The notes below the pieces were generated by a model. It saw only the letters and a list, made by a program, of their open reading frames with translations. It ran no database searches and had not been told where the DNA came from. Positions 1 to 64,000 of a stretch of 64,000 nucleotides of DNA are shown here, one piece after another. The number at the start of each line of letters is the position of its first letter. The stretch's first letter is position 1. A program made the translations under genes and the position numbers. Source of the DNA: Podarcis pityusensis (lineage: Eukaryota); the NCBI GenBank assembly GCA_964106645.2, contig OZ067045.1; one strand, given 5' to 3'.

Positions 1-665
1 GATGGCTTACATAAAAATGCAGTAAGATTTAAAGCTACAATTAACTGCACCACCATTGCATATTTGGCAAGCACCCCCCCCCAAATCAAACCAGTTTCCA
101 AAAGCTACAACTCTTGCAAGTCTTTGCTGAGCCCTAAGTGGGGATGAGCTACTTTTGACTTCCCTCTGGCAATCAGGCCAGAAGGAATTGTGGCAAAACC
201 CCCACTCCTGGCTGCCAATGACTTTCCTTCATGTGTCAAGGATCAATAGAGCAAGGTTTGATCAGAAGACAGTCTTTATAGAGGCTGGTCCTGGGCTGCC
301 ATTGCTTTAAAGGGTGATTTTAACCTGAAGTACCAGCACCGCGAATTGGGCCCAGAAGAACTCAGGCAGCCCCTAGAACTAATGCAGCCTTGTCCTTCAT
401 TCATTAAGTCAACAGCAGCAGCCTGCACTTGTAGTGTAAGCTCCCACATCATTTTCAGAGGCAACCCCCATGCAAAATACATTGCAGCAGTCAGTCCTCA
501 AGAGTTACAGAACTATGTAAAAATCCCTCTATCCCCACCAAACAAGAACCCCTGGGTAAGTCCACCACCTCCATTGGTGGCTCTTGGACACACAGAACTG
601 ACAGGTCCTAAGGCTCAGAACAACTGTTTGGGGATACAGGAACAACAGACAAGGTCAGCACTCAC

Positions 666-11451
<10,786 letters not shown>

Positions 11452-12141
11452 TTAAGTTTTTAAAACAGTACCCCATGAGAAACCGTAGAGAGAGGCTGGT
11501 AGGGTCTCCAAGCTGGCATTGGTTATACTGACAGAACTCTCTATGGTTCAATCCACGTTATTTATCCCAAGTCAGCCATCTCTGCCACAGCTGGGACTCC
11601 AGAATACTTCAGCCTCAAAAAGTCTGTCTTCCCTGCCAAGTGGCTTAAGATATCTGTAGTAAGGAAAGAGATATGGCTCTGTTGCCAAGGTATGTAATGA
11701 TGTATTCGCTGCAGCTCTGTCTCCACTACTGCATGGTGGAATGGGTGGCAGACTAAGGCTGGTGATAAACTGACTGCATGTGCTCTTTACAACAAACACA
11801 GCTCACCGCTCATGGCAAACCCAAGAAACTGTTTCTTTCTTCCTGTGGCTGGTCCCTAATCACCAGGAATTTCTGCCTAAATTTGCATACCAGCACAGAT
11901 AGGAGCCTCCTCCCTCCTTCTGCCATCCCCAAATAAGGCAAAAGTCCTAGATTAATCAGCGACCCTACACAACTTTCCTGAGCCTTGGTTTAAGCCCTGC
12001 TTGTGAAAACAAACCTGAGATTGAAGCAAACCAAATAATGCAGCCATAAAAGCATCTGAATCTGCCGGCCCCAAGGTGAAGGCTTATTTATAGGATCTAG
12101 CAAACCACAGGAACACCTCTGGCTCAAACCCAAATATTCTA

Positions 12142-12402
12142 CAGTGGTGCCTCGCAAGACAAAATTAATTCGTTCTGCGAGTTTCTTCGTCTTGCAAATT
12201 TTTCGTCTTGCGAAGCACGGTTTCCCATAGGGTATTAACGGTTTTAAGAAAAAGGAAACAAACTTGCAAGACGTTTTCGTTTTTCGTCTTGCGAAGCAAG
12301 CCCATAGGGAAATTCGTCTTGCGAAGCAACTCAAAAAATGAAAAACTCTTTTGTCTGTGCGTTTTTCGTCTTGCGAGGCATTCGTCTTGCGAGGTACCAC
12401 TG
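12142..12402. mobile_element. Tc1/mariner (Tigger/pogo-type) MITE
   Basis: TIRs CAGTGGTGCCTCGCAAGAC / GTCTTGCGAGGTACCACTG, TA target duplication, internal TTCGTCTTGCGA repeats. Confidence 0.88.
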
Positions 12403-12644
12403 TACTTCACTCTGGATTTGCTTTTCAACTAAAGGAAACTCCCATTATATTTCAAAGCAGCCTTTGGCCCCAATGCATGGGTCACTCTCTGCTACCCTGG
12501 TCTGTTTATCTGACAAACAAACTGAAATAAATTATCCACAAGTCAGGAGGAAAAAGTATTATTTTCAAGGCCCAGCATACACTACTGCATAATACTAATA
12601 TGTACATTACTTTTATGAATGAGAATGGTCATTCTGATATTGTA

Positions 12645-12889
12645 CAGTTGTACCTTGGTTCTCAAATGCCTTGTGACTCAAACGTTTTGGCTCCCGAACA
12701 CGCAAATACAGAAGTGTTCCAATTTACAAACTTTTTTGGAAGCCAAACATCCAGTGCGGCTTATGAGGCTTCCAACTGAGTGCAGGAAGCTCCTGCAGCC
12801 AATCAGAAGCCATGCCTCAGTTTTTGAACGTTTTTGGAAGTCAAACGGACTTCCGGAACGGATTCTGTTCGAGAACCAAGGTACGACTG
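12645..12889. mobile_element. Tc1/mariner (Tigger-type) MITE
   Basis: TIRs CAGTTGTACCTTGGTTCTC / GAGAACCAAGGTACGACTG flanked by TA. Confidence 0.88.
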
Positions 12890-15218
12890 TATTGTTCTTT
12901 GGAATTTAAAATGCATGTGTCTGTAAATACATCTCATACACAGTAAATCATATCTAAGTTTACTGTTACCATGATGTAATAATACTTACAGAGTGGACAC
13001 ATTTTTAGACCAGTCAAACATGCAAAACTAAGTTTCAATTAGCACAGCTAAACATGAGCAAGAAAGTGTCATTAACATTGTGAAGACAATTTTCATGCTG
13101 ACGTGACATCTTACTCCTGAGGACCTGATGGAGACAATCAGGGTTTCATTCAAGTCCTTTTCGTCCAGACAGCTCTGCCCCTTTCAGGCTCTTCATTATG
13201 GCTGTTTCTCAGGCCTTTTCAAAGCAAGGACAGCAGAGCCTGAGTGGGACAGTTCCAGAGGGGTGGGACATCCCCTCCCCCACTTTCCCAGTACAGTCTT
13301 AAGCAGACTACTTCCAGTATACTCCCAGCCCAGTGGTTGACTAAAAACTGAGCCCAGCACTCAATGGACACCAGCACTGCTGCTGCTTCTCACATGTGAC
13401 CGAACCCAGAGCTGATTCCAAATGCACTTGCAGGCCCAACGGGTAGCCACTGAGCCCAAACGATGAAACCCAGGAAAAGTCTATGCTGTTATTTAAAACC
13501 GTGGGAAGAAGCTAGGTAGCCCAACTCAAGGCCTCTTCTAAAGGTGCTTCATCAGTACAAGTCACATTACAGTGGGCTGTGGCTCTCTTTTAGTTGAGCA
13601 TTCAAACTGTGACTACACCAATCCATTCAGAGATTACACTTGTTAAGGGTTGTGCAATAAATAACGGACAGAAATTCTAAACTACGCAGCTCTAGACTGA
13701 GCACTCAGCATCTGTAGATGCCTACATTTTTGACTGATGCATTTCATAAAAACTACAAAATGTGGTTAGATGTTCAACAAGCTACAGAAACCACTGCAAG
13801 TTCTCTCTTATTGCTTGTGAAATCCACTTGTGCCAGCCCATTGGTTTCCCAAGCTGATTTTGTAAGGGCCTCCTCACATCCACCTTCAAAAGAAGGTGGC
13901 TGTCAAGTAGGAAAAACAAAAGAAGGACACATGCCTTTCAGGTCATGCTGCTGCTGCTAGCTACAGAGCTGGAAGGGGACCTCACAAACATCCTAGTACA
14001 ACCTCTTGCAGATGGATGGAGGACACCTATTACTACACACACCAGCCCCAGAAGGTTTTAAAACAGAAGCTGGATGGCCACCATCTTCCAAGGTATTCTG
14101 AACTGCATCTGTTTGGTAGGCTGAACAGTCCTACCTTCAAGGAGACTGTAGTCAGCAGTTGGGGAAAGACATGGTCTCTGATGAACCTTTCACTTATGAA
14201 GACAGCCCTGTATCAGGAAGTTTTTTATGCTTGACATCTTATGTTTTTTTAAGCGCTGGAAACCCAGCCGGATGGGTGGGGCATTATTATTATTTGAAAA
14301 CTTCAGCATTAATTTTTTCCCTTTAACATTGATTTCCCACTTTTCCATCCCAAAACAAAATGTTCAAACCACTGAACCACCATCATAAATCCTAATAACA
14401 ATAAAACAGCACAACTCACTCTAATGCAGCAGCAATATAAAAATCCAAGGCACACACAGAAGAAAAAATCTGAAAAATGCATGGCTCAAGCCATATCGTT
14501 CTGACCTTTTGCCTGAAGAGAAAAAGGAGGCCATCGGCTGAGTCCATGGAGAAGAGTCTCATAACCAGGGAGCCTCCACCATCACCAAGAAAGCCTAACC
14601 GCATACGTCCACATGCCATAGGTGGAGCCCAGAGCAGGGCTTCCCTTCAGCAGCATCTGCAGCAAGCAGGCAGTCACCTACAGATGAACTGATTCCATGG
14701 AGTTCCAAACCATCCAGGTAGGGACTGACTCTAGGTCAAGTTTTCTTGAACTCTAATAATGTGCTCTCAAGCCCATTCTTGGGATCAAATGGCTGTTTTC
14801 ATTCCTGCTAGCAGAAATAGTTCCCCTATCCCGGTCTTGTTTACTGGGTGATTTTACATTTATCCAACCAACCTCATTCTATTAACTATATTTCTGGACT
14901 TTGCTTCCAAATCAACATGCAAAAATGATTCCCCTTCTTCAAAAGCCTCCCTTTCTGCTACTGAGAACAAACATGCTTCCCAAGACACTCCTCTAACACT
15001 GCCCCCCGCAACACAATATGAAATCGACAAGAAGTCTGCAGCCTCCCTTCACAGATGGGTCCATGTGCTGGTTGAAAGCAGAGGACTCTGTTCAGGCAGA
15101 GAGATCTCATCAGAGCTCTCTATAGCCACCAGTCTCCAAACTGGAGGCTTCTCATTAAGGGAATATTTACGGTTATATATTCTTTCATTCCACAATTTAC
15201 ATTTACCACCAACATAGG

Positions 15219-15403
15219 GACATAGTAAGTTGCCTTCTGTTTGTGTCAGACCACTGGTCCATCAAGCTCAGGACGGTCCACACTGACTAGCAGTTGTTCT
15301 CCAGGCTTTCAGGTAGGGGGTCTCTCCCAGCCCTACCTGGAGATTGACCCTGGTACCTTCTACTTGCAAAGCTGGTGCTCCACTACTGAGCCGAATTCCT
15401 TCC
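15219..15403 (-). mobile_element. Squam3-like SINE
   Basis: Reverse complement has a tRNA-like head (GGCTCAGTAGTGGAGCACCAGCTTTGCAAGTAGAAGG) and a Squam3-type body and tail. Confidence 0.7.
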
Positions 15404-18229
15404 CCATGCCATTATTCCTTCATGCATGTTATTAGATGATTTATGTCCCTCCACAGAGTATCTAAGGTGGTTTATGGAAAATAAACCACAGCACAAACTG
15501 CAGGTGTTGCAGGATAATGGAGATTGACCAGACTTCCAGGTCTGATCTTCTGGCGACAGAGAAGCAGAATTATTTCCCTTCTCCCAAGTGCTAACCAGGG
15601 TAGACCCATGCCTGCTAGAGAGTCTTGTTCCATCTCGTGCCTTCCAACCCACTTACTGCCAAATCTGTGTGGATTCCTTAGGAAAGGAAGCTGTTGCCAT
15701 CATTACACAGGAGGATCCTGGTGGATCAGAGCAAGCACACGACCCACAGTGAGCCAGCTCCTTCCATGTTTCATGAGCCAGCTTGAGTTTCCATCCAAAG
15801 CTCCCAGTTAAGAAGGAGGCTCTCAGGCTGCTTCTAGGATCCAGAAGTACTCATGATCTAACTTCTACTAAGACGCTTTGGAAGAGCTTCTTAGTGAATC
15901 ACAACCTTCCAGAGTAGCCAACATACCACAAGTGCCTTTATTAAGTCTATGACATTTTAAAAATAATTTCTGGTAAACAGATGTTTAGTAAGAAATGCTC
16001 TGATAGCTATCTGTCTAATGTGGCATTCACTCACCAGGATGGAATTTCTTGTTGCCTATGACTACCAGGTGAGTTGTTACATGCAAGGCTGTCCTAAAGC
16101 TCATCTTGCTATACTAAAGTTGACCCCACCTCTCTTCAGGTACTCCAAGGTATGAGTCACAAGATAAACCAAATATAAGAACTCTTTCAAAGTAGCAACA
16201 CTCTTAACGGAACTTTCACAATTAGGGTGGGCCCTGATACATAGCAGGATGAAGCAGCGCACTTCAGGCAGCATAATGGAGGTGGCCAAAGCTAGACGGA
16301 AGCTGTACTGCTGTTTGAATGGTACAGGGTTAGCCCTGCAGAACAGAAATTTGAAATCTACCTCAGGCAGCAAGAGGTCTCAAGACAGCATTGTTCAGAT
16401 TACAAACAGTTTCTGATTGCAGGTCCCAAAAAAACTCTCAGAAGATGCCCAAGCTGAAGAAAAAATAAAAAACAGGTCTTTGGTTCAAAAATACCCACAA
16501 CTACTCCTAAAATCCAACTCTGCCATAAGATGATCAACATGCAAGCCAACACACAAAGTAAAGTTTATTAACTATGTTTGGGAGGAGAGACACAGAACGC
16601 AATTCACCACCTCAATGCAGGTACACCCTGAATTAACAGCCAGACATTGTTAACAAAAACAGTGACAGTGCAACCATACTGCTGGAAAGAAAGTGTACTA
16701 CCAATGCAAAAACATCCAGAATAAGCTCACAGCAGTGTTAGAAACTATGATATGTAAGTTAAGTGCCAAACGGCTCCTTAAACCAAGGTTAGTCACCAAA
16801 ACGGAATATCTAGTTGCCATTTGAGGGTAAGATGGCTCTAAAGTCTTATTTTTCAAATGATGGACTAACTGTGATTGATTATCAGTGAAACACCTGGCTA
16901 GTTCAGATGACTACCTTGAACTAGGTTAAGAACTTTGAGAACTTAAAGAAGAAAAGTCACTTGATGCAGGGACAGTCCACATACATATTGGCCTATTCCT
17001 ACATCTTTTTCTTAATGGTGACACTGACCATTCATAACTTAGGAATGTTCTTCACAACTGTGACAAGGTCAGTGGGGTGGGGTAAGTGAAGACAAACTAC
17101 AATAATTAACTAACGTTGCTCCTGCTCAGGCTGCACAGTAAAAGCATTTTGGTTCCTGAAATTCATTCTGATTGTGCAGATAAAATATAACTCATGGTTG
17201 CGAGTGGTCAATAGTCAGGTGCAAAATGCACCTGGCTAATTTTGGACACTTGCCCATAGCCAACAGAAATTCAACAAAGGTAAAGACCACTGTATTCAGA
17301 CAAAAGACAAGCATACTCCATCTGCAATACTATTTAAAAGCAAATCTTCCATCTCATGATATATCTTTGAACTACACCAAACTTAGTCAATGTAACAATT
17401 TTGCCCAATTGTCACAATTTCTTTCAAGAGACACAGAGGATTTTCAGCATACACTAGTTAGACATTTTATAAAAGAGAGGCCCTCTGTCAGACAGGTTCT
17501 GTTAATCATTAGTTATAAGGTAGCACCATCATTCCACATGATGTTTTGCAGAGAATCACATCAATATGAGCTTACAGTTTCTAAATTTTAAATGGCAGAT
17601 GAAGGAGAAATGTGAGCAAATACTCCATGTTGCAACAATGAAGGTGAAACCAAAGGCATTAAACAACAGGCTTCAAAGTGAAAATGTGTTTTGAGGAAGT
17701 GTTTGAAGAGAAGAGAAAGAGATTGTCACAAAGGGTTTCTTACAAGGAGTTCCAGTCTAGGGGACAGAAAACTGGGCAATCAAGCTGAAGCAACTAAGGA
17801 TATGGGCAGGAATATCCATATTAAAATAAAGTTAAGTTTCAGAAGGTCTGCAGATGTTGAGTAACCCTCTTCCAACTGTTACTCATCTACAAGAGTACTG
17901 CTAGATAACTCCTTCACAATCATTAACCTCAGCAGGAAAGCAGCTTATCTCATTTGTAAGACCCTTAGAAATTCTTACAATGAAATGGAATAAAACTTTG
18001 GTTAAATAAAAATAAACAAATATTTCCCTCTCAACAGGAGGGCAAAAAAAGGGAACTGCAATGGCTTCTTCAGGTCAAGTTGACAGGTGAGCCAGCTGGC
18101 TGGACTGCCCTCTCACTTCCCCGCACCCACCCGTGGTCTTGGCCTTTCCTTTCCCCAGCGCTCACTGAACAGGCATTCTTTGCAAAGCGCTGGAATCCAC
18201 ATCCAACAGCCTTGAGCCTTTTCCTAGTG

Positions 18230-19560
18230 TCGACCCTGCCGTAATCGGGAGTGACTCTCAGTCTCTCTCCCCGACGAGGTGTTCCTAAGCCCCTTGCTCA
18301 CAAGGCCTGTCAAGGGGCGAGGCAAGTCTCTTTCTTCAGGCCTCGGATAGGAGCCGATCCGATCGTCGGAAGCCCGGGCGAGCTGTACGGGGGTGAACTC
18401 CGGCGCGGCGCGCGGAGAAGACTCTCCTCGTCTATAACAGAAGAGGCCACAGGCACTTCCGCCGACAGCAGAGACAGAACTGGCCGGGCGAAGAGAAAAA
18501 CGCCTCGAATAGCGGGAGGGAAGTCATGGGCTAAGGAGCACCGCCTAGGCTGGCCTTTGCTCGGCGGCGCGGAGAAGGGAAGCGGACGGAGAAACAGCCA
18601 CCTCCTGCCCGGGTGGGTGAAGGGCCGCTCCGGCAGGGGCAGCAGCCCCGCCAGGCCTCACGAGCCAGCTGGCAAGTCAGACGGCAGCAACCCTCGCGGA
18701 ACACGGCAGCGCGCTCCCTTCTTGCTCTAGGAACCGGCGCCTCTCCCCTTAGCCAGCCGACCCACCCACCGACCGGAAAGCGGCCGGGCCCTCGGCGGCA
18801 AGGCTCAGTCAGTCCCGGGAGGCGGGGCGGGAGGCGGCGGCGGCTGGGCCTTGCCCCGGGCAGCGGCGGCGGGCCTAGGATCCTACTGCCGATGTAGAAG
18901 CAGCAGCAGCAACACCTACCCTGCCTGGCAGCGCCTCCTCTCTCCCCGCGCGGCACTCACCGGGCCGGATCCCTACGGCGAAGGTGGCGGCGGCAGTAGC
19001 TAGAGCCTGGCATCCAAAATGGCGGCGGCGCGGCCTCAGCACCGATACCGCAGGCGGAGGAATCTGGAGACCGGGACTCACTGACTGCCCTCTCTCAGAG
19101 CACGGCGCGGCGATAGCCTGCTGCATCCATTAACGTTGCTGCGTCCTCCGTCGCCGCCGGCCGGCGTGTTTCGTGGCCAGACAATGCTCGGCGCTTGGAA
19201 CCGCGGTAACTGGCCCCAGAACTCGTTTCCTCCGCGGAAGTATCTGTAGCGGTGTCACACGATTAGCGGTGAGACTGCGCCGTGGCAGGTAGTGATGACG
19301 TCAGACGCCTGCCTAGTCACCGCTGCGGCTGTGCTCACGACATGCGTCCGGCTGGGTCGTATTGGCGAACTTTGAAGTTCCGTTCTGGATACGGAACTTG
19401 CCCACAGCCCAAGAAGCGAAGCCCCTGCCCGTCCTTCGAGGAAAAAACCAGCTGTCAGGGCGACTGAAGCGTCTTCGCCAATTGCGAATTGCCGGGGGCT
19501 AGCCTGACAGTAGAGGGGCCAAGTCCGTACAGAGCACGTGCTTTCCTAGCAAGCTCAATC
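18230..19560. promoter_or_regulatory. CpG island / AP1G1 promoter
   Basis: High GC and CpG content. YY1 motif CAAAATGGCGGC (~19015-19026), palindromic CRE TGACGTCA (19296-19303), ETS CGGAAG cores. Confidence 0.8.
18961..19130 (-). other. AP1G1: AP1G1 non-coding exon 1 (5' end approximate)
   Basis: Donor GTGAGT begins at 18960 on the minus strand, inside a CpG island. The start-codon exon has its own acceptor 3 nt upstream of the ATG (11391). Confidence 0.75.
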
Positions 19561-19961
19561 TTAAGCAAGTTTACTCGGAAATATATCCCAGTGCTTTGGA
19601 CATACACAGGACTGCAGGCTTTGCACGGAGCTCCAGTGTCCCGTTTCTGAGGCCGCAGAGAGACGAAGAAGCTTGCTGGCAAGCGCCTTGTTTGAACGTG
19701 GAGAGCCTCCCGGCTCAACCTCCTCTGATTTGCGTGAAACAGTTTTCGCTAATGTGGCCGATACATCCATTTCAGCTCAGGCCTCTCTTAGGGCTCTACA
19801 GTTCCGCGGCTACTTTTAAGGTTTGGGGGCTAGAAAGCCTCGCCACGGAATATATATTGGTCACTTCAATCGTTATCTCTGATAGTCAACGTCGGCGGCT
19901 TTTTGCACTGCTTCCGCCTTCCATTAGGGCATCTGGCTAATCGCTGGGAAACAGATGGGGA

Positions 19962-20145
19962 TATTGTAGGAAGCTGTCTTAAATTGAGTCAGTCTCTTGG
20001 CCCACCTAGCTCAGTATTGCTTACACTGGTGGTCAACAGCTTTTCACAGTTTTAGGCAGGATTCATCACTCTGGCCTACCTGAAAGTGCCTGCCAGGAGT
20101 TTAAGTCTGGTCCTGTCTGCACGCAAAAGCACATGCAGCCCTTCC
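19962..20145 (-). mobile_element. Squam3-like SINE (degraded)
   Basis: taggaagctgtctt...tcttggcccacctagctcagtattg..., similar to the 15219-15403 copy. Confidence 0.6.
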
Positions 20146-20899
20146 CTCCCCTCCTCCGCTTAGTTTGATCTAACGGACAAGCAGAGCTCTTCCTAGGATC
20201 TCGCCAGACAGCGGCTTTTTTTTTTTAGTTGCAAATCGATGGGCGACAGAAGCCCCACTGAGAGCATTCCTCTCTTTCTCACAGACACAAAGGAAAAATA
20301 ATTAATCAACTCAACATCGAGTGACAGCTCTATCCCATCCCATCTACATAGCACCAGCAAGCTGTTCCTGTCCTGGCCAGTAAAAGGCCAAGGCCACTTT
20401 TATGCTTGAAGGTTGGAAAGTGCTCCGAGAATTGTTGCCCTTGTAAAAGGAACTCGTGCCGTGCAGAGTCTGTGACTGAAGCGGCCTGGCTCTTTGCGGT
20501 TTTGGAAACACTTACTGGCTGCCTACCCACACAGAGACCGGTTCCTTGCCAGGATAGCGTGAGGCTCCTATTAAAGGTCTCTCCTCTCTGCTTCCCCTTC
20601 CTTGATTTGCTTAGCGTGAATTTGACTGTGGCCATAATTTACGCATCTTCCTGGTTTAAGGCCTGGAATAGCCAGCCGAGAAGCAGCGCCAGCTTACTCG
20701 TTCCTTTCCAATCCCAGTTTGATACCAGCAAACCCCGTGGGGGCGCTTCGGTTTTCCTGCCGCAAAGGCACGAGGCTGGCGGCTTCATCATCTTAATAAA
20801 GACGCACACCACACAGTGGAGAGACCGCTTCAAGTGCACAAGCATCGCTTATTATTTCTCAAGCCAGACCTCAGCAGTCCTTACAACAACCCTACAGGT

Positions 20900-21346
20900 A
20901 GACCAGTTATGGCTCGACGGAGTAGAGCTCGCGGGGATGCCGGGGCGCGACGTCACGTGCAGAGGGGAAGGGCAGGTGCGTTTGTCGCTATAGCGATGCC
21001 GCCGCCGCCGCTTCCTCGGCTGTCGTTATGGCAACCTCAGGCGGCGATCACGTCATCGCTGTGCGCTGTGCGCGCGCCGTCCTAACGTCATGAGTCTCGG
21101 CAGTTCCGGCGCGCCGTGCAAGGCGGCGGCAGCGGCGGCGGCGGAGAAGAAAGAGGGCGGGGTCAGGCCCGGGGTGGCTGCGGAGTCGGCGGGCAGAGGG
21201 ATGGCACTCAGCCGTGGAGGCGGCGGCGGTGGCGGCGGGTAAGCGACAGGAGTGTCCGGGGCTCCCTTCCCCCCCGCCGGGCGGAAGCCGCCCGCCTGCC
21301 CCCCCCCACCCGGCTGACCCCTGTGCTCTTCTCTGTGTCTTTGCAG
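20900..21346 (+). promoter_or_regulatory. CpG island, ATXN1L promoter, 5'UTR exon and short intron (21239-21346)
   Basis: GACGTCACGTG (CRE/E-box, 20949-20959) and two RFX X-box-like palindromes (20984-20997, 21022-21035). Donor GTAAGC at 21239; pyrimidine tract plus CAG acceptor at 21346. Confidence 0.75.
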
Positions 21347-21425
21347 GTGATCCCGCCCGGAGACCCCCTTGAGGAGGAGGAGGCGACAGCAGCGGCCCAC
21401 CTTGCAGCTTCCCGAAGCGAGCGCC

Positions 21426-23411
21426 ATGAGAGCGGCTCAGGAACGGGGCCAGGAATTCCTCCCCCCCAAGAAGCGCGACCTGCCGGTGGCTGCCAACAAC
21501 GAAGAGCCGGGGCGGGCGGCTGAGTCGGGTCTGGTGGGCGGTGGCGGCAGCGAGACCTCTGTGGAATGGTCCCGGGGCTCAGCAACAGGCAGGCAGAGCC
21601 AGGCACCTTCACGTTACACGGAGGCTGGTGGCAGCTCCGACACAGTGACCAGTCTTACCGTGGACCAGTACGGCTTATTGTACAAAGTGGCGATGCCCCC
21701 GGCCACCTTCTCACCCGTGGTGAATGTCAGCCCGCTGCCTCCAGCCTTCAGTATGACCTCGCAGCTGATCCCGCACCCTGGTATCCCCTACTCGCCTATC
21801 CATTACACTCAACTTCCTCCTGCTCCCTTGCAGTTTGTGGGATCACACTACTCTGTACCCTATGCCGCCGCTGTGCCTCCTGGCTTCCTGCCCAGCCACC
21901 TTCTGTCCTCTTCAGCCAGCCTTGCTGCCTCTCATATCCCACACTTTGTGCCCTATGCACCTCTCCTGGCTGAAGACTCTGCTCCTTCTCCACAGGCAGC
22001 CCACAGCTTTGGCAAGACCAGTGCCTCAGTTTTGCCTTCAGGCTCTCTGCAGCCCCACGTTGGAGGTCAGCCACTGGATGTTACACAGGGCCGAATTCCA
22101 GTCTATTATCAGATGTCCCGTCTGCCAGCAGGCTATTCATCATTTGAAGCTTCTGTTGCTGGCCCAAACACTGAGCAGTCTCTGCAGGAGAATCAGCTAG
22201 ATCCTAAAGTCACAGCAAATGGGGTGCAAAGGTCTGCCGTAGGGGCAAAGGAAAGTGAGGCTGAAGGGCAGTGGCCAAGGACAACGGTAGAGTGCAGCAC
22301 TGAAGGTACCTTCTTGACAAGCAGTCAGATTTTGAGAACAGAGATCTCTGTGCCATCTCAGCGGAGCACCCCAGATACAGACCTGGAGGTGCAGAGGGTG
22401 GTTGGAGTGCTTGCTTCCCAGGACTACCCTGTTTGTTCTGCTCAGCAGAAGGATGGCTTGAGCCCTCTAAACCTTTCCCATCGTAATCCCCCTGAGCAGA
22501 AGGCAGAGTCAATGAGGAACCCAGTGGAACTTGTGATGGCTGCTACTGCTGAGAAAAGCCACTTTCGGAGACTGTCGCCAAAGTCCCCTGAGGAGCAGCT
22601 CTGCCATCGGCAAATACTGAAAGGCATTACAATGGCCAATGGTCGGCCAGTCTCAGGGTCCCTACATCCTGGGGCTCAGGATGGCCTGGGAGGTGCAAGT
22701 CCTGAGGGAACAGCCCATGAGGGACTACCTGACACGGAATGTGCCCATTCCCAGAGCCACTTACCCTCCCACTTCATGAAAGGAGCCATCATCCAGCTGG
22801 CCACAGGAGAGCTAAAGAGGGTGGAGGACCTGCAGACCCAGGACTTTGTGCGCAGTGCAGAGGTGAGTGGTGGCCTCAAGATTGACTCCAGCACTGTGGT
22901 GGACATCCAAGAGAGTCCCTGGCAGGGTTTCGTCACACTGCATTTTGTGGTGGGGGAGCAGCAGAGCAAAGTGAGCATCGATGTGCCCCCTGAGCACCCT
23001 TTCTTTGTGTATGGACAGGGCTGGTCCTCATGCAGTCCAGAGAGGACGAATCGGCTCTTCTCACTCTCCTGCCACAGGCTGCAGGTGGGAGATGTTTGCA
23101 TCTCCATCAGTTTACAGAGTCTGAATGGGAGGCTTGTGCCCCAGGCAAGCCCCCAGAGTGCTACCCGAGAGAGACCTGGGCGGGGTGGGGAGAGTCTCCA
23201 GGAGCTGCAGAAAAACCCATTGGAGAAGGGTGGGGTGGCAGTGGGCTCCCCCCAGGAATCCACCCACCATGATCCTGTTTCTCTGCATGGTTGGGCAGGC
23301 CCCAGCTTCCAAAGGTCTGGGGAGGAGCCCCGGCCACCACTCCTCCGCCCTTCATTCATTCCCCAGGAGGTCAAGTTGTCCATCGAGGGCCGTTCAAATG
23401 CAGGGAAGTGA
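21426..23411 (+). CDS. ATXN1L: Ataxin-1-like (661 aa, single coding exon), copy 1
   Basis: N-terminus MRAAQERGQEFLPPKKRDLP, STPDTDLEVQ motif, AXH domain (HLPSHFMKGAIIQLATGELKRVEDLQTQDF...), C-terminus RPSFIPQEVKLSIEGRSNAGK. True ATG is 21426; the ORF track starts at an upstream TTG. Confidence 0.97.
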   Translation: MRAAQERGQEFLPPKKRDLPVAANNEEPGRAAESGLVGGGGSETSVEWSRGSATGRQSQAPSRYTEAGGSSDTVTSLTVDQYGLLYKVAMPPATFSPVVNVSPLPPAFSMTSQLIPHPGIPYSPIHYTQLPPAPLQFVGSHYSVPYAAAVPPGFLPSHLLSSSASLAASHIPHFVPYAPLLAEDSAPSPQAAHSFGKTSASVLPSGSLQPHVGGQPLDVTQGRIPVYYQMSRLPAGYSSFEASVAGPNTEQSLQENQLDPKVTANGVQRSAVGAKESEAEGQWPRTTVECSTEGTFLTSSQILRTEISVPSQRSTPDTDLEVQRVVGVLASQDYPVCSAQQKDGLSPLNLSHRNPPEQKAESMRNPVELVMAATAEKSHFRRLSPKSPEEQLCHRQILKGITMANGRPVSGSLHPGAQDGLGGASPEGTAHEGLPDTECAHSQSHLPSHFMKGAIIQLATGELKRVEDLQTQDFVRSAEVSGGLKIDSSTVVDIQESPWQGFVTLHFVVGEQQSKVSIDVPPEHPFFVYGQGWSSCSPERTNRLFSLSCHRLQVGDVCISISLQSLNGRLVPQASPQSATRERPGRGGESLQELQKNPLEKGGVAVGSPQESTHHDPVSLHGWAGPSFQRSGEEPRPPLLRPSFIPQEVKLSIEGRSNAGK

Positions 23412-26064
23412 AGCCCGAGTGGTGGGCGAACTTGTGTGCCACGCTTAACTGGGTTCCTTCCAGTTTGGCCACTGCTCAGATGCTTGGCCCTTCCCCCAGT
23501 TGTGTGCCTAGAATCATTCCACTGACAGAGGCTCCTTCTCTCCACCCCCTGTAGGGGAGGTCTGAGCCTGGGTAGGGTAGATTGGGGTCAGCCAAGGGGA
23601 GACTCTGAAGGAAGCAGTGACTGTGCTGCTTCTGTGAGGAGAGGAGCAAGGGCTCAACATCCCCCACACCTCACTCAAGCACTTTATTGGACACTTGCTC
23701 ACACATAGCAGGAGGGTGCTTTTACCAGGGCAAGGGAGCAGTGAGGGAGTTTGCCAGGTTTCTTCTGCTCGGGTCCCAAGTTAAGGATTTTTGTCTGGGC
23801 CTCCCAGCAGCCCCTCTCCAGGCACCGAGTCAAGGGAGCCTGGATTTCTCCTCAGGGAGGTAGTATTTGTATGCAATTTCCTCACATGTGTTAGATTGAA
23901 AGGAAATGGTTAATAGTCTGTTAAATTGCAAACCTGGCAATGTGTTGCCTCACAGCTCTGCAGCCAGGTAGAACTCGAATCCCATAGGTGGGAATGGTGT
24001 AGGTGTACGTGTGAGAGGATGTTCTAGCTCTGGCTTCTTCAGCTATCTCCATCCTGCTCTTAAGTCCCCACCTCCATCTTCTAGAAAGGCTGCATCCACT
24101 TCTGTTGCAGATGCCTTAGATGTTCACAGGTAAGCCAGGTCTGAATGGCCTGGGCTGACTAAGGCTTGTCACAGTGGTGGATGCCTCAAGTTACAGCCAG
24201 CTCCTTTGAAAAGTGCAATGCAGTTTGTATATAAGAGCATGCTAGTGCACATACAGACACTCCTGCTTTTCCTTGGGGTGATTAAAGCATTTCCTATTGA
24301 GAGTTTGGAGAGGGGACATTCTGGCCACTGTAACCAGCTTGAATGGCCCCCACTACATGTGTAAGATTTCTTTGGATATTAGAAAAATGTATTCAGGTTC
24401 TTCTGATAAAGATGAAAATTGCTCTTCTGCGTGCACTGGTGACTCAAACAGAATGAAAGAAGATAAAACGTGCAAGTGGTTAACAGTTTTTGAGCCGAGA
24501 AAGCTGTAGAACTGCTTGGGTTCAAGACACTGGCTGAGTACCCTCTCCTGCACTGGTGCCCACAACTCGGCAGGGGCGAGCTCTAGGGCTCTGAATCATA
24601 GCCGTGACTCTGCATCAGTGCCATCCAAGTCCCACTCCAAAATAGCAGCCAGGAAGCTCCTCCCACTGCTCCAAATGGGCAGTCTTGGCTTGTTTCCCTT
24701 GGATGTTTTGTCTACAGTTGTTGCTTTTAGGCCATTGCCAACAGGCATTCCTGGCTCACAACGGGAACTGCTTTCCTGTCTGACCAGCCACCTCATCCAC
24801 TCCAAGCCCTCTCTATATGAAAGGTGGAAGACTTTGCTGTTCTCCTCTGGAAGGCCCGGCACTTTGCACTATTCCGAGCCAGGTTTCCCCGCAAACCACC
24901 CTCTGCCTTCCTTACTTGCTCTTGGGCTCCCCTGGATTGTGTGCTTACTAGACCAACGCTCATTTCCATGTAAATGCTGGCCTTGGTTTCTCCTTTGTCC
25001 TTCAGCTCCCCTGCCGCCAGGGAGGAGATGCCTGCTTCATGCCATTAGGGCAGAGTGCCCTTCTACTCCCAGGGCTTCATGGGAGCTGGATCACTTGCAC
25101 AGCATCACAGCAGAAGAGCCTGATTGGCCACCTCTTTCATTGGCACCAACTCTGCCCCTCCGTGGCTATTGAGGGTCAGTTCCCCTCAGTTCATCTGGAC
25201 CGCCCAACACTACTGCCACCCTGGTCCAGTGCTGTTTCAGGATAGCTTGCTGCACAGCCCTTAGGGCCCAGGACCAAGTTAGGAATAGAGCTGCAAAATA
25301 TGGAAGTGTCTTTGGGCACTACTCCATCTGGGGCCGCTGGAGGGTTGGGAGAACCAGCTTCCTAGAGCAATAAGCTATTTCTCTCTTGTGACACTACAGC
25401 ACGACCCCTTTCCAGGCCCTAGTAAATATTTGGGAAGGGCTCCCTAATATGCAATATTGTGGGACTGGCAGCTGCACAGCTGTGTCCATTTGGCCATTCC
25501 ATGGGGTAGGATGGGGGCTGCTAAAAGAGACACGTTTCAGTGTGGGTTGCCAAACTAGGGGGTGATGAACTGGGGTCCTGCTTTTCAGAAGGGCACCAAC
25601 CAGATACCCTTTCCAGCTAAAATGTTTCCCGTCCCTTCTTGCCAGCTGTTTCTGTAGCCCTTGCCTGCAAGAGCAAACATCCACTTCTATTAAGTCCCAC
25701 CTCTGCCCAGAAACACTGAGCGATGGCCTGACCCAGTGGCTTGTTGCAGAGAAAGTTCCTTTGCTATATCTCAAGATGCACTGAGGAAGAAAGCAAACGG
25801 AGTCAGCCTGCCACCCTTCAATCCCTTGCATAGCACCTTAGTTGGGGTGGGTCACCTTCCTGTATGCAGCTGGCAAGGGGCGAGTGTGTAGCAACCCTGC
25901 AACCAACACCAGTCATCTTCGCTCCAAAACCCACTGCATCGTATCTCTAAAGCCTTAGGACTAGCCGAGTGCCCAGCCCCTTTTCTCCTACCTGATCTTT
26001 AATGAAGCATTACCAATCTAAGGAGGATAATCTATTTTGTTGTGCTTTTTTTGTACCTGTTTTA

Positions 26065-26070
26065 AATAAA
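26065..26070 (+). terminator. Candidate ATXN1L polyadenylation signal
   Basis: AATAAA in an AU/GU-rich block about 2.65 kb after the stop codon. Confidence 0.5.
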
Positions 26071-27087
26071 TCAATTTGTACTGTATATTTGTATTTTGGG
26101 TGAGATCCTTTTTCCTGTTTTACCATTTAAAGTCTCTGTACACACAGATTGTATTTTTATTGTTAATGCTCTTATGAATACTGCATTTAACTTGTTGACT
26201 TATGTAAACAGTATATATACATATATCTATATCTATATATATATCTATATAATTATAAGCCAATAGCTTTTCCTTTGATGTGTCTGTGTCTTGCTTGTCT
26301 CCTGGAGAAAATTTTGGCAGAAATACCAAAGCTCATAAAGGAAACTTCCTTACATTCATACAATGGTCACTAAAGCCCCAATTAGCAATGTTCACACTGG
26401 CACAAATACCTCTGTTCTGTTGTGTAAAAAATTTAACAGGCTGCACATAGGTTTTATGATTTAAGATTAATAGAACAGAACAGACCTGGCTAACAAGACA
26501 GAGATAACTTCACCTCGCTTGTGCAGCCAAGTCTCTCCCTTTTACCTAGTTTGGAAGTTGGGCAAGAGACGACACAGGCTGCTGACCAAGAAAAGAAATA
26601 TACCCCTCAGCAGGGTCTTCCTCTAGCCTTTGTTTAGAAGTCTGCCTTTCACTGGTGCTCCTTCCACCACCATCTCTCTACGCACAAAGGCAAGAAGAGC
26701 AGCAGCACTCAAATCTAGGACCTTTCTTCCTCCCCAACACATATCCCCCCAGAATGTCAAATTCTTCCACAAACCTCCCATTTGGTGCTGCTGTACCTAA
26801 GTCTAGCAGCCACTATGATTAGGCCTAATACACCCCTGTGGGTAACTTGTGAGGCTCCAAGCCGTATTATACACCTCCCTCTTCAGGACTCCACCTTCTT
26901 TGCTAGTCCCCACTTAAGAGCTCCAGCGTGATGTAGTAAGGGGCAGGCTACAGAACTGCAAAGTTCCAGCTGGATCTTGCCCAGCAAGGAAGCAAGCTGG
27001 GCAAGGCAGAAGCAGCAGCTGCCTCTCAAGCTGCTGCAGTGAATTGGCCAAGCCCAAGAGGCACAGACTGAGGACATGTACAATTAA

Positions 27088-27093
27088 TTTATT
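27088..27093 (-). terminator. Candidate ZNF821 polyadenylation signal
   Basis: AATAAA on the minus strand about 140 nt after the ZNF821 stop. Confidence 0.55.
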
Positions 27094-27230
27094 TCTGATC
27101 ACAGCCAGTGCGCCCGCCCCTTCCTCCCTCCCTGCCCCTCTCAGACCGTTGTCACACTCCAGTTCCATGCTTCACTGGCGGAGCAAGTGGGGCCTCAGCA
27201 GACAAGAGCAGGTCCTCCTTTTTACCCTCC

Positions 27231-30200
27231 TCAGTGCAGGGCACTGGGACTCGGCTCCTCAAAGGCCATTTTACCAAGCAGCTGCCCCTCAAGCTCTAGC
27301 CCACCCACTGGCAGTGGGAAGAAGTTCATCTCGGCTGCCAATGCAGCCATGGCTGAGGGGTCCTGGCCAAACTGTGCCCGCAGCATCATGTCCATTTTCT
27401 CCAGCCGCCGCTTTAGCCTCTTGGCTTCACGCTCCCGGATGAGCCGAGCCTGCCGCTTTTCAGGGGTCTCGTTGGCCCGCTTGAGGCGCATCGCTTCACG
27501 GTCCCGCTGCAGGCGGCGCGCACGCTGCTCGTCCGTCTCCTGCATACGCTGCAGCCGCTTGGCCTCTCGATCCCTCATGCGCCTCACCTCCCGCTCCTCC
27601 GGCGTCTCGTTGTCTCGACGGCTCTTCTTAGCTGTGCGCTCTCGCTCCAGGCGCTGCAGCCGCACCTCCAGGGGCTCGTTCTGCCTTCGCAAGGCCCACT
27701 TGCGAACCCCTGGAGCTTGAGCTTCCAGAAGCTTGCGGTAGGCCACGCAGCTGTTGCACACCAGGAGGATGCCAGCAGGATACACTGTGGGGCTGACAGC
27801 AGCAGCAGCACCACCACCTGCTTTTTCCTCAGCACCAGAAGAAGCCTCAGGGAGGGGAATGGGCAGGGCATCTCCACACAGCACCTCTGACACCTTCTCA
27901 CTGTGAAAGTCAAAGAGTAGAAATGACGGGTGGTCGGCACAGATCTTAAGAAACCATTGTGTAGGTTTGCAAGCTACTGCCTTAGCTGTAACCCTCCCCC
28001 TCCCTCTGGCCATGCTTACAAGCCACCCCACCCACATGAATGCTGGCCTGCAGAATGCTTCTGGCTGGGGTCACCTATTCCAGCTGCCTCCAGAAATTGC
28101 CAGGTATAACCTCCATTGCTTCCATTGAACAGGGCCCCTCCAGGACTTCCAAAATGCGGCCTGGGCCACGTGGTCCCAGTCCCACCGTCAGAGATGCCCA
28201 CTTCTCACCTGTTGAAAGTAGCATGGCTGGTGAAGCGAGCCCCACACACCGCACAGTTGGACAGTTGGTCCTCGGAGTGGATGAGGAGGTGCCTGCCCAA
28301 GGAGCCCGGGGAGCTGAGTGCTCGGCCACAGACGGGACACAGGTAGCTCTTGGCACTGACCACAGCTGCCGTATGCTGCAAACGAGGCCGGGCTGTGAGG
28401 CAAGGGCTCCGCTGCCCTGTCCCCCTCTCAGCTGTCCCTATGAGGGCTGGCAGCCAAGGCCAAGCCACGGAAGAGCTCCCTCTTCTGTTAGGGAAAGAAG
28501 GAGAGAGACCCGCAAGGCCTTCCCTGGGATGTGGTGCAAACCCACCAGGGGGGATGATTCAAATTGCATCCAATGCCAACAGCCCCTGCCCCCATCCCCA
28601 CCCTTTCCCAGTCCAGGATTACTAATTTCAGCCTGGAAGGAAAGGGGGAGCCAGGGCAGGGATGGTTTAGCCTTGCGTGATGGTCTCATCAAAGCCCCCT
28701 CTAAGTACCTGATAGACGTGAGTGACAAGCTGCTCCCTGCTTCCACACTCTAGCTGGCAGAGGGGACAACGGGAGAGTCCCATCAGGGTATCTGGGCTGG
28801 CATTTAAACCCATCTGCAAGCAAGGAAAGGCAGGCTAAGGAAAGAGCAGAGGACAAGACCCATGCCTGGTATTCTGCCACACGCATACACATACCCCTCC
28901 CCCCCAACTAATGCTGCACCAGACCTTTTAAGACCATGTTGACGGATTCTCTACAATGTAAGATTAGCCCTGCGCAATCAGATTGAGGGTCTACCTAGTT
29001 GTGTATTGTATTTCTAACACACAGCAGCCAACCAAATGCCTCTTCTGGGAAGCCCAGAATGAGATGACAACAGCTCTATCACTCCCCTTTCCCCCATTAC
29101 TATTAGGGAACTCTAATGCCAAAAAGTCCAGACCCAATCACTTGAGCTTGCTGTAGTGATCACTTGGACACATCAATGGACCAGGCCCAGGAATCCCAGA
29201 GTGGGCTATACAGTCCTCTTTCTCCATGCTAGGGCCATCCAAGAGTCTGCTATTGCTATTCTCCTTCCACCGAGTAACCACAGCAGTGTTGCACTTTTGC
29301 TTTAGTATGTGTGCCAATGTGATGCACTTGCCTCATGGCCTCGAGCGACCTGCTTGCTGCAGCCCAGCTGCTCAGTAAGTTCCAGTTCCTTTTTCACTGT
29401 CGCTGATGCTCCGTCCTCCTCAGAAGCATGGGAGGAGACCTCATCTTGTGTTGTCTCATCCCCCTCGCTATCACCTGGAATACAGAACAGCTTTAGGCCT
29501 CTGCCACAAACCAGCTGACAGGATTCCAAAGCAGCATGCAGGTGTTTGGTCTCTCCCAGGTGTCCCAGAGCTGCCCATCGTGTACAAGATGGGGAAACTC
29601 ACTGTTGTTGCTGCTGCTGCTGCTACTGCTGCTGCTGGAGTCCTTTTCTTGTGGTGGAGGTGGCAGCTGCTGCATGAGTGGTGACTGGGCTCCAAGCAGC
29701 CCAGGGAAGTCTCTTCGCATCATGGCCTGACGTGTGTGCTCTTCTAACCCAGCAAAGACTTGCTCCCCTGGAAGTACAATGGGGGAGGAAGAAGCCGCAT
29801 TAGACCATTGCCCTTCCCAAGCCCAGTCATTCCTTGCCCCCTCCTCAGATGCCCAGTGATGGTCTCCCCTACCTGAAGATGGCCCAGAATGGGACTAATG
29901 CCTGGGCTCCATTCCCCAAAACAGCTTTCCCCAAACCCTTCCTGCAAAGCAACGGTGGCCTGACCAATCCGTCCCTTCACATCCTTTCCAACATGACCTG
30001 GAAATACAAATGTCTTCAGCAGCATTAAGCACACAGGGAGGGCTCTTGCCTGCCCTGGCTCCGCCCTAGAATTTGCATGTGCTCTCCCACCCCCAGGGCC
30101 CATATTTTGGAAGAGCTTGTCCTGCCATACAGGTTCTCCTCCAGGGGTAAAGCTGTTACATGTGTGTAAAAGATGCTTTAGTATAGGCAATAGCAATCCT

Positions 30201-30837
30201 ACTTATCTACTTTTGCAAGCCAAATTTGTGGTGGGAGACTTCTTCTGTGGATTTTGTAGTCCAGGTTTAGTTATCTGCTTTAGTTCCTCCTTGATACGTT
30301 TTCTCTTAAGTTGTGCAAAGTGGGCAGTGCTTGCCTGAAATTGCCAGACTCTTTCCTGGGCCTTTGCTATTTCAATTCTGATCCTAAAGCTGCACAATGA
30401 GGAACAGGGGACTTCCAGGCACCATTGTGCAAGGGAGACTAGCCAGCCATTCCCAACTAGTGCTGAAAAGCTGTTCATTTGCAGAAGAAACATCAGTGGG
30501 TAAGGTGGCCCAATGAGAGACAGAATGCCACTAGAATGGCGGAGAGGGGTTCTGAGCCCCCAGAGTACCTAAGGAGCCCTTAGGCTCCAAGAGGTGGTAC
30601 GTGGACATGTCTCAGCTCAGCCAACAAATCCTCGATGCTGGGCAGGGAGTCCCCACCAGGCTATGGGAGAAGAATGCAGCAAATAGTGGAGGGGAGGGCT
30701 GTCCCCCCCATCATTTTGCGGATGAGGATGCCTCGCTTAAGCGGGGGAAGGGGGGGAAGGTGGAAGTGACAACAGCCCCCCTCCCCTTATTACTCACAGT
30801 GGACTTTATTGGGGGTGGTCTGTTTCCGACGGGACAT
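27231..30837 (-). CDS. ZNF821: Zinc finger protein 821 (429 aa), copy 1
   Basis: Exons 30798-30837 (MSRRKQTTPNKVH), 29603-29767, 29332-29474 (GC donor), 28709-28813, 28209-28375 (C2H2 CPVCGRALSSPGSLGRHLLIH), 27231-27900 (ETPEEREVRRMRDREAKR repeats). Phases are consistent and total 1290 nt. Confidence 0.96.
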
Positions 30838-30839
30838 GG

Positions 30840-32600
30840 TTCCCCCCCCGGGGGGGGCGCACCTGCGGAAAGAAGAGCCCTGTCACCATGCGGGGGATGA
30901 CCAGGGTAGGCGAGCGGGGGGCGTTTAGAGATCAGCCCCCACCCCGCGCTCGAAAGGAGGCTGCCGCCGCCTCGGCCCTTACCTGACTCCGTCGCCCGGC
31001 CTGGACTCGCCCAGCAGCGCTGCAGGAGGACAAAGGGCCGCCCGGGCTGGCAGACAGACAGACAGAGGAAGATGGCGGCACGGCGGGAGCGCCCGGCTCG
31101 TGCACGGCGGGACCGACGGACAGACAGGCGGACGGGGGCGCGCTGCGCTGGAGCCCTCCCCTCCCCTCCGAGCGGAGCGCGCCTCCTGTCTGGCAGCAGG
31201 GGCGCCGATCCCGAGGCCGGCGCAGGCGCTCAGCCGGGAGGGGGTCCCGCAGCCATCAGGCCGGCGCCTCCGGGGGCTTCACGCACCCAGACCAGCCAGC
31301 AGGGCCAGAGTTGTGTCCTTCGGCGCTCTCCACGGGCCCAGCTACCGAGGAGGAGGAGCAGGAGCAACTGCTGCTGCTGCAACCCGCCTCCCTTGCCCCG
31401 AGTCGCCTCCTTCCACGGGGCCGCTTCTCCTCTTGTCGGAGCGGCGGCGGCGCGGTGCTAGTGGCGGGGCTGCCGCCGTCCCCGCCTCTTTTCAAGCCAC
31501 GAGCAGGGGGACCCGATTGACGCCCCCGCCATGCCCTGCAAGGCGCCCGGCCATTCACGCGAGCGCCCCTACAGCGGGAGGGCTCCAGTCTGCCGCGCGA
31601 CGCCCCCGGGGATGGGAAGCAGCTCGGAGGGAGGGGGGCAGTGGGCGGGGCCGCCGCCTCTTCCTCCTCCTTCTCCGACGTCGTACCCGACGAGGTCGGA
31701 ACTCTCCAGCCGCGGTTGAGGGCTATGGAGGGACCTCAATGAAGGTAACGCTCGCTTTAGGAAGTACGACTTTTATTGAGGTCCCTCTTTCTCCGGAGAG
31801 AGATCCCTCCGCCGGTAAAGTAGTTCCGTACCAACACAAAGCGCCCCGTGCGTCGCTGCACTGTATCTTGGAGAAGCCGCGTCGCAGACAGAGGGCCGGA
31901 CGCTGCTAAGAATTACGACTATTGCTTTTGCTACTGTCGCTGTCGCGCACCTCCTCCTCCTGAAAAGCAGAGAAGAGACATATCCCTCCGCCTGCCCAGC
32001 TGAGGCTGGACCGTGACGCCGCCGACGCCACCTTCGCTGCCTGCCGGGACAGACGGAGACAAAAAGACTCCCCCCCCCCCGCCCCCGGGTAAGGCCGTCC
32101 CGGCTGAACGCCTTCGCTCAGCTCTGCGTTTTCCGGGGAGCGGGGCCGTTGCCCTCCTTGGACGACTCGAGGTCCTGGTTCCCGCCGCCCTCACAAGCCT
32201 CCCCCGCCTTCCCGGTCGCCTTTCGCCCGACGAACGGGCCGAGGCAGGGAAGGGCCCCGGGAAAGGCGAGAGAGGCCCGGAGGGGCCGCCGCCTGAAGCT
32301 GCCTTCGGCCAGCCGGTGGCGGGAGGCGCGGGCGAAGAAGAGGCGCTTCCTGGTCCGCGGCTGGCGGGCTCGGCCTCTGCCCAGCCTGACCGCTCGCCTT
32401 CCCTTCCGGCTCTTGCTCCTGCCGCTGGCCGGGAATGGCTCCTCCTTGGGGCCTGTAGCACATCGAAACCGGCTGTCTGGGCCACGGGTCGGGCGGCGCT
32501 GGTGTTTCGCCTTTGGGGTCTCTGAACCCGGAGCGGGCAGCTGCCTGTGTCTAGCCGAAAGCGAAGCCGTTGCCGGAAGAAGAGTTGAGAATTGCCTTCG
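30840..32600. promoter_or_regulatory. CpG island, bidirectional ZNF821/IST1 promoter with 5'UTR exons
   Basis: Very GC/CpG rich. ZNF821 non-coding exon ~30983-31019 (-); IST1 exon 1 donor GTAAGG at 32089 (+). Confidence 0.8.
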
Positions 32601-33269
32601 TGCCTCTGTAGTTCAACTACTTGCAAACTCCCCCACCCTCTTGGAGCAAATCCTCCACCAGCTCCCACATAGGTGGGAGCTGAGCTCTCTACCGCTTCCA
32701 GTGCTGAAAAGCGGGGCAGGTTTGTCCTCCAGGGATTGAAACTGGTTAAAGAGATCCAAGGTTGTGAGCTGCCCCTTGTGCTGTATATGGTTGGGCTTGG
32801 CTGATCAAATCATGTACAAAAGGGGGGGAAACCAGAAATCTGTTGCTTGCACAGATGAAAGTGCTCTACACATACATACAGACAAAAACACACACACACA
32901 AAGCATTTCTTAAATAGGTTTTGGCATACTGTACTATTACACACACTTGAGTCTGTATGGGCTCTGTTTAAAAATGGCTGGCATTTATAGTCTATTCAAA
33001 CATTTATTCTTGCTGTATACAAAAATTCGCATTAAAATTACTTATATTTGCTTGTTTGCTTTATTATATATTTGCAGCGGAGATAAAGCATTACAGCTCG
33101 CAACCTTTCCACATTCAAACCAATCCAGATCCTGAGATCTGAGACCATTCACTGTCTGCCTCTCCAAAAGATGTTCAGCAGGTAGCAACAAGAGAACAGA
33201 TCCCCCCCCCCCCGTTCCAGTTGTGAAATGCTCCAGCACCAAGCAACAAATAAATTGATTAATTTAAAA

Positions 33270-33460
33270 AATGTCCAGTAGCACCTTAGAGGCTACCTAA
33301 GTTTGTTCTGGGTATAAGCTTTTGTGCACATGCACACTTCTTCAGATACCTACGAAACCTTATATGCAGAACAAACTTAGCTGGTCTCTAAGGTGCTTCT
33401 GGACAATTTTTTTATTTTATTTTGACTGCGTTAGACCAACACAGCTACCTACCTGAATCT
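33270..33460. mobile_element. Penelope-like non-autonomous remnant (inverted structure)
   Basis: tgtccagtagcaccttaga...cttcttcagatac...tctaaggtgcttctggaca inverted repeat; related piece at 34020-34092. Confidence 0.6.
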
Positions 33461-33793
33461 AGAACCATGCAAAAAAGTTATTCTCAGCATTTGGACAGCG
33501 CTGATGATTGAGATTTTTGAGAATACTGGTGTCCTGCTTGTGTAGAGCAGGGAATACTGTGTTTAGATTAATTTTTGAGCACTTTTGGTGTTTTATATTT
33601 GTATCACTTTTTTGAATTTTAAATGTATTTTTTATTTTATTCTAAATAACTCTGGAATGGCTCTGAATGTGCAAAGCAATATATAAATATTACAAGTAGA
33701 ATATATCTACACAGGAAACTGCTAGCTGTCTGCCTTTAACACACATGACAGTAGGCTTTTTCTCTCTTGTATTCTTGGCAGGAATTCTACACC

Positions 33794-36700
33794 ATGTTAG
33801 GCTCTGGGTTCAAGGCCGAGCGCTTGCGAGTCAACCTACGTCTTGTCATCAATCGCCTCAAACTGTTGGAGAAAAAGAAAAGTGAGTGGACTTTCCTACC
33901 TAATTCCTTGACCTCATCACCAGAGCAGTGATTCAGGAGGTTTCTGGTAGTCGTGGTGTCCCAGAACACCATGTGCAGGCTATAAATTAAGAGATGCTTA
34001 ATTTGTAGCCTGCACATGTTGTTTCAGTGTATCTGAAGAAGTGTGCATGCACACGAAAGCTTATACTACTCAGTTGGTCTCTAGGGTGCTACATTATAAT
34101 TTTTAAATTCTTTTGGAAGGATTCTTTTAAAGACTTTCTTAGGTCATATAACTTTTTTGAAGACTTGATTTTTTAAAGGGAGTTTTTAGGTTTTTAAGAA
34201 GAGTCTTTTTAACTATCTTTTAAAAGAATTGTTTTAATTTATTTTGACATGTCAGAGTGTAAGTGTGGAATTGCTTGTGTGTGTGTACTGTATTTCAAAG
34301 ATGCTGAGAATTGTGGTCATTGGGATGGGGGGGTGGATTCTGTGAAGAGTTCTTAGGTTTGTGGACTTGTGTCCAGTTCTAGCCCCACTATACTCATTGA
34401 ATGGACATGGTTACTTAATTTCAATATGTCTATTCTGAGTATACCATATTTTTCACCCTATAGGACGCACCGTCCCATAAGGCGCACCTAGTTCTTTGGG
34501 GGGGAAATAAAGGGGGGGGGAATTATTTCCCCCCCAGGTGCGGGGCTGGGGCGGGGGAAGCCCGAGCTTCCCCCGACCCCAGCCCCCAGAACAGGCAACT
34601 CTTCGCAAGCTGTGGGAGCCCGGCACTGGGCTCCCATGCTTTGCGGAGAGCTGCGCGAAGCCTGGAGAGCGAGAGGGGTCAGTGCGCACCGACCCCTCTT
34701 GCTCTCCAGGCTTCAGCGAAAGATACGGTAACTTAGTTGGAGACAACCCACAGTCCTTCTTGGTGGAGCCCCTCTCTTTGCATACACAAACACCCCAGGC
34801 AGGGCCAGGGCAGGCTTGTGGGCCTCCCCTGCTGCCCCATGATGAACCCTTTTCTTGCAGCTGAGCTAGCCCAGAAGGCACGGAAGGAAATTGCTGACTA
34901 CCTGTCTGCTGGCAAAGATGAGCGGGCTCGCATCCGTGTGGAGCACATCATCCGGGAGGACTACTTGGTGGAGGCCATGGAGATCCTGGAGCTCTACTGT
35001 GACTTGCTTCTGGCACGCTTTGGCCTCATACAATCTATGAAGTAAGGTCTTGGCCTATGGGGAAGAGGGTGCTGGGTGCCTGCCACGTGTCCCCTCCCCT
35101 CGGTCTGCTAGGTCTGGGACCTATTTGTCCTCCTTGTCTTTCAACTACTTGTTCACTCTTGCCTTACTTTGTGTCCCTTCAGGGAGCTGGACTCTGGCCT
35201 GGCAGAAGCTGTCTCCACCCTCATCTGGGCTGCCCCCCGACTGCAAGCGGAGGTGGCTGAGCTGAAAATGGTGAGTGGTGCCAGTTGTGTCTTGGCAGGC
35301 TGCTCAGCCTTCCTGGACATCTGGGGGCAGCAGTTGGGAAAAGACTTTGATCTATCCTCACAGGATGCTCAGAGAACTTGGTGACTTTCTTGTTTGATCT
35401 GGGAGTTTAGGTTGGCTCCAGTCTCCAAACCCCTGAACCTTTTGTCCAGGGGTGCTGCGATAGTTGCTGTGCCCTGTCTTAAATAGAGGGGAGTCAGTGG
35501 TGCCTGGACTCTGTTTTGAGTGTGCCATTTCCATACTAGGTTGCTGACCAGCTCTGTGCCAAGTACAGCAAAGAGTATGGCAAGTTGTGCCGAAGCAACC
35601 AGATTGGGACCGTCAATGACAGGGTGAGTGGAATGGGAAGGGCATCATGGGGGTGAGATGGCGGTAAGGCTCTCAGGAGCTACTAACCACAATGGCTACG
35701 TCTTCCTCTGCTGTCAGAAGTGATCTGCTCCTGAAGTCAGTTGCTGGGAATCGCAGGTGAAGAAGAGCACTGCTGCTGCTCCACTCAGGGGCTTCTTGTT
35801 GGGGCATCTGTTTGGCCACTGTGAGGACAGGATGCTGGGCTAGACAGGCTGATCCAGCAGGCTGTTCTTATGGGAGGGAACGATATCAGTGCTTCATAAA
35901 GATGAGTTGTTTGCAGCAGGTGGTCCTGCCTGTGGTGCTTCACCAGGCAAGGTAGAAACTTATCTTTTTTCTGGCTTGGATATCTCTTAGCTAGGTAAGT
36001 GTTCTTGACCTGCCCAGCTCAGTGAAGGGCTCACTCTTCCCTCCCTCCCTTCCAGCTGATGCACAAGTTGAGCGTAGAGGCACCTCCCAAAATCCTAGTG
36101 GAGAGGTACCTGATTGAGATCGCAAAGAACTACAACGTGCCCTATGAGCCAGACTCTGTTGTCATGGTGAGTGACTGGGAGGCGGTTCCACTCTCAATTC
36201 CCTCAGTAGCAGCTCCCTTTCCCACATGTGACATCAGCTTCTTCCTCTTCCCAGGCTGAGGCTCCCGCAGGCGTGGAAGCTGACCTGATTGATGTGGGAT
36301 TCGTGGATGATACAAAGAAAGGTGGCCATGGAGGTGGTGGTGGCGGCGGCTTCATGACCCCAATGGCTGGTCCTGATGGAGTTGTGCCAATGCCAATGCC
36401 TATGCCCATGCCGTCTCCAGCTCCCCCTTTTGCATACCCACCTCCAAAGGGACCAGTAAGTCCTATGTCTTGCTTGAAACAGGAGGGGAGTCTGTAAAGT
36501 TGGGATTGGGGGTGGTAGTGGGGGGGGGGGAGGAAAGGATAGCAGTCTACTGTGGTGAGTTAGCATCTGAGCACACCTCACTACCTGCTGTGTGAACAAG
36601 GTTTTCCATCTGTTCTGGCAGGTATTGCCTATCTGATTATGCCATTAGAAAGGGGTGCTGGTCTGACTTAACAATTTCTCCCTTTAGGAGCACTTCAACG

Positions 36701-39016
36701 GGCTACCGGTGGGCACCTACCAGCCTTTCACCAACCTTCACCCACCTCAGATTCCAGCAACACCTCCAACATATGAGTCTGTAAGTACTGCTGATGAAAA
36801 ACAAAAGCTGAATTGCTGGGAGGGCAAGTCCTCTCTGCTGGGACTGTTGCTGTCCCTAGTCTAGTGCTGGGTATTGGCAGGCCTTCCCACTTGGACTGAC
36901 TGAGGAGTTGCCATCCACTGGATTTGAGCTTGCAGCAAACTTCATGCACCTTTGATATGATTTTGATTTATTGCATTTCTATGTTGGCTTTTCATTCATT
37001 CATTCTATGTTGCTTTTCATCTCAAAGCAGCTTACAAACAATAAATAGCCATAACATAATAAAACATACTAGCATGTCGCAAATACAGCATACATCATAT
37101 AAAATAATTAACAAATTATCAATAAAACATCAATAAAACAGTGGCAATCTATAAAAAACTTAAGAAAACAGCAACTAAAAAATAAGCTAAACCTCACAAT
37201 TACAGCAAGTCATGTGATTAACAAATCAATTCGGCATTTAGAATCTATAAAACAATATTAAAAACATTAACAAAATAGCAATTAAAAATATAAGCTAAGC
37301 ACTAAGTTCATTCACACAGTCTCTGTACCCCCATGACTCATAATCTTTCACTCTGTTCAGTTCATTATAATACACATAAATGCACATAATGCACTGGCTG
37401 GGGTCCTTGAGTAGTGGGCCATGGTGGAGATGATGGGGCTCTTAGGCCTACCGCCAGTGGTAAGGTGGATGTTGCCTGCCTAGGCATTGTTGAGGAGAAA
37501 CTTGCCCAGGTCACTTTCAATAATCAGGAGTCCCATTCCCACTTAAGGAAGTCCAAGACAAGCCTGTCCCTCTGGAGCAGTGAGTGGAAACTACACTTGG
37601 TATAGAGGCCAACCAGGAGGTCCAGCAGTGGCCCTGCAGCCTGTCCACCAGGAGCTGTTCCAGCTTCTTCAGCCGCACCTTGGTTGACGATGTGGTGGTG
37701 GAAGAGGCAGCCACTGAGGGGAGCGAGCAGAGCAGCTACTTGAGTCTACCACGCAGGAGGGAGGGGCTGAGATAATGATACCAAGAGAGCCCCAGCATGA
37801 TCTCAGCAGCCTGGATGAGCTTGCAGGCAGTGACTCAGAGGTCACCTTGGTTTCAGAGTCCAGGCTGCTGCCCATGGAAGGCATGAGCTGACGTTGGCTG
37901 GCAGGGGTGGAGGATGAGATGTGGGGTGGGTTGAGCAGCTACAGAGTGTGGAAATGGGGATGTGTCCACCTTCATGCCCTTGTGCTTGTTCAGCTGCTGC
38001 TCTCCAGACTTCTGTGGTTGCTGGTGGTTCATGTCAGGTTGAAGGTGAGACTGCCAGCGATGGTGAAGAGCTACAGGCCATCCTTGGGGGACATAGCCAG
38101 GGCCACTTTCTAGTCAGGTAGTCAGCCATGCTGAACGGCTCTCCCTCACCTATGGCACCACCAGGCCAGGCTCACCACCACTGCTTCCTCCTCCTCCAGA
38201 TCCCTCATTTCATCCTTCCTTCTGCTGTCTGGCAAGGCTGCATAAAGAAGATGGGAACATCAGATATGGTGCTTCTGCTGTGCATGTAGGCCTCTGGGGA
38301 GTTGTCAGGTGGTGGTTCTGTGTGGGGTGCTCCATGCAAAGCCAGCTTTTTTCTGTTTCAGATTGATGACATGGGTGCTGACAAGGAATTGCCACCCCCA
38401 CAGGTGACCGGTGAGTGCAGGGCCGGAGGGGAAGGCTGTGGAGCTGGCAAGGCAGTGAGGAGGGAGGGAGGTGGTGATGTCAGGGGAAAGCTGGTGCTTG
38501 TGTTTATTGTTGGTCCCCTTCACTCTTGTGTTCGCTCTTGAGTTGCTGAGGTAAGCATGTGCCCATGTGTGTCTGTGTTGGGGCAGAGACTGGGACTCTT
38601 CATGGCAGAGAGCTTGGGCCCCTTTAGCAACTGGTAGGAGCTGCAAGGCTCAACTGAAGTGCAGCAAGTGCTCACTTCTGCAGGACATATACTAACTGTA
38701 GTACAGCAAAAAGAAGAATGGTCCTACCCCTGCCCCTACTACTGTTGGGTAGACTACTGTTTTCGCTGCCTTGAGCCTGCCTACTGCTTGTAACCAGTCA
38801 CTCTTGTCTGCTGCAGGACCAGCCCCAAAGCCACAGCCGAGGGGGAGGCCACCAGCTGCAGTTCCTAGTTCGGGTGATAATTTTGTGCTGCCAGAGTTGC
38901 CATCTGTGCCAGACACGCTGCCTGCCGCTTCTGCTGGTGCCAACACTTCCGCCTCAGAAGACATTGACTTCGATGACCTCTCTCGAAGGTTTGAGGAACT
39001 GAAGAAGAAAACTTAA
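33794..39016 (+). CDS. IST1: IST1 factor associated with ESCRT-III (364 aa)
   Basis: Runs from MLGSGFKAERLRVNLRLVINRLKLLEKKK to DIDFDDLSRRFEELKKKT. Exons 33794-33881, 34861-35041, 35183-35270, 35540-35623, 36056-36166, 36255-36455, 36688-36780, 38362-38410, 38817-39016; total 1095 nt, in frame. Confidence 0.97.
34444..34728. mobile_element. pogo/Tigger-type non-autonomous DNA transposon
   Basis: TA-CCATATTTTTC...GAAAGATACGG-TA termini; CpG-rich, young-looking interior. Confidence 0.75.
37538..37691 (-). pseudogene. CDC42BPB: Captured CDC42BPB (MRCK-beta)-like exon 1 fragment; probable 5'UTR at 37692-37780
   Basis: Reads STKVRLKKLEQLLVD, then after a deletion/frameshift LLDLLVGLYTKCSFHSLLQRDRLVLDFLKW+G. 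MRCK-beta is MSAKVRLKKLEQLLLD...[29 protein letters not shown]+G. Confidence 0.87.
37781..37890 (-). pseudogene. CCNL2: Captured cyclin L (CCNL2-like) exon 1 3' fragment
   Basis: With one frameshift reads (T)PSMGSSLDSETK.DL*VTACKLIQAAEIMLGLSW, versus CCNL2 [35 protein letters not shown]. CGA>TGA and CGAG>CAAG are CpG-decay changes. Confidence 0.82.
37963..38038 (-). pseudogene. USP7: Captured USP7 exon 1 fragment
   Basis: cctgacATG, then MNHQQPQKSGEQQLNKHKGMKVD, versus USP7 [26 protein letters not shown]. Differences are mostly G>A transitions. Confidence 0.82.
38039..38129 (-). pseudogene. IMPDH1: Captured IMPDH1-like first coding exon fragment
   Basis: With frameshifts reads MADYLT..SGPGYVP(K)DGL*LFTIAGSLTFN, versus IMPDH1 [33 protein letters not shown]. 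Ends at AA of the Asn codon, the recalled exon end. Confidence 0.82.
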
Positions 39017-39870
39017 AAAGAGCCCCTGAACAGGGGGCCGATGGGCCTGATTGCTGCCTCCTCCTTCCCTCTTAGCACGGCCAAGTGCTCGTTCCTCTTC
39101 CTCCGCTTGGCCTTTCTTCCTTCTGTACTTACACCAAATGCCACTGCTTTTCTGACATTCTGCTCCAGGAGTGGGGGACTGCACAGCCTCTTTGAGATAG
39201 GAGCAGGAACAATCCCTCCGAATGCATTGCTCTGCAGTCTGCAGCCGGGCATTAGAGGGGAAAGGGAGTGATGTAGGTGGCCTCTCATTTGGACAGACAG
39301 TGGTGTAGGGACACCAACCTGAAGATTCTGGGCAACGTAGTTGGACAGAAGCGCGCGCCCCCCCCTCCAGGCATGTGCTGTGGAAGGGGAGCTGCTCTGG
39401 GCCCCTGATAGCTTTGTTTTGCCTGCCGCGTTCTCAGGGAGCCCTCCGGGGCCATTATGACTTTCCTTCGGGGAGGGATGCTGTGGGGCACAGGAGTTGA
39501 CCAGTCTACACTCCTTGTGGCTCAGTGGTCCTCCTGCCTCTGGCTTGCAGAGCAGCAGACACATTTTCCTAGCTTTGAGTGAGCCCAGTTCTGCCTTAAC
39601 GTGGCTCTGCATCAGGCTGGGTTCAGGGCCATTGCTTGACATGTGCCATCACTCCTGGTTCTCTAGCCTCTTCCCTTGCCTATAGGGCAAAGCCATGGGT
39701 GGTGGTGGTGACAGCAGCAGCAACACATCCAGCAACTTCTGCTGCTCTTACAGACCAGCTGCAGTGCCAGCAGCCAACCTCAGCTCTCCCATGTAACACT
39801 CTGTATGTAACTCTTTCATGTGGCTTTTCTGGGACAATTTGATTGGTTTGTATCTTCTCTATTAATTCTA

Positions 39871-39876
39871 AATAAA
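39871..39876 (+). terminator. IST1 polyadenylation signal
   Basis: AATAAA about 855 nt after the stop, preceded by TGTA elements. Confidence 0.65.
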
Positions 39877-41327
39877 GTTGAGGAATAGCCTTGACTGGAT
39901 CTGTCTCAAGTGAAACATAATATTTCCTGGCTTCTGGCAGTGGTGGAGGGGAAGCAAAGGAGGCATGGTATGTTTACAACATGGAGGGGCAGCTGCCACC
40001 AGTTCTTATCATGGCCGTTCCTTCAGACTGACAGTCACACTTCCAGTCAAACAAGGAGTACTATTTATTGAGGGAAGGGGAAATATTGGCAAAAAGGAGC
40101 ATGCAAATGTGTTGCCTTTACTTTGGCTTCGCAGTTATATTTTGGAACAAGTCCTATCAGTTTGGATCGCACACCTGAGGATCTGCAGTGCAGCCCACAA
40201 CCACCGCCCACAGGTGAATTTTATGAGGCTCCCTTTAGACTTGCTTCCCACAAGACATTGTGGTTGGTGGCAGCAGGGGCAGCTTCAGAAGAGCGGGCCA
40301 CCTGTCCTGCAGGGCACGGGGAAGTGCCTGGGTTCTGAAGCAGCTGTCCTTCTCTGCAGTGATGTGATAGAACTGTCAAGCTATCATTCTTGAGAAATTA
40401 GCCCTTGTAGGATTTATGCTGACCTTTACAGGTTGGAGCAGGGGGATGAGTGCTTTCTGCTTGGGCAGAAGGGTCCCCTCTGGATTAAGGTAAGGGCTGC
40501 TTAAGGATCCTTGCATCTTGGAGGTTGGCTGCCTTTAAGGAAAGGCAGGATTGGATTCCTTTCATGGATTTGATCTCTCGCATTGGGCAAACTGAGCTCT
40601 CTGGGTGGGGAGGGGCAATAGTCACTCTTCTTCCCCACCCACCCTTCTATCTCCTCCCTCTGGTTCACCTTGAAACAGTGTATCCTTTGTGCATCTCAAC
40701 AGACCCACCTTTGTCATATGAGTTCTTCAAATCTGTGGCTGGGTAGAGGAGTATAATCTACAATTCCCTGTTTGTCTCCTCAGGGGTTAAGCCCTGCAAT
40801 AGGTAAAGAGTTCCTCAGCGACATGAAAAATAAATTGATTTGTAAGGCTTAATTGATGTGCACCACTATTTGGGATTGGCTATAAATAAGAACAGCCCTC
40901 CTTTGCTCTGCCTCTTTGGGCAGAGAAGAAACTGGCTCCTGCTGTTTAGGGACTTGACCGGCCTTTGGGCTGGAAGCCAGTAAGATCGGTTTTGCTCTTC
41001 AACCTGCAGGGCTGCAGCAGGGGATTTCTGGGCAGTCAGATTTGTTCTGCCTTGGTTAGTCCCAACAACTCAAAGGTGTGTCAAGGATAAAGGAAGTAGG
41101 ATGTAGCATGAGGTAATGTTGAGTCAAGATCACATGGTAAATTAGCTGAAGAGCGGGAGGGGCAGCTTAAAAGTGGGAGAAAAGCCCTATAGATTTTCTT
41201 GCCAGCCCAGCTGACCTCTGATATTCTTAAAGATAGCATGTACGTTAGTGATACTTGGAAAATGGTGACCCTTCCCATTTTAGAATAGAAAAGAGCTGTC
41301 CAAATGGGGAGGTGGGATGATGCCACT

Positions 41328-41456
41328 TCAGTCCTGTGGCTCCTTTCGGGAAGCTGCTGGGATGCGCGGCTGTTTCTTGATTCCAAACAAGGTGGAAATC
41401 TTCAGTTGAATCAGCTGCAACATGGATTCCTCCTTGCTGGCCTGTTGTGATGAACC

Positions 41457-41500
<44 letters not shown>

Positions 41501-44500
41501 TTATATGTGAACTCGGATCCTGAGGGGTGGCTGCGGCACAAGCAGCTTCTCATGAAGGCTTAATTGCTTGAAGCTTGGCTGGTGGCTGGTGATGAGCAGC
41601 ACCAGCCGCTTGGGCTTACACCTACCTTGGCAGCCTTCATCTCCCGACTGAAGGTCGTCAAAAGGGCAGAGACAAACAGGTTGATGATCACAAACACCAT
41701 GGAGATGACGCTGGTTACAATCAGCACAGCGCCAAACACGGGGTCCACAGCAATGACCTAAGCATGAAGAGCACAGTTATGTCCCCTGTGTCTACATATG
41801 CACATAGCAGAGAGCTGTTGGCCGTGCTGTGCTTTGCAGGGCACAGGGAAGCATGGCATTCTAGACCCAGAAAGCTGAAATCCATGCAGGTCTCTCTGGG
41901 TGCTGAGCTGGGAGCTGAATGGGGCTGGGGGTCTGCTGCGATCTGTGGTGTCCTGGAAGGGCAGCCTGGCAGTGTGCCTCGGCCTAAAGTGGGGCTGCAT
42001 GGCACTCACCTCTTCATAATTAAAGATTCCAATGAGAAGCCCTACGATGGTCACAGCTGAGTTAAAGAAGGTTTTGTAGTCATCTACGCTCCATCCAAAC
42101 ATGAGGTTGCACTGATGGCAAGAGAGTGAAGGTGATGTAGGGGGAGGGGTATAAGGACACAGGAAGGGGGGGCTCTTCCCTCCGCCCTTGGTTGGTTTCC
42201 CTGCAGTTGGCAGGTCTCTTCTTACCACAATGGCGTAACCCACAAGTAGCACCAGAAGTGTGAGCAGGAAGCCCAGGACCTCATCCCAGGCTTTCTGCAG
42301 TGTCTGTGTGATGAGGTGCATTCTGGGATTTAGGCGCAGGAGGTTCCACAGCTTGATGGTTGTCAAGGCCACCAGAAAAGCAATGAGGTATGTCAGAGCA
42401 GAGTCAACTTCCACCATCTCATAGAAGCTGATGAACCTGGCAGGGGTGTGGAGGGAGATTTGCTTTAGGGTGTGTGAAAGCCGCCTCTACTGAGTGGGGG
42501 CCTGCCCCTGCCCCTTGTTTCAGATGGTAGACACTCACTTGTTGCGGTCTTGGCGATGCTGCTTCAGGATGCCTTTTGCCAGCACGCGCCTCTTCACATA
42601 AAGGCCAATAGCTGCCACACTTATGAGGATGGTGCTGGCATCCAGCAGGTTTCTCTTGCTGCTGAAGTACTTCCACTTCTGCTGCTTCAACTGCCGGCCC
42701 TGCTGGCCCCATGGAAGAAGCAGGCTTGACTCGGGCAGCCGCATGTTGGGGGGGGAATGCAAGTGGAAGGAGCATTGGTGGTGTGATGCTCTTTCTCTGG
42801 CAATACAACAACCTCCACACACCACCACCCTCTAAAACAGCCTTTCTCAACCTTGGGTCCCCAGATGCTTTTGGCCTACAACTCCCATCGTTCCTAGCTA
42901 GCAAGGCCAGAGCTCAGGGATGATGGGAGTTATAGTCCAACAACATCTGGGGACCCAAGGTTGACACTGCCCTAAAACAAGGGTGGGATGACACTCCTGC
43001 GGCACTCCAGGTGTTGCTGGAATCCAAATGCCCAACTGCTCTAGGCAGCCAATGGCAATGGTCAGGAATGATGGGAGCCTAGCAGCACCCAGAGGGCCCA
43101 CCGCAGGTTCTACATCTCAGCTCCCCTGAGCTGGTACTGGCTGATACCTCCCACTAACCCTAGGCACCTTGAGAGTGCTGTCTAAAGCTGATGGAAGTTG
43201 TAGTCCAGCAATATCCAGAGGGTGCTAGGCTAAGGAAACTAAGCTGCCTCACAGAGGCCCCACTCACCTGCACAAAGATGTAGTATAGTATGAGCAGGAG
43301 AAAGGTGATCTGGGCACAGATAAATTGGAGGACGAGCTGGAGATCTGGATTGAGGCGGAGAATTTGCAACTCCGATTTGCTGAACAAGGTCCCTGCCACA
43401 GAAACAGGCACAGGGTCAAGCACGGAGGCTGCAAGCAAGGCTGGCTCCCAGGGAGAGGGAACGCCTTTTCTCCTTCTCCCTCCCCAACAGCCCCAGGACA
43501 GCCATCCTGCCGCTGAGGCCCATTGCAGGGCTAGGCCCCCTTTGTCTCTACTACACGCTCTTGCCTATCCCATTGGCCTCCAAGATCAGTGTGACTGCGC
43601 AGAAGAGGTTGACATTTGCATTGTAGACAACAAACTCAATGAAGACGACTCGTGTGCTTCTGTCCAGCCAGTTGTTCCGTTCCAGATAGCGAAGGGTTCT
43701 GGTGGGGAATGGTGCAGAAAAAAGTTGTATTGTGTGTCCACCTTGCAGTGGGAGAGAATTCTAAGGGCTGTGCCTAAATCTACTGGCGGCAGGGGAAGAG
43801 AAACACAACTCTAGTTTACTATTGCATGCCCTGCCCAGTTGATCAGTTCTCCCTCAAGTACCACCTGCCAGACTCCAGCTAGCAATGCCATATTCACTAC
43901 TGTTAGCCAGGATTGTGGGTCTTTAGCTTTAACCTGCCTCTCCCACAGCTTCACCAGATCAGGAGATAGTGGGCAGAGACTGAGATACACCTGCCCAGAA
44001 AGAGCCCCTGGATCTTTCGGGACCTGATGCCTGTTTTGCAGCTCCCTCAGTCCACATACCTCTTGGCGTAGCTTTTGTTTCTGCCAAGGTTTGCCAGGTA
44101 GCCGCTTCCCGGATAGAGAGCAAACTTCCCCCAGATGGGGTACTCTTGCAGCGTGCTCTCATTCTGGAAGACCCAGGCACTCGCCTGACCTCTCCCACCT
44201 GCAGCAGGAGGCCCCCAGCTGGCCGTGGGACCCTGCTTTCCCTCTTGGAGTGAGAGAAAAGCTGGCCCTGGCTTTGCCGGGGCTCCTGTGGCTCGGACCT
44301 GCCGTAGCCGCACGCTGCCCACAAGGAAAGAGTTTCCATCCATGGCCAAACCTGGGAGATCGAGAGAGGGGAGAAATGTGCTGCTTAGAAGCAAAACACA
44401 CAGATGCACACCTGTTTGTACAGATGTGAAAAGTTGTGTAAATTTCAGGTTTCTGCTTTGGCAACACTGAAAAAGCCTAAAGAGGCCATGTTTTTATAAT

Positions 44501-47500
44501 TTATACAGTGTGTGCCGCTGGGGCCACTGCCCGACACACTTTCCCTCTCTTGAGGCTTCTGCCTTGAGCCTTCCCCACAATACCTCCCATTGCAGTGAGT
44601 GAGCAGCAAAAAGAGACTTCCAGGCAGCGGCCCTGAGCAAGGGAAGGCACACTGTTTCAATTTATTCAGTCATTCATTTTGTGGTGACCCGCATAAAAGT
44701 CACACACAAGTAGAATGCCCATAAGCAGAGGGCTGCCTGTATACAGAAGGATGTCTCTTTTATCTCTGTTCCTTGTGCTGCTCACCTTCAGAATTGCCAT
44801 GGAGGCCAGGCAGCAAAATCACCCTGATCCACCCGTACAACTCCTCTGGGGTAAGGATGTCTTCCAGGTGGGATGTGAAGGTCCTCTGGAGGGCGTTGTT
44901 AAAGTAGAACTCATTGGGGCTTCTCTCGGTATAGCTGAGGACCATCAGCACAGCCAGGAACACAAGCTGCACTGGGTGTCAGAAAAGGGAAGTGGATCGA
45001 AACAGTTTGTCCTGTTGGATTTTGCATGCCTACAGCCAGACGACGTGGGCAGAACAACCTCACAGGCCAAATTATAATCCCATCCAGATCTAAGCAACCC
45101 ACCCGCTTGCAGGTATGATTGGGCATAGCTAGCTGCTCCTGCACCCGGAGCAGCGGGAGCGGGGGGCACCGCCCATGGGGGCGCCGTGGTGATCCGCCTG
45201 AGGGGTGGCGTGGTGATCTGCCCATGGAGTCCGTTTTGGGCAGCTCAGGGCCCTGAGCCACTGCATCACTCCCAGGAGAGACGCATGGCTTGGGCGCGCT
45301 GCAGGCCAGGCCCCACGGTAAGTGCCACCCTCCCGCGGTGTGCCATTTTGTCACCCCTTCAGGAATGACACGGGGCAGAACGCACACACACACCCCGCAC
45401 ACACACCCCTTTCTACGCCCTTGGGTATGATGTTCCCTGCTGGTGGTTTAAATTTTGCAAATTACATCTGAAGATTTGTCCTGAGCAGATTCTGCACCCA
45501 CTGAGTTATGTATGGTTTATAGCAGTGGTTCCCAATTAGCTAATTACAGTGGTATCTCGGGTTAAGAACTTAATTCGTTCCAGAGGTCCGTTCTTAGCCT
45601 GAAACTGTTCTTAACCTGAGGTACCACTTTAGCTAATGGAGCCTCCCACTGCCGCTGCGTGATTTCTGTTCTCATCCTGAAGCAAAGTTCTTAACCTGAG
45701 GTACTATTTATGGGTTAGTGGATTCTGTAACCTGAAGCGTCTGTAACCTGAAGCATCTGTAACCCGAGGTAACACTGTACTGAGGACCCCCTATTTTTCA
45801 AAAGCCAAGCCATGGACCCCCTACGTTTGAAAATTTTTCTAACTCTATGGTAGTTATCTGTGCAAAGCAATTTTTTGCTGTAAAACAAGAAAATCCTTAA
45901 TATATATATATATTTTTTTAATGTAAGGTAAGCCCAATGTTCTGACATGGTATGTGGCAGTTTCTTCCTGTGTTCCTAGAGGCGACTGCCGCTCCCACCA
46001 TTCTGACCTTGGCCTTGGTATCATTCTCTGTCTTGCTTGCTTCCTTAACCACTGATGCTTAGGAGTGTGAATGCTGAGCATATTTCACCCCTGCTTGGTG
46101 TGGGGAGGGAGCAGGAAGTGTTGCACAACCCATCCACGCCCTTACTGGCCTTCGTGCCTGGTCTCACCTGCAATCTCTCTGATCAAGGAGTACAACTTCT
46201 TGTCTTTCAAGGCCCGTTCCTTTGGCCGCACCATTGGCTGGAGGGCAGGGGGTCTGTAAGCTGGGTCTGCCCAGTCTCTCTGCCCATAAGCTTCCAGTTG
46301 TAGGCCCCTTGCTAGAGGGAGAGGAAAGCTGGAGTCAGTCCCAAGCAAGAGGAAAAAGGCCCTCTTTTGTCAGAGGCCACTCAGGCAGATGCCCTATCAA
46401 GCACTGCAGATGGAGGCGCAGGGAGGGCGGTTTGGAGAGCTTGAATTACCTGTGACAAGGCCCAGGGCCCACCAGAGCTGCTGCTCCTGTCCCTTGTCCT
46501 TCCACAACTCCCTCTTGTGCAGCAGTGAGAAGAGGAAGGTCAGAGCCAACACCTGGGAAGGAGAGAGAACAGGGTTGCCATTGGGGAGCCCCACAGGGCA
46601 GGTGTCTGGGGCCCCTCTTAGCAGAATATGCAGGAGGGGCCCCACCACAAATGGAATGGTTAGTAACATTACACCCATTACCAGTGCGGATTGGGGGAGA
46701 GATGGACAAGCATTAAACCCAGAGTCTGGACTTATGTGGGGTCTGAGGATCCTTGCAGAGCTCTGACCCTGCAGTGTTGCTGCAGAATCACAGAACACCA
46801 AAGACACTTGTAGAGGCAGGGAGAAGAGGGGAGATTCTGGGTCTGGCAAGGGTGTGGGGAGAGGTTAGCTGCACTCCAGATAAAACCAGGTTACCTTCAG
46901 GGGCTGCATTACAAAGATGTTCTGTAGCACTGAGAGCAGGATGTTGACGGCCCAGTGCCCAGCCTCGTCCCTGCTCATTTCTAGGCTGTAGAGCACTGTG
47001 AAGAAGGCCGAAATCAGGCTGATGCTCCCCACTGTGAGCCAGCAGGCAAAGCTGAATCTCCCGGGGAGACAGTGGGAGAACGGCGGCCTCTCCTTGTCAG
47101 GGTCTTCAAGTGGGAAACTGCTGAGCTCGCTCCTGGGCCCGGTGGGCCTGAGACACAGAGACAGGAGAATAAATGGCACCTCAGCCTTTGGGAATACCGG
47201 TGGAGGGAGGGAACTGTGCAGTGGGGAGGGCAAATGTCCCACAGACCAAGCAGAAAAAGCAATAGGCAGTTAAGAAAAAGACCATTATTGGGTGGGCTGG
47301 GAAAACTGGCTGGCTTTGGGTCTGAGTGTGACACGGGACCAGACACAGAGTCTTCTGAAGATGAACCAGATACCCTATAGATCCAGGGGCCCTCCAGGTT
47401 AGTACCTGATGAAAAACTCCTGGAACTGTCAGAACAGGGGGTGGAACAGCTCCCCCTGCCAGTCTCTGGGATCAGAGGCAGCAGTCTGCTTGTGAGGAAG

Positions 47501-50500
47501 CAGTCAGTGGCTGTGGATGAGTGTAGTTTAGGAGACAAGAGTACCATATAAAGCCTCCCTAGTGAGCCTTCTAGTTGCAGGAAATAATACAGGTCTCTGG
47601 TGCCTTATTTCCTGATTCTCATCGCCCTGCCTTGCTGCATTGTACCTTGCCTGAACTCGACTGCGGTGGTGACCTTGGACTGTTGCCTCACTCTGTTTCT
47701 GGGTCACATATGAACACTCTGCTGCATATGCGACCCCCATTCTCACTGGTGAGTCCTGGGGGGGTAGCTTCTATCTCCTGTAACTGTGACCTGCCTCCTC
47801 GCCCAGCCCCTGAAGGCATTCCCTAGAGTGTGAAGATATCTGGTTAGTTTCTTCCTGCAAGCTATTTCACGGAAGGAACTTTGACCTTAGCTAGGTGTGT
47901 TTCTTTGTATACATATGTAGGGTGTGTACAGTAGATGCCGCAGAGTTTCACAGTGGCTTACAAGGATCTTGTTCCCCAAGTATTATTTTGGGTTTGGAGC
48001 AATCTCTGCAAAAGTTTACCAGGAAATGGGGCCAGGAGAGTGGGGAAGAGATAGCTGAGGGGAGCTTCCAGATGGGGGCTACCTGCCAGGCCCCTCAGTG
48101 CTGGGCCAGGGCTGGGCCTGCTGCTGCTCTAGGTGCTGCTGGACTCTCTGTAGTTGGTCCACTGCATGCAGATGGTCATAGGGATTAGGGAAGCTGCACA
48201 AATCCAGGCTGCAGAGCTGAGTCCCCAAGTCATTCAGCACATGGCTCAGGTAGCTGTGGAGGTTGAAGCGCCTCTCTGGAAACAAGTACAAAGAGGCATC
48301 ACTCTCACCCTACAGAGCCTTAATTCCCCCTCCTTTTTTCCAATTAAGTCAAGGGTTGCTCAGCTCCCCAAAGGTGCAAGCTGGTGCACAGAGCATGAGG
48401 AAGGGTGGCGCACTCTCTGTCCGAGAGGAAGGGAGTGGTGTTTGCACCCGATGCCAAGGCTACTCTTACCCTGAGGGGGACCTTCCAGGTCCTTCTGGTG
48501 CTGGAGGTAGGACTCGATGAGGTCACACAGAGCAGCCACAAGCTCCAGTACTTGCTCAGAAGTCCCAGGGAACTTGCACTGGCAGAGGCTGTTCTTGTAG
48601 AGGAAGCCCAGGGTCTCCTCCAGCTCCTGCAATGGAGAGAGCAGGGCAAGAGTGCCAAGCACCCATCAGGGCAGAGGCTGACCGCTCAGAACCTCTTGCT
48701 GACTGGAGGGACTTGTGAGGAGGGGGTCTCACTTGCTTGACTCGTGTGATGGGCATCACTTGCTTGGGGGGCATCACAGTCTGCAGGAGTTCGGGGCTGG
48801 CAGCCGGAGGCTTTGGGGCTGGGGGCTGGACCAGCTGGAAGATGTGGCTGATCAGTAGGCTCACTGGCATTAGGAAGATGGCTGTTTCCACACTCAGCAG
48901 CAGCTCGTGCCAAGTCACCATGAAAGGCCCTGTCTCGGGAGCGGGGGGGGGGGAGAGGAGGGGCAGACAGAGACCTTCAGTCAGGAGGAGCGGGTGGCCA
49001 AAAGGATCACTGCTATGGCTGAGGCAGTTTCAATGCCAAAAATGCTGGGCGGCGTCCAGAGGGGGACTCCCAGCTCCATTGTGAAGCTTAGAATCCTCAG
49101 TGCTACTTGGAGACACACAAGCCCTATGCATGGAAGGTGGAGCATGGGGACAGGAGCAAAAATACAGGACTCTTTGGGGCTCTGCCTTGGGGGCTGTGAG
49201 CCATGGCAAGTGGTGGGAAGCCAGCCTCTTCCCTACCCCACCCACTCACCTGCCCCTAGCCCAGCACCCACCTGCATCATGTTGGGGCGGGGGACAAGGA
49301 AAGGCACTGGCTATGCTAGTCTCCAGCTGGCAGCCGACTCACCAGCCTCGGGGCCTCTGGACGCTGCCTCTTTTCTCCAGAACATGATGTTGATGAGGAA
49401 GGTGCAGCAGAGGAGGGCCAGGCAGCAGGAGAGCCTCTGCACACGGGTGAAGGGGCTCCAGGGCGAGCAGGTCACCACCGACAGCCACAGGTGCTCCTGC
49501 GTCAATTTGTCCACCAGCCCTGACCAGAACTGGTACCTGGTGAAGTGGGATAAGGGATGTATTTGGTGTGGGCTGAGCCAGAGAGGGTCAAGGGCCAGGA
49601 GCAGGGTGGGACCTTTCCTGCTGCACCTAATTTCTGAATGGAGAGGAGCTGGAAGCTGCATCACACTCTCTGACCTGGAAGGAAGACCCATCTCCCAGAT
49701 GGGTGGGAGAGAAAGGCCCTCTCTGTGTATAGTCAAAGGAACTTTCTGCACTGGGTCTGAGATTTGTCATTCCAAGCAGATTCTGGGACAAAGCCTGCCG
49801 TTCCCTGACTTTTATTTTTTGATGTCTGCATATTGCTTTTTCACACAGGTGTTCTTAGCATAATTCAGTCAAAGGCAAGGTACCTGTTGGGTAGATCAGG
49901 GACAGAAACACCCCAAGGGCAAAAACACATTCCAGAGATGCCACAAACTGGCAGGAGGTGGGTGGGTGGGGCTCATATTTACCTGAAGGACAGGAGATCC
50001 CTCTCGGAGGCAGCAGCAAAGACTTTATCCACATGGCCGTCCTCCAGGTCAGCTGCCAGCCAAGAGTCACACAGGAAATGCCACTTCTTCTTGGCAGGCA
50101 GGTCACAGACAACCAGCCGCCTCACAAACCTGCAGGAGGCTCAGGCCTTTCAGTCATTTGCCCACACATGGGTGGCACTGCCAAGCAGTCATGTGATGCC
50201 CATTAGCTGCAGCCAAGGGATCTGCCCCCACTCCCCCATCACTCAAGAGCTGCAGGTTAAAGGGAAGCAGTGGGGATCTTTTCCTTCTGCCCTCATTACC
50301 TTGCCAAAGCAGAGAGCTGCATGTGGCTTCCTTCAAGCACAAGGGAAGCTTTGCTCCAAGTTAACCTATACATAAAGCGTTCTTTGCCCAGCAGCTTTGG
50401 GAAAAGACTGAATGTGGAAGGGTATTCCCTCTCTGATGTATCCCTTATGTTTGGGGGTTCAGACCAAAGGTGGGTCATAATGCATTATTTGACATGACAA

Positions 50501-51786
50501 TGTAGCCTCTGGAGCCAAAGCTGGCCTTTAACATGGTGGGCATGAACCTTGGGTGGGACAAGACATGCCACAGTTCCATCGTCCCCCTGGAATGTCCAGC
50601 TGTCCTGCAGCTAGTTTTGCTACAGTTGGACAGGGATCTTGTGAATTTCTTCAGCATAGGCTTGAAAGGAGGTGCCGTATTTTTTGCTCTATAAGATGCA
50701 CTTTTTCCCTTCTAAAAAGTATGGGGAAATGTGTGTGTGTCTTATGGAGCGAATGCAGGCTGCGCAGCTGTCCCAGAAGCCAGAACAGCAAGAGGGATAG
50801 CTGCGCAGCAAAAGCAGAGACCCCTCTTGCTGTTCGGGCTTCTGGGATTCAGAATATTTTTTTTCTTGTTTTCCTTCTCCAAAAACTAGGTGTGCCTTGT
50901 GGTCTGGTGTGTCTTATAGAGTGAAAAATATGGTACTTTGAGGACCTGGGAATTTTGCATGTGTCTAGGTCCTGGCAGCATAACCCCATGGCATGGGAGG
51001 ACTAGGTATGCCAGCTGCAGTGTCCCTTTGCCTACTAGCATCTGATAAGGTCTGGTGATGCCAAGGACTCTCCCACACCAGTCGTGTGCTTCCAACCTCC
51101 TCCTTGCCTGGCATCCCAGTTGCAGTCTGGTTCGCCTCTAACCCCACCCTCAGCCCTCGCTGGGCCATGGACTTACCAGCTGGGGTTGGACCCAGTGTTG
51201 TCGTGCCAGAGGCGGATGGCGTGGAGGTTGCCCAGGGACTTCTGTGTGGCAAGGAGGAAGGCATCACGCCCACCTCGCTCAAAGGAGGGCCCCTGGAGGT
51301 GCTGTAGCAGGTGTGGCTCACTCCGGCCCTCTGCCCCATAGAGGGTCAGGATAACCTCAAGCCAAGGAGGGAGAAGGGGTCAATCAAGGAAAGGGAAAAG
51401 AGGGCGGATGCTGGGTGGGGTTCATGGATTGCTTCCTTTCCTCAATTCCTTGCCCAAGCAGGGAGCACATGAAGGATGTCATCAAAGACAGGCTTTTGCA
51501 TGCAGCCAGTCACACAGAAGCCTGCACCCCACACACCCACACACCCACACCCCGATAGGGAGAGATCTGCCAGACTCGGCCCAGATTCTGTGGGCAGGTG
51601 CCTGAGGTCACGGAACTTGATGGGCAACACTTGTACCATCAACAGTACAAAGTGGGCCTGCAGGAAAGTGAGACCCTCCCCTACCTTAGCAGAGGTCCCA
51701 GCCCCTCGGCGGTAGCCTGTGAAGACTTGTACCAGGTAAGGGAAGCAGGCGGTGGCCTCATTATCTGCTAGGATTGTGACCTTCAC
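41328..51786 (-). CDS. PKD1L3: Polycystin-1-like 3, 3' part (PLAT domain to C-terminus); 5' exons absent from window
   Basis: 19 phase-consistent exons: 51685-51786, 51177-51355, 49983-50129, 49343-49536, 48733-48929, 48470-48626, 48083-48275, 46895-47147, 46450-46552, 46168-46311, 44786-44971, 44060-44351, 43565-43698, 43268-43392, 42539-42699, 42226-42436, 42010-42111, 41626-41757, 41328-41441. Motifs [50 protein letters not shown]. Syntenic next to IST1. Confidence 0.92.
41459..41495 (+). repeat. (GA)n microsatellite
   Basis: About 18 perfect GA units. As (CT)n on the minus strand it forms the pyrimidine tract of the last PKD1L3 acceptor. Confidence 0.95.
42835..43225. mobile_element. Cluster of palindromic hAT-like MITEs
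   Basis: aaccttgggtccccagatg...acaactcccatc / gatgggagttatagtccaacaacatctggggacccaaggtt palindrome, plus two related degraded copies. Confidence 0.7.
45547..45777. mobile_element. Tigger-type MITE
   Basis: TA-CAGTGGTATCTCGGGTTA...TAACCCGAGGTAACACTG-TA. Confidence 0.85.
50675..50933. mobile_element. pogo/Tigger-type non-autonomous DNA transposon
   Basis: CCGTATTTTTTGCTCTATAAGA...TCTTATAGAGTGAAAAATATGG-TA terminal inverted repeats. Confidence 0.8.
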
Positions 51787-51839
51787 CTGGAGGGGGGAGA
51801 GACACAAATGGGGTGGGTGGCCCTAGAAATGGCCAAGCC

Positions 51840-53523
51840 CCCCAAAAGGATTATAATTCGAACATCAAACAAGCGATTTCCCCCCCTTGATTGCAGGGGA
51901 GGAGGGGGGAAAGGTTTGAACTGTATTTCCCTGTAGAAAAGAGAGGAAAAGAAGCTAAAATCCACCGCTCAAAACCCTGGAACGGGTTGCCAGTGAACAG
52001 TAAGAAAGCCATATTGGGAATGCGCTGTTGCTGAAAGTACTCTTTGACAGTTAACTCTGCATCTGAGATACAAGTAAGATACAATATTTCTGACTGGCTT
52101 CTCCTGGTTTTAAAGTAACAGGAAATAACTGAGATTGAAACTGTTGTCCTTTTTGTGAATTGGGGGGCTAAAGGAAAAAGTTAATTACTTTAAGACACTT
52201 CTGACTGCTACTGTGTCCCCCTAGAGGAAGTTTGAAATTGTTACAATAGCAGCTGGGCCAGGGGAATTTTCCACTTCAAAACAAATTCTGATCGTGAGAT
52301 TGACCTTGGACCTTATCTAGAGTGTTATGGCAGATGGAAAGGAGAAAATAGATTCGCTACAGGAAAAAGCAACGAGGTCTGGCAGAGTATTTCGTACAGA
52401 CGGTGGGCTGCAGCGAAGAGCATCGACATCTGGCCCTTCTGGATTACCAACAGGAGCCTCATCGGCACAACCTAAACCCAAAGGAATGGCAGCTGAAGAT
52501 GCTTTGGCTCAGGCACTTGGTAAAATTAATGAATCTTTGGACAAAATAAGTAAACAAGTAGCATAAGCATTGGGCAAAATTGACCAAAATACTACAAGTA
52601 TTAATAATTTGGGACAGAAGGTAAATACCAATACAGAAACTATTCAGAAATTACTACAGGAATCTACCTCGACACGAAAGACAGCCGAAGAGGCAAAGGA
52701 AATAGCAACAGCTACAGCCACTGTGGTAGAAGAGAAGATACCACCGTTATACAAACAACTTGAAGACCACAGGTCAATATTGTCTATGATTGAGTTGAAG
52801 GAGAAACAAACGAATTTAAGGATCAGGGCCGTACCTGAACTTGAGAAAGACAACTTGATTGACTTTCTTACGCAGGAATTTGCAAACTTTTGGAACCCAG
52901 ATTTGGAGAAGGATAGTTTCAAGATAGTGAGTGCCTTTAGGCTTGGAAGAGGAGGGAGGAGGAACAGGGTGAGAGACTGTTTGATCACCCTCCGAACAAA
53001 AGAGGAGAGAGACAAAATCTTGAGTCTGCACTTCCAGAAGACTTTGGAAATACATCAGTCAAAAGTGGAGATATTTAAGGATATTCCGAAGTATCTTTTG
53101 GACCTTAGGTCCAATTATAGAGATTTGGTTGCCCTGTTGAGAAGTAACATAATTATCTTTAGGTGGGAATTCCCCCAAGGCCTATCCTTTAGTTACAAAG
53201 GGAAGAAGATAAAAATAAGATCAGAGGACGACAAAGATAGATTTTGGAGAGACCACAGAGAAGACCTACAGAAGGAAGCTGCAGAAGAGTTAAGAGCACT
53301 TGTAAGCGAAACTTTAGACATACCAGGTTTACCTCCTGAACTAAAAGACCGCCTGAAGAAGGGGATACCACCGACAGATCAGGAACAGGCGCTGGGTGCA
53401 GTTGGAGGAGAAGCAAAGTAACTACATCATGGCTCTGCAACTATTAAGCTGGAACTGTAATGGTTTGAACTCCCCTCAGAAAAGGAGATCTGTGTTTCAT
53501 TTATTAAAAAAGGAACAATTGGA
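51840..53523 (+). mobile_element. L1-clade LINE, 5' portion (5'UTR, ORF1 with one premature stop, start of ORF2), truncated by assembly gap
   Basis: ORF1 52327-53421 has a coiled coil then NLRIRAVPE...AFRLGR...IFKDIP...FRWEFPQGL, with TAA at 52564-52566. ORF2 from 53429 reads MALQLLSWNCNGLNSPQKRR (APE endonuclease N-terminus). 5' boundary approximate. Confidence 0.9.
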
Positions 53524-53723
53524 NNNNNNNNNNNNNNNNNNNNNNNNNNNNNNNNNNNNNNNNNNNNNNNNNNNNNNNNNNNNNNNNNNNNNNNNNNNNN
53601 NNNNNNNNNNNNNNNNNNNNNNNNNNNNNNNNNNNNNNNNNNNNNNNNNNNNNNNNNNNNNNNNNNNNNNNNNNNNNNNNNNNNNNNNNNNNNNNNNNNN
53701 NNNNNNNNNNNNNNNNNNNNNNN
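53524..53723. other. Assembly gap (200 N)
   Basis: Run of exactly 200 N. Confidence 1.
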
Positions 53724-54908
53724 GCGACAGAAGCCCCACTGAGAGCATTCCTCTCTTTCTCACAGACACAAAGGAAAAATAATTAATCAACTCAACATCG
53801 AGTGACAGCTCTATCCCATCCCATCTACATAGCACCAGCAAGCTGTTCCTGTCCTGACCAGTAAAAGGCCAAGGCCACTTTTATGCTTGAAGGTTGGAAA
53901 GTGCTCCGAGAATTGTTGCCCTTGTAAAAGGAACTCGTGCCGTGCAGAGTCTGTGACTGAAGCGGCCTGGCTCTTTGCGGTTTTGGAAACACTTACTGGC
54001 TGCCTACCCACACAGAGACCGGTTCCTTGCCAGGATAGCGTGAGGCTCCTATTAAAGGTCTCTCCTCTCTGCTTCCCCTTCCTTGATTTGCTTAGCGTGA
54101 ATTTGACTGTGGCCATAATTTACGCATCTTCCTGGTTTAAGGCCTGGAATAGCCAGCCGAGAAGCAGCGCCAGCTTACTCGTTCCTTTCCAATCCCAGTT
54201 TGATACCAGCAAACCCCGTGGGGGCGCTTCGGTTTTCCTGCCGCAAAGGCACGAGGCTGGCGGCTTCATCATCTTAATAAAGACGCACACCACACAGTGG
54301 AGAGACCGCTTCAAGTGCACAAGCATCGCTTATTATTTCTCAAGCCAGACCTCAGCAGTCCTTACAACAACCCTACAGGTAGACCAGTTATGGCTCGACG
54401 GAGTAGAGCTCGCGGGGATGCCGGGGCGCGACGTCACGTGCAGAGGGGAAGGGCAGGTGCGTTTGTCGCTATAGCGATGCCGCCGCCGCCGCTTCCTCGG
54501 CTGTCGTTATGGCAACCTCAGGCGGCGATCACGTCATCGCTGTGCGCTGTGCGCGCGCCGTCCTAACGTCATGAGTCTCGGCAGTTCCGGCGCGCCGTGC
54601 AAGGCGGCGGCAGCGGCGGCGGCGGAGAAGAAAGAGGGCGGGGTCAGGCCCGGGGTGGCTGCGGAGTCGGCGGGCAGAGGGATGGCACTCAGCCGTGGAG
54701 GCGGCGGCGGTGGCGGCGGGTAAGCGACAGGAGTGTCCGGGGCTCCCTTCCCCCCCGCCGGGCGGAAGCCGCCCGCCTGCCCCCCCCCCCACCCGGCTGA
54801 CCCCTGTGCTCTTCTCTGTGTCTTTGCAGGTGATCCCGCCCGGAGACCCCCTTGAGGAGGAGGAGGCGACAGCAGCGGCCCACCTTGCAGCTTCCCGAAG
54901 CGAGCGCC

Positions 54909-56894
54909 ATGAGAGCGGCTCAGGAACGGGGCCAGGAATTCCTCCCCCCCAAGAAGCGCGACCTGCCGGTGGCTGCCAACAACGAAGAGCCGGGGCGGGC
55001 GGCTGAGTCGGGTCTGGTGGGCGGTGGCGGCAGCGAGACCTCTGTGGAATGGTCCCGGGGCTCAGCAACAGGCAGGCAGAGCCAGGCACCTTCACGTTAC
55101 ACGGAGGCTGGTGGCAGCTCCGACACAGTGACCAGTCTTACCGTGGACCAGTACGGCTTATTGTACAAAGTGGCGATGCCCCCGGCCACCTTCTCACCCG
55201 TGGTGAATGTCAGCCCGCTGCCTCCAGCCTTCAGTATGACCTCGCAGCTGATCCCGCACCCTGGTATCCCCTACTCGCCTATCCATTACACTCAACTTCC
55301 TCCTGCTCCCTTGCAGTTTGTGGGATCACACTACTCTGTACCCTATGCCGCCGCTGTGCCTCCTGGCTTCCTGCCCAGCCACCTTCTGTCCTCTTCAGCC
55401 AGCCTTGCTGCCTCTCATATCCCACACTTTGTGCCCTATGCACCTCTCCTGGCTGAAGACTCTGCTCCTTCTCCACAGGCAGCCCACAGCTTTGGCAAGA
55501 CCAGTGCCTCAGTTTTGCCTTCAGGCTCTCTGCAGCCCCACGTTGGAGGTCAGCCACTGGATGTTACACAGGGCCGAATTCCAGTCTATTATCAGATGTC
55601 CCGTCTGCCAGCAGGCTATTCATCATTTGAAGCTTCTGTTGCTGGCCCAAACACTGAGCAGTCTCTGCAGGAGAATCAGCTAGATCCTAAAGTCACAGCA
55701 AATGGGGTGCAAAGGTCTGCCGTAGGGGCGAAGGAAAGTGAGGCTGAAGGGCAGTGGCCAAGGACAACGGTAGAGTGCAGCACTGAAGGTACCTTCTTGA
55801 CAAGCAGTCAGATTTTGAGAACAGAGATCTCTGTGCCATCTCAGCGGAGCACCCCAGATACAGACCTGGAGGTGCAGAGGGTGGTTGGAGTGCTTGCTTC
55901 CCAGGACTACCCTGTTTGTTCTGCTCAGCAGAAGGATGGCTTGAGCCCTCTAAACCTTTCCCATCGTAATCCCCCTGAGCAGAAGGCAGAGTCAATGAGG
56001 AACCCAGTGGAACTTGTGATGGCTGCTACTGCTGAGAAAAGCCACTTTCGGAGACTGTCGCCAAAGTCCCCTGAGGAGCAGCTCCGCCATCGGCAAATAC
56101 TGAAAGGCATTACAATGGCCAATGGTCGGCCAGTCTCAGGGTCCCTACATCCTGGGGCTCAGGATGGCCTGGGAGGTGCAAGTCCTGAGGGAACAGCCCA
56201 TGAGGGACTACCTGACACGGAATGTGCCCATTCCCAGAGCCACTTACCCTCCCACTTCATGAAAGGAGCCATCATCCAGCTGGCCACAGGAGAGCTAAAG
56301 AGGGTGGAGGACCTGCAGACCCAGGACTTTGTGCGCAGTGCAGAGGTGAGTGGTGGCCTCAAGATTGACTCCAGCACTGTGGTGGACATCCAAGAGAGTC
56401 CCTGGCAGGGTTTCGTCACACTGCATTTTGTGGTGGGGGAGCAGCAGAGCAAAGTGAGCATCGATGTGCCCCCTGAGCACCCTTTCTTTGTGTATGGACA
56501 GGGCTGGTCCTCATGCAGTCCAGAGAGGACGAATCGGCTCTTCTCACTCTCCTGCCACAGGCTGCAGGTGGGAGATGTTTGCATCTCCATCAGTTTACAG
56601 AGTCTGAATGGGAGGCTTGTGCCCCAGGCAAGCCCCCAGAGTGCTACCCGAGAGAGACCTGGGCGGGGTGGGGAGAGTCTCCAGGAGCTGCAGAAAAACC
56701 CATTGGAGAAGGGTGGGGTGGCAGTGGGCTCCCCCCAGGAATCCACCCACCATGATCCTGTTTCTCTGCATGGTTGGGCAGGCCCCAGCTTCCAAAGGTC
56801 TGGGGAGGAGCCCCGGCCACCACTCCTCCGCCCTTCATTCATTCCCCAGGAGGTCAAGTTGTCCATCGAGGGCCGTTCAAATGCAGGGAAGTGA
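54909..56894 (+). CDS. ATXN1L: Ataxin-1-like, copy 2 (probably allelic)
   Basis: Same protein as copy 1 except C393R (T22602 vs C56085); at least one synonymous change. Confidence 0.93.
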   Translation: MRAAQERGQEFLPPKKRDLPVAANNEEPGRAAESGLVGGGGSETSVEWSRGSATGRQSQAPSRYTEAGGSSDTVTSLTVDQYGLLYKVAMPPATFSPVVNVSPLPPAFSMTSQLIPHPGIPYSPIHYTQLPPAPLQFVGSHYSVPYAAAVPPGFLPSHLLSSSASLAASHIPHFVPYAPLLAEDSAPSPQAAHSFGKTSASVLPSGSLQPHVGGQPLDVTQGRIPVYYQMSRLPAGYSSFEASVAGPNTEQSLQENQLDPKVTANGVQRSAVGAKESEAEGQWPRTTVECSTEGTFLTSSQILRTEISVPSQRSTPDTDLEVQRVVGVLASQDYPVCSAQQKDGLSPLNLSHRNPPEQKAESMRNPVELVMAATAEKSHFRRLSPKSPEEQLRHRQILKGITMANGRPVSGSLHPGAQDGLGGASPEGTAHEGLPDTECAHSQSHLPSHFMKGAIIQLATGELKRVEDLQTQDFVRSAEVSGGLKIDSSTVVDIQESPWQGFVTLHFVVGEQQSKVSIDVPPEHPFFVYGQGWSSCSPERTNRLFSLSCHRLQVGDVCISISLQSLNGRLVPQASPQSATRERPGRGGESLQELQKNPLEKGGVAVGSPQESTHHDPVSLHGWAGPSFQRSGEEPRPPLLRPSFIPQEVKLSIEGRSNAGK

Positions 56895-59800
56895 AGCCCG
56901 AGTGGTGGGCGAACTTGTGTGCCACGCTTAACTGGGTTCCTTCCAGTTTGGCCACTGCTCAGATGCTTGGCCCTTCCCCCAGTTGTGTGCCTAGAATCAT
57001 TCCACTGACAGAGGCTCCTTCTCTCCACCCCCTGTAGGGGAGGTCTGAGCCTGGGTAGGGTAGATTGGGGTCAGCCAAGGGGAGACTCTGAAGGAAGCAG
57101 TGACTGTGCTGCTTCTGTGAGGAGAGGAGCAAGGGCTCAACATCCCCCACCACCTCACTCAAGCACTTTATTGGACACTTGCTCACACATAGCAGGAGGG
57201 TGCTTTTACCAGGGCAAGGGAGCAGTGAGGGAGTTTGCCAGGTTTCTTCTGCTCGGGTCCCAAGTTAAGGATTTTTGTCTGGGCCTCCCAGCAGCCCCTC
57301 TCCAGGCACCGAGTCAAGGGAGCCTGGATTTCTCCTCAGGGAGGTAGTATTTGTATGCAATTTCCTCACATGTGTTAGATTGAAAGGAAATGGTTAATAG
57401 TCTGTTAAATTGCAAACCTGGCAATGTGTTGCCTCACAGCTCTGCAGCCAGGTAGAACTCGAATCCCATAGGTGGGAATGGTGTAGGTGTACGTGTGAGA
57501 GGATGTTCTAGCTCTGGCTTCTTCAGCTATCTCCATCCTGCTCTTAAGTCCCCACCTCCATCTTCTAGAAAGGCTGCATCCACTTCTGTTGCAGATGCCT
57601 TAGATGTTCACAGGTAAGCCAGGTCTGAATGGCCTGGGCTGACTAAGGCTTGTCACAGTGGTGGATGCCTCAAGTTACAGCCAGCTCCTTTGAAAAGTGC
57701 AATGCAGTTTGTATATAAGAGCATGCTAGTGCACATACAGACACTCCTGCTTTTCCTTGGGGTGATTAAAGCATTTCCTATTGAGAGTTTGGAGAGGGGA
57801 CATTCTGGCCACTGTAACCAGCTTGAATGGCCCCCACTACATGTGTAAGATTTCTTTGGATATTAGAAAAATGTATTCAGGTTCTTCTGATAAAGATGAA
57901 AATTGCTCTTCTGCGTGCACTGGTGACTCAAACAGAATGAAAGAAGATAAAACGTGCAAGTGGTTAACAGTTTTTGAGCCGAGAAAGCTGTAGAACTGCT
58001 TGGGTTCAAGACACTGGCTGAGTACCCTCTCCTGCACTGGTGCCCACAACTCGGCAGGGGCGAGCTCTAGGGCTCTGAATCATAGCCGTGACTCTGCATC
58101 AGTGCCATCCAAGTCCCACTCCAAAATAGCAGCCAGGAAGCTCCTCCCACTGCTCCAAATGGGCAGTCTTGGCTTGTTTCCCTTGGATGTTTTGTCTACA
58201 GTTGTTGCTTTTAGGCCATTGCCAACAGGCATTCCTGGCTCACAACGGGAACTGCTTTCCTGTCTGACCAGCCACCTCATCCACTCCAAGCCCTCTCTAT
58301 ATGAAAGGTGGAAGACTTTGCTGTTCTCCTCTGGAAGGCCCGGCACTTTGCACTATTCCGAGCCAGGTTTCCCCGCAAACCACCCTCTGCCTTCCTTACT
58401 TGCTCTTGGGCTCCCCTGGATTGTGTGCTTATTAGACCAACGCTCATTTCCATGTAAATGCTGGCCTTGGTTTCTCCTTTGTCCTTCAGCTCCCCTGCCG
58501 CCAGGGAGGAGATGCCTGCTTCATGCCATTAGGGCAGAGTGCCCTTCTACTCCCAGGGCTTCATGGGAGCTGGATCACTTGCACAGCATCACAGCAGAAG
58601 AGCCTGATTGGCCACCTCTTTCATTGGCACCAACTCTGCCCCTCCGTGGCTATTGAGGGTCAGTTCCCCTCAGTTCATCTGGACCGCCCAACACTACTGC
58701 CACCCTGGTCCAGTGCTGTTTCAGGATAGCTTGCTGCACAGCCCTTAGGGCCCAGGACCAAGTTAGGAATAGAGCTGCAAAATATGGAAGTGTCTTTGGG
58801 CACTACTCCATCTGGGGCCGCTGGAGGGTTGGGAGAACCAGCTTCCTAGAGCAATAAGCTATTTCTCTCTTGTGACACTACAACACGACCCCTTTCCAGG
58901 CCCTAGTAAATATTTGGGAAGGGCTCCCTAATATGCAATATTGTGGGACTGGCAGCTGCACAGCTGTGTCCATTTGGCCATTCCATGGGGTAGGATGGGG
59001 GCTGCTAAAAGAGACACGTTTCAGTGTGGGTTGCCAAACTAGGGGGTGATGAACTGGGGTCCTGCTTTTCAGAAGGGCACCAACCAGATACCCTTTCCAG
59101 CTAAAATGTTTCCCGTCCCTTCTTGCCAGCTGTTTCTGTAGCCCTTGCCTGCAAGAGCAAACATCCACTTCTATTAAGTCCCACCTCTGCCCAGAAACAC
59201 TGAGCGATGGCCTGACCCAGTGGCTTGTTGCAGAGAAAGTTCCTTTGCTATATCTCAAGATGCACTGAGGAAGAAAGCAAACGGAGTCAGCCTGCCACCC
59301 TTCAATCCCTTGCATAGCACCTTAGTTGGGGTGGGTCACCTTCCTGTATGCAGCTGGCAAGGGGCGAGTGTGTAGCAACCCTGCAACCAACACCGGTCAT
59401 CTTCGCTCCAAAACCCACTGCATCGTATCTCTAAAGCCTTAGGACTAGCCGAGTGCCCAGCCCCTTTTCTCCTACCTGATCTTTAATGAAGCATTACCAA
59501 TCTAAGGAGGATAATCTATTTTGTTGTGCTTTTTTTGTACCTGTTTTAAATAAATCAATTTGTACTGTATATTTGTATTTTGGGTGAGATCCTTTTTCCT
59601 GTTTTACCATTTAAAGTCTCTGTACACACAGATTGTATTTTTATTGTTAATGCTCTTATGAATACTGCATTTAACTTGTTGACTTATGTAAACAGTATAT
59701 ATACATATATCTATATCTATATATATATCTATATAATTATAAGCCAATAGCTTTTCCTTTGATGTGTCTGTGTCTTGCTTGTCTCCTGGAGAAAATTTTG

Positions 59801-60714
59801 GCAGAAATACCAAAGCTCATAAAGGAAACTTCCTTACATTCATACGATGGTCACTAAAGCCCCAATTAGCAATGTTCACACTGGCACAATTACCTCTGTT
59901 CTGTTGTGTAAAAAATTTAACAGGCTGCACATAGGTTTTATGATTTAAGATTAATAGAACAGAACAGACCTGGCTAACAAGACAGAGATAACTTCACCTC
60001 GCTTGTGCAGCCAAGTCTCTCCCTTTTACCTAGTTTGGAAGTTGGGCAAGAGACGACACAGGCTGCTGACCAAGAAAAGAAATATACCCCTCAGCAGGGT
60101 CTTCCTCTAGCCTTTGTTTAGAAGTCTGCCTTTCACTGGTGCTCCTTCCACCACCATCTCTCTACGCACAAAGGCAAGAAGAACAACAGCACTCAAATCT
60201 AGGACCTTTCTCCCTCCCCAACACATATCCCCCCAGAATGTCAAATTCTTCCACAAACCTCCCATTTGGTGCTGCTGTACCTAAGTCTAGCAGCCACTAT
60301 GATTAGGCCTAATACACCCCTGTGGGTAACTTGTGAGGCTCCAAGCCGTATTATACACCTCCCTCTTCAGGACTCCACCTTCTTTGCTTGTCCCCACTTA
60401 AGAGCTCCAGCGTGATGTAGTAAGGGGCAGGCTACAGAACTGCAAAGTTCCAGCTGGATCTTGCCCAGCAAGGAAGCAAGCTGGGCAAGGCAGAAGCAGC
60501 AGCTGCCTCTCAAGCTGCTGCAGTGAATTGGCCAAGCCCAAGAGGCACAGACTGAGGACATGTACAATTAATTTATTTCTGATCACAGCCAGTGCGCCCG
60601 CCCCTTCCTCCCTCCCTGCCCCTCTCAGACCGTTGTCACACTCCAGTTCCATGCTTCACTGGCGGAGCAAGTGGGGCCTCAGCAGACAAGAGCAGGTCCT
60701 CCTTTTTACCCTCC

Positions 60715-63247
60715 TCAGTGCAGGGCACTGGGACTCGGCTCCTCAAAGGCCATTTTACCAAGCAGCTGCCCCTCAAGCTCTAGCCCACCCACTGGCAGTG
60801 GGAAGAAGTTCATCTCGGCTGCCAATGCAGCCATGGCTGAGGGGTCCTGGCCAAACTGTGCCCGCAGCATCATGTCCATTTTCTCCAGCCGCCGCTTTAG
60901 CCTCTTGGCTTCACGCTCCCGGATGAGCCGAGCCTGCCGCTTCTCAGGGGTCTCGTTGGCCCGCTTGAGGCGCATCGCTTCACGGTCCCGCTGCAGACGG
61001 CGCGCACGCTGCTCGTCCGTCTCCTGCATACGCTGCAGCCGCTTGGCCTCTCGATCCCTCATGCGCCTCACCTCCCGCTCCTCCGGCGTCTCGTTGTCTC
61101 GACGGCTCTTCTTAGCTGTGCGCTCTCGCTCCAGGCGCTGCAGCCGCACCTCCAGGGGCTCGTTCTGCCTTCGCAAGGCCCACTTGCGAACCCCTGGAGC
61201 TTGAGCTTCCAGAAGCTTGCGGTAGGCCACGCAGCTGTTGCACACCAGGAGGATGCCAGCAGGATACACTGTGGGGCTGACAGCAGCAGCAGCACCACCA
61301 CCTGCTTTTTCCTCAGCACCAGAAGAAGCCTCAGGGAGGGGAATGGGCAGGGCATCTCCACACAGCACCTCTGACACCTTCTCACTGTGAAAGTCAAAGA
61401 GTAGAAATGACGGGTGGTCGGCACAGATCTTAAGAAACCATTGTGTAGGTTTGCAAGCTACTGCCTTAGCTGTAACCCTCCCCCTCCCTCTGGCCATGCT
61501 TACAAGCCACCCCACCCACATGAATGCTGGCCTGCAGAATGCTTCTGGCTGGGGTCACCTATTCCAGCTGCCTCCAGAAATTGCCAGGTATAACCTCCAT
61601 TGCTTCCATTGAACAGGGCCCCTCCAGGACTTCCAAAATGCGGCCTGGGCCACGTGGTCCCAGTCCCACCGTCAGAGATGCCCACTTCTCACCTGTTGAA
61701 AGTAGCATGGCTGGTGAAGCGAGCCCCACACACCGCACAGTTGGACAGTTGGTCCTCGGAGTGGATGAGGAGGTGCCTGCCCAAGGAGCCCGGGGAGCTG
61801 AGTGCTCGGCCACAGACGGGACACAGGTAGCTCTTGGCACTGACCACAGCTGCCGTATGCTGCAAACGAGGCCGGGCTGTGAGGCAAGGGCTCCGCCGCC
61901 CTGTCCCCCTCTCAGCTGTCCCTATGAGGGCTGGCAGCCAAGGCCAAGCCACGGAAGAGCTCCCTCTTCTGTTAGGGAAAGAAGGAGAGAGACCCGCAAG
62001 GCCTTCCCTGGGATGTGGTGCAAACCCACCAGGGGGGATGATTCAAATTGCATCCAATGCCAACAGCCCCTGCCCCCATCCCCACCCTTTCCCAGTCCAG
62101 GATTACTAATTTCAGCCTGGAAGGAAAGGGGGAGCCAGGGCAGGGATGGTTTAGCCTTGCGTGATGGTCTCATCAAAGCCCCCTCTAAGTACCTGATAGA
62201 CGTGAGTGACAAGCTGCTCCCTGCTTCCACACTCTAGCTGGCAGAGGGGACAACGGGAGAGTCCCATCAGGGTATCTGGGCTGGCATTTAAACCCATCTG
62301 CAAGCAAGGAAAGGCAGGCTAAGGAAAGAGCAGAGGACAAGACCCATGCCTGGTATTCTGCCACACGCATACACATACCCCTCCCCCCCAACTAATGCTG
62401 CACCAGACCTTTTAAGACCATGTTGACGGATTCTCTACAATGTAAGATTAGCCCTGCGCAATCAGATTGAGGGTCTACCTAGTTGTGTATTGTATTTCTA
62501 ACACACAGCAGCCAACCAAATGCCTCTTCTGGGAAGCCCAGAATGAGATGACAACAGCTCTATCACTCCCCTTTCCCCCATTACTATTAGGGAACTCTAA
62601 TGCCAAAAAGTCCAGACCCAATCACTTGAGCTTGCTGTAGTGATCACTTGGACACATCAATGGACCAGGCCCAGGAATCCCAGAGTGGGCTATACAGTCC
62701 TCTTTCTCCATGCTAGGGCCATCCAAGAGTCTGCTATTGCTATTCTCCTTCCACCGAGTAACCACAGCAGTGTTGCACTTTTGCTTTAGTATGTGTGCCA
62801 ATGTGATGCACTTGCCTCATGGCCTCGAGCGACCTGCTTGCTGCAGCCCAGCTGCTCAGTAAGTTCCAGTTCCTTTTTCACTGTCGCTGATGCTCCGTCC
62901 TCCTCAGAAGCATGGGAGGAGACCTCATCTTGTGTTGTCTCATCCCCCTCGCTATCACCTGGAATACAGAACAGCTTTAGGCCTCTGCCACAAACCAGCT
63001 GACAGGATTCCAAAGCAGCATGCAGGTGTTTGGTCTCTCCCAGGTGTCCCAGAGCTGCCCTCGTGTACAAGATGGGGAAACTCACTGTTGCTGCTGCTGC
63101 TGCTACTGCTGCTGCTGGAGTCCTTTTCTTGTGGTGGAGGTGGCAGCTGCTGCATGAGTGGTGACTGGGCTCCAAGCAGCCCAGGGAAGTCTCTTCGCAT
63201 CATGGCCTGACGTGTGTGCTCTTCTAACCCAGCAAAGACTTGCTCCC
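60715..63247 (-). CDS. ZNF821: ZNF821 copy 2, partial (first coding exon lies beyond window end)
   Basis: Exons 63086-63247, 62816-62958, 62193-62297, 61693-61859, 60715-61384. One codon shorter in the poly-Ser/Asn tract. Confidence 0.92.
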
Positions 63248-64000
63248 CTGGAAGTACAATGGGGGAGGAAGAAGCCGCATTAGACCATTGCCCTTCCCAA
63301 GCCCAGTCATTCCTTGCCCCCTCCTCAGATGCCCAGTGATGGTCTCCCCTACCTGAAGATGGCCCAGAATGGGACTAATGCCTGGGCTCCATTCCCCAAA
63401 ACAGCTTTCCCCAAACCCTTCCTGCAAAGCAACGGTGGCCTGACCAATCCGTCCCTTCACATCCTTTCCAACATGACCTGGAAATACAAATGTCTTCAGC
63501 AGCATTAAGCACACAGGGAGGGCTCTTGCCTGCCCTGGCTCCGCCCTAGAATTTGCATGTGCTCTCCCACCCCCGGGGCCCATATTTTGGAAGAGCTTGT
63601 CCTGCCATACAGGTTCTCCTCCAGGGGTAAAGCTGTTACATGTGTGTAAAAGATGCTTTAGTATAGGCAATAGCAATCCTACTTATCTACTTTTGCAAGC
63701 CAAATTTGTGGTGGGAGACTTCTTCTGTGGATTTTGTAGTCCAGGTTTAGTTATCTGCTTTAGTTCCTCCTTGATACATTTTCTCTTAAGTTGTGCAAAG
63801 TGGGCAGTGCTTGCCTGAAATTGCCAGACTCTTTCCTGGGCCTTTGCTATTTCAATTCTGATCCTAAAGCTGCACAATGAGGAACAGGGGACTTCCAGGC
63901 ACCATTGTGCAAGGGAGACTAGCCAGCCATTCCCAACTAGTGCTGAAAAGCTGTTCATTTGCAGAAGAAACATCAGTGGGTAAGGTGGCCCAATGAGAGA

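What the first reader, a model, noticed from the sequence alone, without database searches (positions are those of the whole stretch)
36960..38230. Retroelement built from a serial chain of trapped host first exons (IMPDH1, USP7, ?, CCNL2, CDC42BPB, ?) ending in an L2-type tail
Seen: the IST1 intron 36781-38361 holds, all on the minus strand and back to back, four decayed fragments of unrelated genes. They are IMPDH1-like (38129-38039), USP7 (38038-37963), cyclin L2 (37890-37781) and MRCK-beta/CDC42BPB (37780-37538), with two further coding-looking pieces, an AT-rich spacer and a LINE-like 3' end. Known: these are unlinked, broadly expressed genes, and each piece corresponds to the first coding exon. 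Primate SVA_F1 acquired MAST2 exon 1 once by splicing. Inference: a promoterless non-autonomous retroelement lands in sense orientation in intron 1 of a host gene. The host exon 1 splices into a cryptic acceptor near the element's 5' end, and the chimeric RNA is retrotransposed through its LINE tail. Repeating this adds a new exon at the 5' end each round, giving a chronological record of the promoters it parasitised (oldest nearest the tail). I am not aware of such an iterated exon-trapping element being described in squamates.
Basis: partly seen in the sequence, partly recalled or inferred. Interest (0 to 1): 0.97.

Follow-up and report, generated by a model that had tools for sequence, protein, structure and literature searches.

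The report
Lizard retroposon fossil capped with host first exons
An old, dead mobile element in an intron of a lacertid lizard's IST1 gene carries a head-to-tail chain of first-exon pieces from four unrelated host genes. This is the exon-capturing behaviour known from primate SVA elements, apparently repeated several times in a reptile.

Summary
On the minus strand of the IST1 intron (36782-38360) lie, back to back and in one orientation:
- an IMPDH-like start
- a USP7 start
- a cyclin-L piece
- an MRCK-beta (CDC42BPB) first exon
- an AT-rich repeat with a LINE/SINE-like tail

MRCK-beta (E 1.5e-4) and OTUD1 (E 4.7e-5) are statistically supported. USP7 is weak but specific. IMPDH and cyclin L rest on reading only.

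The host is a lacertid. The insert sits at the same site in Podarcis muralis, Lacerta agilis and Zootoca vivipara, but not in the amphisbaenian Rhineura. It evolves like neutral intron DNA and has lost its CpGs.

Contigs from three related species show nested copy numbers. The tail repeat is very abundant. About 10-20 contigs carry the MRCK-OTUD1 module and a few carry the cyclin-L module. The USP7 and IMPDH pieces are unique at 80% likeness or more.

Another note of this scan (s1-707737) reports a CDC42BPB-OTUD1 chimera elsewhere in this genome.

The best reading is serial capture of first exons by splicing. [quoted passage not shown] Source copies and parent exons could not be examined.

The parts
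38130..38235 (-). Unidentified 5' lead, possibly an IMPDH 5' UTR or a further captured exon. The 5' limit of the insert is uncertain.
   Evidence: No PDB or Pfam hit. Single copy at 80% likeness or more. Present in all four lacertids. No target-site duplication found.
38038..38129 (-). IMPDH-like first coding exon piece, decayed, with 3-4 frameshifts.
   Evidence: Reading. Lacerta and Zootoca keep DGLTVQ*LF. Not testable by phmmer. Single copy.
37964..38032 (-). USP7-like first coding exon piece, starting at the ATG, preceded by a 5-nt linker at 38033-38037.
   Evidence: The only PDB hit of the 25-aa ORF is USP7 residues 6-26, E 5.6. Single copy.
37891..37963 (-). Unidentified piece, probably the upstream part of the cyclin-L exon-1 fragment.
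   Evidence: Summed depth is about 4x, like the cyclin-L piece. No database hit.
37781..37890 (-). Cyclin-L (CCNL1/2)-like 3' part of exon 1.
   Evidence: Reading. There are 2-3 extra contigs in each of three species, and one variant copy has a 37-nt shorter middle (tables 3 and 5c). No solved structure to test against.
37690..37780 (-). Lead of the MRCK module, presumed to be the CDC42BPB 5' UTR but unverified.
   Evidence: Contiguous with the MRCK coding piece. Depth 1-1.6x.
37538..37689 (-). MRCK-beta (CDC42BPB) first coding exon.
   Evidence: PDB MRCK beta E 1.5e-4, with the alignment ending at ..FLEW. 7-12 variant contigs per species. Scan note s1-707737.
37405..37537 (-). OTUD1 OTU-domain fragment. 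It is internal coding sequence with a deletion of about 54 nt.
   Evidence: PDB 4bop OTUD1 E 4.7e-5. 9-18 variant contigs per species.
37046..37375 (-). AT-rich body of an abundant dispersed repeat, with an internal duplication of about 108 nt.
   Evidence: Summed contig depth is 100-200x baseline, with 500-750 contigs laid per DNA run over the whole stretch, mostly on this repeat. Internal repeats. GC 0.28.
36955..37045 (-). 3' tail of the same repeat: a short hairpin-forming motif, a TGAA run and an A-rich end.
   Evidence: Loose-end consensus of many contigs matches the tail (table 7). Tandem repeat. The fold is not significant, z -1.5. No tRNA or Rfam match.

Best explanation
This is the neutral fossil of a non-autonomous, LINE-dependent retroposon of lacertid lizards. 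Its 5' end was extended several times by host first exons.

Inferred order of events:
1. A copy of an abundant AT-rich repeat with a LINE-recognised tail picked up an OTUD1 coding fragment, by 5' transduction or a template switch.
2. That element, lying in sense in an early intron of CDC42BPB, was transcribed from the host promoter. Exon 1 was spliced onto a cryptic acceptor in it.
3. The chimeric RNA was retrotransposed through the tail. This gave a small subfamily of roughly 10-20 detectable copies.
4. Later rounds added cyclin-L, USP7 and IMPDH first exons in the same way. Each new exon cut away part of the previous one's 5' side.
5. The copy studied here landed antisense in an IST1 intron. 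That happened after lacertids split from amphisbaenians and before the Podarcis/Lacerta/Zootoca ancestor. It has decayed since.

Shown: module identities (in part), one orientation, the insertion and its age bracket, neutrality, and nested copy numbers. Inferred: splicing as the joining step, the order of captures, and the LINE partner.
For: - Module identities.
- All modules are on one strand, abut within 0-8 nt, and there are no inverted repeats.
- Similarity to MRCK beta stops at ..FLEW. Similarity to USP7 stops at residue 26, where by my memory of the alternative USP7 isoform exon 1 ends.
- Internal modules lack their 5' parts. USP7 starts at the ATG and cyclin L starts mid-exon. Their 3' ends are kept. 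This is expected for splice capture and opposite to template switching.
- Nested abundance has the same shape in three species. In run X2, against a baseline of 25, the tail repeat reaches 2300-5500, OTUD1 and the 3' MRCK part about 475-560, cyclin L 63-116, and USP7/IMPDH 25.
- Scan note s1-707737 reports a second CDC42BPB-OTUD1 chimera in the same genome.
- The insert is present in L002-L004 and not in L001.
- There is no tRNA head, so an outside promoter is needed.
- Precedent: SVA_F1 (MAST2 exon 1) and pt_SVA_D6 (STK40 exon 1, with exons of 8 other genes added in many members), PMC6139936. L1 chimeras with first exons that end at splice donors, bioRxiv 10.1101/2025.02.02.635956.
Against: - No second copy of the USP7 or IMPDH modules, and no intermediate form, was seen at 80% likeness or more. 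The model predicts at least source copies, though old copies may fall below 80%.
- The fall in depth toward the 5' end could also come from 5' truncation of one long master element.
- Contig depth is not a copy number.
- Parent genes of lacertids were not available. Exon-1 ends rest on memory, and IMPDH and cyclin L rest on reading.
- OTUD1 is not a first exon.
- The tail's LINE partner is unknown.
Confidence: 0.6

Rival explanations
1. The chain was made in one event. During a single retrotransposition the reverse transcriptase started on the tail repeat and switched templates several times onto unrelated mRNAs. No iterated history is involved.
For: The USP7 and IMPDH modules, and perhaps the cyclin-L module, are unique to this locus at 80% likeness or more. 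Other first-stage notes in this genome describe retrocopies fused to L2 3' ends as candidate template-switch chimeras (s1-711355; unchecked). The OTUD1-to-repeat junction is not at an exon end.
Against: A template switch should give modules with free 3' start points and complete 5' ends. Here at least the two testable 3' ends (MRCK, USP7) stop where exon 1 is remembered to end, the IMPDH and cyclin-L ends look the same by reading, and the 5' sides are cut. The MRCK-OTUD1 part exists as its own multi-copy subfamily, so at least that step was separate.
Confidence: 0.15
2. The first exons were joined to element RNA by trans-splicing, once or repeatedly. The element never lay inside the donor genes.
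For: For primate L1 chimeras with first exons, most donor loci hold no intronic L1, and trans-splicing was proposed. The junction pattern would look the same as for cis-splicing.
Against: No direct evidence here. The cis route has a documented source element in primates (RAP1GDS1/L1PA2). A chain of four still needs repeated joining.
Confidence: 0.15
3. The fragments were captured at DNA level (Pack-type or Helitron transposon, or replication template switching), or the resemblance is chance.
For: Other notes in this genome mention a Pack-type hAT element with a first-exon fragment and a FoSTeS-like fossil (unchecked).
Against: There are no terminal inverted repeats and no promoter or intron sequence between modules. 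All modules are in one orientation. The insert ends in a retroposon tail shared with hundreds of contigs. Two modules have E below 2e-4.
Confidence: 0.04

Closest known systems
Human SVA_F1 (MAST2 exon 1 spliced onto SVA)
   Same: [quoted passage not shown] The captured sequence ends at the exon's 3' end, and the form spread as a subfamily (PMC6139936).
   Different: The body here is an AT-rich lizard repeat with a non-poly(A) tail, not SINE-R/VNTR/Alu with an L1-type poly(A). The host is a reptile. The element is long dead. There are several stacked exons.
Chimpanzee pt_SVA_D6 (STK40 exon 1, with exons of 8 other genes added in many members)
   Same: Further host exons were added 5' of an already captured first exon, which is iteration of the capture.
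   Different: In the chimpanzee the variants are young and the subfamily tree is documented. Here a four-deep chain is seen in one old copy and the intermediates are not recovered.
Primate LINE-1 chimeras carrying first exons (cis- or trans-spliced)
   Same: First exons in sense orientation that end at splice donors, possibly supplying a promoter.
   Different: Those are autonomous L1s with target-site duplications and poly(A). Here the element is non-autonomous and no target-site duplication was found.
L1 template-switch chimeric retrocopies (U6/L1 type)
   Same: Several unrelated RNAs are joined head to tail in one retro-insertion.
   Different: In those chimeras the 5' partner is copied from its natural 3' end. 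Here the module ends fit exon-intron borders.

Membership tests
Exon-1-capped non-autonomous non-LTR retroposon (SVA_F1 / pt_SVA_D6 type, by mechanism) | Host first exon in sense orientation at the 5' end, with the captured sequence ending at the exon's donor site. | tested here: inconclusive
   Similarity ends at ..FLEW (MRCK) and at USP7 residue 26. Exon borders are from memory, because lacertid parent genes were not available.
Exon-1-capped non-autonomous non-LTR retroposon (SVA_F1 / pt_SVA_D6 type, by mechanism) | Several dispersed copies share the captured exon (a subfamily). | tested here: met
   The MRCK-OTUD1 part has 7-18 variant contigs in each of three species, plus scan note s1-707737. 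This is not met for the USP7 and IMPDH modules.
Exon-1-capped non-autonomous non-LTR retroposon (SVA_F1 / pt_SVA_D6 type, by mechanism) | The 3' part is a repeat mobilised by a LINE. | tested here: inconclusive
   The tail and AT-rich body are at 100-200x summed depth. No autonomous partner was identified.
SVA proper | Hexamer repeat, Alu-like, VNTR and SINE-R parts, with poly(A) and an L1-type target-site duplication. | tested here: not met
   None of these parts is present. No target-site duplication was found. The host is a lizard.
L2-clade LINE 3' tail | The tail is shared with an autonomous L2, with a stem-loop and short 3' repeats. | not testable with these tools
   No repeat library is available. 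No LINE with this tail lies in the window. The hairpin fold is not significant. A TGAA run is present.
tRNA-derived SINE | tRNA-like pol III head. | tested here: not met
   ARAGORN finds none and Rfam finds none.
Pack-type or Helitron DNA-level gene capture | Terminal inverted repeats or Helitron ends, with captured DNA that includes introns or promoters. | tested here: not met
   There are no inverted repeats and the modules abut without intervening sequence.

The most novel reading that the evidence does not exclude
A lacertid LINE-tail-dependent retroposon lineage lacks a promoter of its own. It repeatedly replaced its 5' end with CpG-island first exons of broadly expressed host genes: CDC42BPB, then cyclin L, USP7 and IMPDH. 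This left a four-step record in one fossil. It would be the first such exon-stacking element outside primates and outside the L1 system, and the third independent case that starts with a serine/threonine kinase first exon.
Probability: 0.45. Interest if true: 0.75.

Novelty: new variant of a known kind. Interest (0 to 1): 0.6.

Why it matters
It would show that promoter theft by splicing of first exons is a general solution for promoterless non-autonomous retroposons. It would not be a peculiarity of hominid SVA and L1. It can operate with a different LINE partner, in a reptile, tens of millions of years ago, and repeatedly in one lineage.

It also gives a datable insertion marker for Lacertidae. 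And it supplies a small family (MRCK-OTUD1-tail) whose subfamily tree can test the order of captures directly in public lacertid assemblies.

Tried and rejected
- Other copies in the window: blastn of the intron against the rest of the 64-kb window found none.
- Paralogous copies through predicted proteins: a word search with the 73-aa MRCK piece found no candidate.
- PDB searches: the IMPDH/USP7 86-aa frame gave only chance Myb hits. The cyclin-L pieces gave nothing or chance EgtC hits. The 5' lead gave nothing.
- Pfam on ten stop-free pieces gave nothing.
- Rfam and tRNA scans gave nothing relevant.
- Target-site duplication: only a 7-mer, compatible with chance.
- The tail hairpin fold is not better than shuffles.
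- Earlier-findings look-ups by sequence and by relatives were blank, which per the operators means nothing.
- The first IST1 family search returned mainly fish, and the Podarcis isoform X2 was not on record. I went through a bird query and the cluster members instead.
- Frame-corrected readings of the IMPDH and cyclin-L pieces have no reference, so I did not send them to any search.
- IST1 was searched with one exon by reference.
- Rejected readings: a tRNA SINE, DNA-level capture, and chance.

Full report
**Setting**

IST1 lies on the + strand. One exon ends at 36781 (..PPTYESV) and the next starts at about 38361 (IDDMGADKELPPPQVTG). The exons are almost identical to IST1 of Podarcis muralis and close to other lacertids, so the window comes from a lacertid lizard. 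I searched IST1 with a single exon by reference. I built no joined exon model.

**Observation**

A three-frame reading of the minus strand shows the following, 5' to 3':
- an unidentified lead (38235-38130)
- an IMPDH-like start (38129-38038): MADYL, GPGYVP, DGL, LF, G.LTFN, spread over three frames
- five bases of linker
- a USP7-like start (38032-37964): MNHQQPQKSGEQQL..GMKVD
- 73 unidentified bases (37963-37891)
- a cyclin-L-like piece (37890-37781): PSMGSSLDSET, then KLIQAAEIMLGL
- a 91-base lead and an MRCK-beta first coding exon (37780-37538)
- an OTU-domain fragment (37537-37405)
- an AT-rich stretch (GC 0.28), ending in a tail with a TGAA run and an A-rich end (36955-37045)

Against all PDB sequences:
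- The MRCK piece hits MRCK beta best (E 1.5e-4), and the alignment stops at ..FLEW.
- The fragment next to the tail hits OTUD1 (E 4.7e-5). The lead to OTUD1 came from scan note s1-707737 and I tested it here.
- The 25-aa USP7-like ORF has one hit only: full-length USP7, residues 6-26. At E 5.6 it is weak alone but specific to the N-terminus.
- IMPDH and cyclin L could not be tested. Their in-frame pieces are shorter than 20 aa, or no structure exists. They rest on my reading against remembered vertebrate N-termini.

The frame-corrected readings have no reference, so I did not send them to a search.

**It is an insertion, and an old one**

I fetched the IST1 loci of Rhineura floridana (L001), Lacerta agilis (L002), Zootoca vivipara (L003) and Podarcis muralis (L004).
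- The whole insert is present at the same site in the three lacertids, at 89-95% identity.
- The Rhineura intron is about 610 nt. It aligns only with the intron flanks, up to window 36915 on one side and from 38307 on the other.
- The four-way alignment restores 9 nt lost in the window and in Podarcis. IMPDH then reads DGLTVQ*LF against the expected DGLTAQQLF.
- The alignment also shows that the 16-nt duplication in the tail is derived.
- Most frameshifts are shared by all four species, so most decay predates their common ancestor.
- Per-segment identity in the insert (0.86-0.99) is no higher than in the flanking intron (0.94-0.98), and indels are frequent.
- CpG observed/expected is 0-0.33 in every module.

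The insert is therefore a neutral fossil.

**Family evidence**

The stretch is held by three related organisms. I laid contigs of three DNA runs and one possible RNA run at 80% likeness or more. In all three species, contigs bridge both insert/flank junctions.

Summed contig depth in run X2, against a baseline of 25:

| Region | Window range | Summed depth |
|---|---|---|
| AT-rich body and tail | 37002-37372 | 2300-5500 |
| OTUD1 piece | 37373-37478 | about 490-560 |
| 3' part of MRCK exon 1 | 37532-37584 | 475 |
| Falling within the MRCK exon | 37585-37743 | 244, 85, 39 |
| Cyclin-L piece and the unidentified piece before it | 37797-37955 | 63-116 |
| USP7 and IMPDH pieces, lead and flank | 37956-38350 (first bin 34) | 25 |

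- The shape is the same in the other two species.
- Counts of variant contigs agree: 48-70 in the repeat, 9-18 in OTUD1, 7-12 in the 3' part of MRCK, 2-3 in cyclin L, and 0-1 further 5'.
- One contig carries a cyclin-L module with a shorter middle, so it is another decayed copy and not the gene.
- One contig in each species joins the tail directly to the OTUD1 piece.
- Depth from contigs is not a copy number, and copies older than about 20% pairwise divergence are invisible.
- An independent first-stage note in the same genome describes 'CDC42BPB exon 1 fused directly to an OTUD1 catalytic-domain fragment' (s1-707737). That fits a second member of this subfamily. I did not see its sequence.
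- There is no other copy in the 64-kb window.

**Mechanism**

- All modules have one orientation and abut within 0-8 nt.
- There are no inverted repeats, no tRNA head and no Rfam match.
- The 3' ends of the two testable modules (MRCK, USP7) fall where similarity to the parent protein stops. For USP7 (residue 26) and MRCK (..W) this is where I remember exon 1 to end. The IMPDH and cyclin-L ends look the same by reading only.
- The 5' sides are cut. USP7 begins at its ATG without a UTR, and cyclin L begins inside the exon.
- This is the signature of a first exon spliced onto a cryptic acceptor in an intronic element. It is the reverse of what template switching gives, which is complete 5' ends and arbitrary 3' starts.
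- Damert used the same argument for STK40 exon 1 in chimpanzee pt_SVA_D6. Many of its 94 members carry further 5' additions, including exons of 8 other genes. That subfamily parallels MAST2 exon 1 in human SVA_F1 (PMC6139936).
- Primate L1s also acquire first exons that end at splice donors, in cis or possibly in trans (bioRxiv 10.1101/2025.02.02.635956).
- CDC42BPB is, like MAST2 and STK40, a serine/threonine kinase gene. This may be coincidence.
- The OTUD1 piece is internal coding sequence, and by memory the gene is single-exon. It needs another origin: 5' transduction from a repeat copy lying in or behind an OTUD1 copy, or a template switch.

**What is not shown**

Exon borders, the paralogue assignment (IMPDH1 or 2, CCNL1 or 2) and divergence from the parents are therefore untested.
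- No copy with USP7 or IMPDH modules other than this locus was seen. The last two steps could have been joined in one event. The decline in depth could also partly reflect 5' truncation.
- The tail's 'L2' label is unverified.
- The possible RNA run covers the whole intron evenly, which says nothing about expression of the element itself.

**Verdict**

It is a reptilian, non-L1 variant of a known process, not a new kind of element.

Noticed in passing
L003:4096-4349 (Zootoca vivipara), at the point that corresponds to window 37182: Zootoca alone has an extra element of about 275 nt nested in the AT-rich part. Its ends are inverted copies of each other (CAGTAGTCCCTCGACTTAC... / ...GTAAGTCGAGGGACCACTG). 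This looks like a MITE-type DNA transposon insertion.
   Followed up: partly
window 21351-23408 (+): An uninterrupted 686-aa ORF upstream of IST1 with an AXH-like stretch. By my reading it looks like ataxin-1-like (ATXN1L), the neighbour of IST1 in mammals, which would mean conserved synteny.
   Followed up: no
window 36961-37020 and the same place in L004, L002 and L003: The 16-nt duplication inside the tail is shared by the window and Podarcis muralis but absent in Lacerta and Zootoca. The 9-nt loss in the IMPDH piece has the same distribution. Both place the window's species nearer to Podarcis.
   Followed up: partly
window 37538-37560 and L003: Zootoca has a 17-nt tandem duplication exactly across the MRCK/OTUD1 junction.
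   Followed up: no
window 36790-38350, run X9: A small run guessed to be RNA holds contigs over the whole intron, including one 752-nt contig that runs through the abundant repeat. This fits IST1 pre-mRNA or an antisense transcript. Strand and origin are unknown.
   Followed up: no
window 53524-53723: A run of 200 N (assembly gap or masked stretch).
   Followed up: no
same genome, other pieces (scan notes s1-711355, s1-711389, s1-711318): Other first-stage notes report retrocopies fused to or nested in L2 3' ends, and a first-exon fragment inside a presumed hAT element. Together they hint that LINE-tail-mediated capture of host RNA is common in this genome. These notes are unchecked.
   Followed up: no

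What the first reader, a model, noticed from the sequence alone, without database searches (positions are those of the whole stretch)
37538..38129. Each recognised fragment stops at its parent gene's first splice donor
Seen: similarity ends at ...ACC TTC AA| (IMPDH, 38039), ...ATG AAG GTG GAC A| (USP7, ~37963), ...CTG GGG CTC TCT TGG| (cyclin L, equivalent to LRLPQ, 37781) and ...AAG TGG G| (CDC42BPB, 37538). No recognisable parental exon 2 or intron follows. Recalled human first coding exons end at GLTYN (phase 2), DMEME+G, LRLPQ and FLEW+G. The 5' ends are variable: 6 nt of UTR for USP7, mid-CDS for CCNL2, ~90 nt of UTR for CDC42BPB. Fixed donor ends with variable 5' ends is the signature of splicing into cryptic acceptors, not of template switching or ordinary processed pseudogenes.
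Basis: partly seen in the sequence, partly recalled or inferred. Interest (0 to 1): 0.9.

Follow-up and report, generated by a model that had tools for sequence, protein, structure and literature searches.

The report
Lizard retroelement stacking four first exons
An old, now inactive mobile element in wall lizards carries the starts of four unrelated housekeeping genes joined end to end, each apparently cut where its first intron begins, which suggests mobile elements outside primates can also grow by repeatedly picking up first exons from RNA.

Summary
The feature lies antisense in IST1 intron 36782-38362 of a Podarcis lizard. On the minus strand it reads IMPDH1, USP7, an unknown linker, CCNL2, CDC42BPB, an OTUD1 piece the finding does not name, and a repeated L2-like tail. 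All four stated end points are confirmed and none is followed by GT. That they are first donors rests on recalled human gene structure; I could not fetch those four lizard genes. The copy is shared with Zootoca, decays like intron DNA (93%), and is absent from three non-lacertids. It belongs to a family: contig depth falls from the tail (60-200x) through OTUD1 and CDC42BPB (4-19x) and CCNL2 (about 3x) to USP7/IMPDH1 (1x). The one junction testable against a lizard parent (CDC42BPB to OTUD1) is not a clean AG join. The pattern does not exclude template switching, which has made U6-L2 chimeras in lizards. Best reading: an L2-mobilised element grown by serial first-exon capture, like primate SVA_F1. 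The joining step is splice trapping (0.42), reverse-transcriptase capture of free exon 1 (0.33) or trans-splicing (0.12). The scan earlier noted the CDC42BPB-OTUD1 fusion on other DNA (s1-707737).

The parts
38130..38230 (-). GC-rich leader, probably IMPDH1 5' UTR; the 5' limit of the insertion is uncertain (about 38230-38290)
   Evidence: sequence; outgroup intron homology resumes only near 38322
38039..38129 (-). decayed IMPDH1 first coding exon, ATG at 38129, ends in phase 2 of the Asn codon
   Evidence: Zootoca copy less decayed; gene name from recall
37963..38038 (-). decayed USP7 exon 1: 6 nt of leader, ATG at 38032, ends in phase 1
37905..37962 (-). unidentified pyrimidine-rich linker, also present in other copies
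   Evidence: variants in 2 contigs, depth about 3x
37781..37904 (-). decayed 3' part of cyclin L (CCNL2-type) exon 1, ends at the last codon of LRLPQ
   Evidence: a paralogous copy table 5c
37538..37780 (-). decayed CDC42BPB exon 1: 90 nt of leader, start codon at 37690 (ATG in Zootoca), 25-nt internal deletion, ends in phase 1 after Trp58
   Evidence: parental mRNA loose ends
37525..37537 (-). 13-nt junction between the CDC42BPB end and clear OTUD1 homology; not a clean donor-to-AG join
   Evidence: (family letters at 37531-37532 in 11 contigs)
37385..37524 (-). internal piece of the intronless OTUD1 coding region, about 80% identical over aligned columns, with short deletions; its 3' end is not at a GT
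36960..37384 (-). high-copy AT-rich tail ending in a stem-loop and short A-rich repeats (L2-like 3' end)
   Evidence: L2 assignment by resemblance (recall; PMC4476161, PMC7983390)
36782..38362 (+). host IST1 intron holding the insertion in antisense

Best explanation
A dead copy of a non-autonomous retroelement family mobilised by an L2-type LINE through its 3' stem-loop. Founder (inferred): an OTUD1 mRNA piece joined to the LINE tail by template switching. Growth (order read from the layout, stepwise timing inferred): CDC42BPB, CCNL2, USP7 and IMPDH1 first exons were added one after another at the 5' end. Most likely joining step (inferred): a copy landed in sense in intron 1 of an expressed gene, exon 1 was spliced to a cryptic acceptor in the copy or in DNA just upstream of it, the RNA ended at the tail and was retrotransposed again. 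GC-rich first exons may also have supplied a promoter, as described for SVA_F1. The family and RNA-level origin I put at about 0.85; the cis-splicing step at the confidence given.
For: No GT after any module, and tight joins. Protein matches stop at the recalled exon-1 residues. Nested depth gradient from tail to 5' end, and 11 contigs sharing the CDC42BPB-OTUD1 junction. Tail tip folds into a stem-loop in the Zootoca copy, z -2.9. L2 needs its own 3' structure and leaves short or no target duplications (PMC4476161). Precedent of kinase first exons spliced onto SVA, with further exons added later (PMC6139936). Acceptor-like sites exist in the leaders and linker.
Against: The only junction testable against a lizard parent is not a clean AG join: the nearest AG lies 4 nt before clear OTUD1 homology, yet 13 other letters stand there. 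It needs four separate sense insertions into first introns; from recall CCNL2 intron 1 is short in human. No intermediate carrying USP7 without IMPDH1 was seen at 80% likeness. A 5'-truncation gradient alone would also give falling depth, so stepwise growth is not proven. The Podarcis tail tip no longer folds better than shuffles (z 0.3).
Confidence: 0.42

Rival explanations
1. Same family, but exons were added during reverse transcription: the LINE enzyme left a 5'-truncated template and jumped to the free 3' end of an exon 1 released by the first step of splicing (or the two RNAs were ligated first), as with U6-LINE chimeras.
For: It predicts exact donor ends, arbitrary 5' ends, no AG and a few extra letters at joins. 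The family junction has 2 extra letters and then an 11-mer that also occurs inside the CDC42BPB module (chance about 1e-4, or nearer 1e-3 since OTUD1 explains 6 of the 11; noticed after the fact). L2 template switching is documented in Anolis (PMC4476161). The OTUD1-tail join itself is not at a donor. An unchecked note (s1-716481) reports an exon-1-only retrocopy elsewhere in this genome.
Against: Free 5' exons are short-lived and held in the spliceosome (established knowledge). Internal exons should be caught too, but four of four are first exons. I found no published case.
Confidence: 0.33
2. Trans-splicing: element RNA with a cryptic acceptor took the first donor of other pre-mRNAs without inserting into those genes.
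For: Explains donor ends and first-exon bias with no need for insertions into short introns (inference).
Against: Also predicts AG at the joins, not met cleanly at the one tested; natural trans-splicing is rare in vertebrates (established knowledge).
Confidence: 0.12
3. DNA-level capture (Helitron or Pack-type transposon, or repair-mediated), with ends only appearing to sit at donors because intron sequence is unrecognisable.
For: Such elements favour GC-rich 5' gene ends (recall); a hAT element with a gene piece was noted in this genome (s1-711318, not checked by me).
Against: No GT after any module; only 6 and 13 nt to the next gene; no terminal inverted repeats; 3'-biased depth and a LINE-like tail.
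Confidence: 0.04

Closest known systems
Human SVA_F1 (MAST2 exon 1) and chimpanzee pt_SVA_D6 (STK40 exon 1)
   Same: Non-autonomous retroelement whose 5' part is a GC-rich first exon ending at its donor; a Ser/Thr kinase gene among the sources; further exons added in some copies; in pt_SVA_D6 the acceptor also could not be reconstructed (PMC6139936).
   Different: No SINE-R, VNTR or Alu part; L2-like stem-loop tail instead of L1 poly(A); a lizard, not a primate; four first exons in series on an OTUD1 piece; old and decayed.
U6-L2 and U6-AnolisSINE2 template-switch chimeras
   Same: Cellular RNA joined 5' of an L2-type 3' end; short or no target duplication; found in a lizard (PMC4476161).
   Different: Cargo here is mRNA first exons, several in series, and the chimera amplified as a family.
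L2-partnered squamate SINEs (Squam3, AnolisSINE2)
   Same: Non-autonomous, borrow an L2 3' end, simple-repeat tail, few target duplications (PMC7983390).
   Different: No tRNA-derived head found here; the 5' part is made of protein-gene exons.
Helitron and Pack-type gene-fragment capture
   Same: Pieces of several unrelated genes in one element, same orientation.
   Different: Those copy genomic DNA, so ends do not sit at donors and introns come along; neither is seen here.

Membership tests
SVA_F1-like exon-trapping retroelement (works like) | Captured piece ends at the exon 1 donor | tested here: inconclusive
   Ends match recalled human positions and PDB residue numbers and no GT follows; lizard parent loci not obtained
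SVA_F1-like exon-trapping retroelement (works like) | AG acceptor just upstream of the join in the receiving sequence | tested here: inconclusive
   One junction testable: AG 4 nt before clear OTUD1 homology but 13 other letters at the join; three joins untestable
SVA_F1-like exon-trapping retroelement (works like) | Chimera amplified as a multi-copy family | tested here: met
   11 contigs share the junction; depth 4-19x on CDC42BPB and OTUD1
SVA (member) | SINE-R, VNTR and Alu-like parts, poly(A), hominoid host | tested here: not met
   None present; host is Podarcis
L2-mobilised non-autonomous element | 3' stem-loop followed by simple repeats | tested here: met
   Zootoca copy z -2.9; the same tip recurs in many contigs; Podarcis copy decayed
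L2-mobilised non-autonomous element | Tail homologous to a known autonomous L2 3' UTR | not testable with these tools
   No repeat library available; assignment is by resemblance
L2-mobilised non-autonomous element | Target-site duplication | tested here: inconclusive
   No convincing one; L2 leaves short or none (PMC4476161) and the copy is old
Helitron or Pack-type DNA capture | Genomic fragments with intron starts; terminal inverted repeats for Pack-type | tested here: not met
   No GT after modules; no terminal inverted repeat
Ordinary processed pseudogene | Spliced downstream exons and poly(A) of one gene | tested here: not met
   Five genes, no exon 2 of any, no poly(A)

The most novel reading that the evidence does not exclude
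An L2-type reverse transcriptase repeatedly captured free exon-1 splicing intermediates, building a retroelement from stacked first exons with no splice acceptor involved; a route of exon shuffling I found no description of.
Probability: 0.3. Interest if true: 0.85.

Novelty: new variant of a known kind. Interest (0 to 1): 0.62.

Why it matters
First-exon capture by a retroelement family is best documented for primate SVA riding on L1. This case extends it to a reptile and probably to a stringent L2 partner, with four rounds instead of one. Because roughly 10-20 paralogs and annotated parent genes exist, it is a ready test of whether such elements gain exons by splicing or during reverse transcription. 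The copy itself is a neutral fossil with no sign of function.

Tried and rejected
Exact look-up of ATXN1L failed. Rfam has no hit in the element. No paper describing the family turned up; Hancks 2009 was not held. Exaptation rejected: identity to Zootoca 93.1%, against 94.5-95.8% for neighbouring introns and 98-99% for exons. The Rhineura OTUD1-like gene is not the founder; it lacks the tail. The tail is not OTUD1 3' UTR.

Full report
Setting. The window holds AP1G1, ATXN1L, ZNF821, IST1 and a polycystin-like gene. The ZNF821 last exon is 100% identical to Podarcis muralis and P. lilfordi proteins, so this is a wall lizard. The finding lies on the minus strand inside the plus-strand IST1 intron 36782-38362.

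Observation. The four end points and leader lengths are as stated (USP7 ends at 37963). Gene names were checked piece by piece. The second CDC42BPB piece hits MRCK beta at E 5e-5 and the alignment ends at W58; the first piece hits it too. Raw lizard RNA reads laid on this module continue into parental sequence that is colinear with the fossil and fills its 25-nt deletion. The USP7 and cyclin L pieces of the Zootoca copy have those proteins as their only PDB hits, with weak E-values (0.69, 0.7), ending at residue 27 and at the Q of LRLPQ. IMPDH1 is named from recall. None of the four ends is followed by GT; 6 nt separate IMPDH1 from the USP7 ATG and 13 nt separate CDC42BPB from OTUD1. That the ends are first donors depends on recalled human structures (coding nt 98, 79, 288 and 175); I could not fetch the lizard genes. 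At USP7 the next two letters could also belong to exon 2, so that end is good to about 2 nt. If the recall holds, chance is about 1e-5 to 1e-8 under a simple uniform null.

What follows CDC42BPB. A lead from note s1-707737 was tested: 37524-37385 is a piece of OTUD1 (PDB E 2e-5; best representative hit is lizard OTUD1; about 80% identical to the Podarcis gene over aligned columns, a third of the changes of CpG-decay type). OTUD1 is intronless and the piece does not end at a GT. Then comes an AT-rich tail of about 420 nt whose tip folds into a stem-loop in the Zootoca copy (z -2.9) but no longer in Podarcis. Its layout resembles squamate L2 3' ends; that is recall, not a library match.

Age and constraint. 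The same insertion sits in Zootoca vivipara at 93.1% identity, against 94.5-95.8% for neighbouring introns and 98-99% for exons: no sign of constraint. The orthologous intron is 614 nt in Rhineura, 1198 in Varanus and 384 in Sceloporus, with no match to the element. So it inserted after the split from amphisbaenians and before Podarcis and Zootoca parted. No convincing target duplication survives.

A family. Genomic contigs laid at 80% likeness give depth about 25 on single-copy flanks, 1500-5600 on the tail, about 465 on OTUD1, 107-425 on CDC42BPB, 60-95 on CCNL2 and the linker, and 26 on USP7 and IMPDH1. Depth is not copy number, and parental genes can add a little, but 11 contigs share the CDC42BPB-OTUD1 junction letters and one 2.1-kb contig spans it. 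No other contig at this threshold spans the CCNL2-CDC42BPB join or reaches USP7. The gradient fits LINE-type 5' truncation, stepwise gain of modules, or both. RNA runs from a related species gave only scattered reads and no evidence of an element transcript; that is a weak negative.

The acceptor test. It could be run only at CDC42BPB-OTUD1. The parent has an AG 4 nt before the first clearly homologous letter, but the element carries 13 other letters there. With the family-majority letters the join reads as 2 unexplained letters, then an 11-mer that matches OTUD1 in 6 letters and the inside of the CDC42BPB module in all 11. This is not a clean donor-to-AG join. It does not refute splicing: in chimpanzee pt_SVA_D6 the acceptor could not be reconstructed either and 4 unexplained letters stand at the join (PMC6139936), and an acceptor in flanking DNA would leave such a linker.

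Mechanism. Shown: the module order, no intron starts, multi-copy status with 3' bias, neutral decay, lacertid distribution among the species checked. Inferred: mobilisation by an L2-type LINE, which needs its own 3' structure (PMC4476161); a founder made by template switching between OTUD1 mRNA and LINE RNA; serial gain of first exons. For the joining step I give cis splice trapping 0.42, capture of free exon 1 during reverse transcription 0.33, trans-splicing 0.12, DNA capture 0.04.

Comparison. It works like SVA_F1 and pt_SVA_D6, down to a kinase first exon, but is not an SVA. It differs in host, probable partner LINE and the depth of stacking. Paper searches found no description, within a library that lacks most subscription journals.

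Verdict. Real, old, non-functional and unusual: a new variant of a known kind, interest 0.62, with the central mechanistic question still open and cheap to settle with the lizard assemblies.

Noticed in passing
window 20243-30520 and 53724-64000: 10.3-kb duplicate at 99.77% identity (ATXN1L and ZNF821 twice) starting right after the masked gap; likely an assembly artefact.
   Followed up: no
window 52570-53523: L1-like ORF1 of 283 codons followed by the start of an ORF2-like frame running into the gap; named from recall.
   Followed up: no
window 1434-1519 minus: SNORD71 in an AP1G1 intron.
   Followed up: no
L001 3648-3901: Zootoca-only insertion of about 255 nt in the element's tail, with terminal inverted repeats and a TA duplication: a mariner-type MITE.
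   Followed up: no
L001 about 3256-3272: Zootoca-only 17-nt tandem duplication across the CDC42BPB-OTUD1 join.
   Followed up: partly
L001 about 2844 and 3023 (window 37962 and 37780): In Zootoca the two segments after USP7 and after CCNL2 begin with the same five letters; unexplained, possibly chance.
   Followed up: no
L007: Rhineura has a second, intact OTUD1-like gene on the same chromosome-scale contig as OTUD1; it lacks the element's tail.
   Followed up: partly
window 37330-37364: RNA reads from a related species show a relative of the tail with different flanks, so the tail family is transcribed from other loci.
   Followed up: no
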